From Balanoglossus misakiensis (taxonomy: Eukaryota; Animalia; Hemichordata), in assembly GCA_040954595.2 (NCBI GenBank), contig CM082588.2:12227398-12291397 (forward strand): a stretch of 64,000 nt of DNA, written 5' to 3'. Positions 1 to 64,000 of the stretch are shown here, piece by piece. Within the stretch, counting starts at the first letter, position 1, and every line of letters begins with the position of its first letter. Under the pieces are notes generated by a model, which saw only the letters and a program-made list of their open reading frames with translations, did not search any database and was not told the origin of the DNA. The translations under genes were made by a program, and so were the position numbers.

Positions 1-3000
1 TATAGTTTCAAGGCTTTGTTTTGGAATAACGAATTCTCTACAAGATTTAAGTGGAACAGTCACAGAATGAAAACAAATATGGAAAGAGTTATGCTGGAAT
101 GTTGTAAGGGATAGATTAATATTGCAAATAATTTAATTTCATACATCATAAATGGAATTCAAAGAATGGTCACATAACAGGATATGTTTTACTAAAAAGA
201 CTTATGTTATAGTTTCAAGGCTTTGTTTTGGAATAACGAATTCTCTACAAGATTTAAGTGGAACAGTCACAGAATGAAAACAAATATAGAAAGATTAATA
301 TTGCAAATAATTTAATTTCTTACATCATAAATGAAATTCAAAGAATGGTCAAATAACAGGCCATGTTTTACTAAAAAGACTTAATATGTATAGTTTGAAG
401 GCTTTGTTTTGGAATAACGAATTCTCTACAAGATTTAAGTGGAACAGTCACAGAATGAAAACAAATATGGAAAGCGTTATGCCGGAATGTTGTAAGGGAT
501 AGATTAATATTGCAAATAATTTAATTTCTTACATCATAAATGGAATTCACAGAATGGTCACATAACGGGATATGTTTTACTAAAAAGACTTATGTTAAAG
601 TTTCAAGGCTTTGTTTTGGAATAACGAATTCTCTACAAGATTTAAGTTAAACAGTTACAGAATGAAAACAAATATTCAAATAGTTATGTTGGAATGTTGT
701 AATGGATAGTTTAATATTGCAAATAATTTAATTTCTTACATCATAAATGAAATTCAAAGAATGGTCAAATAACGGGCCATGTTTTACTAAAAAGACTTAA
801 TATGTATAGTTTGAAGGCTTTGTTTTGGAATAACGAATTCTCTACAAGATTTAAGTGTAACAGTTACAGAATGAAAACAAATATGGAAAGAGTTATGCCG
901 GAATGTTGTAAGGAATAGATTAATATTGCAAATAATTTAATTTCTTACATCATAAATGGAATTCAAAGAAACGTCACGTAACAGGATATGTATAGTTTCA
1001 AGGCTTTGTTTTGGAATAACGAATTCTCTACAAGATTTAAGTTGAACAGTCACAAAATGAAAACAAATATGGAAAGCGTTATGCCGGAATGTTGTAAGGG
1101 ATAGATTAATATTGCAAATAATTTAATTTCTTACGTCATAAATGGAATTCAAAGAATGGTCACATAACGGGCCATGTTTTACAAAAAGACTTATGTATAG
1201 TTTCAAGGCTTTGTTTTGGAATAACGAATTCTCTACAAGATTTAAGTGGAACAGTCACAGAATGAAAACAAATATGGAAAGAGATATGCTGGAATGTTGT
1301 AAGGGATAGATTAATATTGCAAATAATTTAATTTCTTACATCATAAATGGAATTCAAAGAAACGTCACGTAACAGGATATGTATAGTTTCAAGGCTTTGT
1401 TTTGGAATAACGAATTCTCTACAAGATTTAAGTGGAACAGTCACAGAATGAAAACAAATATGGAAAGAGTTATGCTGGAATGTTGTAAGGGATAGATTAA
1501 TATTGCAAATAATTTAATTTCTTACATCATAAAATGAATTCAAAGAATGGTCACATAACTGGATATGTTTTACTAAAAAGACTTATGTTATAGTTTCAAG
1601 GCTTTGTTTTGGAATAACGAATTCTCTACAAGATTTAAGTGGAACAGTCACAGAATGAAAACAAATATGGAAAGAGATATGCTGGAATGTTGTAAGGGAT
1701 AGATTAATATTGCAAATAATTTAATTTCTTACATCATAAATGGAATTCAAAGAAACGTCACGTAACAGGATATGTATAGTTTCAAGGCTTTGTTTTGGAA
1801 TAACGAATTCTCTACAAGATTTAAGTGGAACAGTCACAGAATGAAAACAAATATGGAAAGAGTTATGCTGGAATGTTGTAAGGGATAGATTAATATTGCA
1901 AATAATTTAATTTCATACATCATAAATGGAATTCAAAGAATGGTCACATAACAGGATATGTTTTACTAAAAAGACTTATGTTATAGTTTCAAGGCTTTGT
2001 TTTGGAATAACGAATTCTCTACAAGATTTAAGTGGAACAGTCACAGAATGAAAACAAATATAGAAAGCGTTATGCCGGAATGTTGTAAGAAATAGATTAA
2101 TATTGCAAATAATTTAATTTCTTACATCATAAATGAAATTCAAAGAATGGTCAAATAACGGGCCATGTTTTACTATAAAGACTTAATATGTATAGTTTGA
2201 AGGCTTTGTTTTGGAATAACAAATTCTCTACAAGATTTAAGTGTAACAGTTACAGAATGAAAACAAATATGGAAAGAGTTATGCCGGAATGTTGTAAGGA
2301 ATAGATTAATATTGCAAATAATTTAATTTCTTACATCATAAATGGAATTCAAAGAAACGTCACGTAACAGGATATGTATAGTTTCAAGGCTTTGTTTTGG
2401 AATAACGAATTCTCTACAAGATTTAAGTTGAACAGTCACAAAATGAAAACAAATATGGAAAGCGTTATGCCGGAATGTTGTAAGGGATAGATTAATATTG
2501 CAAATAATTTAATTTCTTACATCATAAATGGAATTCAAAGAATGGTCACATAACGGGCCATGTTTTACAAAAAGACTTATGTATAGTTTCAAGGCTTTGT
2601 TTTGGAATAACGAATTCTCTACAAGATTTAAGTGGAACAGTCACAGAATGAAAACAAATATGGAAAGAGATATGCTGGAATGTTGTAAGGGATAGATTAA
2701 TATTGCAAATAATTTAATTTCTTACATCATAAAATGAATTCAAAGAATGGTCACATAACAGGATATGTTTTACTAAAAAGACTTATGTTATAGTTTCAAG
2801 GCTTTGTTTTGGAATAACGAATTCTCTACAAGATTTAAGTGGAACAGTTACAGAATGAAAACAAATATGGAAAGAGTTATGCCGGAATGTTGTAAGGAAT
2901 AGATTAATATTGCAAATAATTTAATTTCTTACATCATAAATGGAATTCAAAGAAACGTCACGTAACAGGATATGTATAGTTTCAAGGCTTTGTTTTGGAA

Positions 3001-6000
3001 TAACGAATTCTCTACAAGATTTAAGTGGAACAGTCACAGAATAAAAACAAATATGGAAAGAGTTATGCTGGAATGTTGTAAGGGATAGATTAATATTGCA
3101 AATAATTTAATTTCTTACATCATAAAATGAATTCAAAGAATGGTCACATAACTGGATATGTTTTACTAAAAAGACTTATGTTATAGTTTCAAGGCTTTGT
3201 TTTGGAATAACGAATTCTCTACAAGATTTAAGTGGAACAGTCACAGAATGAAAACAAATATGGAAAGAGATATGCTGGAATGTTGTAAGAAATAGATTAA
3301 TATTGCAAATAATTTAATTTCTTACATCATAAATGAAATTCAAAGAATGGTCAAATAACGGGCCATGTTTTACTATAAAGACTTAATATGTATAGTTTGA
3401 AGGCTTTGTTTTGGAATAACGAATTCTCTACAAGATTTAAGTGTAACAGTTACAGAATGAAAACAAATATGGAAAGAGTTATGCCGGAATGTTGTAAGGA
3501 ATAGATTAATATTGCAAATAATTTAATTTCTTACATCATAAATGGAATTCAAAGAAACGTCACGTAACAGGATATGTATAGTTTCAAGGCTTTGTTTTGG
3601 AATAACGAATTCTCTACAAGATTTAAGTTGAACAGTCACAAAATGAAAACAAATATGGAAAGCGTTATGCCAGAATGTTGTAAGGGATAGATTAATATTG
3701 CAAATAATTTAATTTCTTACATCATAAATGGAATTCAAAGAATGGTCACATAACGGGCCATGTTTTACAAAAAGACTTATGTATAGTTTCAAGGCTTTGT
3801 TTTGGAATAACGAATTCTCTACAAGATTTAAGTGGAACAGTCACAGAATGAAAACAAATATGGAAAGAGATATGCTGGAATGTTGTAAGGGATAGATTAA
3901 TATTGCAAATAATTTAATTTCTTACATCATAAAATGAATTCAAAGAATGGTCACATAACAGGATATGTTTTACTAAAAAGACTTATGTTATAGTTTCAAG
4001 GCTTTGTTTTGGAATAACGAATTCTCTACAAGATTTAAGTGGAACAGTTACAGAATGAAAACAAATATGGAAAGAGTTATGCCGGAATGTTGTAAGGAAT
4101 AGATTAATATTGCAAATAATTTAATTTCTTACATCATAAATGGAATTCAAAGAAACGTCACGTAACAGGATATGTATAGTTTCAAGGCTTTGTTTTGGAA
4201 TAACGAATTCTCTACAAGATTTAAGTGGAACAGTCACAGAATGAAAACAAATATGGAAAGAGTTATGCTGGAATGTTGTAAGGGATAGATTAATATTGCA
4301 AATAATTTAATTTCTTACATCATAAAATGAATTCAAAGAATGGTCACATAACTGGATATGTTTTACTAAAAAGACTTATGTTATAGTTTCAAGGCTTTGT
4401 TTTGGAATAACGAATTCTCTACAAGATTTAAGTGGAACAGTCACAGAATGAAAACAAATATGGAAAGAGATATGCTGGAATGTTGTAAGAAATAGATTAA
4501 TATTGCAAATAATTTAATTTCTTACATCATAAATGAAATTCAAAGAATGGTCAAATAACGGGCCATGTTTTACTATAAAGACTTAATATGTATAGTTTGA
4601 AGGCTTTGTTTTGGAATAACGAATTCTCTACAAGATTTAAGTGTAACAGTTACAGAATGAAAACAAATATGGAAAGAGTTATGCCGGAATGTTGTAAGGA
4701 ATAGATTAATATTGCAAATAATTTAATTTCTTACATCATAAATGGAATTCAAAGAAACGTCACGTAACAGGATATGTATAGTTTCAAGGCTTTGTTTTGG
4801 AATAACGAATTCTCTACAAGATTTAAGTTGAACAGTCACAAAATGAAAACAAATATGGAAAGCGTTATGCCAGAATGTTGTAAGGGATAGATTAATATTG
4901 CAAATAATTTAATTTCTTACATCATAAATGGAATTCAAAGAATGGTCACATAACGGGCCATGTTTTACAAAAAGACTTATGTATAGTTTCAAGGCTTTGT
5001 TTTGGAATAACGAATTCTCTACAAGATTTAAGTGGAACAGTCACAGAATGAAAACAAATATGGAAAGAGATATGCTGGAATGTTGTAAGGGATAGATTAA
5101 TATTGCAAATAATTTAATTTCTTACATCATAAAATGAATTCAAAGAATGGTCACATAACAGGATATGTTTTACTAAAAAGACTTATGTTATAGTTTCAAG
5201 GCTTTGTTTTGGAATAACGAATTCTCTACAAGATTTAAGTGGAACAGTTACAGAATGAAAACAAATATGGAAAGAGTTATGCCGGAATGTTGTAAGGAAT
5301 AGATTAATATTGCAAATAATTTAATGTCTTACATCATAAATGGAATTCAAAGAAACGTCACGTAACAGGATATGTATAGTTTCAAGGCTTTGTTTTGGAA
5401 TAACGAATTCTCTACAAGATTTAAGTGGAACAGTCACAGAATGAAAACAAATATGGAAAGAGTTATGCTGGAATGTTGTAAGGGATAGATTAATATTGCA
5501 AATAATTTAATTTCTTACATCATAAAATGAATTCAAAGAATGGTCACATAACTGGATATGTTTTACTAAAAAGACTTATGTTATAGTTTCAAGGCTTTGT
5601 TTTGGAATAACGAATTCTCTACAAGATTTAAGTGGAACAGTCACAGAATGAAAACAAATATGGAAAGAGATATGCTGGAATGTTGTAAGGGATAGATTAA
5701 TATTGCAAATAATTTAATTTCTTACATCATAAATGGAATTCAAAGAAACGTCACGTAACAGGATATGTATAGTTTCAAGGCTTTGTTTTGGAATAACGAA
5801 TTCTCTACAAGATTTAAGTGGAACAGTCACAGAATGAAAACAAATATGGAAAGAGTTATGCTGGAATGTTGTAAGGGATAGATTAATATTGCAAATAATT
5901 TAATTTCATACATCATAAATGGAATTCAAAGAATGGTCACATAACAGGATATGTTTTACTAAAAAGACTTATGTTATAGTTTCAAGGCTTTGTTTTGGAA

Positions 6001-9000
6001 TAACGAATTCTCTACAAGATTTAAGTGGAACAGTCACAGAATGAAAACAAATATAGAAAGAGTTATGCCAGAATGTTGTAAGGAATAGATTAATATTGCA
6101 AATAATTTAATTTCTTACATCATAAATGAAATTCAAAGAATGGTCAAATAACAGGCCATGTTTTACTAAAAAGACTTAATATGTATAGTTTGAAGGCTTT
6201 GTTTTGGAATAACGAATTCTCTACAAGATTTAAGTGAAACAGTCAGAGAATGAAAACAAATATGGAAAGCGTTATGCCGGAATGTTGTAAGGGATAGATT
6301 AATATTGCAAATAATTTAATTTCTTACATCATAAATGGAATTCACAGAATGGTCTCATAACGGGATATGTTTTACTAAAAAGACTTATGTTAAAGTTTCA
6401 AGGCTTTGTTTTGGAATAACGAATTCTCTACAAGATTTAAGTTAAACAGTTACAGAATGAAAACAAATATTCAAATAGTTATGTTGGAATGTTGTAATGG
6501 ATAGTTTAATATTGCAAATAATTTAATTTCTTACATCATAAATGAAATTCAAAGAATGGTCAAATAACGGGCCATGTTTTACTAAAAAGACTTAATATGT
6601 ATAGTTTGAAGGCTTTGTTTTGGAATAACGAATTCTCTACAAGATTTAAGTGGAACAGTCACAGAATGAAAACAAATATTCAAATAGTTATGTTGGAATG
6701 TTGTAAAGGATAGTTTAATATTCCAAATAATTTAATTTCTTACATCATAAATGAAATTCAAAGAATGGTCAAATAACGGGCCATGTTTTACTAAAAAGAC
6801 TTAATATGTATAGTTTGAAGGCTTTGTTTTGGAATAACGAATTCTCTACAAGATTTAAGTGGAACAGTCACAGAATGAAAACAAATATGGAAAGCGTTAT
6901 GCCGGAATGTTGTAAGGGATAGATTAATATTGCAAATAATTTAATTTCTTACATCATAAATGGAATTCACAGAATGGTCACATAACGGGATATGTTTTAC
7001 TAAAAAGACTTATGTTAAAGTTTCAAGGCTTTGTTTTGGAATAACGAATTCTCTACAAGATTTAAGTTAAACAGTTACAGAATGAAAACAAATATTCAAA
7101 TAGTTATGTTGGAATGTTGTAATGGATAGTTTAATATTGCAAATAATTTAATTTCTTACATCATAAATGAAATTCAAAGAATGGTCAAATAACGGGCCAT
7201 GTTTTACTAAAAAGACTTAATATGTATAGTTTGAAGGCTTTGTTTTGGAATAACGAATTCTCTACAAGATTTAAGTGGAACAGTCACAGAATGAAAACAA
7301 ATATTCAAATAGTTATGTTGGAATGTTGTAAAGTATAGTTTAATATTCCAAATAATTTAATTTCTTACATCATAAATGAAATTCAAAGAATGGTCAAATA
7401 ACGGGCCATGTTTTACTAAAAAGACTTAATATGTATAGTTTGAAGGCTTTGTTTTGGAATAACGAATTCTCTACAAGATTTAAGTGGAACAGTCACAGAA
7501 TGAAAACAAATATTCAAATAGTTATGCTGGAATGTTGTAAGGGATAGATTAATATTGCAAATAATTTAATTTCTTACATCATAAAATGAATTCAAAGAAT
7601 GGTCACATAACTGGATATGTTTTACTAAAAAGACTTATGTTATAGTTTCAAGGATTTGTTATGGAATAACGAATTCTCTACAAGATTTAAGTGGAACAGT
7701 CACAGAATGAAAACAAATATGGAAAGAGATATGCTGGAATGTTGTAAGGGATAGATTAATATTGCAAATAATTTAATTTCTTCCATCATAAATGGAATTC
7801 AAAGAATGGTCACATAACGAGCCATGTTTTACAAAAAGACTTATGTATAGTTTCAAGGCTTTGTTTTGGAATAACGAATTCTCTTCAAGATTTAAGTGGA
7901 ACAGTCACAGAATGAAAACAAATATGGAAAGAGTTATGCTGGAATGTTGTAAGGGATAGATTAATATTGCAAATAATTTAATTTCTTACATCATAAATGA
8001 AATTCAAAGAATGGTCAAATAACGGGCCATGTTTTACTAAAAAGACTTAATATGTATAGTTTGAAGGCTTTGTTATGGAATAACGAATTCTCTACAAGAT
8101 TTAAGTGGAACAGTCACAGAATGAAAACAAATATGGAAAGAGATATGCTGGAATGTTGTAAGGGATAGATTAATATTGCAAATAATTTAATTTCTTCCAT
8201 CATAAATGGAATTCAAAGAATGGTCACATAACGGGCCATGTTTTACAAAAAGACTTATGTATAGTTTCAAGGCTTTGTTTTGGAATAACGAATTCTCTTC
8301 AAGATTTAAGTGGAACAGTCACAGAATGAAAACAAATATGGAAAGAGTTATGCTGGAATGTTGTAAGGGATAGATTAATATTGCAAATAATTTAAATTCT
8401 TACATCATAAAATGAATTCAAAGAATGGTCACATAACTGGATATGTTTTACTAAAAAGACTTATGTTATAGTTTCAAGGCTTTGTTTTGGAATAACGAAT
8501 TCTCTACAAGATTTAAGTGGAACAGTTACAGAATGAAAACTAATATGGAAACAGTTATGTTGGAATGTTGTAAGGGATAGTTATATATTGCAAATAATTT
8601 AATTTCTTACATCATAAATGAAATTCAAAGAATGGTCATATAACGGGCCATGTTTTACTAAAAAGACTTAATATGTATAGTTTCAAGGCTTTGTTTTGGA
8701 ATAACGAATTCTCTACAAGATTTAAGTGGAACAGTTACAGAGTGAAAACTAATATGGAAAGAGTTATGTTGGAATGTTGTAAGGGATAGTTATATATTGC
8801 AAATAATTTAATTTCTTACATCATAAATGAAATTCAAAGAATGGTCAAATAACGGGCCATGTTTTACTAAAAAGACTTAATATGTATTGTTTGAAGGCTT
8901 TGTTTTGGAATAACGAATTCTCTACAAGATTTAAGTTGAACAGTCACAGAATGAAAACAAATATGGAAAGCGTTATGCCGGAATGTTGTAAGGGATAGAT

Positions 9001-12000
9001 TAATATTGCAAATAATTTAATTTCTTACATCATAAATGGAATTCAAAGAATGGTCACATAACGGGCCATGTTTTACAAAAAGACTTATGTATAGTTTCAA
9101 GGCTTTGTTTTGGAATAACGAATTCTCTACAAGATTTAAGTGGAACAGTCACAGAATGAAAACAAATATGGAAAGAGATATGCTGGAATGTTGTAAGGGA
9201 TAGATTAATATTGCAAATAATTTAATTTCTTACATCATAAAATGAATTCAAAGAATGGTCACATAACAGGATATGTTTTACTAAAAAGACTTATGTTATT
9301 GTTTCAAGGCTTTGTTTTGGAATAACGAATTCTCTACAAGATTTAAGTGGAACAGTTACAGAATGAAAACAAATATGGAAAGAGTTATGCCGGAATGTTG
9401 TAAGAAATAGATTAATATTGCAAATAATTTAATTTCTTACATCATAAATGAAATTCAAAGAATGGTCAAATAACGGGCCATGTTTTACTATAAAGACTTA
9501 ATATGTATAGTTTGAAGGCTTTGTTTTGGAATAACGAATTCTCTACAAGATTTAAGTGTAACAGTTACAGAATGAAAACAAATATGGAAAGAGTTATGCC
9601 GGAATGTTGTAAGGAATAGATTAATATTGCAAATAATTTAATTTCTTACATCATAAATGGAATTCAAAGAAACGTCACGTAACAGGATATGTATAGTTTC
9701 AAGGCTTTGTTTTGGAATAACGAATTCTCTACAAGATTTAAGTTGAACAGTCACAAAATGAAAACAAATATGGAAAGCGTTATGCCGGAATGTTGTAAGG
9801 GATAGATTAATATTGCAAATAATTTAATTTCTTACATCATAAATGGAATTCAAAGAATGGTCACATAACGGGCCATGTTTTACAAAAAGACTTATGTATA
9901 GTTTCAAGGCTTTGTTTTGGAATAACGAATTCTCTACAAGATTTAAGTGGAACAGTCACAGAATGAAAACAAATATGGAAAGAGATATGCTGGAATGTTG
10001 TAAGGGATAGATTAATATTGCAAATAATTTAATTTCTTACATCATAAAATGAATTCAAAGAATGGTCACATAACAGGATATGTTTTACTAAAAAGACTTA
10101 TGTTATAGTTTCAAGGCTTTCTTTTGGAATAACGAATTCTCTACAAGATTTAAGTGGAACAGTTACAGAATGAAAACAAATATGGAAAGAGTTATGCCGG
10201 AATGTTGTAAGGAATAGATTAATATTGCAAATAATTTAATTTCTTACATCATAAATGGAATTCAAAGAAACGTCACGTAACAGGATATGTATAGTTTCAA
10301 GGCTTTGTTTTGGAATAACGAATTCTCTACAAGATTTAAGTGGAACAGTTACAGAATGAAAACAAATATGGAAAGAGTTATGCCGGAATGTTGTAAGAAA
10401 TAGATTAATATTGCAAATAATTTAATTTCTTACATCATAAATGAAATTCAAAGAATGGTCAAATAACGGGCCATGTTTTACTATAAAGACTTAATATGTA
10501 TAGTTTGAAGGCTTTGTTTTGGAATAACGAATTCTCTACAAGATTTAAGTGTAACAGTTACAGAATGAAAACAAATATGGAAAGAGTTATGCCGGAATGT
10601 TGTAAGGAATAGATTAATATTGCAAATAATTTAATTTCTTACATCATAAATGGAATTCAAAGAAACGTCACGTAACAGGATATGTATAGTTTCAAGGCTT
10701 TGTTTTGGAATAACGAATTCTCTACAAGATTTAAGTTGAACAGTCACAAAATGAAAACAAATATGGAAAGCGTTATGCCGGAATGTTGTAAGGGATAGAT
10801 TAATATTGCAAATAATTTAATTTCTTACATCATAAATGGAATTCAAAGAATGGTCACATAACGGGCCATGTTTTACAAAAAGACTTATGTATAGTTTCAA
10901 GGCTTTGTTTTGGAATAACGAATTCTCTACAAGATTTAAGTGGAACAGTCACAGAATGAAAACAAATATGGAAAGAGATATGCTGGAATGTTGTAAGGGA
11001 TAGATTAATATTGCAAATAATTTAATTTCTTACATCATAAAATGAATTCAAAGAATGGTCACATAACAGGATATGTTTTACTAAAAAGACTTATGTTATA
11101 GTTTCAAGGCTTTCTTTTGGAATAACGAATTCTCTACAAGATTTAAGTGGAACAGTTACAGAATGAAAACAAATATGGAAAGAGTTATGCCGGAATGTTG
11201 TAAGGAATAGATTAATATTGCAAATAATTTAATTTCTTACATCATAAATGGAATTCAAAGAAACGTCACGTAACAGGATATGTATAGTTTCAAGGCTTTG
11301 TTTTGGAATAACGAATTCTCTACAAGATTTAAGTGGAACAGTCACAGAATGAAAACAAATATGGAAAGAGTTATGCTGGAATGTTGTAAGGGATAGATTA
11401 ATATTGCAAATAATTTAATTTCTTACATCATAAAATGAATTCAAAGAATGGTCACATAACTGGATATGTTTTACTAAAAAGACTTATGTTATAGTTTCAA
11501 GGCTTTGTTTTGGAATAACGAATTCTCTACAAGATTTAAGTGGAACAGTCACAGAATGAAAACAAATATGGAAAGAGATATGCTGGAATGTTGTAAGGGA
11601 TAGATTAATATTGCAAATAATTTAATTTCTTACATCATAAATGGAATTCAAAGAAACGTCACGTAACAGGATATGTATAGTTTCAAGGCTTTGTTTTGGA
11701 ATAACGAATTCTCTACAAGATTTAAGTGGAACAGTCACAGAATGAAAACAAATATGGAAAGAGTTATGCTGGAATGTTGTAAGGGATAGATTAATATTGC
11801 AAATAATTTAAATTCTTACATCATAAAATGAATTCAAAGAATGGTCACATAACTGGATATGTTTTACTAAAAAGACTTATGTTATAGTTTCAAGGCTTTG
11901 TTTTGGAATAACGAATTCTCTACACGATTTAAGTGGAACAGTTACAGAATGAAAACAAATATGGAAAGAGTTATGTTGGAATGTTGTAAGGGATAGTTAT

Positions 12001-15000
12001 ATATTGCAAATAATTTAATTTCTTACATCATAAATGAAATTCAAAGAATGGTCAAATAACGGGCCATGTTTTACTATAAAGACTTAATATGTATAGTTTG
12101 AAGGCTTTGTTTTGGAATAACGAATTCTCTACAAGATTTAAGTGTAACAGTTACAGAATGAAAACAAATATGGAAAGAGTTATGCCGGAATGTTGTAAGG
12201 AATAGATTAATATTGCAAATAATTTAATTTCTTACATCATAAAATGAATTCAAAGAATGGTCACATAACTGGATATGTTTTACTAAAAAGACTTATGTTA
12301 TAGTTTCAAGGCTTTGTTTTTGAATAACGAATTCTCTACAAGATTTAAGTGGAACAGTCACAGAATGAAAACAAATATGGAAAGAGATATGCTGGAATGT
12401 TGTAAGGGATAGATTAATATTGCAAATAATTTAATTTCTTACATCATAAATGGAATTCAAAGAAACGTCACGTAACAGGATATGTATAGTTTCAAGGCTT
12501 TGTTTTGGAATAACGAATTCTCTACAAGATTTAAGTGGAACAGTCACAGAATGAAAACAAATATGGAAAGAGTTATGCTGGAATGTTGTAAGGGATAGAT
12601 TAATATTGCAAATAATTTAAATTCTTACATCATAAAATGAATTCAAAGAATGGTCACATAACTGGATATGTTTTACTAAAAAGACTTATGTTATAGTTTC
12701 AAGGCTTTGTTTTGGAATAACGAATTCTCTACACGATTTAAGTGGAACAGTTACAGAATGAAAACAAATATGGAAAGAGTTATGTTGGAATGTTGTAAGG
12801 GATAGTTATATATTGCAAATAATTTAATTTCTTACATCATAAATGAAATTCAAAGAATGGTCAAATAACGGGCCATGTTTTACTATAAAGACTTAATATG
12901 TATAGTTTGAAGGCTTTGTTTTGGAATAACGAATTCTCTACAAGATTTAAGTGTAACAGTTACAGAATGAAAACAAATATGGAAAGAGTTATGCCGGAAT
13001 GTTGTAAGGAATAGATTAATATTGCAAATAATTTAATTTCTTACATCATAAATGGAATTCAAAGAATGGTCACATAACGGGCCATGTTTTACAAAAAGAC
13101 TTATGTATAGTTTCAAGGCTTTGTTTTGGAATAACGAATTCTCTACAAGATTTAAGTGGAACAGTCACAGAATGAAAACAAATATGGAAAGAGATATGCT
13201 GGAATGTTGTAAGGGATAGATTAATATTGCAAATAATTTAATTTCTTACATCATAAAATGAATTCAAAGAATGGTCACATAACAGGATATGTTTTACTAA
13301 AAAGACTTATGTTATAGTTTCAAGGCTTTGTTTTGGAATAACGAATTCTCTACAAGATTTAATTGGAACAGTTACAGAATGAAAACAAATATGGAAAGAG
13401 TTATGCCGGAATGTTGTAAGGAATAGATTAATATTGCAAATAATTTAATTTCTTACATCATAAATGGAATTCAAAGAAACGTCACGTAACAGGATATGTA
13501 TAGTTTCAAGGCTTTGTTTTGGAATAACGAATTCTCTACAAGATTTAAGTGGAACAGTCACAGAATGAAAACAAATATGGAAAGAGTTATGCTGGAATGT
13601 TGTAAGGGATAGATTAATATTGCAAATAATTTAATTTCTTACATCATAAAATGAATTCAAAGAATGGTCACATAACAGGATATGTTTTACTAAAAAGACT
13701 TATGTTATAGTTTCAAGGCTTTCTTTTGGAATAACGAATTCTCTACAAGATTTAAGTGGAACAGTTACAGAATGAAAACAAATATGGAAAGAGTTATGCC
13801 GGAATGTTGTAAGGAATAGATTAATATTGCAAATAATTTAATTTCTTACATCATAAATGGAATTCAAAGAAACGTCACGTAACAGGATATGTATAGTTTC
13901 AAGGCTTTGTTTTGGAATAACGAATTCTCTACAAGATTTAAGTGGAACAGTCACAGAATGAAAACAAATATGGAAAGAGTTATGCTGGAATGTTGTAAGG
14001 GATAGATTAATATTGCAAATAATTTAATTTCTTACATCATAAAATGAATTCAAAGAATGGTCACATAACTGGATATGTTTTACTAAAAAGACTTATGTTA
14101 TAGTTTCAAGGCTTTGTTTTGGAATAACGAATTCTCTACAAGATTTAAGTGGAACAGTCACAGAATGAAAACAAATATGGAAAGAGATATGCTGGAATGT
14201 TGTAAGGGATAGATTAATATTGCAAATAATTTAATTTCTTACATCATAAATGGAATTCAAAGAAACGTCACGTAACAGGATATGTATAGTTTCAAGGCTT
14301 TGTTTTGGAATAACGAATTCTCTACAAGATTTAAGTGGAACAGTCACAGAATGAAAACAAATATGGAAAGAGTTATGCTGGAATGTTGTAAGGGATAGAT
14401 TAATATTGCAAATAATTTAAATTCTTACATCATAAAATGAATTCAAAGAATGGTCACATAACTGGATATGTTTTACTAAAAAGACTTATGTTATAGTTTC
14501 AAGGCTTTGTTTTGGAATAACGAATTCTCTACACGATTTAAGTGGAACAGTTACAGAATGAAAACAAATATGGAAAGAGTTATGTTGGAATGTTGTAAGG
14601 GATAGTTATATATTGCAAATAATTTAATTTCTTACATCATAAATGAAATTCAAAGAATGGTCAAATAACGGGCCATGTTTTACTATAAAGACTTAATATG
14701 TATAGTTTGAAGGCTTTGTTTTGGAATAACGAATTCTCTACAAGATTTAAGTGTAACAGTTACAGAATGAAAACAAATATGGAAAGAGTTATGCCGGAAT
14801 GTTGTAAGGAATAGATTAATATTGCAAATAATTTAATTTCTTACATCATAAAATGAATTCAAAGAATGGTCACATAACTGGATATGTTTTACTAAAAAGA
14901 CTTATGTTATAGTTTCAAGGCTTTGTTTTGGAATAACGAATTCTCTACAAGATTTAAGTGGAACAGTCACAGAATGAAAACAAATATGGAAAGAGATATG

Positions 15001-18000
15001 CTGGAATGTTGTAAGGGATAGATTAATATTGCAAATAATTTAATTTCTTACATCATAAATGGAATTCAAAGAAACGTCACGTAACAGGATATGTATAGTT
15101 TCAAGGCTTTGTTTTGGAATAACGAATTCTCTACAAGATTTAAGTGGAACAGTCACAGAATGAAAACAAATATGGAAAGAGTTATGCTGGAATGTTGTAA
15201 GGGATAGATTAATATTGCAAATAATTTAAATTCTTACATCATAAAATGAATTCAAAGAATGGTCACATAACTGGATATGTTTTACTAAAAAGACTTATGT
15301 TATAGTTTCAAGGCTTTGTTTTGGAATAACGAATTCTCTACACGATTTAAGTGGAACAGTTACAGAATGAAAACAAATATGGAAAGAGTTATGTTGGAAT
15401 GTTGTAAGGGATAGTTATATATTGCAAATAATTTAATTTCTTACATCATAAATGAAATTCAAAGAATGGTCAAATAACGGGCCATGTTTTACTATAAAGA
15501 CTTAATATGTATAGTTTGAAGGCTTTGTTTTGGAATAACGAATTCTCTACAAGATTTAAGTGTAACAGTTACAGAATGAAAACAAATATGGAAAGAGTTA
15601 TGCCGGAATGTTGTAAGGAATAGATTAATATTGCAAATAATTTAATTTCTTACATCATAAATGGAATTCAAAGAATGGTCACATAACGGGCCATGTTTTA
15701 CAAAAAGACTTATGTATAGTTTCAAGGCTTTGTTTTGGAATAACGAATTCTCTACAAGATTTAAGTGGAACAGTCACAGAATGAAAACAAATATGGAAAG
15801 AGATATGCTGGAATGTTGTAAGGGATAGATTAATATTGCAAATAATTTAATTTCTTACATCATAAAATGAATTCAAAGAATGGTCACATAACAGGATATG
15901 TTTTACTAAAAAGACTTATGTTATAGTTTCAAGGCTTTGTTTTGGAATAACGAATTCTCTACAAGATTTAATTGGAACAGTTACAGAATGAAAACAAATA
16001 TGGAAAGAGTTATGCCGGAATGTTGTAAGGAATAGATTAATATTGCAAATAATTTAATTTCTTACATCATAAATGGAATTCAAAGAAACGTCACGTAACA
16101 GGATATGTATAGTTTCAAGGCTTTGTTTTGGAATAACGAATTCTCTACAAGATTTAAGTGGAACAGTCACAGAATGAAAACAAATATGGAAAGAGTTATG
16201 CTGGAATGTTGTAAGGGATAGATTAAAATTGCAAATAATTTAATTTCTTACATCGTAAAATGAATTCAAAGAATGGTCACATAACTGGATATGTTTTACT
16301 AAAAAGACTTATGTTATAGTTTCAAGGCTTTGTTTTGGAATAACGAATTCTCTACACGATTTAAGTGGAACAGTTACAGAATGAAAACAAATATGGAAAG
16401 AGTTATGTTGGAATGTTGTAAGGGATAGATTAATATTGCAAATAATTTAAATTCTTACATCATAAAATGAATTCAAAGAATGGTCACATAACTGGATATG
16501 TTTTACTAAAAAGACTTATGTTATAGTTTCAAGGCTTTGTTTTGGAATAACGAATTCTCTACACGATTTAAGTGGAACAGTTACAGAATGAAAACAAATA
16601 TGGAAAAAGTTATGTTGGAATGTTGTAAGGGATAGTTATATATTGCAAATAATTTAATTTCTTACACCATCAATGAAATTCAAAGAATGGTCAAATAACG
16701 GGCCATGTTTTACTATAAAGACTTAATATGTTATAGTTTCAAGGCTTTGTTTTGGAATAACGAACTCTCTACAAGATTTAAGTGGAACAGTCACAGAATG
16801 AAAACAAATATGGAAAGAGTTATGCCAGAATGTTGTAAGGAATAGATTAATATTGCAAATAATTTAATTTCTTACATCATAAATGGAATTCAAAGAATCG
16901 TCACGTAACAGGATATGTATAGTTTCAAGGCTTTGTTTTGGAATAACGAATTCTCTACAGGATTTAAGTGGAACAGTCACAGAATGAAAACAAATATGGA
17001 AAGAGTTATGCTGGAATGTTGTAAGGGATAGATTAATATTGCAAATAATTTAATTACTTAGATCATAAATGGAATTCAAAGAATGGCCACATAACGGGCC
17101 ATGTTTTACTAAAAAGACTTATGTATAGTTTCAAGGCTTTGCTTTGGAATAACGAATTCTCTCCAAGATTTAAGTTGAACAGTTACAGAATGAAAACAAA
17201 TATTCAAATATTTATGCTGGAATGTTGTAAGGGATAGATTAATATTGCAAATAATTTAATTTCTTACATCATAAAATGAATTCAAAGAATGGTCACATAA
17301 CTGGATATGTTTTACTAAAAAGACTTATGTTATAGTTTCAAGGCTTTGTTATGGAATAACGAATTCTCTACAAGATTTAAGTGGAACAGTCACAGAATGA
17401 AAACAAATATGGAAAGAGATATGCTGGAATGTTGTAAGGGATAGATTAATATTGCAAATAATTTAATTTCTTCCATCATAAATGGAATTCAAAGAATGGT
17501 CACATAACGGGCCATGTTTTACAAAAAGACTTATGTATAGTTTCAAGGCTTTGTTTTGGAATAACGAATTCTCTTCAAGATTTAAGTGGAACAGTCACAG
17601 AATGAAAACAAATATGGAAAGAGTTATGCTGGAATGTTGTAAGGGATAGATTAATATTGCAAATAATTTAAATTCTTACATCATAAATGAAATTCAAAGA
17701 ATGGTCAAATAACGAGCCATGTTTTACTAAAAAGACTTAATATGTATAGTTTCAAGGCTTTGTTTTGGAATAACGAATTCTCTACAAGATTTAAGTGGAA
17801 CAGTTACAGATTGAAAACTAATATGGAAAGAGTTATGTTGGAATGTTGTAAGGGATAGTTATATATTGCAAATAATTTAATTTCTTACATCATAAATGAA
17901 ATTCAAAGAATGGTCAAATAACGGGCCATGTTTTACTAAAAAGACTTAATATGTATAGTTTGAAGGCTTTGTTTTGAAATAACGAATTCTCTACAAGATT

Positions 18001-21000
18001 TAAGTTGAACTGTCACAGAATGAAAACAAATATGGAAAGCGTTATGCCGGAATGTTGTAAGGGATAGATTAATATTGCAAATAATTTAATTTCTTACATC
18101 ATAAATGGAATTCAAAGAATGTTCACATAACGGGCCATGTTTTACAAAAAGACTTATGTATAGTTTCAAGGCTTTGTTTTGGAATAACGAATTCTCTACA
18201 AGATTTAAGTGGAACAGTCACAGAATGAAAACAAATATGGAAAGAGATATGCTGGAATGTTGTAAGGGATAGATTAATATTGCAAATAATTTAATTTCTT
18301 ACATCATAAAATGAATTCAAAGAATGGTCACATAACAGGATATGTTTTACTAAAAAGACTTATGTTATAGTTTCAAGGCTTTGTTTTGGAATAACGAATT
18401 CTCTACAAGATTTAAGTGGAACAGTTACAGAATGAAAACAAATATGGAAAGAGTTATGCCGGAATGTTGTAAGGAATAGATTAATATTGCAAATAATTTA
18501 ATTTCTTACATCATAAATGGAATTCAAAGAAACGTCACGTAACAGGATATGTATAGTTTCAAGGCTTTGTTTTGGAATAACGAATTCTCTACAAGATTAA
18601 AGTGGAACAGTCACAGAATGAAAACAAATATGGAAAGAGTTATGCTGGAATGTTGTAAGGGATAGATTAATATTGCAAATAATTTAATTTCTTACATTAT
18701 AAAATGAATTCAAAGAATGGTCACATAACTGGATATGTTTTACTAAAAAGACTTATGTTATAGTTTCAAGGCTTTGTTTTGGAATAACGAATTCTCTACA
18801 AGATTTAAGTGGAACAGTTACAGAATGAAAACAAATATGGAAAGAGTTATGCCGGAATGTTGTAAGGAATAGATTAATATTGCAAATAATTTAATTTCTT
18901 ACATCATAAATGGAATTCAAAGAAACGTCACGTAACAGGATATGTATAGTTTCAAGGCTTTGTTTTGGAATAACGAATTCTCTACAAGATTAAAGTGGAA
19001 CAGTCACATAATGAAAACAAATATGGAAAGAGTTATGCTGGAATGTTGTAAGGGATAGATTAATATTGCAAATAATTTAATTTCTTACATTATAAAATGA
19101 ATTCAAAGAATGGTCACATAACTGGATATGTTTTACTAAAAAGACTTATGTTATAGTTTCAAGGCTTTGTTTTGGAATAACGAATTCTCTACACGATTTA
19201 AGTGGAACAGTTACAGAATGAAAACAAATATGGAAAGAGTTATGTTGGAATGTTGTAAGGGATAGATTAATATTGCAAATAATTTAAATTCTTACATCAT
19301 AAAATGAATTCAAAGAATGGTCACATAACTGGATATGTTTTACTAAAAAGACTTATGTTATAGTTTCAAGGCTTTGTTTTGGAATAACGAATTCTCTACA
19401 CGATTTAAGTGGAACAGTTACAGAATGAAAACAAATATGGAAAGAGTTATGTTGGAATGTTGTAAGGGATAGTTATATATTGCAAATAATTTAATTTCTT
19501 ACACCATCAATGAAATTCAAAGAATGGTCAAATAACGGGCCATGTTTTACTATAAAGACTTAATATGTATAGTTTGAAGGCTTTGTTTTGGAATAACGAA
19601 TTCTCTACAAGATTTAAGTGTAACAGTTACAGAATGAAAACAAATATGGAAAGAGTTATGCCGGAATGTTGTAAGGGATAGATTAATATTGCAAATAATT
19701 TAATTTCTTACATCATAAATGGAATTCACAGAATGGTCACATAACAGGATATGTTTTACTAAAAAGACTTATGTTATAGTTTCAAGGCTTTGTTTTGGAA
19801 TAACGAACTCTCTACAAGATTTAAGTGGAACAGTCACAGAATGAAAACAAATATGGAAAGAGTTATGCCAGAATGTTGTAAGGAATAGATTAATATTGCA
19901 AATAATTTAATTTCTTACATCATAAATGGAATTCAAACAATCGTCACGTAACAGGATATGTATAGTTTCAAGGCTTTGTTTTGGAATAACGAATTCTCTA
20001 CAGGATTTAAGTGGAACAGTCACAGAATGAAAACAAATATGGAAAGAGTTATGCTGGAATGTTTTAAGGGATAGATTAATTTTGCAAATAATTTAATTAC
20101 TTAGATCATAAATGGAATTCAAAGAATGGTCACATAACGGGCCATGTTTTACTAAAAAGACTTATGTATAGTTTCAAGGCTTTGCTTTGGAATAACGAAT
20201 TCTCTCCAAGATTTAAGTTGAACAGTTACAGAATGAAAACAAATATTCAAATATTTATGCTGGAATGTTGTAAGGGATAGATTAATATTGCAAATAATTT
20301 AATTTCTTACATCATAAAATGAATTCAAAGAATGGTCACATAACTGGATATGTTTTACTAAAAAGACTTATGTTATAGTTTCAAGGCTTTGTTATGGAAT
20401 AACGAATTCTCTACAAGATTTAAGTGGAACAGTCACAGAATGAAAACAAATATGGAAAGAGATATGCTGGAATGTTGTAAGGGATAGATTAATATTGCAA
20501 ATAATTTAATTTCTTCCATCATAAATGGAATTCAAAGAATGGTCACATAACGGGCCATGTTTTACAAAAAGACTTATGTATAGTTTCAAGGCTTTGTTTT
20601 GGAATAACGAATTCTCTACACGATTTAAGTGGAACAGTTACATAATGAAAACAAATATGGAAAGAGTTATGTTGGAATGTTGTAAGGGAGAGTTATATAT
20701 TGCAAATAATTTAATTTCTTACATCATAAATGAAATTCAAAGAATGGTCAAATAACGGGCCATGTTTTACTATAAAGACTTAATATGTATAGTTTGAAGG
20801 CTTTGTTTTGGAATAACGAATTCTCTACAAGATTTAAGTGTAACAGTTACAGAATGAAAACAAATATGGAAAGAGTTATGCCGGAATGTTGTAAGGAATA
20901 GATTAATATTGCAAATAATTTAATTTCTTACATCATAAATGGAATTCAAAGAAACGTCACGTAACAGGATATGTATAGTTTCAAGGCTTTGTTTTGGAAT

Positions 21001-24000
21001 AACGAATTCTCTACAAGATTTAAGTGGCACAGTCACAGAATGAAAACAAATATGGAAAGAGTTATGCTGAAATGTTGTAAGGGATAGATTAATATTGCAT
21101 AAAATTTAATTTCTTACATCATAAATGGAATTCAAAGAATGGTCACATAACTGGATATGTTTAACTAAAAAGACTTATGTTATAGTTTCAAGTCTTTGTT
21201 TTGGAATAACGAATTCTCTACAAGATTTAAGTGGAACAGTCACAGAATGAAAACAAATATGGAAAGAGATATGCTGGAATGTTGTAAGGGATAGATTAAT
21301 ATTGCAAATAATTTAATTTCTTACATCATAAATGGAATTCAAAGAATGGTCACATAACGGGCCATGTTTTACAAAAAGACTTATGTATAGTTTCAAGGCT
21401 TTGTTTTGGAATAACGAATTCTCTAAAAGATTTAAGTGGAACAGTCACAGAATGAAAACAAATATGGAAAGAGTTATGCTGGAATGTTGTAAGGGATAGA
21501 TTAATATAGCAAATAATTTAAATTCTTACATTAAAAATGAATTCAAAGAATGGTCACATAACTGGATATGTTTTAGTAAAAAGACTTATGTTATAGTTTC
21601 AAGGCTTTGTTTTGGAATAACGAATTCTCTACACGATTTAAGTGGAACAGTTACAGAATGAAAACAAATATGGAAAGAGTTATGTTGGAATGTTGTAAGG
21701 GATAGTTATATATTGCAAATAATTTAATTTCTTACATCATAAATGAAATTCAAAGAATGGTCAAATAACGGGCCATGTTTTACTAAAAAGACTTAATATG
21801 TATAGTTTGAAGGCTTTGTTTTGGAATAACGAATTCTCTACAAGATTTAAGTGTAACAGTTACAGAATGAAAACAAATATGGAAAGAGTTATGCCGGAAT
21901 GTTGTAAGGAATAGATTAATATTGCAAATAATTTAATTTCTTACATCATAAATGGAATTCAAAGAAACGTCACGTAACAGGATATGTATAGTTTCAAGGC
22001 TTTGTTTTGGAATAACGAATTCTCTACAAGATTTAAGTGGCACAGTCACAGAATGAAAACAAATATGGAAAGAGTTATGCTGAAATGTTGTAAGGGATAG
22101 ATTAATATTGCATAAAATTTAATTTCTTACATCATAAATGGAATTCAAAGAATGGTCACATAACTGGATATGTTTTACTAAAAAGACTTATGTTATAGTT
22201 TCAAGGCTTTGTTTTGGAATAACGAATTCTCTACAAGATTTAAGTGGAACAGTCACATAATGAAAACAAATATGGAAAGAGATATGCTGGAATGTTGTAA
22301 GGGATAGATTAATATTGCAAATAATTTAATTTCTTACATCATAAATGGAATTCAAAGAATGGTCACATAACGGGCCATGTTTTACAAAAAGACTTATGTA
22401 TAGTTTCAAGGCTTTGTTTTGGAATAACGAATTCTCTAAAAGATTTAAGTGGAACAGTCACAGAATGAAAACAAATATGGAAAGAGTTATGCTGGAATGT
22501 TGTAAGGGATAGATTAATATAGCAAATAATTTAAATTCTTACATTAAAAATGAATTCAAAGAATGGTCACATAACTGGATATGTTTTACTAAAAAGACTT
22601 ATGTTATAGTTTCAAGGCTTTGTTTTGGAATAACGAATTCTCTACACGATTTAAGTGGAACAGTTACAGAATGAAAACAAATATGGAAAGAGTTATGTTG
22701 GAATGTTGTAAGGGATAGTTATATATTGCAAATAATTTAATTTCTTACATCATAAATGAAATTCAAAGAATGGTCAAATAACGGGCCATGTTTTACTAAA
22801 AAGACTTAATATGTATAGTTTGAAGGCTTTGTTTTGGAATAACGAATTCTCTACAAGATTTAAGTGTAACAGTTACAGAATGAAAACAAATATGGAAAGA
22901 GTTATGCCGGAATGTTGTAAGGAATAGATTAATATTGCAAATAATTTAATTTCTTACATCATAAATGGAATTCAAAGAAACGTCACGTAACAGGATATGT
23001 ATAGTTTCAAGGCTTTGTTTTGGAATAACGAATTCTCTACAAGATTTAAGTGGCACAGTCACAGAATGAAAACAAATATGGAAAGAGTTATGCTGAAATG
23101 TTGTAAGGGATAGATTAATATTGCATAAAATTTAATTTCTTACATCATAAATGGAATTCAAAGAATGGTCACATAACTGGATATGTTTTACTAAAAAGAC
23201 TAATGTATAGGTTCAAGGCTTTGTTTTGGAATAACGAATTCTCTACAAGATTTAAGTGGAACAGTCACAAAATGAAAACAAATATGGAAAGCGTTATGCC
23301 GGAATGTTGTAAGGGATAGATTAATAATGCAAATAATTTAATTTCTTACATCATCAATGAAATTCAAAGAATGGTCAAATAACGGGCCATGTTTTACTAA
23401 AAAGACGTATGTATAGTTTCAAGGCTTTGTTTTGGAATAAAAAAATTCTCTACAAGATTTAAGTGCAACAGTCACAGAATGAAAACAAATATGGAAAGCG
23501 TTATGCCGGAATGTTGTAAGGGATAGATTAATATTGCAAACAATTTAATTTCTTACATCATAAAGGGAATTCAAAGAATGGTCACATAACGGGCCATGTT
23601 TTACTAAATAAGACTTATGTATAGTTTTAAGGCTTTGTTTTGGAATAACGAATTCTCTCCAAGATTTAAGTTGAACAGTTACAGAATGAAAACAAATATT
23701 CAAATAGTTATGCTGGAATGTTGTAACGGATAGATTAATATTGCAAATAATTTAATTTCTTACATCATAAATGAAATTCAAAGAATGGTCAAATAACAGG
23801 CTATGTTTTACTAAAAAGACTTATGTATAGTTTCAAGGCTTTGTTTTGGAATAACGAATTCTCTACAAGATTTAAGTGGAACAGTCACAAAATGAAAACA
23901 AATATGAAAACAGTTATGTCGGAATGTTGTAAGGGATAGATTAATATTGCAAATAATTTAATTTCTTACATCATAAATGGAATTCAAAGAATGGTCACAT

Positions 24001-24727
24001 AACGGGCCATGTTTTACTAAAAAGACTTATGTTATAGTTTCAAGGCTTTGTGTTGGAATAACAAATTCTCTCCAAGATTTAAGTGAAACAGTCACAGAAT
24101 GAAAACAAATATGGAAAGCGTTATGCCGGAATGTTGTAAGGTATAGATTAATATTGCAAATAATTTAATTTCTTAAGTCATAAATGTTATTCAAAGAATG
24201 GTCACATAACGGGCCATGTTTTACTAAAAATACATGTATAGTTTCAAGGGTTTGTGTTGAAATACCGAATTCTCTCAAAGATTTAAGTGGAACAGTCACA
24301 GAATGAAAACAAATATGGAAAGCGTTATGCCAGATTGTTGTAAGGAATAGATTAATATTGCAAATAATTTAATTTCTTACATCATAAAATGAATTCAAAG
24401 AATGGTCACATAACAGGATATGTTTTACTAAAAAGACTTATGCATAGTTTCAAGGCTTTGTTGTGGAATAACGAATTCTCTACAAGATTTAAGTGGAACA
24501 GTCACAAAATGAAAACAAATATGGAAAGTGTTATGCCGGAATGTTGTAAGTGATACATTAATATTGCAAATAATTTAATTTTTTACATCATAATTTATTT
24601 TCTTACATCATAAATGGAATTCAAGGTATGGTCACATAACGGGCCATGTTTTACTAAAAAGACTTATGTATAGTTTCAAGGCTTTGTTTGTTCTCTCCAA
24701 GATTTAAGTGGAACAGTTACAGAATGA
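1..24727. repeat. Tandem satellite DNA array, AT-rich monomer ~185-209 bp (roughly 120 copies), with higher-order repeats
   Basis: TATAGTTT(C/G)AAGGCTTTGTTTTGGAATAACGAATTCTCTACAAGATTTAAGTGGAACAG... recurs head-to-tail. A short variant (AAACGTCACGTAACAGGATATGTATAG) lacks ~20 bp. Lines at 2401/3601/4801 are identical. The array runs off the left edge. Confidence 0.98.
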
Positions 24728-25374
24728 GTAGAAGCTATGTGAAAGGTAACTTGACAAAGGTAAGTTTGCAGCTACAATCTCCACTTATAAACAATGACCA
24801 TGGGGAAATGTAGCATACTAAAATAGCAGAATCCGTGGACTTTTGCATGCATCCTGTGCCATATACCGGTACAGACGGTATTTTCATGAGTGATGCAGTG
24901 TATTCTGTGCCAGTCATGATTTCACTTGTTCATTAGTGAAAATAACTTCAGTACAGCACAGATCACACACATAGAGTTCTGCTATTATTGCATATGTTCC
25001 CTCAGATTTCACAAAAATTAATGTGCAAGAATCTATCATATACACCTGACTCTATTCAATAAAAAAATTTGTGAGTGTGTTGATAATTTTCACACATTTG
25101 AATAATAGATAGTAATGAAATATTTTTACAGCTGCAAGCTGGCATGGCACATGTGAAGCATCCATAGAGGAGGAAACAGCCAACAATGACATGGACAGGT
25201 AATGTCACAACTCCATTGTGTCACAAGGTTGAACACGCAGTGTTTTACAATGCTGTTCATTTATCACTTTCACTTTAAACAGCTACTGTAAACTTATTAA
25301 AACCATGGTTTATGAGATACGGTGGACCATGATATACTCCTTCACAGACTTCAATTCCATTTTGGCATCACTGG

Positions 25375-25492
25375 TGTTACGATATATGACTGATATAGCA
25401 GTGAGATATGCTAATTACTACTGTTAACCTTTGACCCCTACTCCAGTGTAAGCCGCCATCTTGAGCTACAATAAAATCCACTACACGAGACA
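25375..25492 (+). repeat. Gypsy 5' LTR (118 bp)
   Basis: TGTTACGATA...ACGAGACA, identical to 30061-30178; contains AATAAA. Confidence 0.97.
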
Positions 25493-25507
25493 TGGTGTCA
25501 GAAGTGG
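25493..25507 (+). promoter_or_regulatory. Primer binding site complementary to the tRNA-Leu 3' end
   Basis: TGGTGTCAGAAGTGG directly follows the LTR and is the reverse complement of the ...CCACTTCTGACACCA end of eukaryotic tRNA-Leu (from memory of the tRNA sequence). Confidence 0.85.
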
Positions 25508-25687
25508 TCGATTTGGTGTAATTTCAAGCCACTAAATCGCAACCGAACGATAACTCACGAAGCCTAACGACACAGCGGAGCGTTTCAGAAGACTCCATCG
25601 TTAGTAAGTGAAACGAATAGTGATAAAATACGAATCACTGCATCGACTGAAAAGCCAGACAGTCACGTGCGCATTGAATGAACAAAC

Positions 25688-27481
25688 ATGGCGACGAGCA
25701 ATTTTCCCGTTCCGGCAGCCATGGACATGAAAGGCGATCTCGTACAGAATTGGTCTTTCTTCAGATCACAGTGGGAAGACTACGAAGTCGCAACAGCTCT
25801 GGAAACCAAAGGTGATGAGATCAGAGTTGCCACACTACGTTCTGTACTGGGAAAAGACTGCCTGAGAGTATACAAACACCTCGATATGACGGAGGACGAC
25901 AAAAAGAAGGTCAAACCAATTTTAGATGCGCTAGAGAAACATTTTGAGCCAACAAGAAACGTGATCTACGAACGGTATGTATTCAATACCAGCGATCAGG
26001 ATGCTACTGAAACCATTGAACAATATGTCACCAGATTACGGCAACTGGCTGACACTTGCAAATTTGAAGCCCTAAAAGATGACCTGATCAGAGATAGAAT
26101 AGTACTGGGTACAAAAGATAATGCTGCACGAGCCAGAATGCTGAGAGAGTCCAAGCTGACCTTGAACCTAGCCATAGAAATGTGTCGCAGCAGTGAAGCC
26201 ACACAAATGCAGCTGAAACGAATCAGTACCAATACAGAAGTTCAAGCAATAAACTTCTCATCCAAAACAAGACAGCAATACAAAAGAAAACCGAACTCAT
26301 ACAAGCGTGACAGCACACAAACAGAACAGAAAGAGAAAAAAGAGCCAAGAAAATGCAGATACTGTGGAGGAAAACACATCATAGACAAAACTCTGTGTCC
26401 TGCATATGGTGAAACATGTAAACTGTGTAAGAAGAAAAACCATTATGCAAGAGTTTGCAAACTGAAGCAACACGACCGAGCCAATCGTGATGGACAGAGG
26501 AGAAAAGTCCACATGATAGATGAGCAAGACGAATACTCATCAGATGAATCAGCCCTACACATCCAGCATTATGTGGGATCAGTCAAGTCTACCGGAAAAC
26601 AGTGGTTTGTGAAACTAAACCTGACTGCCGATGGTGGTGACAGATACCCACTAGATTGTCAACTGGATAGTGGTGCAACATGCAATATGATCAGCTATAG
26701 AGATTATTGCAGAATTACACAGGATGGTGATCCACCCCTACAGCCAAGCAAAGTGAAACTGAGACTGTACGGTGACACAACCATGTATCCAAAGGGACAG
26801 TGCAACCTGAAATGCAAATACAGAGGTCACATGTATAACTTGACATTCCAAGTAGTGGACACAACACAGAAACCACTATTGTCAGCAGAAACATGTGAGA
26901 TGTTGAAACTCCTCACTGTCAATGTCAAGCAGCCAGTGAATACGGTCACAGCCACTGAACCGAAGCAAATGGATACACAGCAGCAACCACATGGCAGAGA
27001 AATGCTGACTGAAGAGCAAATACTCACAGAATATTCTGATGTTTTCCATGGTCTTGGATGTCTGCCAGGTGAATATCACTTTGAAATTGACAAGACTGTG
27101 AAACCTGTAAAGCATCAACCACGGAAAGTTCCAGTTCCGATGAGAGCCGAACTGAAAGCAAAGCTGGAATCCCTAGAGAAACAAGGAGTGATAACCAAAG
27201 TTAGCACCCCTACCGACTGGATCAGCAGTATGGTCGCAGTCAAGAAACCTGGTAAACTACGTGTCTGCTTAGACCCCAGCGATCTGAACAAAGCGCTGAA
27301 GCGACCACATTACCCTATGCCTACGATAGAGGAAATACTGCCAAAGCTCACAAATGCCAAACTGTTTACAGTCCTGGATGCCAAGGATGGCTTCTGGCAG
27401 GTCAAATTAGATGAAGAAAGCAGCTATTTGACCACCTTTCGGACGCTACCGCTGGCTACGGATGCCATTTGGAATCAATAG
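25688..27481 (+). CDS. gag-pol: Gypsy Gag + aspartic protease + N-terminal RT (frame broken near 27440)
   Basis: CRYCGGKH...C and CKLCKKKNHYARVC zinc knuckles, LDSGA protease motif, RT motifs LRVCLDP and LDAKDGFWQV. Confidence 0.93.
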   Translation: MATSNFPVPAAMDMKGDLVQNWSFFRSQWEDYEVATALETKGDEIRVATLRSVLGKDCLRVYKHLDMTEDDKKKVKPILDALEKHFEPTRNVIYERYVFNTSDQDATETIEQYVTRLRQLADTCKFEALKDDLIRDRIVLGTKDNAARARMLRESKLTLNLAIEMCRSSEATQMQLKRISTNTEVQAINFSSKTRQQYKRKPNSYKRDSTQTEQKEKKEPRKCRYCGGKHIIDKTLCPAYGETCKLCKKKNHYARVCKLKQHDRANRDGQRRKVHMIDEQDEYSSDESALHIQHYVGSVKSTGKQWFVKLNLTADGGDRYPLDCQLDSGATCNMISYRDYCRITQDGDPPLQPSKVKLRLYGDTTMYPKGQCNLKCKYRGHMYNLTFQVVDTTQKPLLSAETCEMLKLLTVNVKQPVNTVTATEPKQMDTQQQPHGREMLTEEQILTEYSDVFHGLGCLPGEYHFEIDKTVKPVKHQPRKVPVPMRAELKAKLESLEKQGVITKVSTPTDWISSMVAVKKPGKLRVCLDPSDLNKALKRPHYPMPTIEEILPKLTNAKLFTVLDAKDGFWQVKLDEESSYLTTFRTLPLATDAIWNQ

Positions 27482-29855
27482 CGCCCCTGAAGAGTTCCAA
27501 AGGAGACAACATGAAGTACTTGAAGCACTGCCAGGCGTAGAAGTGATAGTTGATGACATACTAGTGTATGGCAGTGGCGATACAATGGAAGCAGCTGAGA
27601 GAGATCATGACCAGAACCTGATAGGAGTGCTGAATCGTGCCAGGAAAGTGAATCTGAAGCTGAATAAAAGGAAGCTGAAACTCAGACTCACATCTGTACC
27701 GTACATGGGACATCTGCTGACCACAGAAGGTTTGAAACCGGATCCAGAAAAAGTCCGAGCAATACTTGAGATGGAAAACCCCAAAGATGTACAAGGCGTA
27801 CAGCGATTTGTGGGATTCGTCAATTATCTCACAAAATTCCTGCCACACCTGTCTGAAGTGTGCGAGCCCCTTCGTAGACTTACAGACAAAGAAGCAATGT
27901 GGTCATGGCAACCACATCATGACGAAGCAGTAGCACAGGTGAAGCAACTTGTCACTAATTCCCCGGTGCTCAGATACTATGACGTCAGAGAAGAAGCAAC
28001 AATCCAATGTGATGCAAGTGAGACTGGACTCGGCGCAGTACTACTACAGAATGGACAGCCTGTCGCGTTCTCGTCCAGGTCCCTCACGCAGACGGAACAA
28101 CGCTATGCACAAATTGAAAAGGAGTGCCTAGCAATCGTCTTCGCTTGCGAGAAGTTTGATCAATACATATTGGGACGTGATCTTGTCACAGTAGACTCAG
28201 ACCACAAACCCCTAGAGATCATCTTCAGAAAACCCTTGCTGTCCGCACCGAAAAGACTACAACGAATGTTGCTGAGATTGCAGAAGTACAACATAGAAGT
28301 GCACTACAAACGAGGAAAGGAGATGTATATCGCAGATTTCCTATCTCGAGCATCGCTGCCACCCAGACAAATACAGAGTGATACACCGCAGTACGCGATC
28401 TTCAACATCAAAGAAGAATCGAAGCTGAGGACTGAGATAGAAAACATCAATGCAGCAGATTACCTGAATGTAACAGATCAACGAATGCAACAGATACAGC
28501 GTCACACTCAGCAGGATGAGGCCCTTCAAGTCCTGAAATCCACTACACTTGTTGGATGGCCTGAGCTGAAGGAGGAAGTACCATACGCCATCAGGGAATA
28601 CTGGCAATACAGAGATGAGATTACTGTGCAAAATGGTGTTCTATACAGAGGTTCCCGTGTCATCATTCCCAAAGCAATGCGTCCAGAGATGCTAGCCAGA
28701 GTGCATTCAAGCCACTTAGGTGTTGGTTCGTGTCTACGCAAAGCCCGAGACACTATCTACTGGCCACACATGAATGATGAAATACGTGACACCATCAGTC
28801 ACTGCAGCACCTGCAATGAATACGCACAACAGAACCAGCAGAAAGAAACACTCATGACTCATGAAATACCAGATAAACCTTGGAGCAGAATAGCAATGGA
28901 TCTATTCACATATCATGGCGACAACTACCTTGTCATGGTTGACTACTATTCTGACTTTTGGGAAATGGACCACGTAACAAGTACCACAGCAGAAACCATC
29001 GTCAATTGCTGTAAAGCCCAATTCAGTCGACATGGAATACCAGAAGTTGTCATGTCCGACAATGGTCCACAATTTGATTGTGCCGAATTCAGAAGTTTTG
29101 CCAACGACTGGGAATTTCTACATGTTACATCATCGCCGTACCATAGCCAGTCCAATGGTAAAATTGAGGCAGCAGTCAAAATTGCGAAACGACTCATCAA
29201 GAAAGCACGCAGAGATGGCAACGACCCCTGGAAAGCAGTCCTTGATTGGAGAAATACCCCAACGGAAGGAATGCAGAGCAGTCCAGTACAACGACTCATG
29301 TCACGTCGCACTCGTACATCACTGCCCACTGCAAACCGTCTACTCATACCCAAAGTAGTAGAAGGAGTCACAGACGAGATAAAACACCGGAGGAAGAAAT
29401 CCAAATTGTACTACGACCAACGAGCGAAGGATCTTCCAGACCTACATATTGGCCAAACAGTTCGGATGAAGCCACTACCGACAGACAGAGAGCAGAAATG
29501 GCGTATAGGAACCTGTTTAGATCAAGTCGCTCCACGCTCATACAATGTCAACGTCGATGGTCGAGTATATCGTCGTAACCGTACATTTCTTCGAGCCACA
29601 AAGGAACACATGCCACCACCGATGGAGAGTGAGATCATACATGCAGATTCTACAAGTGCCAGTATGAAGCCTGATACTACAGTTTGTGATATGCCATCAC
29701 CAGCCCGTGATCCAGTATCAGTCCGTGTGAAACAAACAACTGACAAACCTAGTGTAGATAGACATCACACAGACGTACCATCATCATCTACTCGACACAC
29801 ACGCACTAGAGTAGTCAGCACACCCACACGCTTCAAAGATTTTGTGTTGAAATGA
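27462..29855 (+). CDS. pol: Gypsy Pol: RT C-terminal part, RNase H, integrase
   Basis: MPFGI, IVDD, CDASETGLG / YAQIEKE / SDHKPL (RNase H), HSSH...CSTC zinc finger, MDLF / SDNGPQF / SNGKIE integrase DDE. Confidence 0.95.
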   Translation: MPFGINSAPEEFQRRQHEVLEALPGVEVIVDDILVYGSGDTMEAAERDHDQNLIGVLNRARKVNLKLNKRKLKLRLTSVPYMGHLLTTEGLKPDPEKVRAILEMENPKDVQGVQRFVGFVNYLTKFLPHLSEVCEPLRRLTDKEAMWSWQPHHDEAVAQVKQLVTNSPVLRYYDVREEATIQCDASETGLGAVLLQNGQPVAFSSRSLTQTEQRYAQIEKECLAIVFACEKFDQYILGRDLVTVDSDHKPLEIIFRKPLLSAPKRLQRMLLRLQKYNIEVHYKRGKEMYIADFLSRASLPPRQIQSDTPQYAIFNIKEESKLRTEIENINAADYLNVTDQRMQQIQRHTQQDEALQVLKSTTLVGWPELKEEVPYAIREYWQYRDEITVQNGVLYRGSRVIIPKAMRPEMLARVHSSHLGVGSCLRKARDTIYWPHMNDEIRDTISHCSTCNEYAQQNQQKETLMTHEIPDKPWSRIAMDLFTYHGDNYLVMVDYYSDFWEMDHVTSTTAETIVNCCKAQFSRHGIPEVVMSDNGPQFDCAEFRSFANDWEFLHVTSSPYHSQSNGKIEAAVKIAKRLIKKARRDGNDPWKAVLDWRNTPTEGMQSSPVQRLMSRRTRTSLPTANRLLIPKVVEGVTDEIKHRRKKSKLYYDQRAKDLPDLHIGQTVRMKPLPTDREQKWRIGTCLDQVAPRSYNVNVDGRVYRRNRTFLRATKEHMPPPMESEIIHADSTSASMKPDTTVCDMPSPARDPVSVRVKQTTDKPSVDRHHTDVPSSSTRHTRTRVVSTPTRFKDFVLK

Positions 29856-30050
29856 CTGCATAGTTGAGTTGCACAGTTTCATTGTGAATTGAGATTCGGA
29901 CAATGTTTCAAACTTATCTTGTTGAAAGACACTGAACTCATGAACATTGACTCATGAACTGACACTGACAATGTGTTGCAGAGTTATTCGATTTGCTGTT
30001 TTATTGTTCCAGAAAATTGTTGATGTTCGTGTTCTTTTCAATTTTTTATG

Positions 30051-30060
30051 AAAAGGGGGA
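30051..30060 (+). promoter_or_regulatory. Polypurine tract of the Gypsy element
   Basis: AAAAGGGGGA immediately before the 3' LTR. Confidence 0.9.
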
Positions 30061-30178
30061 TGTTACGATATATGACTGATATAGCAGTGAGATATGCTAA
30101 TTACTACTGTTAACCTTTGACCCCTACTCCAGTGTAAGCCGCCATCTTGAGCTACAATAAAATCCACTACACGAGACA
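30061..30178 (+). repeat. Gypsy 3' LTR (118 bp)
   Basis: Identical to 25375-25492. Confidence 0.97.
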
Positions 30179-30597
30179 ACTGGTAAAGCTTAGCTTTATC
30201 ATGGTTCAGATCCTATCTCAGCAATCGTAATCAGTGTGTAAAGATCGGTTCATTTACATCATCCAGTTCAAATATGACATATGGCGTACCCCAAGGTCCT
30301 GTTTTGGGACCGATTCTCTTCACACTGTATACAGCGCCTCTTGAAGACATCATTGTCAAGCATGACTTCAATTTTTTTACATTCCATATTTCTATATCGT
30401 AAGATCATATCTGCTTGCAATGTCACCTGTAATTTTTATTCTGGTGTGTCACTGTTTCTGCATAATCCTCAAATGGGACCACAGTGTCCTTGATGCTATT
30501 TTTTTGTTTTGTGGAGGGGTAAACACAAGTCCTTTCAAAGATAATACACTGAATCAAACAGCCACTCGTTTTGTAAATACTACATGTAATCATGTAC

Positions 30598-33500
30598 CCT
30601 AGAGAAAAATTTTGCTGGTTTGTCTAGTGTACCAGGGCAGAATGCTTGCCACCCCAACCCCACTGATGATAATATTTAACAAAGTAATACATAAAAGAGA
30701 ATAATCGTTTAAACCATTTCGCATAACTGATAGTTTCATGCTCCATCTTTTATATGCTGGAAGCTTTATAAATGATGTCATGATGAAGATGACGCCAAAT
30801 CTTCTTACTTTGAGTGGAATTTCAAAATGAAAAATTGGTCCTCCCAAATATTGAGATGAATTTGCTTTTGAGTTCATAAAAATGCAACTTTGAGCTACAT
30901 ATTTTACAAAATTTTCTTATGTGGGACCATGTGTACCATGTCAGACTTATTCCCACCCCACCCCTATTCTTACTTTGAGTGGAGTGGCGAAATCAAAATT
31001 TGTCCTGCCTAACATTGAGTTAGTTTGCTTTTGAGTTCATTAAAATGCAACTTTGAGCACCGTATTTTACAAAATTTTCTTATGTGGGAGGGGAACATCC
31101 CTCCCACGCACACCCCCGCCACTTTTCTTGTTTTAACAATTCTAGCAAGTATTGTATTGACTTGTCATTTTATTTTGTTCATAGATTTCTTTATTGCAAC
31201 GATATTTTATTTTATTTTATTTATTCTTTAATTCAGGCCATATGCCCATACTGTAAAAAAAAAAAAAAACAAACAAACAAAAAACATACAAAACAAACCC
31301 AGAAACAACTCCATAAAAGAAAGACACAAAAGAAAAAAAAATCCCAAAAACTTAATAAAGAACAACCCTGCAATGCCCCCAGAATGTAGATAAAAAGTAA
31401 GAGTCAGTCTGTATACAGCTGCGGATAACCGGGTTACCGCTTTTTGTAAGCGTTGGCAAAAGGAAAAAACCAATTTTCGATGTAGCGAGGTGAAGTTCAA
31501 AATATTCCTACTTACAAAGTTATGACTTATGCTTACATCGCGTTTCAGATTAAAAATCAATCTTAAGGCATTGTTATACGCAACTTTTAAAGTAGACATT
31601 TGTTTGACATTGTAGTTACACCACACGTTAAGACAATAAACACTATATAAAAAACTTTTAAAAAGAGTACACTTCACCTTATGTGAGCAATGGCCAAAAT
31701 TACGCAAAATAAAATTAGCTCTAGCATAAAAGCAACGAAGCTGCCACTGCATATCAGCATCATCCATACCCGAAGAGGACATAATATAGCCAAGATACTT
31801 TTTTGTACATACATACTTAAGAGGTTTACCATACAAATATACACAAGATATTCTGTGTGCTTTCCAAGACTTTGGGAAAATTGCCATACACTATGTCTTT
31901 GCAGTATGAAAAATAATATCATGCTCATTTCCATAAAGTTCACAAATGTTACTCAGTTTCTGTAATGCTTTGACCGACGGACAAATCAAGACTAAATCGT
32001 CTGCATAGAACAAATGGTTAACAATGGTATTAGCTAGGTAACAGCCAACCCCGGCTGATTGCAGCTGACCGCTTAAATCATCTACATATATAGCGAACAG
32101 TTTGGGTGAAAGAATACTTCCTTGCCGTACACCGTTAATAACACTGAAGGAATTAGAAATTACAGATGCCCAGCGCACAGAAAAGCATTGATTACTATAC
32201 CAATATTGTAAAATACGAATAATAAAAAGAGGTATCTTGCAGTTAATCAATTTTCTAAACAAAGTCCAGTGGTTGACCCTATCAAAAGCTTTCGTAGCAT
32301 CCATAAAACAGAGGTAAACTGGCGTATTATGCCTCTTATAAAAGTCAACAATTTCTTTGAGAACAAAGATACACATGTCGGTAGAGTGATTACTTTAAAA
32401 CCAAACTGTAAATTGCTTGTATCTAAGAGTGAATCAATACGAGATAGAATACAAAGTTCCAGAACTTTCGAGATGGCCGTGACAATTGCAATGGGCCTAT
32501 AATTATCCACAGAAGTAAGATCTTTGGATTTATCCTTCACAATAGGACAAATAATGGCGTGCATTAAAGTCTCGGGTAAATAACCATGTGTAAAAAACTA
32601 GTAAAACATAAACTCAACATAACGCAAATGATTGGACTTGCATACATGAGATGTTAAGCACCAAGACCATCATAGCCCAATGCCTTTCCCTTCTCAAGCT
32701 TATCAATACACCCTTTTAGTTCCATCGCAGTAACAACCATGGCATTGTTGTGGGAACCAGTTTCTTTTAACGATGACAGTACAAATGCCCTATCACGACA
32801 GTTCGAAACAGAATTCAACAAACTTTCATAATGTTGTTTCCACATATCGGCAACATTTTCATGACCGGTGCAGCCACCTACACTGGTCGGAAGCGAAGAT
32901 AAACAACCACGAGTGGTATGTACAGACTGCCAAAACTTACGTGTACCCCCCTGCGTCAAGTTGTTGGCCAAAGACTGGGCCCTGGCTAGGTTTTCATCTC
33001 TTCTACACGCCCGTAAAACCGACTTAAATTTTGCACGAGTTCTGCGCATGAGATCAAAGAGCGGGCCAAACCTAGGCCTGCCATTAGCAGCCCATAATTT
33101 AAATGCATCACGAGCGGCATTGTGAAAATCACGTACATGATCATTCCAACCTGGAACAGTTTTAAAACCCAACCCCTCTGCCTTCGAAGCAGGAATGCAG
33201 TTCAACGCAGCTGATTTTAGAGAAGTAACAATATTCGAATACAAAGAATTTAGACTGCTAATGTGATCTATATTCTTACAGTTAGGATCTCGACATACAG
33301 AGCAACATTTGGGATATCCAGTTTACGGAGTAAGCACTCCGTCATATGATCATAAGCAGACAAGTTCCTGGGCGTCGCTTTACTCCAGTTAGGCTTCGCA
33401 TGAGCATTGGTAACATTTTGTGGAATCGGATCTGTATGTACTAACCCAACAATATCAATATTTACAGAAAGAGGAAAATGGTCAGAGGACACATAATCAT

Positions 33501-34386
33501 ACAAAATACCAATACTAGAAATAGCATTATGTACTGCATGGGTGCTCAAAATATGGTCCAACCAACCTGTACTACCATGTGCATCACTAACGAATGTAAA
33601 ATTATCATTGCATCTACCAAGCTTTTCAACATCGGAGATATACAAATTATGTTCTTTACAAAAAATATCAAGCTCCCTAGCAAATATTGTACCAAAGTTA
33701 GCATTAAAATCGCCAAGAATTATACCATTCGTTGTGTCAATATCATTAATAATGCAATTAATTTTTGCCAAATAATTCATATAAGTGTCATAATTTTCTC
33801 CAGAACAGGTCGGAAGGTACGCACATAAAATAAAAAGTTTTCCAGAAGATGTAACAATATCAGCACCTAAAAGTCTTGTATCATCTAAATATTTTATTGA
33901 AAAGTTTTGTCCCAAGGATTTACGCCACATGATTGCAACTCCACCAAATGGACGCCCGATGCGAATTCCACAGTCATCTCGAATGGCAGAAATACCACAT
34001 GCATTAAAGCCTTTGTGAATACTCGACAGAAGAGGTAGTTCCGCTTCCGTCAGCCAGTGTTCTTGAACGAGTATAACATCATGATCGTTACAGAGAGACA
34101 TAATAGAGTCTACTGATGACTTTATGCCACGACAGTTATATGTATTATTATAAGAAATTTATAATTGAGGTGTGAGGAGCCTCATTCCCTTTATTGCATA
34201 CAGTGTACATAGGATCAGGACAGCAAATGTTTACAGCGTGGGGGGGGGGGTCATCATATTTTTGGGTCTGTCAAAGGGGGGTGATCATTTTTTGGTGCTG
34301 GGTGAAGGGGGGGGGGGCGTCGGTCTGATTTTAAAAACCGATGACTCAAACTTGCCGACCCCCAGCCGTAAAAACTGAACGGTCCC
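30598..34386. mobile_element. Left-truncated copy of the PIF/Harbinger-like MITE (30598-31206 + 34143-34386), interrupted by a LINE
   Basis: Matches ~58017-58841 and ends in the TIR GCCGTAAAAACTGAACGGTCCC followed by TAA. Confidence 0.88.
31207..34142 (-). mobile_element. 5'-truncated non-LTR retrotransposon (APE endonuclease + RT, RTE-X-like), degraded ORF2
   Basis: Minus-strand ORF pieces: TYNCRG/LVQEHW/GDFNA/LDH/SDHFP (APE), PGWNDHV, NYRPI, DATKAFD, GVRQGSILSP, YADD, KYLG. It has an (ATAAA)n 3' tail at ~31207-31230. Empty sites are at ~45807 and ~58600. Clade call is from motif resemblance. Confidence 0.92.
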
Positions 34387-34527
34387 TAAGTATTAGGAAG
34401 GTTCCAATGCATGTCACTGGGCATGAATGTGCAAGGCTAGGTGTACTGTTTTGTTTTGTTTTGTATTTTGTTTTAATCTTAAAAATTGTGCTCCATGAAT
34501 TTTAATGTGCAATTGTTTTCATACTAG

Positions 34528-37285
34528 GATGAAAAAGAAACTGAGAACTAAATATGGCATTAGTGACACTTATAATCCACTAATGGAACTGGAATCATTT
34601 GATAATGGCTGGTGGGTTACATTATACACATGACTGGTGGTAAGGTAAGCATTTGTTTGCATCCATGGATGACCACTTATAACATACCAATGTTCACATC
34701 CTCTTGAAAATTCAAGGTCATTGTAAGTGTAAACTTACAGTTGAAATATTAATTACCTTTATGTGTTTTCAACTGTACATTTAGATCTCTTTTGAGAAAC
34801 TACATAACATTGAATTGGGAATAGTAAAAATATTTACCCAATTAACATTTGAAGTGATTGGAGCTAATGATATACTGGAAATAGACCACAAATTAAAGGT
34901 AAGAAATTTAGTATAATTTAGTATTTAATTTTCTTTAAATGATGAATCAGAAGTTTTATTCATACTATGTTACAATACTGGAACAAAGTCCATTGTGTTT
35001 GCTTGTGCATCATGTAAATGTGCTGACAATTCAATCGCCCGTGTATAAATCAATATTGTAATTGACATTATGGTTTAATTGGCAATATGTATTTACAGAC
35101 CAGTGTCATTATTACGTTAGGTATTTGATTGGACAGCTTTCAAACGAACTCTATCCCCATCATTTGTCTACAAACACAAGTCGTTTATCGGAAGGGACTT
35201 CAAGTTGTGGGCCCAGGTGGCCCCATTCATACTGGCTTCTAACGTACCACCTGAGTATCTACGATTGTGGCACCTCATCAGTGAGGTAGGTTATAACATT
35301 AACTTTATCATTTGTTTTAGAGATTACATTTAAGTTTGATATTTAGCTCCCATTTTTTGAAAATGCCATGTGTATCATTAATTGTATATAAAGTTACTTG
35401 GGTATCTGGTTATGGCTGTAGAGCTGTGAAAATCTGAAGCAAAACTATTATATACTTGTGTGTGTATTTCTCATGGTGAAATCGGAAATGTTTTATGAAG
35501 AATTTCCTTTTGTTAAAGTATCAAAATAATTATATTTTTATGACGCCTCTCTTCTTTCACTTGACATAGGTTTTTGTACTTGTGCATAGAGGTAGACGAA
35601 CAACATGTCAGAGAAATGCAAGAATTGGTTGATAACCTGATCAGTGAAGTGAAGAAAGTGTTTCCTTCAACTTTGAAACCTAAGCATTTATGAAATATTT
35701 ACCTTAATTTAAATTGTGGTCTTTGGTTATTTTGGGTTCCATTTGTTCCACTGTCTGACTAGTTTCATAATGAATTAGTTGTGAGATGCCCAGCAGATGC
35801 TTCATGTATCAATTGACAAGTTGTTGAAAGGTAAACAATACAAAAATAATATATGAAGATTTTTTTAAATTTTCCCCTTCTCAGATGTGAATCGTTAATG
35901 GGCTTGGTCAGGGTCAGGTGTTTATTTACCAATCACCACAATCCATCTAGAGATCTGGCCGTAAGTTTTGATAGACTTCAACAGATTCATCACATACTTC
36001 AATGTGGATTTTGGAAAGACTGATGGAGATTACAGGTAAGGACTTACCTATTTACAGTTATTAAAAGTAAGCATGGCAATTAGTCACAAAGATTTATTGA
36101 TGGGAAGACTGTGTTTGGCAAACTGGCCGACTAATCAATCTATTTATTGCAAGGAATGGTCAGTATGTACAGGAAAATGCATTTTATATCATTTTGATAT
36201 CAAAAGTGCACTAGTCAAAAATGTTAGATGTACAGGAATAAGTTTATTATTACTGTACAACATGAAGTATGCCTGTAAACATTAATACTGCAGTGACTTA
36301 TGCATGCTTCTCACTATTTTGGTATTGGCCCAGTATTCTTTAAAATCACCAGGAATGATGTTTGAACATTTTTTTTATTAGTATGATAGTTAAGTTTTTT
36401 GTTATCATTTTAAATTCTATTCTCAGATGCTGTGGAAACTCAGTAAAAATGAATAGGTGACCAGAACTCCAGAAGTTTCTATATGGTGATAACAAAAGTA
36501 GAAGCTATCTGAAAGGTGACTTGAGAAAGGTAAGTTTGCAGCTACAATCTCCACTTATAAACAATGACCATGGGGAAATGTACCATACTAAAATAGCAGA
36601 ATCCGTGGACTTTAGCATGCATCCTGTGCCGTATACCGGTACAGACGGTATTTTCATGAGTGATGTAGTGTATTCTGTGCCAGTCATGATTCACTTGTTC
36701 ATTAGTGAAAATAACTTCAGTACAGCACAGATCACACACAGAGAGTTCTGCTATTATTGCATATGTTCCCTCAGATTTCACAAAAATTAATGTGCAGGAA
36801 TCTATCATATACACCTGACTCTATTCAATATAAAAATTTGTGAGTGTGTTGATAATGTTCACACATTTGAGTGGTTTAAAGAATAATAGACAGTAATGAA
36901 ATATTTTTACAGCTGCAAGCTGGCATGGCACATGTAAAGCATCCATAGAGGAGGAAACAGCCAACAATGACATGGACAGGTAATGTCACAATTCCATTGT
37001 GTCACATTAAGGTTGAACGCGCAGTGTTTTACAATGCTGTCCATTTATCACTTTCACTTTAAACAGCTACTGTAAACTTATTAAAACCATGGTTTATGTG
37101 ATAAATTTGTGATATGTCTGCAGATACAGTTTTTAAATGTGTTACATTCCGACTTTTAAGTGTTGTTGTTTTTTCCTGATTGTGCAACAACAGATGTCAG
37201 GCCAAGAGAGTTCAAAGCAGTGCAAGCAGAAAATGGTATTGTAAACAGAGGTGCTTTTCTGAGCTATACAACGTCTTCCAGAGAG
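34528..37285 (+). pseudogene. C-terminal exons of a spliced DDE-transposase-like gene, copy 2
   Basis: AG/GT-bounded blocks translate to MKKKLRTKYGISDTYNPL, ISFEKLHNIELGIVK, SFIGRDFKLWAQVAPFIL and CESLMGLVR...NPSRDLAVSF. The KIHMLLH...TE segment is deleted near 35685. Confidence 0.75.
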
Positions 37286-37956
37286 GTAATGCAATTGCAT
37301 AACAATTAATGGAAAAGGATATGGGTGCACTATATGTTCTGACATTTCTATTTCATCAATATTATGGTCAGAGATCAACATCCCTCATGCAGGCTAAATA
37401 TGATAATATAAGGTTATTCACTAATTATATTATATCATGCTACTGTCCACAATTCTGATTGGACGAGAGCTCAATCCAGCGATGATAAAAAACTCAATAA
37501 TGCACTGCTAAAACGGTGACCTTTGACCTAACCCAAGTAATATGTTGTAAAAAAATGTGATATTTGCATAAATGTGTTATCGGGGAAACTTTTGCAATTT
37601 TTGTTAAAAATTGTTTTCTCTGAAACCGCTTGTCATATTGCATTGAACTTTGGCAGGCATGTTCCTTGTAGTGATTGAAGTAAGATATTGTACAATGATA
37701 CTTGCATATTTGTGTTTTTGCCACTTTTTAACAAATATTTTCTGTGAAACTGCTTGTTGGATTGCTTTGATATTGTTTTTTTTCTCTGATTGCTTTGAAA
37801 TTTACACATACATGAATATGTGCAACTTTTATTCACTTCTGATATCAGAAATATTCAATATTTAGCGAATTTTTTGTAAGTTTCTTTGTTTTTGGTTAGC
37901 AAATCTTCTCCTAAATTGTCCAGTTGTTTTGAAAGTTACTGTTTACAAGGTGTTGT

Positions 37957-38496
37957 TGTGGCTGAAGCCATGCAAAAACAAAAGAATTTCGTATTTTAAT
38001 ATTGAGGGATATGCACGAACGGTTTGTTGTTTAAAATCTTACTCCATAAAAATAGTTCCATATTTTGTTACGAGTTTCGATATTGCAGACTTTTGATTTT
38101 CACGATGAAAGATGTTGTGACTTTATGTGTACCTTTGAAGGTCATTGTGAACACATCGACAAACCATATTTCGCACAAAAGTTTTACAAGTAGTCCATCT
38201 ACGAATGTCATATCACTACACATTTGCACCTCGTGTTTTCGATTTCGCTATGGGACGGTGAAGTACACCCTCGTCTCTCGTTTCGTACCCTTCGATATTT
38301 CATTCGTATTTCAAAACTTCCCGACCACAAGGCTTTACAAGTCGCCAGCAAGTTTTTACTGTGACCGCCAAAGCTTTTCCGAAATATTCAAAAGTCAGAG
38401 TCGAGTTTCCATGTATGGGTCTTCTGTTTATTATCGATAAATCGATCGAGTGATCGCTGAATGCGATCGTACGAGACTGTACACAATAGTCGAAAG
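37957..38496 (+). repeat. BEL 5' LTR (3' end lost in the gag deletion)
   Basis: Direct repeat of 44120-~44565 with scattered substitutions; 38400-38496 is inverted relative to the 3' LTR. Confidence 0.92.
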
Positions 38497-40718
38497 CAGA
38501 CTGCTATGGTGTGACTTGCCCACGGGGAAAGTCTATTTCGTCGATGATCATTCCAGTGTGGATTTCTGGATACAAAGAACCGAACAGAGAGATTCTAGTG
38601 TACGCGCTGTTGGACACACAGTCAGATACTACTTTCGTGTTGGATCATGTCGCTGAACAGCTACACACAGCATCTGAGCCAGCAAACCTTCGTATGACAA
38701 CCATGACAATGAGCAACAAGGTTGTTGCCTGTCACAAATATCGCAAACTCAGAGTTCGCGGGTTTGACTGTGACAAAATAGTTCCGTTGCCCACTACGTA
38801 TTCGCTTGATTACATTCCAGTGGAAAAATCGCACATTCTGACTCGTGATATGGCCAATGGGTGGCCTCATCTTAGAGAAATCGCTACTTATATTCATCCT
38901 CAACAGAAATGTGAAGTTGGTCTGTTGATAGGTTATGATTGTCCTCAAGCCCTAGCACCTCGTAGCTGTGTCACAGGCAGTGGAAATCAGCCATTCGCAG
39001 TAGAGACAGACTTAGGATGGAGCATCGTCGGACATCTTACACATCGAGATGAAAGGGAAGATGTCTTCAGTTTTACCCATAGAGTACTTACAAAGGTGAT
39101 ACCAGACGGTCTACAACCAGGTGTAGACAGTCAGCAGAGACTTCGTATGGAAGAGTCTCATTCGTCGGCAGTTCGTTATGCCTTTAAGACTTCAGCCAAG
39201 GAGCAAGTCCTCAACCCTTTGGACGTGGTGAGAATTCTCGAATCGGACTTCAACGAACAAAGAGTTGAAGAAACCGCCATGTCTCAGGACGACATTCGAT
39301 TTTTAAAGATCATGGAAAATGGTATTTCAAAAGAACCAGATGGATTCTATACAATGCCACTTCCATTCAGACAGGATAAACGAGCGCTCCCAAACAACAG
39401 ATGTATAGCGCAGCAGAGACTTCAGTACTTGAAAAGGCGCTTCAAGTCAAACCCAAAGTATCTGAACGACTACAGAAACGTCATGGAAGACATTATTGCG
39501 ACAGGAGATGCGGAACTGGTCGACGACCAGAATATAGATGATGGATCAATGTGGTATATTCCACACCATGGGGTGTATCACCCTAAAAAACCGACAAGAT
39601 TCGTGTCGTGTTCGATTGTAGTGCGAGGTTCAAGGGAACGAGCCTCAACGATCATTTGTTGCAGGGACCGGATCAGATAAATTCCCTCATTGGTGTACTT
39701 TGTCGTTTTCGCATAGAGAACATCGCAGTCATGTGTGACATCGAGCATATGTTCCACAGATTTAGAGTCAAGAAAGATGACAGAAACTATCTCCGATTTC
39801 TTTGGTGGAGAGATGGTAATGTCGACTACGAACCAGTTACCTACAGGATGAACGTTCACCTATTCGGCGCTGTGTCCTCACCAGGATGCGCAAACTACGG
39901 TCTTCGACAAGTGGCCAAGGACAACCCACAGCACGGAAAGAGCGCTGTAGACTTCGTCGCAAAGAATTTCTATGTTGATGATGGTCTCCATAGTCTCGAG
40001 ACGGCATCAGAGGCTGTCCAACTTATACAGGATGTCCGCAACCTTTGCGCAGAAGGAAATTTACGTCTGCACAAGTTCATATCGAATGACAGAACTACGA
40101 TGGAATCTGTCCCTATTTCATAGCGTGCCAAAAACGTCAAGGATTTGGATTTGTCGTTCAGTGAGCTACCAATGGAAAGAGCACTTGGAATCGAGTGGCG
40201 CGTTGAGTCAGACATTGTTCCATTTTTCGCCTATCATCAAGATGCACTCGCCTTCTCGTTGTGGAATACTTTCGGCAGAAGCATCTGTTTTCGATCCTCT
40301 CGGATTTCTCGCACCTTTCGTACTTCGAGGAAAACGGATCTTGCAAGAGATGTGCAAGAAAGGAACCGATTGGGATGATCCCTTGCCAGACGATTTACGT
40401 CCGAGGTCGGAATCATGGCTTACTGAGTTGCCCAAGCTAGACGACTTGAAGATAAGAAGATGCTTCAAGCCGCAACATTTCAGACCAGTGAAGAAAGTTG
40501 AGCTTCACCATTTCTCGGATGCCAGCCTGACAGGTTATGGTCAGTGTTCGTATATCAGACTAGTCGACAGTCTAGATAATATTCATTGTTCGCTCGTGAT
40601 GGGAAAGGCTAGAGTCGCCCCTTTGAAACCCATTACTGTTCCCCGATTGGAACTACAAGCTGCTGTTGTTTCTATACAGGTCAGCAATCTACTGAACAAA
40701 GAGTTGGATTACCCATTG
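38497..40718 (+). pseudogene. pol: BEL pol, N-terminal part: protease, RT, RNase H (frameshifted)
   Basis: [66 protein letters not shown] across three overlapping ORFs. Confidence 0.93.
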
Positions 40719-42906
40719 TAGTCCATGGGCCAGGACCCCATTTTTCATAAATTGGTATCAGAAAGATGGACAAAGCCTCACATAGATTTTTGGAAAGGCC
40801 TATATCTCTAGATTATAAATTGGGGTGATAGCCCTGCCTATCGAGTAGCTTTCTGCATTTTTTCCCTCAAAAACTAATGTAAGAACCTAAAAATTTCCGA
40901 CCCAAATTTTGAGGGTAGGGGAACTTTAAATTGCTGTAACTCCAGCAAAACTAAAGCCAGAACAGTCATTTACCACTCAAATTGTGTGTTTTTTAGAACT
41001 CTACCAAAATAATATATTTTGGTGGTAATTCGTTTTGAATTGAGGTCAATAGAGGTCAAAAGGTCATGAAATTTGGGTCATTCTGAACATTTGTAGTATG
41101 ACTATTTCTTGAACGATTGTTTTTAACTTAAGTCTTTAAATGTCATTTACAAGATAAAATACTCTCCCAGAATCTATTTCAAACCAATAGAAAACCTTAT
41201 TATTCATTTATGACCAGAAAAACACAAATAAAGAGAAACGACAGAAAGACATCCAATTTTCCACTCAGATTTAAGGGTAGGGGAAACTTAAGTTCTTGTA
41301 ACTCCGGCAAAAATAAACCCAGAACAGTCATCTACCACTCAAACTGTGTGTTTTTTAGAACTCTACCAATATAATATATTTTGGTGGTAATTCGTTTTGA
41401 ATTAAGGCCAATAGAGGTCAAAAGGTCATGAAATTTGGGTCATTCTGAACATTTGTAGTATGACTATTTCTTGAACGATTTTTTTAACTTAAGTCTTTAA
41501 ATGTCATTTAGAAGATAAAATACTCTCCCAGAATCTATTTCAAACCAATAAAAAACCCTATTATTCAATTACGATCAGAAAAACACAAATACAGAGATAC
41601 GGAAGAATGGCACAAGACTTCAGACCCTGTTATTGGGGTAGTAGTTGTAACTCCGGCAAAAATAAAGCCAGAAAAGTCATCTACCTCTCAAATTGTGTGT
41701 TTTTTAGCACTCTAGCGATTGTATATGTATTTGTTGCAATTTTGTTTTGAATTTAGGTCACAGAGGTCAAAAGATCACAAGATTTGGGTAATTTCGAAAA
41801 ATTATGGTACGAACATTTCCTGCATTAATTTTTTAAACCCAAGTCTTCAAATGTCATTTATGAGATAAAATACTCTACACGATTTTTTTTCAGACCAATT
41901 GAAGACCTTATTATTCAATTACAATCAGAAAAAAAATTAGTAGAGAAACGGGATAATAACAAACAATTTCCCACGGATTTTGGGGTAGGTTTGGCCATCT
42001 AACAGGTAAGTATACACCCAACTGATCATGCACATATGGTGTTTAGGAGAACGGATGTGCAAATTTGTGAACCTTTGCATGCTGCTCATGTGCACTGTAC
42101 TTGTATGATGATTCCTAACAATACTACGAGAAGGGGCCATTAAGGCATTGTAGCTCTGGTTGTGTATTATTGTTGGATACCATCCTACAGTGTACAGGCA
42201 CAGCAGATGACAAGCCAAGCAAAGGTTCAAAAATTCAAAACGAATTACCACCAAAATATATTATATTGGTAGAGTTCTTAAAAACACACAATTTGAGTGG
42301 TAGATGACTGTTCTGGGTTTATTTTTGCCGGAGTTACAAGAACTTAAGTTTCCCCTACCCTTAAATCTGAGTGGAAAATTGGATGTCTTTCTGTCGTTTC
42401 TCTTTATTTGTGTTTTTCTGGTCATAAATGAATAATAAGGTTTTCTATTGGTTTTAAATAGATTCTGGGAGAGTATTTTATCTTGTAAATGACATTTGAA
42501 GACTTAAGTTCAAAAAAATCGTTCAAGAAATAGTCATACTACAAATGTTCAGAATGACCCAAATTTCATGACCTTTTGACCTCTATTGACCTCAATTCAA
42601 AACGAATTACCACCAAAATATATTATTTTGGTAGAGTTCTAAAAAACACACAATTTGAGTGGTAAATGACTGTTCTGGCTTTAGTTCTGCTGGAGTTACA
42701 GCAATTTAAAGTTCCCCTACCCCCAAAATTTGGGTCGGAAATTTTTAGGTTCTTACATTAGTTTTTGAGGGAAAAAATGCAGAAAGCTACTCGATAGGCA
42801 GGGCTATCACCCCAATTTATAATCTAGAGATATAGGCCTTTCCAAAAAACCAAGTGAGGCTTTGTCCATCTTTCTGATACCAAATTCCTGTCTGGCCCAT
42901 GGACTA
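40719..42906. mobile_element. Non-autonomous foldback DNA transposon with ~680-bp TIRs, 5'-TAG...CTA-3' ends and a 3-bp TSD (Academ-like)
   Basis: TAGTCCATGGGCCAG ... CTGGCCCATGGACTA; 40719-~41403 is the reverse complement of ~42232-42906; TTG duplicated on both sides. Removing it restores the pol frame DYPL-MENFYWTES. The superfamily call is an inference. Confidence 0.88.
40900..41935 (+). repeat. About three tandem ~360-bp subrepeats inside the foldback element
   Basis: GTAACTCC(A/G)GCAAAA...AGAGGTCAAAAG...GATAAAATACTCT recurs near 40936, 41298 and 41647. Confidence 0.85.
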
Positions 42907-42909
42907 TTG

Positions 42910-44011
42910 ATGGAGAACTTCTACTGGACAGAGTCGAAAGTGGTACTCGGCTACATAGGAAATGATGTTCGTCGCTTCCACATATATGTTGCGAATCGTA
43001 TACAAAGAATTAAAGAATCATCTCAGCCAGAGCAGTGGCACTTTGTCCACACTGAGGAAAACCCTGCAGATCATGCATCTCGTGGACTCGGCGTTGATGG
43101 ACTGATGAAATCCAATTTGTTTAGAGGTCCTGCCTTTTTGTGGGACAAAGAGCTTCCTCTGTCCACTCGGGTAGACGCACAGGTGTCAGCAGATGACCCC
43201 GAGGTAAAGAATACCAGAACATTGATGACTTCCTCGACTGCAACGTCATCCATGTTACATCGTGTAGAGCGATTTTCCGATTGGAACAAGGTTGTAGGAG
43301 CATTCGCCACCTTGTATCGCTATGTATCCGGGAAGGGAAGGGAAAGCGAAAGGAAATCGCTTCCGGAGGAACAAGACAGAGAGCTACCATGGCCATCGTG
43401 GCATGGGCCCAACAGGAAGCTTTCAAAGAAGAAATAGAGTCATTGAAATCTCGCACGTCAGAAGATAGTTCGGTCGGTTTGTCTCTTCGTACTCTGATGT
43501 ATGAAGCAATGGCGATTGTGAATAGTCGACCCTTATCAGCAGAGAACTTGAACGACCCTACTGGACCGATGCCTCTTACTCCAAATCAGCTGCTGACTAT
43601 GAAATCGGATGTGATTTTGCCACCGCCAGGCAACTTCGTCAGAGAAGATCTGTATGCCAGGAAAGGATGGTGTTCTGTTCATATCTTGCGAACGAGTTTT
43701 GGACAAGATGGCGTAAGGAATACTTACAGAATCTACAGGCCAGACAGAAGTGGCAGGAAACGAAGAGAAACCTTGAAGTTGGAGATATTGTACTTCTTAA
43801 GGAAGATGATGCTGTGAGAAATCAGTGGAGACTTGCGAAAGTGATAGACACTTTGCGCGATGATGATTGTTTGATACGTAGAGTCACTATCCTTGTGGGG
43901 GATCCCAACCTCTCGAAACAAGGTAAGAATGTAGACAAGGCAACAATTTTAGAAAGGCCTATTCATAAGCTTGTTGTATTGGTAGAAAATCCTGAAGCAG
44001 AGAAATGCTAA
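42910..44011 (+). pseudogene. pol: BEL pol, C-terminal part: RNase H end, then integrase tail after an internal deletion near 43470
   Basis: YWTESKVVL, YVANRI, NPADHASRG, then a jump to EAIVNSRPL-like, PLTPNQLL, FWTRWRKEYL and ERPIHKLVVL. Confidence 0.9.
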
Positions 44012-44119
44012 GGTAAGTTGTTTTCAGTGACACGGGAGAGCTGAGAAATAGCTTGGACGTATTAGGTAGTTGTTTTCAGTATTTCGATTAGGTAAAATCA
44101 ATGTGATTTTAGGGGGGAG

Positions 44120-44700
44120 TGTGGCTGAAGCCATGCAAAAACAAAAGAATTTCGTATTTTAATATTGAGGGATATGCACGAACGGTTTGTTGTTTAAAAC
44201 CTTACTCCAGAAAAATATTTCCATATTTTGTTACGAGTTTCGATATTGTAGACTTTTGATTTTCACAGAGAAAGATGTTGTGACTTTATGTGTACCTTTG
44301 AAGGTCATTGTGAACACATCGACAAACCATATTTCGCACAAAAGTTTTACAAGTAGTCCATCTACGATTGTCATATCACTACACATTTGCACCTCGTGTT
44401 TTTGACTTCGCTATGGGACGGTGAAGTACGCCCTCGTCTCTCGTTTCGTACCCTTCGATATTTCATTCGTATTTCGAAACTTCCCGACCACAAAGCTTTA
44501 CAAGTCGCCAGTGAGTTTTTACTGTGACCGCCAAAGTTTTCCGAAAGATTCAAAAGTCAGAGTCGAAGTCTTTCGACTATTGTGTACAGTCTCGTACGAT
44601 CGCATTCAGCGATCAGTCGATCGATTTATCGATAATAAACCGAAGACCCGTACATGGAAACTCGACTTTTGAATATTTCGGAAAAGCTTTGGCGGTCACA
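44120..44700 (+). repeat. BEL 3' LTR (581 bp) ending in a 178-bp IR-bounded cassette
   Basis: TGTGGCTGAAG...GGCGGTCACA; 44523-~44565 is the inverted repeat of ~44661-44700. Confidence 0.93.
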
Positions 44701-45201
44701 GTTGTTACCCCCAACTTAGACATGTTTACATAACTTTAATAGGCCAGCTGTTACAGAGACCACCGGCTATTAAATTTTAATTACCAGTGGCAGGTCAGTG
44801 TGTGTCTGTCTGTTTGTTCCAGGGCTGACTGAAAGAAGTTGCTTCTCATACGTGTTTGTCCAGACAATTTTTGGTCAATTTTTTTTTCTACCACCAGTTG
44901 TAAGACTGCCATGACACATGACAGTTTTTTGGGCATGTTCTTTGATAATTTTTTTACATTCCATATTTCTATATCGTAAGATCATATCTGCTTGCAATGT
45001 CACCTTTAATTTTTATTCTGGTGTGTCACTGTTTTTGCATAATCCTCAAATTGGACCACAGTGTCCTTGATGCTATTTTGTTTTCATTTTGTGGAGGGGT
45101 AAACACAAGTTCTTTCAAAGATATTGCGCTGAATCAATGGCACTGTCTTTGGTGAAATGGAAACAGCCACTCGTTTTGAAAATACTACATGTAATCATAG
45201 A

Positions 45202-46023
45202 CCCTAGAGAAAATTTTTGCTGGTTTGTCTAGTGTACCAGGGCAGAGTGCTTGCCACCCCAACCCCACTGATGATAATATTTAACAAAGTAATACATAAA
45301 AGAGAATAATTGTTTAAACCATTTCGCATAACTGATAGTTTCATGCTCCATCTTCTATATGCTGGAAGCTTTATAAATGATGTCATGACGAAGATGACGC
45401 CAAATCTTCTTACTTTTAGTGGAATGGCAAAAAGTAAAATTGGTCCTCCCAAATATTGAGATGAATTTGCTTTTGAGTTCATACAAATGCAACTTTGAGC
45501 AACATATTTTACAAAATTTTCTTATGTGGGACCATGTGTACCATGTCAGACTTATTCCCACCCCACCCCTATTCTTACTTTGAGTGAGGTGGCAAAATCA
45601 AAATTTGTCCTGCCTAACATTGAGTTAGTTTGCTTTTGAGTTCATTAAAATGCAACTTTGAGCACCGTATTTTACAAAATTGTCTTATGTGGGAGGGGAA
45701 CACCCCTCCCACGCACACCCCCGCCACTTTTCTTGTTTTACCAATTCTAGCAAGTATTGTATTGACTTGTCATTTTATTTTGTTCATAGATTTCTTTATT
45801 GCAACGATATTATTATAAGAAATTTATAATTGAGGTGTGAGGAGCCTCATTCCCTTTATTGCATACAGTGTACATAGTATCAGGACGGCAAATGTGTTCA
45901 GCATGGGGGGGGGGTCATCATATTTTGGTGCTGGGTGAAGGGGGGGGGGTCGGCCTGATTTTGAAAACCAATGACTCAAACTTGCCGACCCCCCCCCCCC
46001 AGCCGTAAAAACTGAACGGTCCC
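45202..46023. mobile_element. Second left-truncated copy of the Harbinger-like MITE
   Basis: Matches ~58017-58841; right TIR plus TAA is followed by the same GTATTAGGAAGG flank as at 34390. Confidence 0.9.
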
Positions 46024-48066
46024 TAAGTATTAGGAAGGTTCCAATGCATGTCACAGGGCATGAATGTACAAGACTAGGTGTACTGTTTTGTATTTTGTTA
46101 ATCTTAAAAATTGTGCTCCATAAATTTTAATGTGTAATTGTTTTCATACTAGGATGAAAAGGAAACTGAGAACTAAATATGGCATTAGTGACACTTATAA
46201 TCCACTAATGGAACTGGAATCATTTGATAATGGCAGGTAGGTTACATTATACACATGACTGGTGGTAAGGTAAGCATTTGTTTTCATCAATGGATGACCA
46301 CTTATAACATACCAATGTTCACATCCTCTTGAAAATTCAAGGTCATTGTAAGTGTAAACTTACAAGTTGAAATATTAATTACCTTTATGTGTTTTCAACT
46401 CTACTTTTAGATCTCTTTTGAGAAACTACATAAAATTGAATTGGGAATAGTAAAAATATTTACCCAATTAACATTTGAAGTGATTGGAGCTAATGATAAA
46501 CTGGAAATAGAGCACAAATTAAAGGTAAGAAATTTAGTATAATTTAGTATTTAATTTTCTTTAAATGATGAATCAGAAGTTTTTTTTAAACTATGTTACA
46601 ATACTGGAACAAAGTCCATTGTGTTTGCTAGTGCATCATGTAAATGTGCTGACAATTCAATCGCCCGTGTATAAATCAATATTGTAATTGACATTATGGT
46701 TTAATTGGCAATATGTATTTACAGACCAGTTTCATTATTATGTTAGGTATTTGATTGGACAGCTTTCAAACGAACTCTATCCCCATCATTTGTATACAAA
46801 CACAAGTCGTTTATCGGAAGGGACTTCAAGTTGTGGGCCCAGGTGGCACCATTCATACTGGCTTCTAACGTACCACCTGAGTATCTACGATTGTGGCACC
46901 TCATCAGTGAGGTAGGTTATAACATTATCTTTATCATTTCTTCACTTCACTGATCAGGTTATCAACAAATCCTTGCATTTCTCTGAGATTACATTTAAGT
47001 TTGATATTTAGCTCCCATTTTTTGAAAATGCCAAGTGTCTCACTAATTGTATATAAAGTTACTTGGGTATCTGGTTATGGCTGTAGAGCTGTGAAAATCT
47101 GAAGCAAAACTATTATATACTTGTGTGTGTGTATTTCTCATGGTGAAATCGGAAATGTTTTATGAAGAATTTCCTTTTGTTAAAGTATCAAAATAATTAT
47201 ATTTTTATGACGCCTCTCTTCTTTCACTTGACATAGGTTTTTGTACTTGTGCATATAGGTAGACTAACAACATGTCAGAGAAATGCAAGGATTGGTTGAT
47301 AACCTGATCAGTGAAGTGAAGAAAGTGTTTCCTTCAACTTTGAAGAAACCTAAGATACACATGCTGCTTCACTTGATAGTTGACATCACAGATTATGGTC
47401 CCTGTGACTGCACTGATACTGAAAGGTATACAGCATTTATGAAATATTTACCTTAATTTAACTTGTGGTCTTTGGTTATTTTGGGTTCCATTTGTTCCAC
47501 TGTCTGACTAGTTTCATAATGAATTAGTTGTGAGATACCCAGCAGATGCTTCATGTATCAATCGACAAGTTGATGAAAGGTAAACAATACAAAAATAATA
47601 TAGGAAGATTTTTTTAAATTTTCCCCTTCTCAGATGTGAATCATTAATGGACTTGGTCAGGGTCAGGTATTTATTTACCAATCACCACAATCCATCTAGA
47701 GATCTGGCCGTAAGTTTTGGTAGACTTCAACAGATTCATCACATACTTCAATGTGGATTTTGAAAAGACTGATGGAGATTACAGGTAAGGACTTACCTAT
47801 TTACAGTTATTAAAAGTAAGCGTGGCAATTAGTCACAAAGATTTATTGATGGGAAGACTGTGTTTGGCAAACTGGCTGACTAATGTATTTATTGCAAGGA
47901 ATGGTCAGTATGCACAGGAAAATGCATTTTATATCATTTTGATGAGAACAATGGGGACACCGCACAGTGCAGACGTGTAAAACTGAGCTCCGTAAACTTC
48001 ACCTGAAAACGACTTCAACAAGTTCCTTTGGTGGTCTCCTGAGCTGTCCAGGGGCAACAATCACCA

Positions 48067-49071
48067 GTGAGAAGTTCGTGTAGCGAAATGGGAATATCCA
48101 CAGAACAGTATCGAGTGAAAATTGGTAATTTTGCCGGCGGCGACCCGACACGTCAGCGTAAGCTATCGAAGATGGCCGACCTACACATACCTCTGATGAA
48201 CTGCAAGATGTCCCTGACCATTAAGCTTTGCCTTTTCAGTCTACTTGTAACATGCGGGAGTGTAGAGAGAAACCCGGGTCCTAACCTCCGTTCCAGTAAC
48301 CAGAGCACGGGTTCGGGAGAAGATTCTGCTACCAAAAAAGATATCGAAGGTATCGTACACAAACTTGATAGACTTTTACGGGATTCGAAGACAATGAACG
48401 CTAAACTTGACAAATTACAATCACGAATCGACAATATAGAGGACGAAATGAGTGAATTAAGAGAGTTGTTGGACGACAACAGAGCAAGAATGTTAGATCT
48501 GGAATCAAAACAGAAACCATTCGATGAATTTCAAGAAGCAATTGCCCGCCTACAACGTGACAACGAACAGATCAAACGTGACAAGGATGATCTTGAGAAC
48601 AGAAGCCGAAGGAACAATTTATTGTTCTACGGTTTGGAACAAGAAAAGGAAAATGAAACCTGGGAAGAAGCTGAGAAGAAAGTCAAAGATGTGTTGAAAA
48701 ACGAGCTGGAAATTTCGGAAGACATTGTGTTTGACAGGTGTTGTCGTTTGAACAATGCACCGCCAATACGCGGAGCTAGGCCGGTCATAGCTACGCTTTC
48801 AAAGTTTAAAGACAAATTTCTCATTCTTTCCCAAACAAGGAAACTTGCTAACTCCGGTATCAGTATCGGAGAGGATTTCACGAAAAGGGTACGTGCCATT
48901 CGCGCCAAATTGCTTGCTCACCGCAGAATCTTGCTGGACGAACACGTTGGTTCAAAAGCTCTCGTCCGTTTTGACAAACTGATTCATACCGAAGCCAACG
49001 GCCAGAAGACCACCTATAAAGTCGACGAATCAACAGGGCAAGTCGTGAAGGCGCACATCGCTCCACCATAG
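48067..49071 (+). CDS. LINE ORF1 protein: 2A-like leader, coiled coil, L1-type RRM (first ATG at 48088)
   Basis: Open 334-codon frame with LLVTCGSVERNPGP, heptad region, ENRSRRNNLLFYGL, RPVIA and IGEDFT. Confidence 0.9.
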   Translation: MRSSCSEMGISTEQYRVKIGNFAGGDPTRQRKLSKMADLHIPLMNCKMSLTIKLCLFSLLVTCGSVERNPGPNLRSSNQSTGSGEDSATKKDIEGIVHKLDRLLRDSKTMNAKLDKLQSRIDNIEDEMSELRELLDDNRARMLDLESKQKPFDEFQEAIARLQRDNEQIKRDKDDLENRSRRNNLLFYGLEQEKENETWEEAEKKVKDVLKNELEISEDIVFDRCCRLNNAPPIRGARPVIATLSKFKDKFLILSQTRKLANSGISIGEDFTKRVRAIRAKLLAHRRILLDEHVGSKALVRFDKLIHTEANGQKTTYKVDESTGQVVKAHIAPP

Positions 49072-49110
49072 GGACGTGGCCAGGGTCCAAAGAAAAATGA
49101 CATTTCCTTT

Positions 49111-52100
49111 TTGTTCTGGAACATCAGAGGCTTAAAGGCTAAATCCTCAGATTCAGATTTCCTTTCATTTTGTAAAAATTTTGACATAATTGGTCTCGTA
49201 GAAACTTTTTGTTGCAAGGCAGACAGTGTTGATTTCTTAGCCGACTATGTCGCTTTTAAATTCCCAGCTTGTAGACGCAGCCAGAGAGGACGTCCGAGTG
49301 GGGGAACTGCTGTTTACGTTCACCGAAATTTTGCAAACAAAGTAAAGGAAATTCATAGCTCTGTTGAAAATAGCATTTTTCTTCATCTCGATAAAACTAT
49401 CTTTCCTTTTAACAAAGATGTTCTTTATGGCTGCTGCTACTTTAATCCTGATGACAAGTCCGATAAATTCGAAGCGCTGGAATCGCTTATAACTGATTTT
49501 CGCTCTCTTTATTCAGACTCACTGGCTTTACTTGGTGGCGATTTTAACGCCAGAATTGGGTTACTTTCTGATTATATTGTGGACGACTCAATTGACCATG
49601 TACCGACCAATGGTTTAGACTATGTACCTGACACTTTCCAGGTGGAACGAAATTCAAAGGACGAAACGGTTAATGAGGCAGGCAGAGTTATGTTAAATTT
49701 ATGCAAATGTTTGGATATTCACGTTTTGAATGGTCGCTTACATAATGATAAAGCTGGGAATGTTACTTGTGTGACTTCAATGGGTTGTAGCGTTGTCGAT
49801 TATATAATTTCGTCATCTGAAATGTTTAGTTACGTCACATATTTCAATGTACTTCCACGTGCAGAATCTGACCACTTTCCACTCATTTGCAAACTGGAGG
49901 CAGCCAACACTCATTTGCATAAGAAAGAAAAACACCCGCCCATTCCAACCACTGAATCTGTCCGCTTCCATTGGACAGAGAATTGTAAGAGTTCGTTCCG
50001 GCCAAACTTAATGTCCGCAAGTGTTCAGTCACTGCTGCAAAAAGCGAGAAATTCTCTCCCCAATTCTCATGTCACTATCGGTAAACTGAACGAAGCGCTA
50101 ATGTCTGCTGGCTCCGAAGGTTATTGCAAAAGCAAATCATCCAAACACAATGGCAATCAACCACAATGGTTTGATGGGACTTGTACCGAGTCTAAACGCG
50201 TCATGTACGCGAAATTAAAAGTTTTCAGAGAGGATGGCTCAAATGTAGAATTAAGTGAGTATATGGCAGCTAAAGCTAGGTTTAGACAAATTTGCAGAAA
50301 AAGTAAAAGGGAATATCAGGCTCGTATCAGGTGCCAATTGAATGAAGCTTCATCTAAGGGACCGAATGACTTTTGGTCAATTTTGAAATCAGTGTTAAAC
50401 CAGAGGCACAGTCGTGATGAAAGCATCGATATTGAGACGTGGTACAACCACTTTAGTTCTTTACTTAATAGTATAGATAACACAGATACTGACCATATTT
50501 TGCCTACCTCGATTGAAGAGGAGTTTGACAGTATTGATGATTCAGTCAGTTCCGATGCAGGACACTTGGATTCACTTAACTCCAAGATCACGGAGGAAGA
50601 GATCCTGAGATGTCTAAAAGGTCTCAAAGACGGCAAGGCGCCTGGACCAGACGGGATCCCCAACGAGTTTTACAAATTTTCTGCTGATGTAACTTTGCCT
50701 CTTTTAACTGAATTGTTTAATTTCATTTTCGACTCCGGTACCTTTCCATATGAATGGTCTATTGCAATAATCATTCCACTTTTTAAAAAAGGCCGCAAAA
50801 ACGATGTTAATAATTATAGGGGAATCTCTCTTTTGAACACACTGGGTAAAGTTTTCACTTCTGTTTGAAATCAGAGAATTACAAGGTGGGTAGAAGATAC
50901 AAATCTTCTCTCAGATTGCCAGGCCGGTTTTCGAAAAAATCACTGTACAGTCGACAATCTATTTGTTCTTCATGCAATCATTCAGAAATATCTCGGCATC
51001 AGACGAGGAAAGCTTTATTGTATGATCGTGGACTTTTCAAAAGCGTTCGACACTATCAATCATTCTTTGTTGCTGTACAGATCACTTGGTGTTAATGACA
51101 AAATGTACACATTATTACAGTCCATGTATAGTGGTGTTAAAGCATGTGTAAGAACAAACAATGTAACTTCAGCTTATTTTGATTGACCAAAGGGAGTAAG
51201 GCAAGGATGTATCCTCAGTCCAATCTTATTTGCACTTTTCATCGAAGAACTCAATTCCATGTTGATGTCTGCCGGGCGTACAGGAATTCAACTGACACAA
51301 GATATGTATGATCTGTTTGCGCTTTTATATGCAGATGATGTAGTAATTTTTGCAGATTTGATTGCCAACCTGCAACACCTTATCAATATTCTGCAGGAGT
51401 TCTGTAAACATTGGCAGATGAAAGTGAATTTAGACAAAACAAAAATTGTTATCTTTCGTAAGGGTGGTAGAAAGTCATCTAGAGAGGCATGGTACTTTGA
51501 TAATACTGTAATCGAAGTAGTTTCTTATTACAAATATCTTGGGCTGTTACTATCATCTACGAATGTATGGTCGAAAGCTGTCTCGACTCTTGCTTGCCAA
51601 GCAAACAAAGCAATGAACGTGCTGTTAACTGCTACTAGAAAAATTGATAGCTTTACGCTTAAGGTTCATTTCAAGGTTTTTGATGCGATGATTGTACCGA
51701 TCTTGACTTACGGTGCCGAAATATGGGGTTTCCAATACTATGACTGTATTGAAAAGATTCAGAGAAAATGGTGCAGACGACTACTGACAGTCTCAAATAA
51801 TGCCCCTAATGAGGCAGTAGTGGGAGAATGTGGTCGTCTACCTTTATTTTCAAAGACCCTACGGAAATGTATTGGCTACTGGTTAAAGCTTATTGAGATG
51901 CCAACAAATAGACTCCCAAGACATGCGTACAAAATGTTAAGAAATCTCGATAACTTAGGGAGGCATACATGGGTCTCTTCAATCAAACATATTCTTTATT
52001 CACATGGGTTTGGTTATGCCTGGATTGCTCATGAGGTGGGCAACAAAGATATTTTTCTCAGCTATTTTCACTCTAGGGTTATTGATATATGTAAACAACA

Positions 52101-52524
52101 ATAGTTAATTAATGCAACAAACAAACCTAAGTTACGCACATACTGTACATTCAAAAGTATTCTTGAACCTGAAAGGTATTTAACTTTGAACTGTAATGTA
52201 AAATTTATACAGGTTCTTGCTCGCTTCAGATGTTCGTCTCTCCCTCTAGCGATAGAGGAGGGGCGTCATCGGGGAGTTGACCCAAACCATAGGTTTTGTA
52301 AGTTATGTAACTCTGGTGATATTGAGGACGAGTACCATTTTTTGTTAATTTGTTCTCTTTATATCAGCATCAGAATCAAATATTTACCACGAAGTGCTTT
52401 CCTTGACCCAAACTACTACAAATTCAAAAGGCTTATGAGCTCCACAGATTCACAGGTACTACTGAACATTTGCCACTATGTCTATAAAGCTATGGCTGTG
52501 AGAACAGCCACCTGTCCTGCATAG
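49111..52524 (+). pseudogene. LINE ORF2 (APE endonuclease, RT, C-terminal Cys/His finger), disrupted
   Basis: WNIRGL, GDFNA, SDHFP, KAPGPDG, NYRGISL, DFSKAFD, GVRQG, YADD, KYLG, IEEGR...CKLC...EDEYHFLLIC; frameshift near 50865 and stops near 51185 and 52102. Confidence 0.93.
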
Positions 52525-55066
52525 AGTGTATTACATTGTTTAACTTTCTCTGTAATTCTGAAATTAGCACTCAATCTGTATTTGTGCGATGGTTCACTTT
52601 ATTTGAGAACGGGATGTTCTCCATGCATTTGGACCCGAGGTCTTGAAACGCAATAAATTATTATTATATATCATTTTGATATCAAAAGTACACTAGTCAA
52701 AAATGTTAGATGTACAGGAATAAGTTTATTATTACTGTACACCATGAAGTATGCCTGTAAACATTAATACTGCAGTGACTTATGCATGCTTCTCACTATT
52801 TTGGTATTGGCCCAGTATTCTTTAAAATCACCAGGAATGATGTTTTGAACATTTTTTTATTAGTATGATAGTTAAGTTTTTTGTTATCATTTTAAATTCT
52901 ATTCTCAGATGCTGTGGAAACTCAGTAAAAAAATGAATAGGTGACCAGAACTCCAGAAGAGTCTATATGGTAATAACAAAAGTAGAAGCTATCTGAAAGG
53001 TGACTTGAGAAAGGTAAGTTTGCAGCTACAATCTCCACTTATAAACTAAGACCATGGGGAAATGTACCATACTAAAATAGCAGAATCCGTGGACTTTTGC
53101 ATGCATCCTGTGCCGTATACCGGTACAGACGGTATTTTCATGAGTGATGCAGTGTATTCTGTGCCAGTCATGATTTCACTTGTTCATTAGTGAAAATAAC
53201 CTCAGTACAGCACAGATCACACAGAGAGAGTTCTGCTATTATTGCATATGTTCCCTCAGATTTCACAAAAATTAATGTGCAAGAATCTATCATATACACC
53301 TGACTCTATTCAATAAAAAAAAATTTGTGAGTGTGTTGATAATTTTCACACATTTGAGTGTTTTAAAGAATAATAGACAGTAATGAAATATTTTTACAGC
53401 TGCAAGCTGGCATGGCACATGTGAAGCATCCATAGAGGAGGAAACAGCCAACAATGACATGGACAGGTAATGTCACAACTCCATTGAGTCACAAGGTTGA
53501 ACACGCAGTGTTTTACAATGCTGTCCATTTATCACTTTCACTTTAAACAGCTACTGTAAACTTATTAAAACCATGGTTTATGTGATCAATCTGTGATATG
53601 TCTGCAGATACAGTTTTTAAATTTGTTACATTCCGACGTTTAAGTGTTGTTGTTTTTTCCTGATTGTGTACATGTTGTTACTTTCGTAACTTTAGACTGA
53701 TTGCAACAACAGATGTCAGGCCAAGAGAGTTCAAAGCAGTGCAAGCAGAAAATGGTATTGTAAACAGAGGTGCTTTTCTGAGCTATACAATGTCTTCCAG
53801 AGAGGTAATGCAATTGCATAACAATTAATGGAAAATGATATGGGTGCACTATATGTTCTGACATTTCTATTTCATCAATATTATGGTCAGAGATCAACAT
53901 CCCTCATGCAGGCTAAATATGATAATATAAGGTTATTCACTAATTATATTATATCATGCTACCGTCCACAATTCTGATTGGACGAGAGCTCAATCCAGCG
54001 ATGATAAAATACTCAATAATGCACTGCTAAAACGGTGACCTTTGACCTAATCCAAGTAATATGTTGTAAAAAATGTGATATTTGCATAAATGTGTTATCT
54101 GGGAAACTTTTGCAATTTTTGTTAAAAATTGTTTTCGCTGAAACCGCTTGTCATATTGCATTGAACTTTGGCAGGCATGTTCCATGTAGAGATTGAAGTA
54201 AGATATTGTACAATTTGGTGATATTTTCATATTTGTGTTTTTGCCACTTTTGAACAAATATTTTCTGTGAAACTGCTTGTTGGATTGCTTTAAAATTGTT
54301 TTTTTCTCTGATTGCTTTGAAATTTAAGATATAATTACATAACACATACATGTATATGTGCAACTTTTATTCAATTCTGATATCAGAAATATTCAATATT
54401 TAGCCAATTTTTTTGTAAGTTTCTTTGTTTTTGGTTAGCAAATCTTCTCCTAAATTGTCCAGTTGTTTTGAAAGTTACTGTTTACAAGGAGTTGTTACCC
54501 CCAACTTAGAAATGTTTACATAACTTTAATAGGCCAGCTGTTACAGAGACCACCGGCTATTAAATTTTAATTACCAGTGGCAGGTCAGTGTGTGTCTGTC
54601 TGTCTGTTCCAGGGCTGACTGAAAGAAGTTGCTTCTCATATGTGTTTGTACAGACAATTTTTGGTCAATTTTTTTTCTAGCACCACTTGTAAGACTGCCA
54701 TGACACATGACAGTTTTTTGGGCATGTTCTTTGATAATTTTTTTACATTCCATATTTCTATATCGTAAGATCATATCTGCTTGCAATGTCACCTTTAATT
54801 TTTATTCTGGTGTGTCACTGTTTCCGCATAATCCTCAAATGGGACCACAGTGTCCTTGATGCTATTTTTTTTTCATTTTGTGGAGGGGTAAACACAAGTC
54901 CTTTCAAAGATAATGCGCTGAATCAATGGCACTGTCTTTGGTGAAATGGAAACAGCCACTCGTTTTGTAAATACTACATGTAATGCAAGGCTCCAGATCA
55001 TGCAACACTAAAACATTGGTCAAGTAACTTAAAGTTATGAATATCATTCTTTTTTTTAAAAAACAG

Positions 55067-57473
55067 GGAGAAACCAATTTGAAATACATTTGGTATCTCT
55101 TGCAAAAACAGGACATGACAACGCCTAGTTTGTATCAGGTGAAACAGCATCTAGCTGACCTACCTGGAAAACTGGAACCAAATTTGGTATGCATAAACCA
55201 TAATAATCTTTTGTCTAGATATGCATTGCAATTTCCAGTTATGTTTAATTAATGCATGTAAATGTATATATTGTCGTGCTGTGAAACTGTTTTGCATGGG
55301 GGTAATTTACTTGTTATTCAAAAATATGCAGAACATTGACCATGTCAAATTTCCCCAAAATCTCACTGTTTATATAATAATAATGTTATTAATTGTCATT
55401 ACAGTTTGTAGATGCCAAGGGACAGGAATACTATTCTTTGTCCATGATCGACACTATCAGAAGCAGGATAGCAACACCAAGTACATCTGGGCGTCTATCT
55501 TATTACCCCAGAAAACAAACTAATAATGTCATAAGGTATGTTGAGAGTTACATAAATTCATTGGTAATGTCACCATGGTAATGTGCTTAAACTAAACTTA
55601 GAAATTTGTCATGATACCAAATCAGCACACAGATACATGTAGCGTAGATTTCTGAATGAACATGTCCTCATTGCATTGCATCGCATTGCATTGAGTCACC
55701 GACATCATTTATGGCTGTAATGTCAAACAGGCTAACTCAACAAACCATACACGAGAAGATGTACACATTCGATAGTAAATATTTATTTGGTTCCTGCAGA
55801 ATTCTACCTATAACACTGTGGGAACCAAGTGTAACTGATTTTAAATGTATTTTGAAATAGGGAAATGTACGAAGCAAAGAAGTGGCATCTTCACCACAGA
55901 TATCAAACACCAATGGTTGAGGTAAATGATGAGGTTTTTTACCTGAAAGACTTTTTATGGATTGACAAAAATGGGACACAGCTGCTTGGGTACATCTCAT
56001 CAATATATGTTGACGTAAAATAGTACTGTTTTTGTTTTTTTCCAATATCATTTTTCTCAAGTCATCTGTTTTGGGTTGTTAGTATTGACTCGTTCATCAA
56101 ATTTTTGTCTCACCAACATGTTATCACTTGTCATTTAATTTGTTTCAGATGACACCTGAAGATTGTGAAGGTGAAAAGCCAGGTATTTTTGTGAAGGTCA
56201 TTGTTTGTAACATACGTGATCAAAAAGTATGTCATACAGACAAGATCCTAGCTATCCATAGTAATCAACTGAGGGGCCACTATAAAAGGTGATGTGAACA
56301 GCAAAACAGTTGGATGGAAGATAGATTCAGAGAATGGATTAAAGAGACTCTCCCATGAGGTATTTACAAATTCTACATTGTCATGGTTATCTGGTGGCCA
56401 TGCATTTATTAAAAAGGAAGTGTAACGTTGGCTATTTTATCCCTGTCTTATATGATTGTAGACACTTGACTCCTTCCATCAGCATCAGGTGATAAGGTAC
56501 ATACCTATCAGTAAGCTTATAAAGATGGCCCAATTCAAGTTGGAAAATAAAATCATGAAAATAATGCAAAAAGTGGCAGCTCTAGAGGCTTTAACTAAAA
56601 TTAAACAAATCATGTCAATGGTAATGTTATCATGATTTATGTTATTATGCGATCACATATACATAAATATAAAATTGTTATTTCTGTTACAGTTTGTCAA
56701 GTCTTTGGTGTATGGACATCCAGAGTGTAATTACTGTACCAATACAATGTAGTTCTCTTCTCTGATGACGTTGGTAGCAGCAGTACCAAGAAGTGGAGTC
56801 CATTAAGTGTGTGGTGTTTGATGCTGGGAGGGCTACCAAAGGAGGACAACAACAAACTTGAGAACATTTCTTTTGTAAATGCTTCTGCAAGAGTAGATGC
56901 CTTGGAGCTGAGCAAACCTCTCGTAGCCGAGTTGAAAGTGTTAGAGTCCGAGGGGGTTGTAATGTTTGACGCCAACCTCAATAAGGAAGTTTTAGTGGTG
57001 TCCCCTCTTTTCTTAGTAAAAGCAGACAATGTTTGGCAGTCGGAGATTGTTAATCACACCGGTGCTGCATCAGCGAAATTCTGTCAATGCTGTACTGTAA
57101 GTAAATAGTGTTATTCTAGCAGTGGTACAATATGACATGCCAATACCCACAACACATAAAATCACTCTTTGGGTATTAAAGTCAAGGTGTATTGCCGTCT
57201 AGAATCTCATAGCCACATTTATGGTTTGATAATTTGTAAGCAAAAGTGGCGGGCCTTTACACCAAAGCCAGTCCAGTCGACTTTTTCGTCTTTCCGAGGT
57301 TTATCCTGCAAGTACTGTTATATGCTGGTGTAACAATTTCCCATGGATTAATTGGGAAATCATCATTATTATTTACAGGTTTCCAGAAATGAGCCATTTG
57401 AGAAAGGTGCTCATCGGACCAAGGACTCCACACAGACAATCATCCGCGAAATAGAATCTGCTGGCACTGATGG
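55067..57473 (+). pseudogene. N-terminal/catalytic exons of the spliced transposase-like gene (approx. 55067-55186, 55405-55535, 55861-56014, 56149-56359, 56462-56496, 56693-57096, 57379-57473)
   Basis: AG/GT borders with mostly compatible phases. Peptides: YYPRKQ...REMYEAKKW...TPMV, VLFSDDVGSSSTKKWSPLSVWCLMLGGLP, KADNVWQSEIVNHTG...KFCQCC. Small frameshifts are present. Confidence 0.8.
56520..56590. mobile_element. Right-end fragment of the Kolobok-like MITE, in an intron
   Basis: AAAATAAAAT..TGAAAATAATGCAAAA.GTGGCAGCT.TAGAGGCT followed by TTAA matches 63325-63371. Confidence 0.6.
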
Positions 57474-57782
57474 GTGAGTTTTGTTAATTTTATTCAAGCT
57501 TTGAATGTGGAGTAATTGTCTGTTGAGCATTGTGGAACATGCACGTTTGTCTTGTAAAATCCTGACCATATTAATCCACGTACCTTTTGTATGTAGAAAA
57601 TGTACAAAATTTTACAGAAAGGGAGTGTCAATTTATCCGTGATGAAACTTTTGCACCATGAACAGAAACACAAACAGTTTCTCTATTAATGTCCATGACA
57701 AGTCACAGATGCCAACACGGCACCGGGTACAAAGTTCAACCCCTGTTAATGGTTTTAAGTGGCGATGTGTAAACTAATTTAA

Positions 57783-58841
57783 GGGACCGTTCAGTTTTTA
57801 CGGCCAGGGGGGGGGGCAAAATCCAGGGGGGGGTCACTTAAATTTTGAAGTCCAAAAGGGGGGGGGGGGGGGTCATCTGTTATTTTTAAATGTTCAGGGG
57901 GGGGGGGTCACAAACTTTTGCCACCGAACTTTTGCTTTTGAGTCCACAAAATTGCAGTTTCGCGCCCTTTATTTTACAAAAAAAATTAACATGGGAGGGG
58001 GTGTCCCCCTCCACATTAGAACATTTTTGCTGGTTTGTCTAGTGTACCAGGGCAGAGTGCTTGCCACCCCAACCCCACTGATGATAATATTTAACAAAGT
58101 AATACATAAAAAAGAATAATCGTTTAAACCATTTCGCATAACTGACAGTTTCGTGCTCCATCTTCTATATGCTGGAAGTTTTATAAATGATGTCATGATG
58201 AAGATGACGCCAAATCTTCTTACTTTGAGTGGAATGGCAAAAAGTAAAATTGGTCCTCCCAAATATTGAGATGAATTTGCTTTTGAGTTCATAAAAATGC
58301 AACTTTGAGCTACATATTTTACAAAATTTTCTTATGTGGGACTATGTGTACCATGTCAGACTTATTCCCACCCACCCCTATTCTTACTTTGAGTGGAGTG
58401 GCAAAATCAAAATTTGTCCTGCCTAACATTGAGTTAGTTTGCTTTTGAGTTCATTAAAATGCAACTTTGAGCACCGTATTTTACAAAATTGTCTTATGTG
58501 GGAGGGCACACCCCCGCCACTTTTCTTGTTTTACCAATTCTAGCAAGTATTGTATTGACTTGTCATTTTATTTTGTTCATAGATTTCTTTATTGCAACGA
58601 TATTATTATAAGAAATTTATAATTGAGGTGTGAGGAACCTCATTCCCTTTATTGCATACAGTGTACATAGGATCAGGATGGCAAATGTTTTCAGCGTAGG
58701 GGGGGTCATCATATTTTTGGGTCTGTCAAAGGGTGGGTCATCATTTTTTGGTGCTGGGCGAAAGGGGGGGGGGTCGGCCTGATTTTGAAAACCGATGACT
58801 CAAACTTGCCGACCCCCCAGCCATAAAAACTGAACGGTCCC
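57783..58841. mobile_element. Complete PIF/Harbinger-like MITE
   Basis: TIR GGGACCGTTCAGTTTTTA(C/T)GGC at both ends, TAA TSD (57780-57782, 58842-58844), G-run-rich subterminal regions, non-coding. Confidence 0.9.
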
Positions 58842-59029
58842 TAAGTGGGCCGTCGCAAGCAGAAACACCCCTGATGCAAACTTGCTACATTTTGCGTAAA
58901 ATGTATCAAAAGTCAACGTGACGCATTACGCTTACAAACGACTACGTACGTAAATTTAATTGCACTGCTTGTGATTTATTAGAGTCCTGGCTTTTGGGGG
59001 GCAGATGGAGCGCATATGGAGTCTTACAC

Positions 59030-59266
59030 AATACCTCATTAATTATGCACATACCTAATTCTAGGTGAACCAATAGAGCTAGGGTTCTGGTTTTTGTTGG
59101 ACCTAGACTTGTATGGGGTCCGATTTTTTTGCCCAAATTTGGGGTGACCTCAAGTGACCTTTGACCTACTTTCCCATATCTTGGTATCCACAGCTGATAC
59201 AGCCTTGGCATTTGCTGGTTACCATGGGAACCGCTTGTGCCCCGCCAACGCTGCTTGCAGCTTTAA
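59030..59266 (+). mobile_element. Probable 3' end of a Helentron/DINE-1-like non-autonomous element
   Basis: TGACCT repeats, ending in the short stem-loop GCTGC-TT-GCAGC followed by TTTAAT. The left boundary is not resolved. Confidence 0.4.
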
Positions 59267-61314
59267 TATTTTTTCTGCTATTTCCCTAGGGATTCATAGT
59301 CGATTCTATTTTCCTATCACGTGACCGATTCTGGCGAATCGCAACACAGTATTAGCATGAGGTATATTATAGTGTCATACATGAGAACGTGCACTTTTCT
59401 TCCTCTCTGGGGCTTGGGTCTGGAGGAAGTTAAAATCCGAACACTCCATAGGGCCCTACGTTTCAAACAATTTACTCGGTCCAATCAGTTGACAAAATGT
59501 ATCAATGTCGAAATGGAAATACTATTTTCAAAATACATTTTCCTAACGTGTTTCACCAAAGGGCGATACAGTGAATGTTTATCTAAAAACGGGAACGAGG
59601 TCGGATTTTGTTTCTTTGTGACGAGAGTGATGGTACACTTCAATGATTTGTTTTATCTGGCCGATTATCAGAAGACACGTCACCAAAAGAGGGCGCACTA
59701 AGAAGTCTATTCGGGAAAGCTGTGAAATAATGAACCTCCCCGCCCCCCCCCCCCAAAAAATGTCCGTTCAATTGAATACAACGCAATACATACGAAACCC
59801 ATCACCTTTTTGTTTTAAAGCAGTGGTGTGTTTACGCATGTACGTACATTCAATGACAATGGAGTTTGCAAGGAAAAAATGACAAAATAAGTCAAGTGTA
59901 TTTATTTCTATATTTCTAGAAATTCATGAAAAACATGTTGGTGATATTTACATAATAATAATCTTAGTCAAAGGCACGCAAGCACTGAACAATATGCTGT
60001 CTGCTCCATTAGCTCCAACTTTTCACTATGTTTTCAGTAATATTGCTCTGTGTATCTGCTGCGGTTTCTAGTATAAACTCCAGAAACATGACAAAATATC
60101 CAGAGTTTAGCTTATCAACACTACATGTATGTGCATATTCAGTATTATTATTGTGTAAAATTTAAATTCATGTCCGAACTAGAATTCATTTGTCAACAGT
60201 GATAACAATGGCCATTACACATACACAGGCAATGTTAATGATTGGAGTATTTGGTACTACATGTATATTAAAGTGATGTTTGGAGTAAAACAAGAAATTG
60301 CAATTTTTACACAGAATTAAAATACTGAAAATAAAGCTAAATGTTACAGATTTTCATCCAGTGGAATGCTCCTGCATGTAAAAGTTGCTTTGCCGGCGAA
60401 AAGTCGAGTGGGTGCGTAGTGAGGGCTTTTGTTATGTATTTTATTGTCCTGATGAAATGCGCCAGGACATAGACTGAGCTAATATTTATTATCGGATGAT
60501 TTTGTCTAATATTTATTTTCGGATAATATTGTCTAAGTTGTCTAATATGGGGGTCACACACACCATTAAGACGGTTCTGAAACGTCTCAGATCACATACT
60601 GTCTTAAAAAAAACATGTGTGGACGGTGTATAGTGGTTCTGAAACAGCTTAGATTTGAGACAGCTTTGCCCGTCAGACCTGATCCGGTGTAAGGATTAAA
60701 ACCTCTCTGCAATCCATTGTCTTTGGGACTGAGCCTCAGCGCCTATACACAAACTTTGTGTGTGTGAACACAAGGCGACTCAAACGATTAATGCTCTGTG
60801 TTTACCATAGGCAAATAGCGTCTCAATTTTGTTCGTGTATGAACCTGGTAAAAGGTAGAGCGTGTCAGAAGCATGAAACATGTGTAATTACACTATGTGT
60901 GGCGCTTTGGAAGGCATATCATTGATGTCAGTGCATCTATACAAAGTTGCTGGGTCATATGCATTGTTGTATGCCAGCAGTGACATGGTAAAGGATTTGA
61001 ACAACCAAAAATAACTTTACAAGAGCACTACGCAGTCTTGGAAGGCTGTTTCTGATTGGTAAGGGAGCATTCGTTTTTTACAGGGAGGGGGGGCGGTGGA
61101 AATCAGGGGGGGGTTTACTTTTACAAAGCAGTTTTTAGGGGGGGACAAATTTTATAATCAATGGTTTGGGGGGGTCAATTTTTACAACAGATTTGTATGG
61201 AATTATAGCAAAAAACAACAGAATTGACGGTAAAGTGTATAAAATAGAATACGAACATTCTGTGTGATCAGGTGACAACAAGTACACTTTTGATCACAAA
61301 AATAACATTTTCAG

Positions 61315-62525
61315 GCTGTATCATGGCAATATACAGAAACAGTGAACTATGTGAGCTGAAAGTTTCTGACCTAGACATGTACATGAACTGACATAAATTC
61401 ACAGCAGAGAAAAAGATGCTGAAAAAAGACAAACTGAAAATAGTTGAAGCGCACATTGGCCGGAAACTGTGTCAAACAACTCTGGAAAGTCTCAGAGTAA
61501 ACCATGAGAGGGACAAAGAGGAGGATGAGCAGGAGGATGAAGAGGATGACTTGGACGAGGACAGTGAACCAGAAGATGAACATGTAGTGATAGGTGAACT
61601 AGGTGATTCAGAGGAAAGTGACTCAGAAAGTGATAGCGGCGACATTGAAAATGAACTTTTTCACATAAGGCTGCATTCACAAACACCTCTGGAGGGGGGG
61701 GGGGCAGGAGAATTGAGGGGGGGATTTGAAAAAATTGAGGGTATGTAAGGGGGGATTTGAAATAATTTAGGGACTGAAAGGGGGGGACTTGAAAACTTTG
61801 ACGACTAAATATTTATTTTGAGTCCACAAAAATGCAGTTTCGCGCCCTTTATTTTACAAAATTTTCTAATGTGGGAGGGGGACACCCCCTCCCACACCCA
61901 CCCCCTCCATTCATCAGCACCTTTCAATCATTGACTGGTTTATCTAGTGTCCCAGGTCAGGGGATTTGCCCCCACCCCATGATAACTTTGAGCGGCGACG
62001 GTTAAATTTGTCCTCCCCAACATACCGGTAGTTGAGTTAATTTGCTTTTGCCGGGTTCATTAAAATGCAGCTTTGAGCTCTGTATTTTATAAAATTTTCT
62101 TACGTGGGAGGGGGATACCCCCTCCCAATCCCACTCCCTTCAATTCTCGGTTTACAATGTCTCCCAACACAGAATACAAATACTTAAAAAAAAAAAACAA
62201 TGTTCATTGAGGGGGTACATCAGTTTCAAATTCTCTTCATGGGAGCGCTGTTTTTTTCTTTTTTTACAAGATAGATAGGTGATGTGTTTTGCTCTGTGAA
62301 AGAAAATGGGTGGGGGGATTTCAAAATTTTGGCAGTTCGGAAGGGGGGGGGGGATTTGAAAATATTTCGGGTTGTGTACGGGGGGCATGTGAAAATTAGC
62401 GGTAAAAAAAATTGGATTCTCCCGTCCCCCCCCCCCTCTCCAGAGGCGTTTGTGAATGCGGCCTAACAAGATCAGGCAGACAATGCACTACTTGGAAATC
62501 AAGGAACTATGTAGAACTATGTTGA
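61315..62525 (+). pseudogene. Captured exon-like fragment: SAP/HeH-like motif, acidic tract, TRSGR tail (61315-61668 + 62467-62525)
   Basis: After TTTTCAG it reads IMAIYRNSELCELKVSDLDMYMN*HKF...KKDKLKIVEAHI, then an Asp/Glu/Ser tract. The frame continues HI-TRSGRQCTTWKSRNYVELC* once the nested MITE is removed. Confidence 0.55.
61669..62463. mobile_element. Nested Harbinger-like MITE
   Basis: TIR GGC(T/C)GCATTCACAAAC(A/G)CCTCTGGAG, TAA TSD (61666-61668, 62464-62466). Confidence 0.9.
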
Positions 62526-62815
62526 TTATGTGGTATGTCGAACATACACCAATATCTGACAAAGTTTGATAAGTTTAATCCGGTGGATAAACTTTTTTTT
62601 TTTGGGGGGGGGTCACATTTTACAATTGAAGAATTTAGGGGGGACACATTTTAGAAAAGTAATTTCGAGGGGGGTTGCCTTTTACATTTAGTCGGCGACT
62701 CAAATTCCACCGGCCCCCCCTCCCTGTAAAAAATGAATGCTCCCTAGGATTTGAGACAGCTCAATCTGCATGTTATCAACAACTATATCCTGTTGTTATA
62801 TCCAGGATTGTTGTT

Positions 62816-62851
62816 GCTACCCCTATTTATATCCCTATAAATAGGGGTAGC
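62816..62851. other. Perfect 16-bp-arm hairpin
   Basis: GCTACCCCTATTTATA-TCCC-TATAAATAGGGGTAGC. Confidence 0.85.
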
Positions 62852-63066
62852 CAAATGGCTGCGTTCATTGTGTAATTGACTCTGAAGGAGGCAACACGCG
62901 GACACACGCTCCCGAGAATGCATGGTTTTCGACCACAAAATCCTTCACAATGCATACAAATTCCACCATGAATATGTATCCTACCGATTTATGGCGTAAA
63001 TTCCCCAGAGAGACGAAAATCAGGGGCGATTTTCAGCATTTCTTGGCGTCGACGGTAACCGCTTAA

Positions 63067-63371
63067 AGCCCCCAGAGCTGCCAAATTTCATGGATTTTCT
63101 TCCACAGTAAAACACTTCAAATATATTCCCTATCCTCTAAAATCCTCACCATTAAGCCATATTACTTGCATTTGCATCAGTTTGTCATCTCTTGGTGATG
63201 CATACCACGATAGCTGCGTACTGTTTGTATGGAGGCTGATTAAACCGTTTTAATACATAGCATTTTCAAATCGCTACATACAGCCATAATCGGGCATCAG
63301 TAAAGTGTTCACATATACCTCAGTAAAATAAAATTGTGAAAATAATGCAAAATGTGGCAGCTATAGAGGCT
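63067..63371. mobile_element. Kolobok-like MITE
   Basis: TTAA|AGCCCCCAGAGCTGCCA ... TGGCAGCTATAGAGGCT|TTAT: imperfect TIR with AG terminus in a TTAA site. Confidence 0.65.
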
Positions 63372-63649
63372 TTATTGTATTTCCCCATGTTTTAGGTCTC
63401 CATTTTGATTCACAATTTCATGTCAACAAGTTCACATTCTACCACCACATCACATCTACACATCAACTATCACTGTGATAGAAGCTACCATTTTCAAGTT
63501 AAAGATATACAGTCACCGCAAATTTACATACACCCATATATGGCTGAAATAGATTATTTGCGGGTTCTAAATAACATATGGCGGCGCTCTTTTTTTTCGC
63601 ATGTGCCGCCCTACGGCGCGCCAAGTGTTTCAAAATTATTTATCATTAT

Positions 63650-64000
63650 TTTATAGAAAATTGATGTCTTTTAACAAAAAAATACGTAAAAACAGAAAAA
63701 ACTGATTGGTGGTTTAAAAAACGAGTGTAAAAAGTAATCCATCGTGGAGTAAAAAAAACAACAACAACAACAACAAAAAACTAACACACAGAGAAGAAAA
63801 TCTCACCTGTTGTCAAAAAAAACCCACCAAGCTTACCAAAAAAACGTCCACAAGGCAGTTGCAAAAAAAAAAAATCACTAATTTGTCACAAAAAAAACAC
63901 GCGCACATTTTTCACGAAAAACGCACACTTCACAAAAAATACACACAAAGTATTAAAAAGAACACTCTTTGAAAAAAAAGAGAGACTACAACTTTTAAAA
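63650..64000. repeat. A/C-rich low-complexity tract including (CAA)n
   Basis: Poly-A runs and ACAACAACAACAACAAC near 63758. Confidence 0.7.

What the first reader, a model, noticed from the sequence alone, without database searches (positions are those of the whole stretch)
34528..57473. Hidden intron-rich DDE-transposase-like gene in permuted order
Seen: about 15 short AG/GT-bounded exons, mostly invisible to the ORF track, assemble into one protein. The last exon of the right-hand block (57379-57473) ends ...ACT GAT GG|gt. The first exon of the left-hand blocks (34528, 46153) starts ag|G ATG AAA, so the phases match and it reads IESAGTD-G-MKKKLRTKYGISDTYNPL. The same MITE lies after the former and before the latter, so it marks the original intron. 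The joined protein has FSDD..S.TKKW, ADN..SE..NH.G...FCxxC, ExLH...LG.VK, GRDFK..AQ.APF, KIHxLLH...YGP....TERCES and NPSRDLA. Inference: this D...D-CxxC...H...E layout resembles CMC(EnSpm)/Plavaka-type RNase-H-fold transposases and, from recollection, a poorly classified family in fungi and basal animals. So many introns are unusual for a transposase, so this may be a little-described large DNA transposon or a domesticated gene. No element termini are visible here.
Basis: partly seen in the sequence, partly recalled or inferred. Interest (0 to 1): 0.8.

Follow-up and report, generated by a model that had tools for sequence, protein, structure and literature searches.

The report
Broken intron-rich RAG1-fold transposase, duplicated
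This is a broken, 14-exon piece of a jumping-gene enzyme whose scrambled order likely comes from tandem duplication; its relatives are predicted to fold like the antibody-gene cutter RAG1 with an added chromatin-reader-like domain, and they likely extend a transposon group described from rust fungi into animals.

Summary
Fourteen AG/GT-bounded exons, read in the order 55067-57473 then 46153-53804, align colinearly to a Ptychodera flava protein (residues 160-872, 64% identity, no gap at the join). The gene is dead: 7 frameshifts and 2-3 stops, five of them shared by two copies. Exons diverge like introns (2.2% vs 2.5%), and both gene ends are missing. The permuted order is best explained by head-to-tail duplication of an internal segment, followed by deletions and retroelement insertions. 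A homolog's AlphaFold model matches RAG1 (Z 20.3) and keeps the DDE, CxxC and H-x3-H layout of the CMCT (EnSpm/Transib) clade. It also holds a predicted BAH-fold domain (Z 10.9) that my searches did not find described. The family has 1,590 representatives, including sponge, bivalve, brittle-star, protist and fungal proteins. Soil-metagenome homologs, grouping with basidiomycete proteins, sit in ~8-kb elements with CAC..GTG ends and TA duplications, the hallmarks of ESTA (described 2025; the names I saw were all from rust fungi). So this is likely an animal, intron-rich ESTA-related lineage, not Plavaka proper and not a domesticated gene. Termini of the animal lineage are untested. A sequence look-up found no earlier scan report of this family.

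The parts
55067..55186 (+). exon E1 (internal; upstream exons absent), homolog residues 160-199
   Evidence: 95% identical (38/40) to P. flava P0160
55405..55535 (+). exon E2
55861..56014 (+). exon E3, first half of the predicted BAH-fold domain
56149..56359 (+). exon E4, second half of the predicted BAH-fold domain; one frameshift
56693..57096 (+). exon E5: first D (FSDD), second D (ADN), CxxC; frameshifted near its start
57379..57473 (+). exon E6, phase-2 donor that fits E7
57783..58842 (.). complete MITE with inverted ends flanked by TAA; marks the former E6-E7 intron (ends approximate)
45208..46028 (.). 5'-truncated copy of the same MITE before copy 2
46153..47784 (+). copy 2 exons E7-E11 (46153-46236, 46411-46524, 46747-46911, 47237-47425, 47634-47784): LH, GRDFK, H-x3-H, catalytic-position E, SRDLA
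47930..52667 (+). LINE inserted in the E11-E12 intron of copy 2 only, about 14-bp target duplication
52909..53804 (+). copy 2 exons E12-E14 (52909-53013, 53400-53466, 53696-53804); downstream exons absent
53805..55066 (.). repeat-rich spacer that holds the end-to-start duplication junction; the copies part at 54984/54985
34528..37285 (+). copy 1 of exons E7-E14; E10 has lost the H-x3-H motif and its donor, E14 its acceptor
30603..34391 (.). 5'-truncated MITE before copy 1, split by a minus-strand LINE (about 31206-34146)
37952..44700 (+). LTR element (Bel/Pao-like, label recalled) inserted after copy 1 only
24727..25318 (+). third, partial copy (end of E12 and E13) abutting the satellite
30370..30590 (.). 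third copy of the spacer end, joined to the MITE interior as in copy 2

Best explanation
These are broken, duplicated middle pieces of a 14-plus-exon gene that likely encoded a cut-and-paste DDE transposase, predicted to have the RAG1 fold and likely related to ESTA transposons, with the exon order likely scrambled by head-to-tail duplication. When intact (inferred from homologs), the enzyme had a weakly predicted N-terminal C2H2 finger, a BAH-fold domain, an RNase-H core with D, D and E, and a CxxC + H-x3-H zinc site. It would have paired short CAC..GTG ends and inserted at TA; those ends are shown only for homologs from soil metagenomes. History (inferred): the gene first took a MITE into the E6-E7 intron and gathered inactivating lesions. 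An internal segment, from the intron before E1 to the intron after E14, was then duplicated head to tail, placing E14 before E1. One unit lost E1-E6 and the MITE's left part, and that shortened unit was copied again. Retroelements entered single copies, and the outer ends were lost to a satellite (24727) and to unrelated DNA (58847).
For: Colinear homolog: 442/689 identical over residues 160-872; 128 of 129 homologs have the same order. Fold: model of P0001 has pLDDT 82.3; RAG1 Foldseek E 2.2e-9; VIA Z 20.3, rmsd 4.4, 450 aligned; P element Z 14.0; Transib Z 12.2. Motifs at 90% or more in 103 sequences include D431, D518, C537, C540, H609, H740, H744, E764. Mobility: P. flava models lie on 11 scaffolds of distinct length, most of them partial. 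L042/L043 are 99.95% identical 7,936-bp copies with different flanks, CAC..GTG ends and TA on both sides. Dead: 7 frameshifts and 2-3 stops; exons 20/901 vs introns 66/2637 differences. Duplication: segments mostly 2.2-3.0% apart, the same spacer-to-MITE junction twice, and insertions private to single copies.
Against: No termini or TSD are known for the animal lineage. No ESTA reference protein could be compared, because the supplement's sequences are cut at 400 characters. In an unrooted tree the window groups with animal proteins, apart from the basidiomycete clade that holds the rust proteins and L042, so it may be a sister lineage with other ends. The intact E6-MITE-E7 junction is not in the window. 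Two short segments diverge more (spacer end 4.5%; MITE outer part 3.8-4.7%). Of 13 3' alignment boundaries among metagenome loci only 2 end at GTG|TA, and 5 of 8 5' boundaries start at TA|CA. The structure is of a homolog, not of the window's own sequence, and the catalytic assignment rests on position and conservation.
Confidence: 0.85

Rival explanations
1. The family is domesticated in acorn worms (a RAG1-like host gene with many introns), and the window holds pseudogene copies of it.
For: At least 14 exons. Five intron positions match points where P. flava models end or diverge (residues 536, 725, 810, about 835, 872). One P. flava locus gives 876- and 966-residue models with the motifs intact.
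Against: Several subfamilies (39-67% identity to P0154) on 11 scaffolds, mostly partial. Metagenome relatives are recently mobile. The catalytic-position residues are kept.
Confidence: 0.08
2. The permuted order arose through a circular intermediate (an excised or deleted circle that reopened inside the MITE and integrated), not by tandem duplication in place.
For: An end-to-start junction with both gene ends missing is also what a circle gives. The array starts and ends near copies of the same MITE.
Against: Three partial units in direct tandem, with a shared secondary junction, need local duplication in any case. No target duplication was seen around the whole block.
Confidence: 0.15
3. The repeated blocks are an assembly artefact (haplotypes or reads joined in tandem).
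For: The 2-3% divergence could be allelic (inference). The locus abuts a satellite. No short-read contig spans the whole stretch.
Against: There are three copies, not two. Each has its own insertions. A contig bridges the spacer end into E1-E4 (54938-56559, 1 difference).
Confidence: 0.05

Closest known systems
[quoted passage not shown]
   Same: RAG1-like transposase with C(2)C and H(3-4)H between the second D and E. Metagenome homologs have CAC ends (CACAGC, CACGGC, as in several ESTA consensus starts), TA duplication and about 8 kb length. The family includes Puccinia and Melampsora proteins; animal vs rust profiles E 4.7e-74 over 531 columns.
   Different: The 56 of 89 supplement places I saw name only rust fungi. 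This is an animal lineage with at least 14 exons, apart from the basidiomycete clade, and its termini are unknown. The passages read mention no BAH-fold domain.
Plavaka (PF18759) and EnSpm/CACTA (PF02992, PF13960)
   Same: CMCT motif layout. Atlas neighbours include Plavaka clusters at 0.93-0.94. One weak DUF4218 hit on E10 (E 0.17).
   Different: No Pfam hit for P0001 or P0154; 1 of 48 homologs hits Plavaka, and 1 of 48 hits Transposase_21 below cutoff. Plavaka ends are TGT or CATCA and fungal EnSpm has 3-bp TSDs (PMC12730594), unlike L042/L043.
RAG1, ProtoRAG RAG1L, Transib (PDB 6dbi, 4wwx, 6b40, 6pqn)
   Same: Best structural matches (Z 20.3, 19.4, 19.0, 12.2).
   Different: 10-13% identity; no sequence-profile match in the PDB; no RAG2-like gene seen in the window; a BAH-fold insertion.
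BAH domains (AIPP3 7cce, ORC1b 5hh7, Rsc2 4bb7, DNMT1, Sir3)
   Same: The isolated domain model (pLDDT 83) matches BAH domains: the top 19 VIA rows (best Z 10.9, rmsd 3.1, 108 aligned) and all listed Foldseek rows are BAH domains or proteins known to hold one.
   Different: 4-16% identity; no Pfam BAH hit; it lies inside a transposase; binding is untested.

Membership tests
[quoted passage not shown] | DDE triad in an RNase-H fold | tested here: met
   Homolog model matches RAG1, Transib and P element; D431, D518, E764 conserved at 90% or more; the residues are present in window exons. Residue roles are inferred.
CMCT clade | C(2)C and H(3-4)H between the second D and E | tested here: met
   CQCC in E5; HMLLH in E10 of copy 2, deleted in copy 1.
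CMCT clade | 5'-CA..TG-3' termini and a 2-5 bp TSD | not testable with these tools
   Both gene ends are absent from the window and no genome is held. Met for metagenome homologs.
ESTA | TA target duplication and CAC ends | tested here: inconclusive
   Met in L042/L043 and at single ends of L011/L013, L017/L027/L031 and L014/L025. Untested in the animal lineage.
ESTA | Groups with ESTA transposases in a CMCT tree | tested here: inconclusive
   No named ESTA protein was available. The unrooted tree of 64 of 65 sequences puts the window in an animal clade apart from the rust proteins and L042.
Plavaka | PF18759 match; TGT..ACA or CATCA..TGATG ends | tested here: not met
   No hit for P0001 or P0154; 1 of 48 homologs; L042/L043 end in CAC.
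EnSpm/CACTA proper | PF02992 match; 3-bp TSD (fungal EnSpm in PMC12730594) | tested here: not met
   1 of 48 homologs, below cutoff; 2-bp TA in L042/L043.
KDZ (Kyakuja, Dileera, Zisupton) | KDZ/CxC domain match; 8-bp TSD | tested here: not met
   No such Pfam hit in 48 homologs; 2-bp TSD in L042/L043.
RAGL/ProtoRAG | RAG1L sequence similarity and a convergent RAG2L gene | tested here: not met
   Profile search of PDB sequences gave 0 matches at E up to 10; no partner gene was seen, though the element's ends are missing.
Domesticated transposase gene | Intact frame under purifying selection, fixed single locus | tested here: not met
   7 frameshifts, 2-3 stops; exon 2.2% vs intron 2.5%; dispersed paralogs in P. 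flava.

The most novel reading that the evidence does not exclude
ESTA-type RAG1-fold transposons are a superfamily spread across animals, fungi and protists. Their transposase carries a hidden BAH domain that reads histone marks or nucleosomes to choose insertion sites or evade silencing, and in acorn worms they move as 16-plus-exon genes.
Probability: 0.25. Interest if true: 0.72.

Novelty: new variant of a known kind. Interest (0 to 1): 0.45.

Why it matters
The locus itself is dead debris and the permutation is ordinary. Its value is as a pointer to a large transposase family that Pfam misses and databases mostly label uncharacterized. If the ESTA link holds, a group seen only in rust fungi in the paper read extends to sponges, bivalves, echinoderms, acorn worms, chytrids and protists. 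The predicted BAH-fold domain gives a testable idea of how RAG1-fold transposases engage chromatin. Uncharacterized multi-exon gene models in Ptychodera would need re-labelling as transposon-derived.

Tried and rejected
No whole genome is held, so no search for intact copies or termini in this organism was possible. Pfam found nothing on the large exon or on P0001-P0004 beyond weak zinc fingers and other sub-threshold hits. Word-indexed protein searches found only 2-6 hemichordate proteins; the HMMER search found the family. The PDB sequence-profile search gave 0 matches. The viral fold library gave none at E 0.001 or better. Single-protein scans of prokaryote genomes and viral contigs found no locus. 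Rfam over 24000-64000 gave 0. No RNA holder was listed, so splicing is untested. In DNA contigs of one sample, only near-identical contigs covered E1-E3, and no diverged copy appeared at 85% likeness. Contig depths were about 230-250 for E1-E6, 440-500 for E7-E10 and 170-200 for the Gypsy body (run X1); the tool warns that depth is no copy number and absence no proof, so I do not rely on these. A TA-CAC..GTG-TA scan of the window gave 2 pairs, one inside the LTR element and one with 2 mismatches inside introns; both were rejected, and other end types were not scanned. Literature: 'CMCT' with EnSpm gave 1 paper. BAH with transposase gave 0 papers in two searches, and no listed paper joined BAH with Plavaka (listing only). 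The Lanisha report is in Repbase Reports and was not readable. Repbase and Dfam were not searchable, so animal members may already sit there under EnSpm names. The scan look-up by sequence found 0 look-alikes.
Full report
Observation. The largest exon retrieved three Ptychodera flava proteins and one Saccoglossus protein at 68-77% identity, so the host is likely an acorn worm (inference). Laying these proteins on the window gave two blocks. I define 14 exons, all with AG and GT ends. Spliced in the order 55067-57473 then 46153-53804, they align to P0154 residues 160-872 with 442 of 689 identities and no gap at the 57473/46153 join. Of 176 held proteins, 129 were hit by both blocks, and 128 of those have the right-hand block first. 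The first 160 and the last 95 or so residues of P0154 have no match in the window.

State of the gene. The right-hand block plus copy 2 carries 7 frameshifts and 3 stops against P0154; one of those stops disappears against P0162. Lesions in E10, E11, E13 and the E12 stop are in both copies. E8 has the same length and only 3 substitutions between copies, so its frameshift is shared too. The gene was therefore dead before duplication (inference). Since then exons have changed at 20 of 901 sites and introns at 66 of 2,637, so there is no sign of selection.

The permutation. The window reads: satellite to 24727, partial copy, spacer end, truncated MITE, E7-E14, spacer, truncated MITE, E7-E14, spacer, E1-E6, whole MITE, unrelated DNA from 58847. 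Duplicated segments differ mostly by 2.2-3.0%. The MITE's inner part falls in the same range, and its outer part differs by 3.8-4.7%. Both truncated MITEs join the spacer at the same point. A LINE, a second LINE, an LTR element and a Gypsy element each sit in one copy only. The simplest history is a head-to-tail duplication of an internal segment, loss of E1-E6 from one unit, and a further duplication; a circular intermediate cannot be excluded. A DNA contig bridges the spacer end into E1-E4. The E6-MITE-E7 junction itself is not present.

What the protein is. A HMMER search with P0001 found 1,590 representatives at E 0.001 or better. Of 30 looked up, named ones come from acorn worm, brittle star, sponge, mussel, scallop, Pompholyxophrys, chytrid-grade fungi, mushrooms and rusts; 3 had no name. 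In 103 aligned sequences, D431, D518, C537, C540, H609, H740, H744 and E764 are among the columns at 90% or more. The AlphaFold model (pLDDT 82.3) matches RAG1 best by Foldseek (E 2.2e-9) and by VIA-align (Z 20.3, rmsd 4.4, 450 aligned), followed by ProtoRAG, P element and Transib. Kojima 2025 (PMC12730594; passages) defines the CMCT clade by C(2)C and H(3-4)H between the second D and E, with CA..TG ends. That paper defines ESTA as the RAG1-like lineage with TA duplications. Pfam separates this family from Plavaka and EnSpm: 1 of 48 homologs hits each, the second below cutoff.

Link to ESTA. A rust-protein alignment fetched 57 metagenome loci. L042 and L043 are 99.95% identical over a 7,936-bp element with different flanks, CAC..GTG ends and TA on both sides, and they encode a homolog of P0001 (E 2e-13 and 9e-13). 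Among outermost pairwise boundaries, 5 of 8 on the 5' side start at TA|CA, in three element groups. On the 3' side 2 of 13 end at GTG|TA; most of the others are 66-69% internal matches. Starts such as CACAGC and CACGGC occur among ESTA consensus sequences. The 56 of 89 ESTA places that I saw in the supplement carry rust-fungus names only. Its sequences are cut at 400 characters and Figure 4 is not held, so a direct protein comparison was not possible; the unseen parts may bear on this claim. Animal and rust profiles align over 531 columns at E 4.7e-74. An unrooted FastTree of 64 of 65 sequences (P0162 dropped for coverage) puts the window with Ptychodera, brittle star and sponge, apart from the basidiomycete clade. 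So it works like ESTA with good odds; membership is about 60% by my judgement and is not shown.

Mobile or domesticated. P. flava models of the family lie on 11 scaffolds of distinct length, mostly as fragments. This favours a transposon family. Several models end or diverge at my exon boundaries (residues 536, 725, 810, about 835, 872), indirect evidence that the many introns are shared across the acorn-worm family. One review passage describes the basic DDE transposon as intronless (10.1101/2021.09.26.461848, passages). Intron-bearing transposases such as maize En/Spm are known (recalled), so intron richness is unusual in degree, not in kind.

BAH-fold domain. Residues 270-412 of the model matched BAH domains. 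Folded alone (P0022, pLDDT 83.2), the domain's top 19 VIA rows are BAH domains or BAH-holding proteins (best Z 10.9, rmsd 3.1, 108 aligned; next fold 6.6), as are all listed Foldseek rows (best E 1.4e-4). Window exons E3 and E4 encode it. In 70 of 103 homologs at least 60 residues align to this stretch; only the acorn-worm version was folded. Capture of Chromo and PHD readers by transposons is published (10.1101/2021.11.30.470311, passages). Three searches did not show a BAH-transposase report. A shared fold shows no function, and histone binding is a hypothesis.

Verdict. The feature is real and was well read by the first stage. It is a dead, duplicated fragment, and the permutation is ordinary. 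The family it exposes is a likely animal, intron-rich relative of ESTA with a predicted BAH-fold domain: a new variant of a known kind, interest 0.45.

Noticed in passing
window 1-24727: Satellite of about 186- and 207-bp monomers with a 393-bp higher-order period, directly abutting a fragment of the transposase gene.
   Followed up: no
window 25375-30178: Gypsy-type LTR retrotransposon with two identical 118-bp LTRs, so a recent insertion; its pol is split over two frames.
   Followed up: partly
window 40749-42886: Inside the LTR element, a 655-bp inverted duplication at 98% and several direct sub-repeats interrupt the coding region; a 139-bp inverted segment also joins 38358-38496 and 44570-44702.
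   Followed up: no
window 48043-52524: Near full-length LINE with an ORF1 (342 aa) and an endonuclease-RT ORF broken by stops.
   Followed up: partly
window 61062-62747: A second MITE-like element with inverted ends and internal repeats 75-85% like the intronic MITE; it contains an acidic 118-aa open frame (61392-61748) with no Pfam hit.
   Followed up: no
L013 118-8884; L035 4249-13130; L014 1017-9444; L017 6522-14778: Candidate complete 8.3-8.9 kb elements with short, imperfect CAC..GTG ends flanked by TA; picked by eye from lists of sites, not tested against chance.
   Followed up: partly
proteins P0033, P0166, P0023, P0031, P0048: A divergent subclade with named scallop and mussel members; P0033 hits Plavaka above cutoff (E 1e-7) and may bridge this family and Plavaka.
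   Followed up: no
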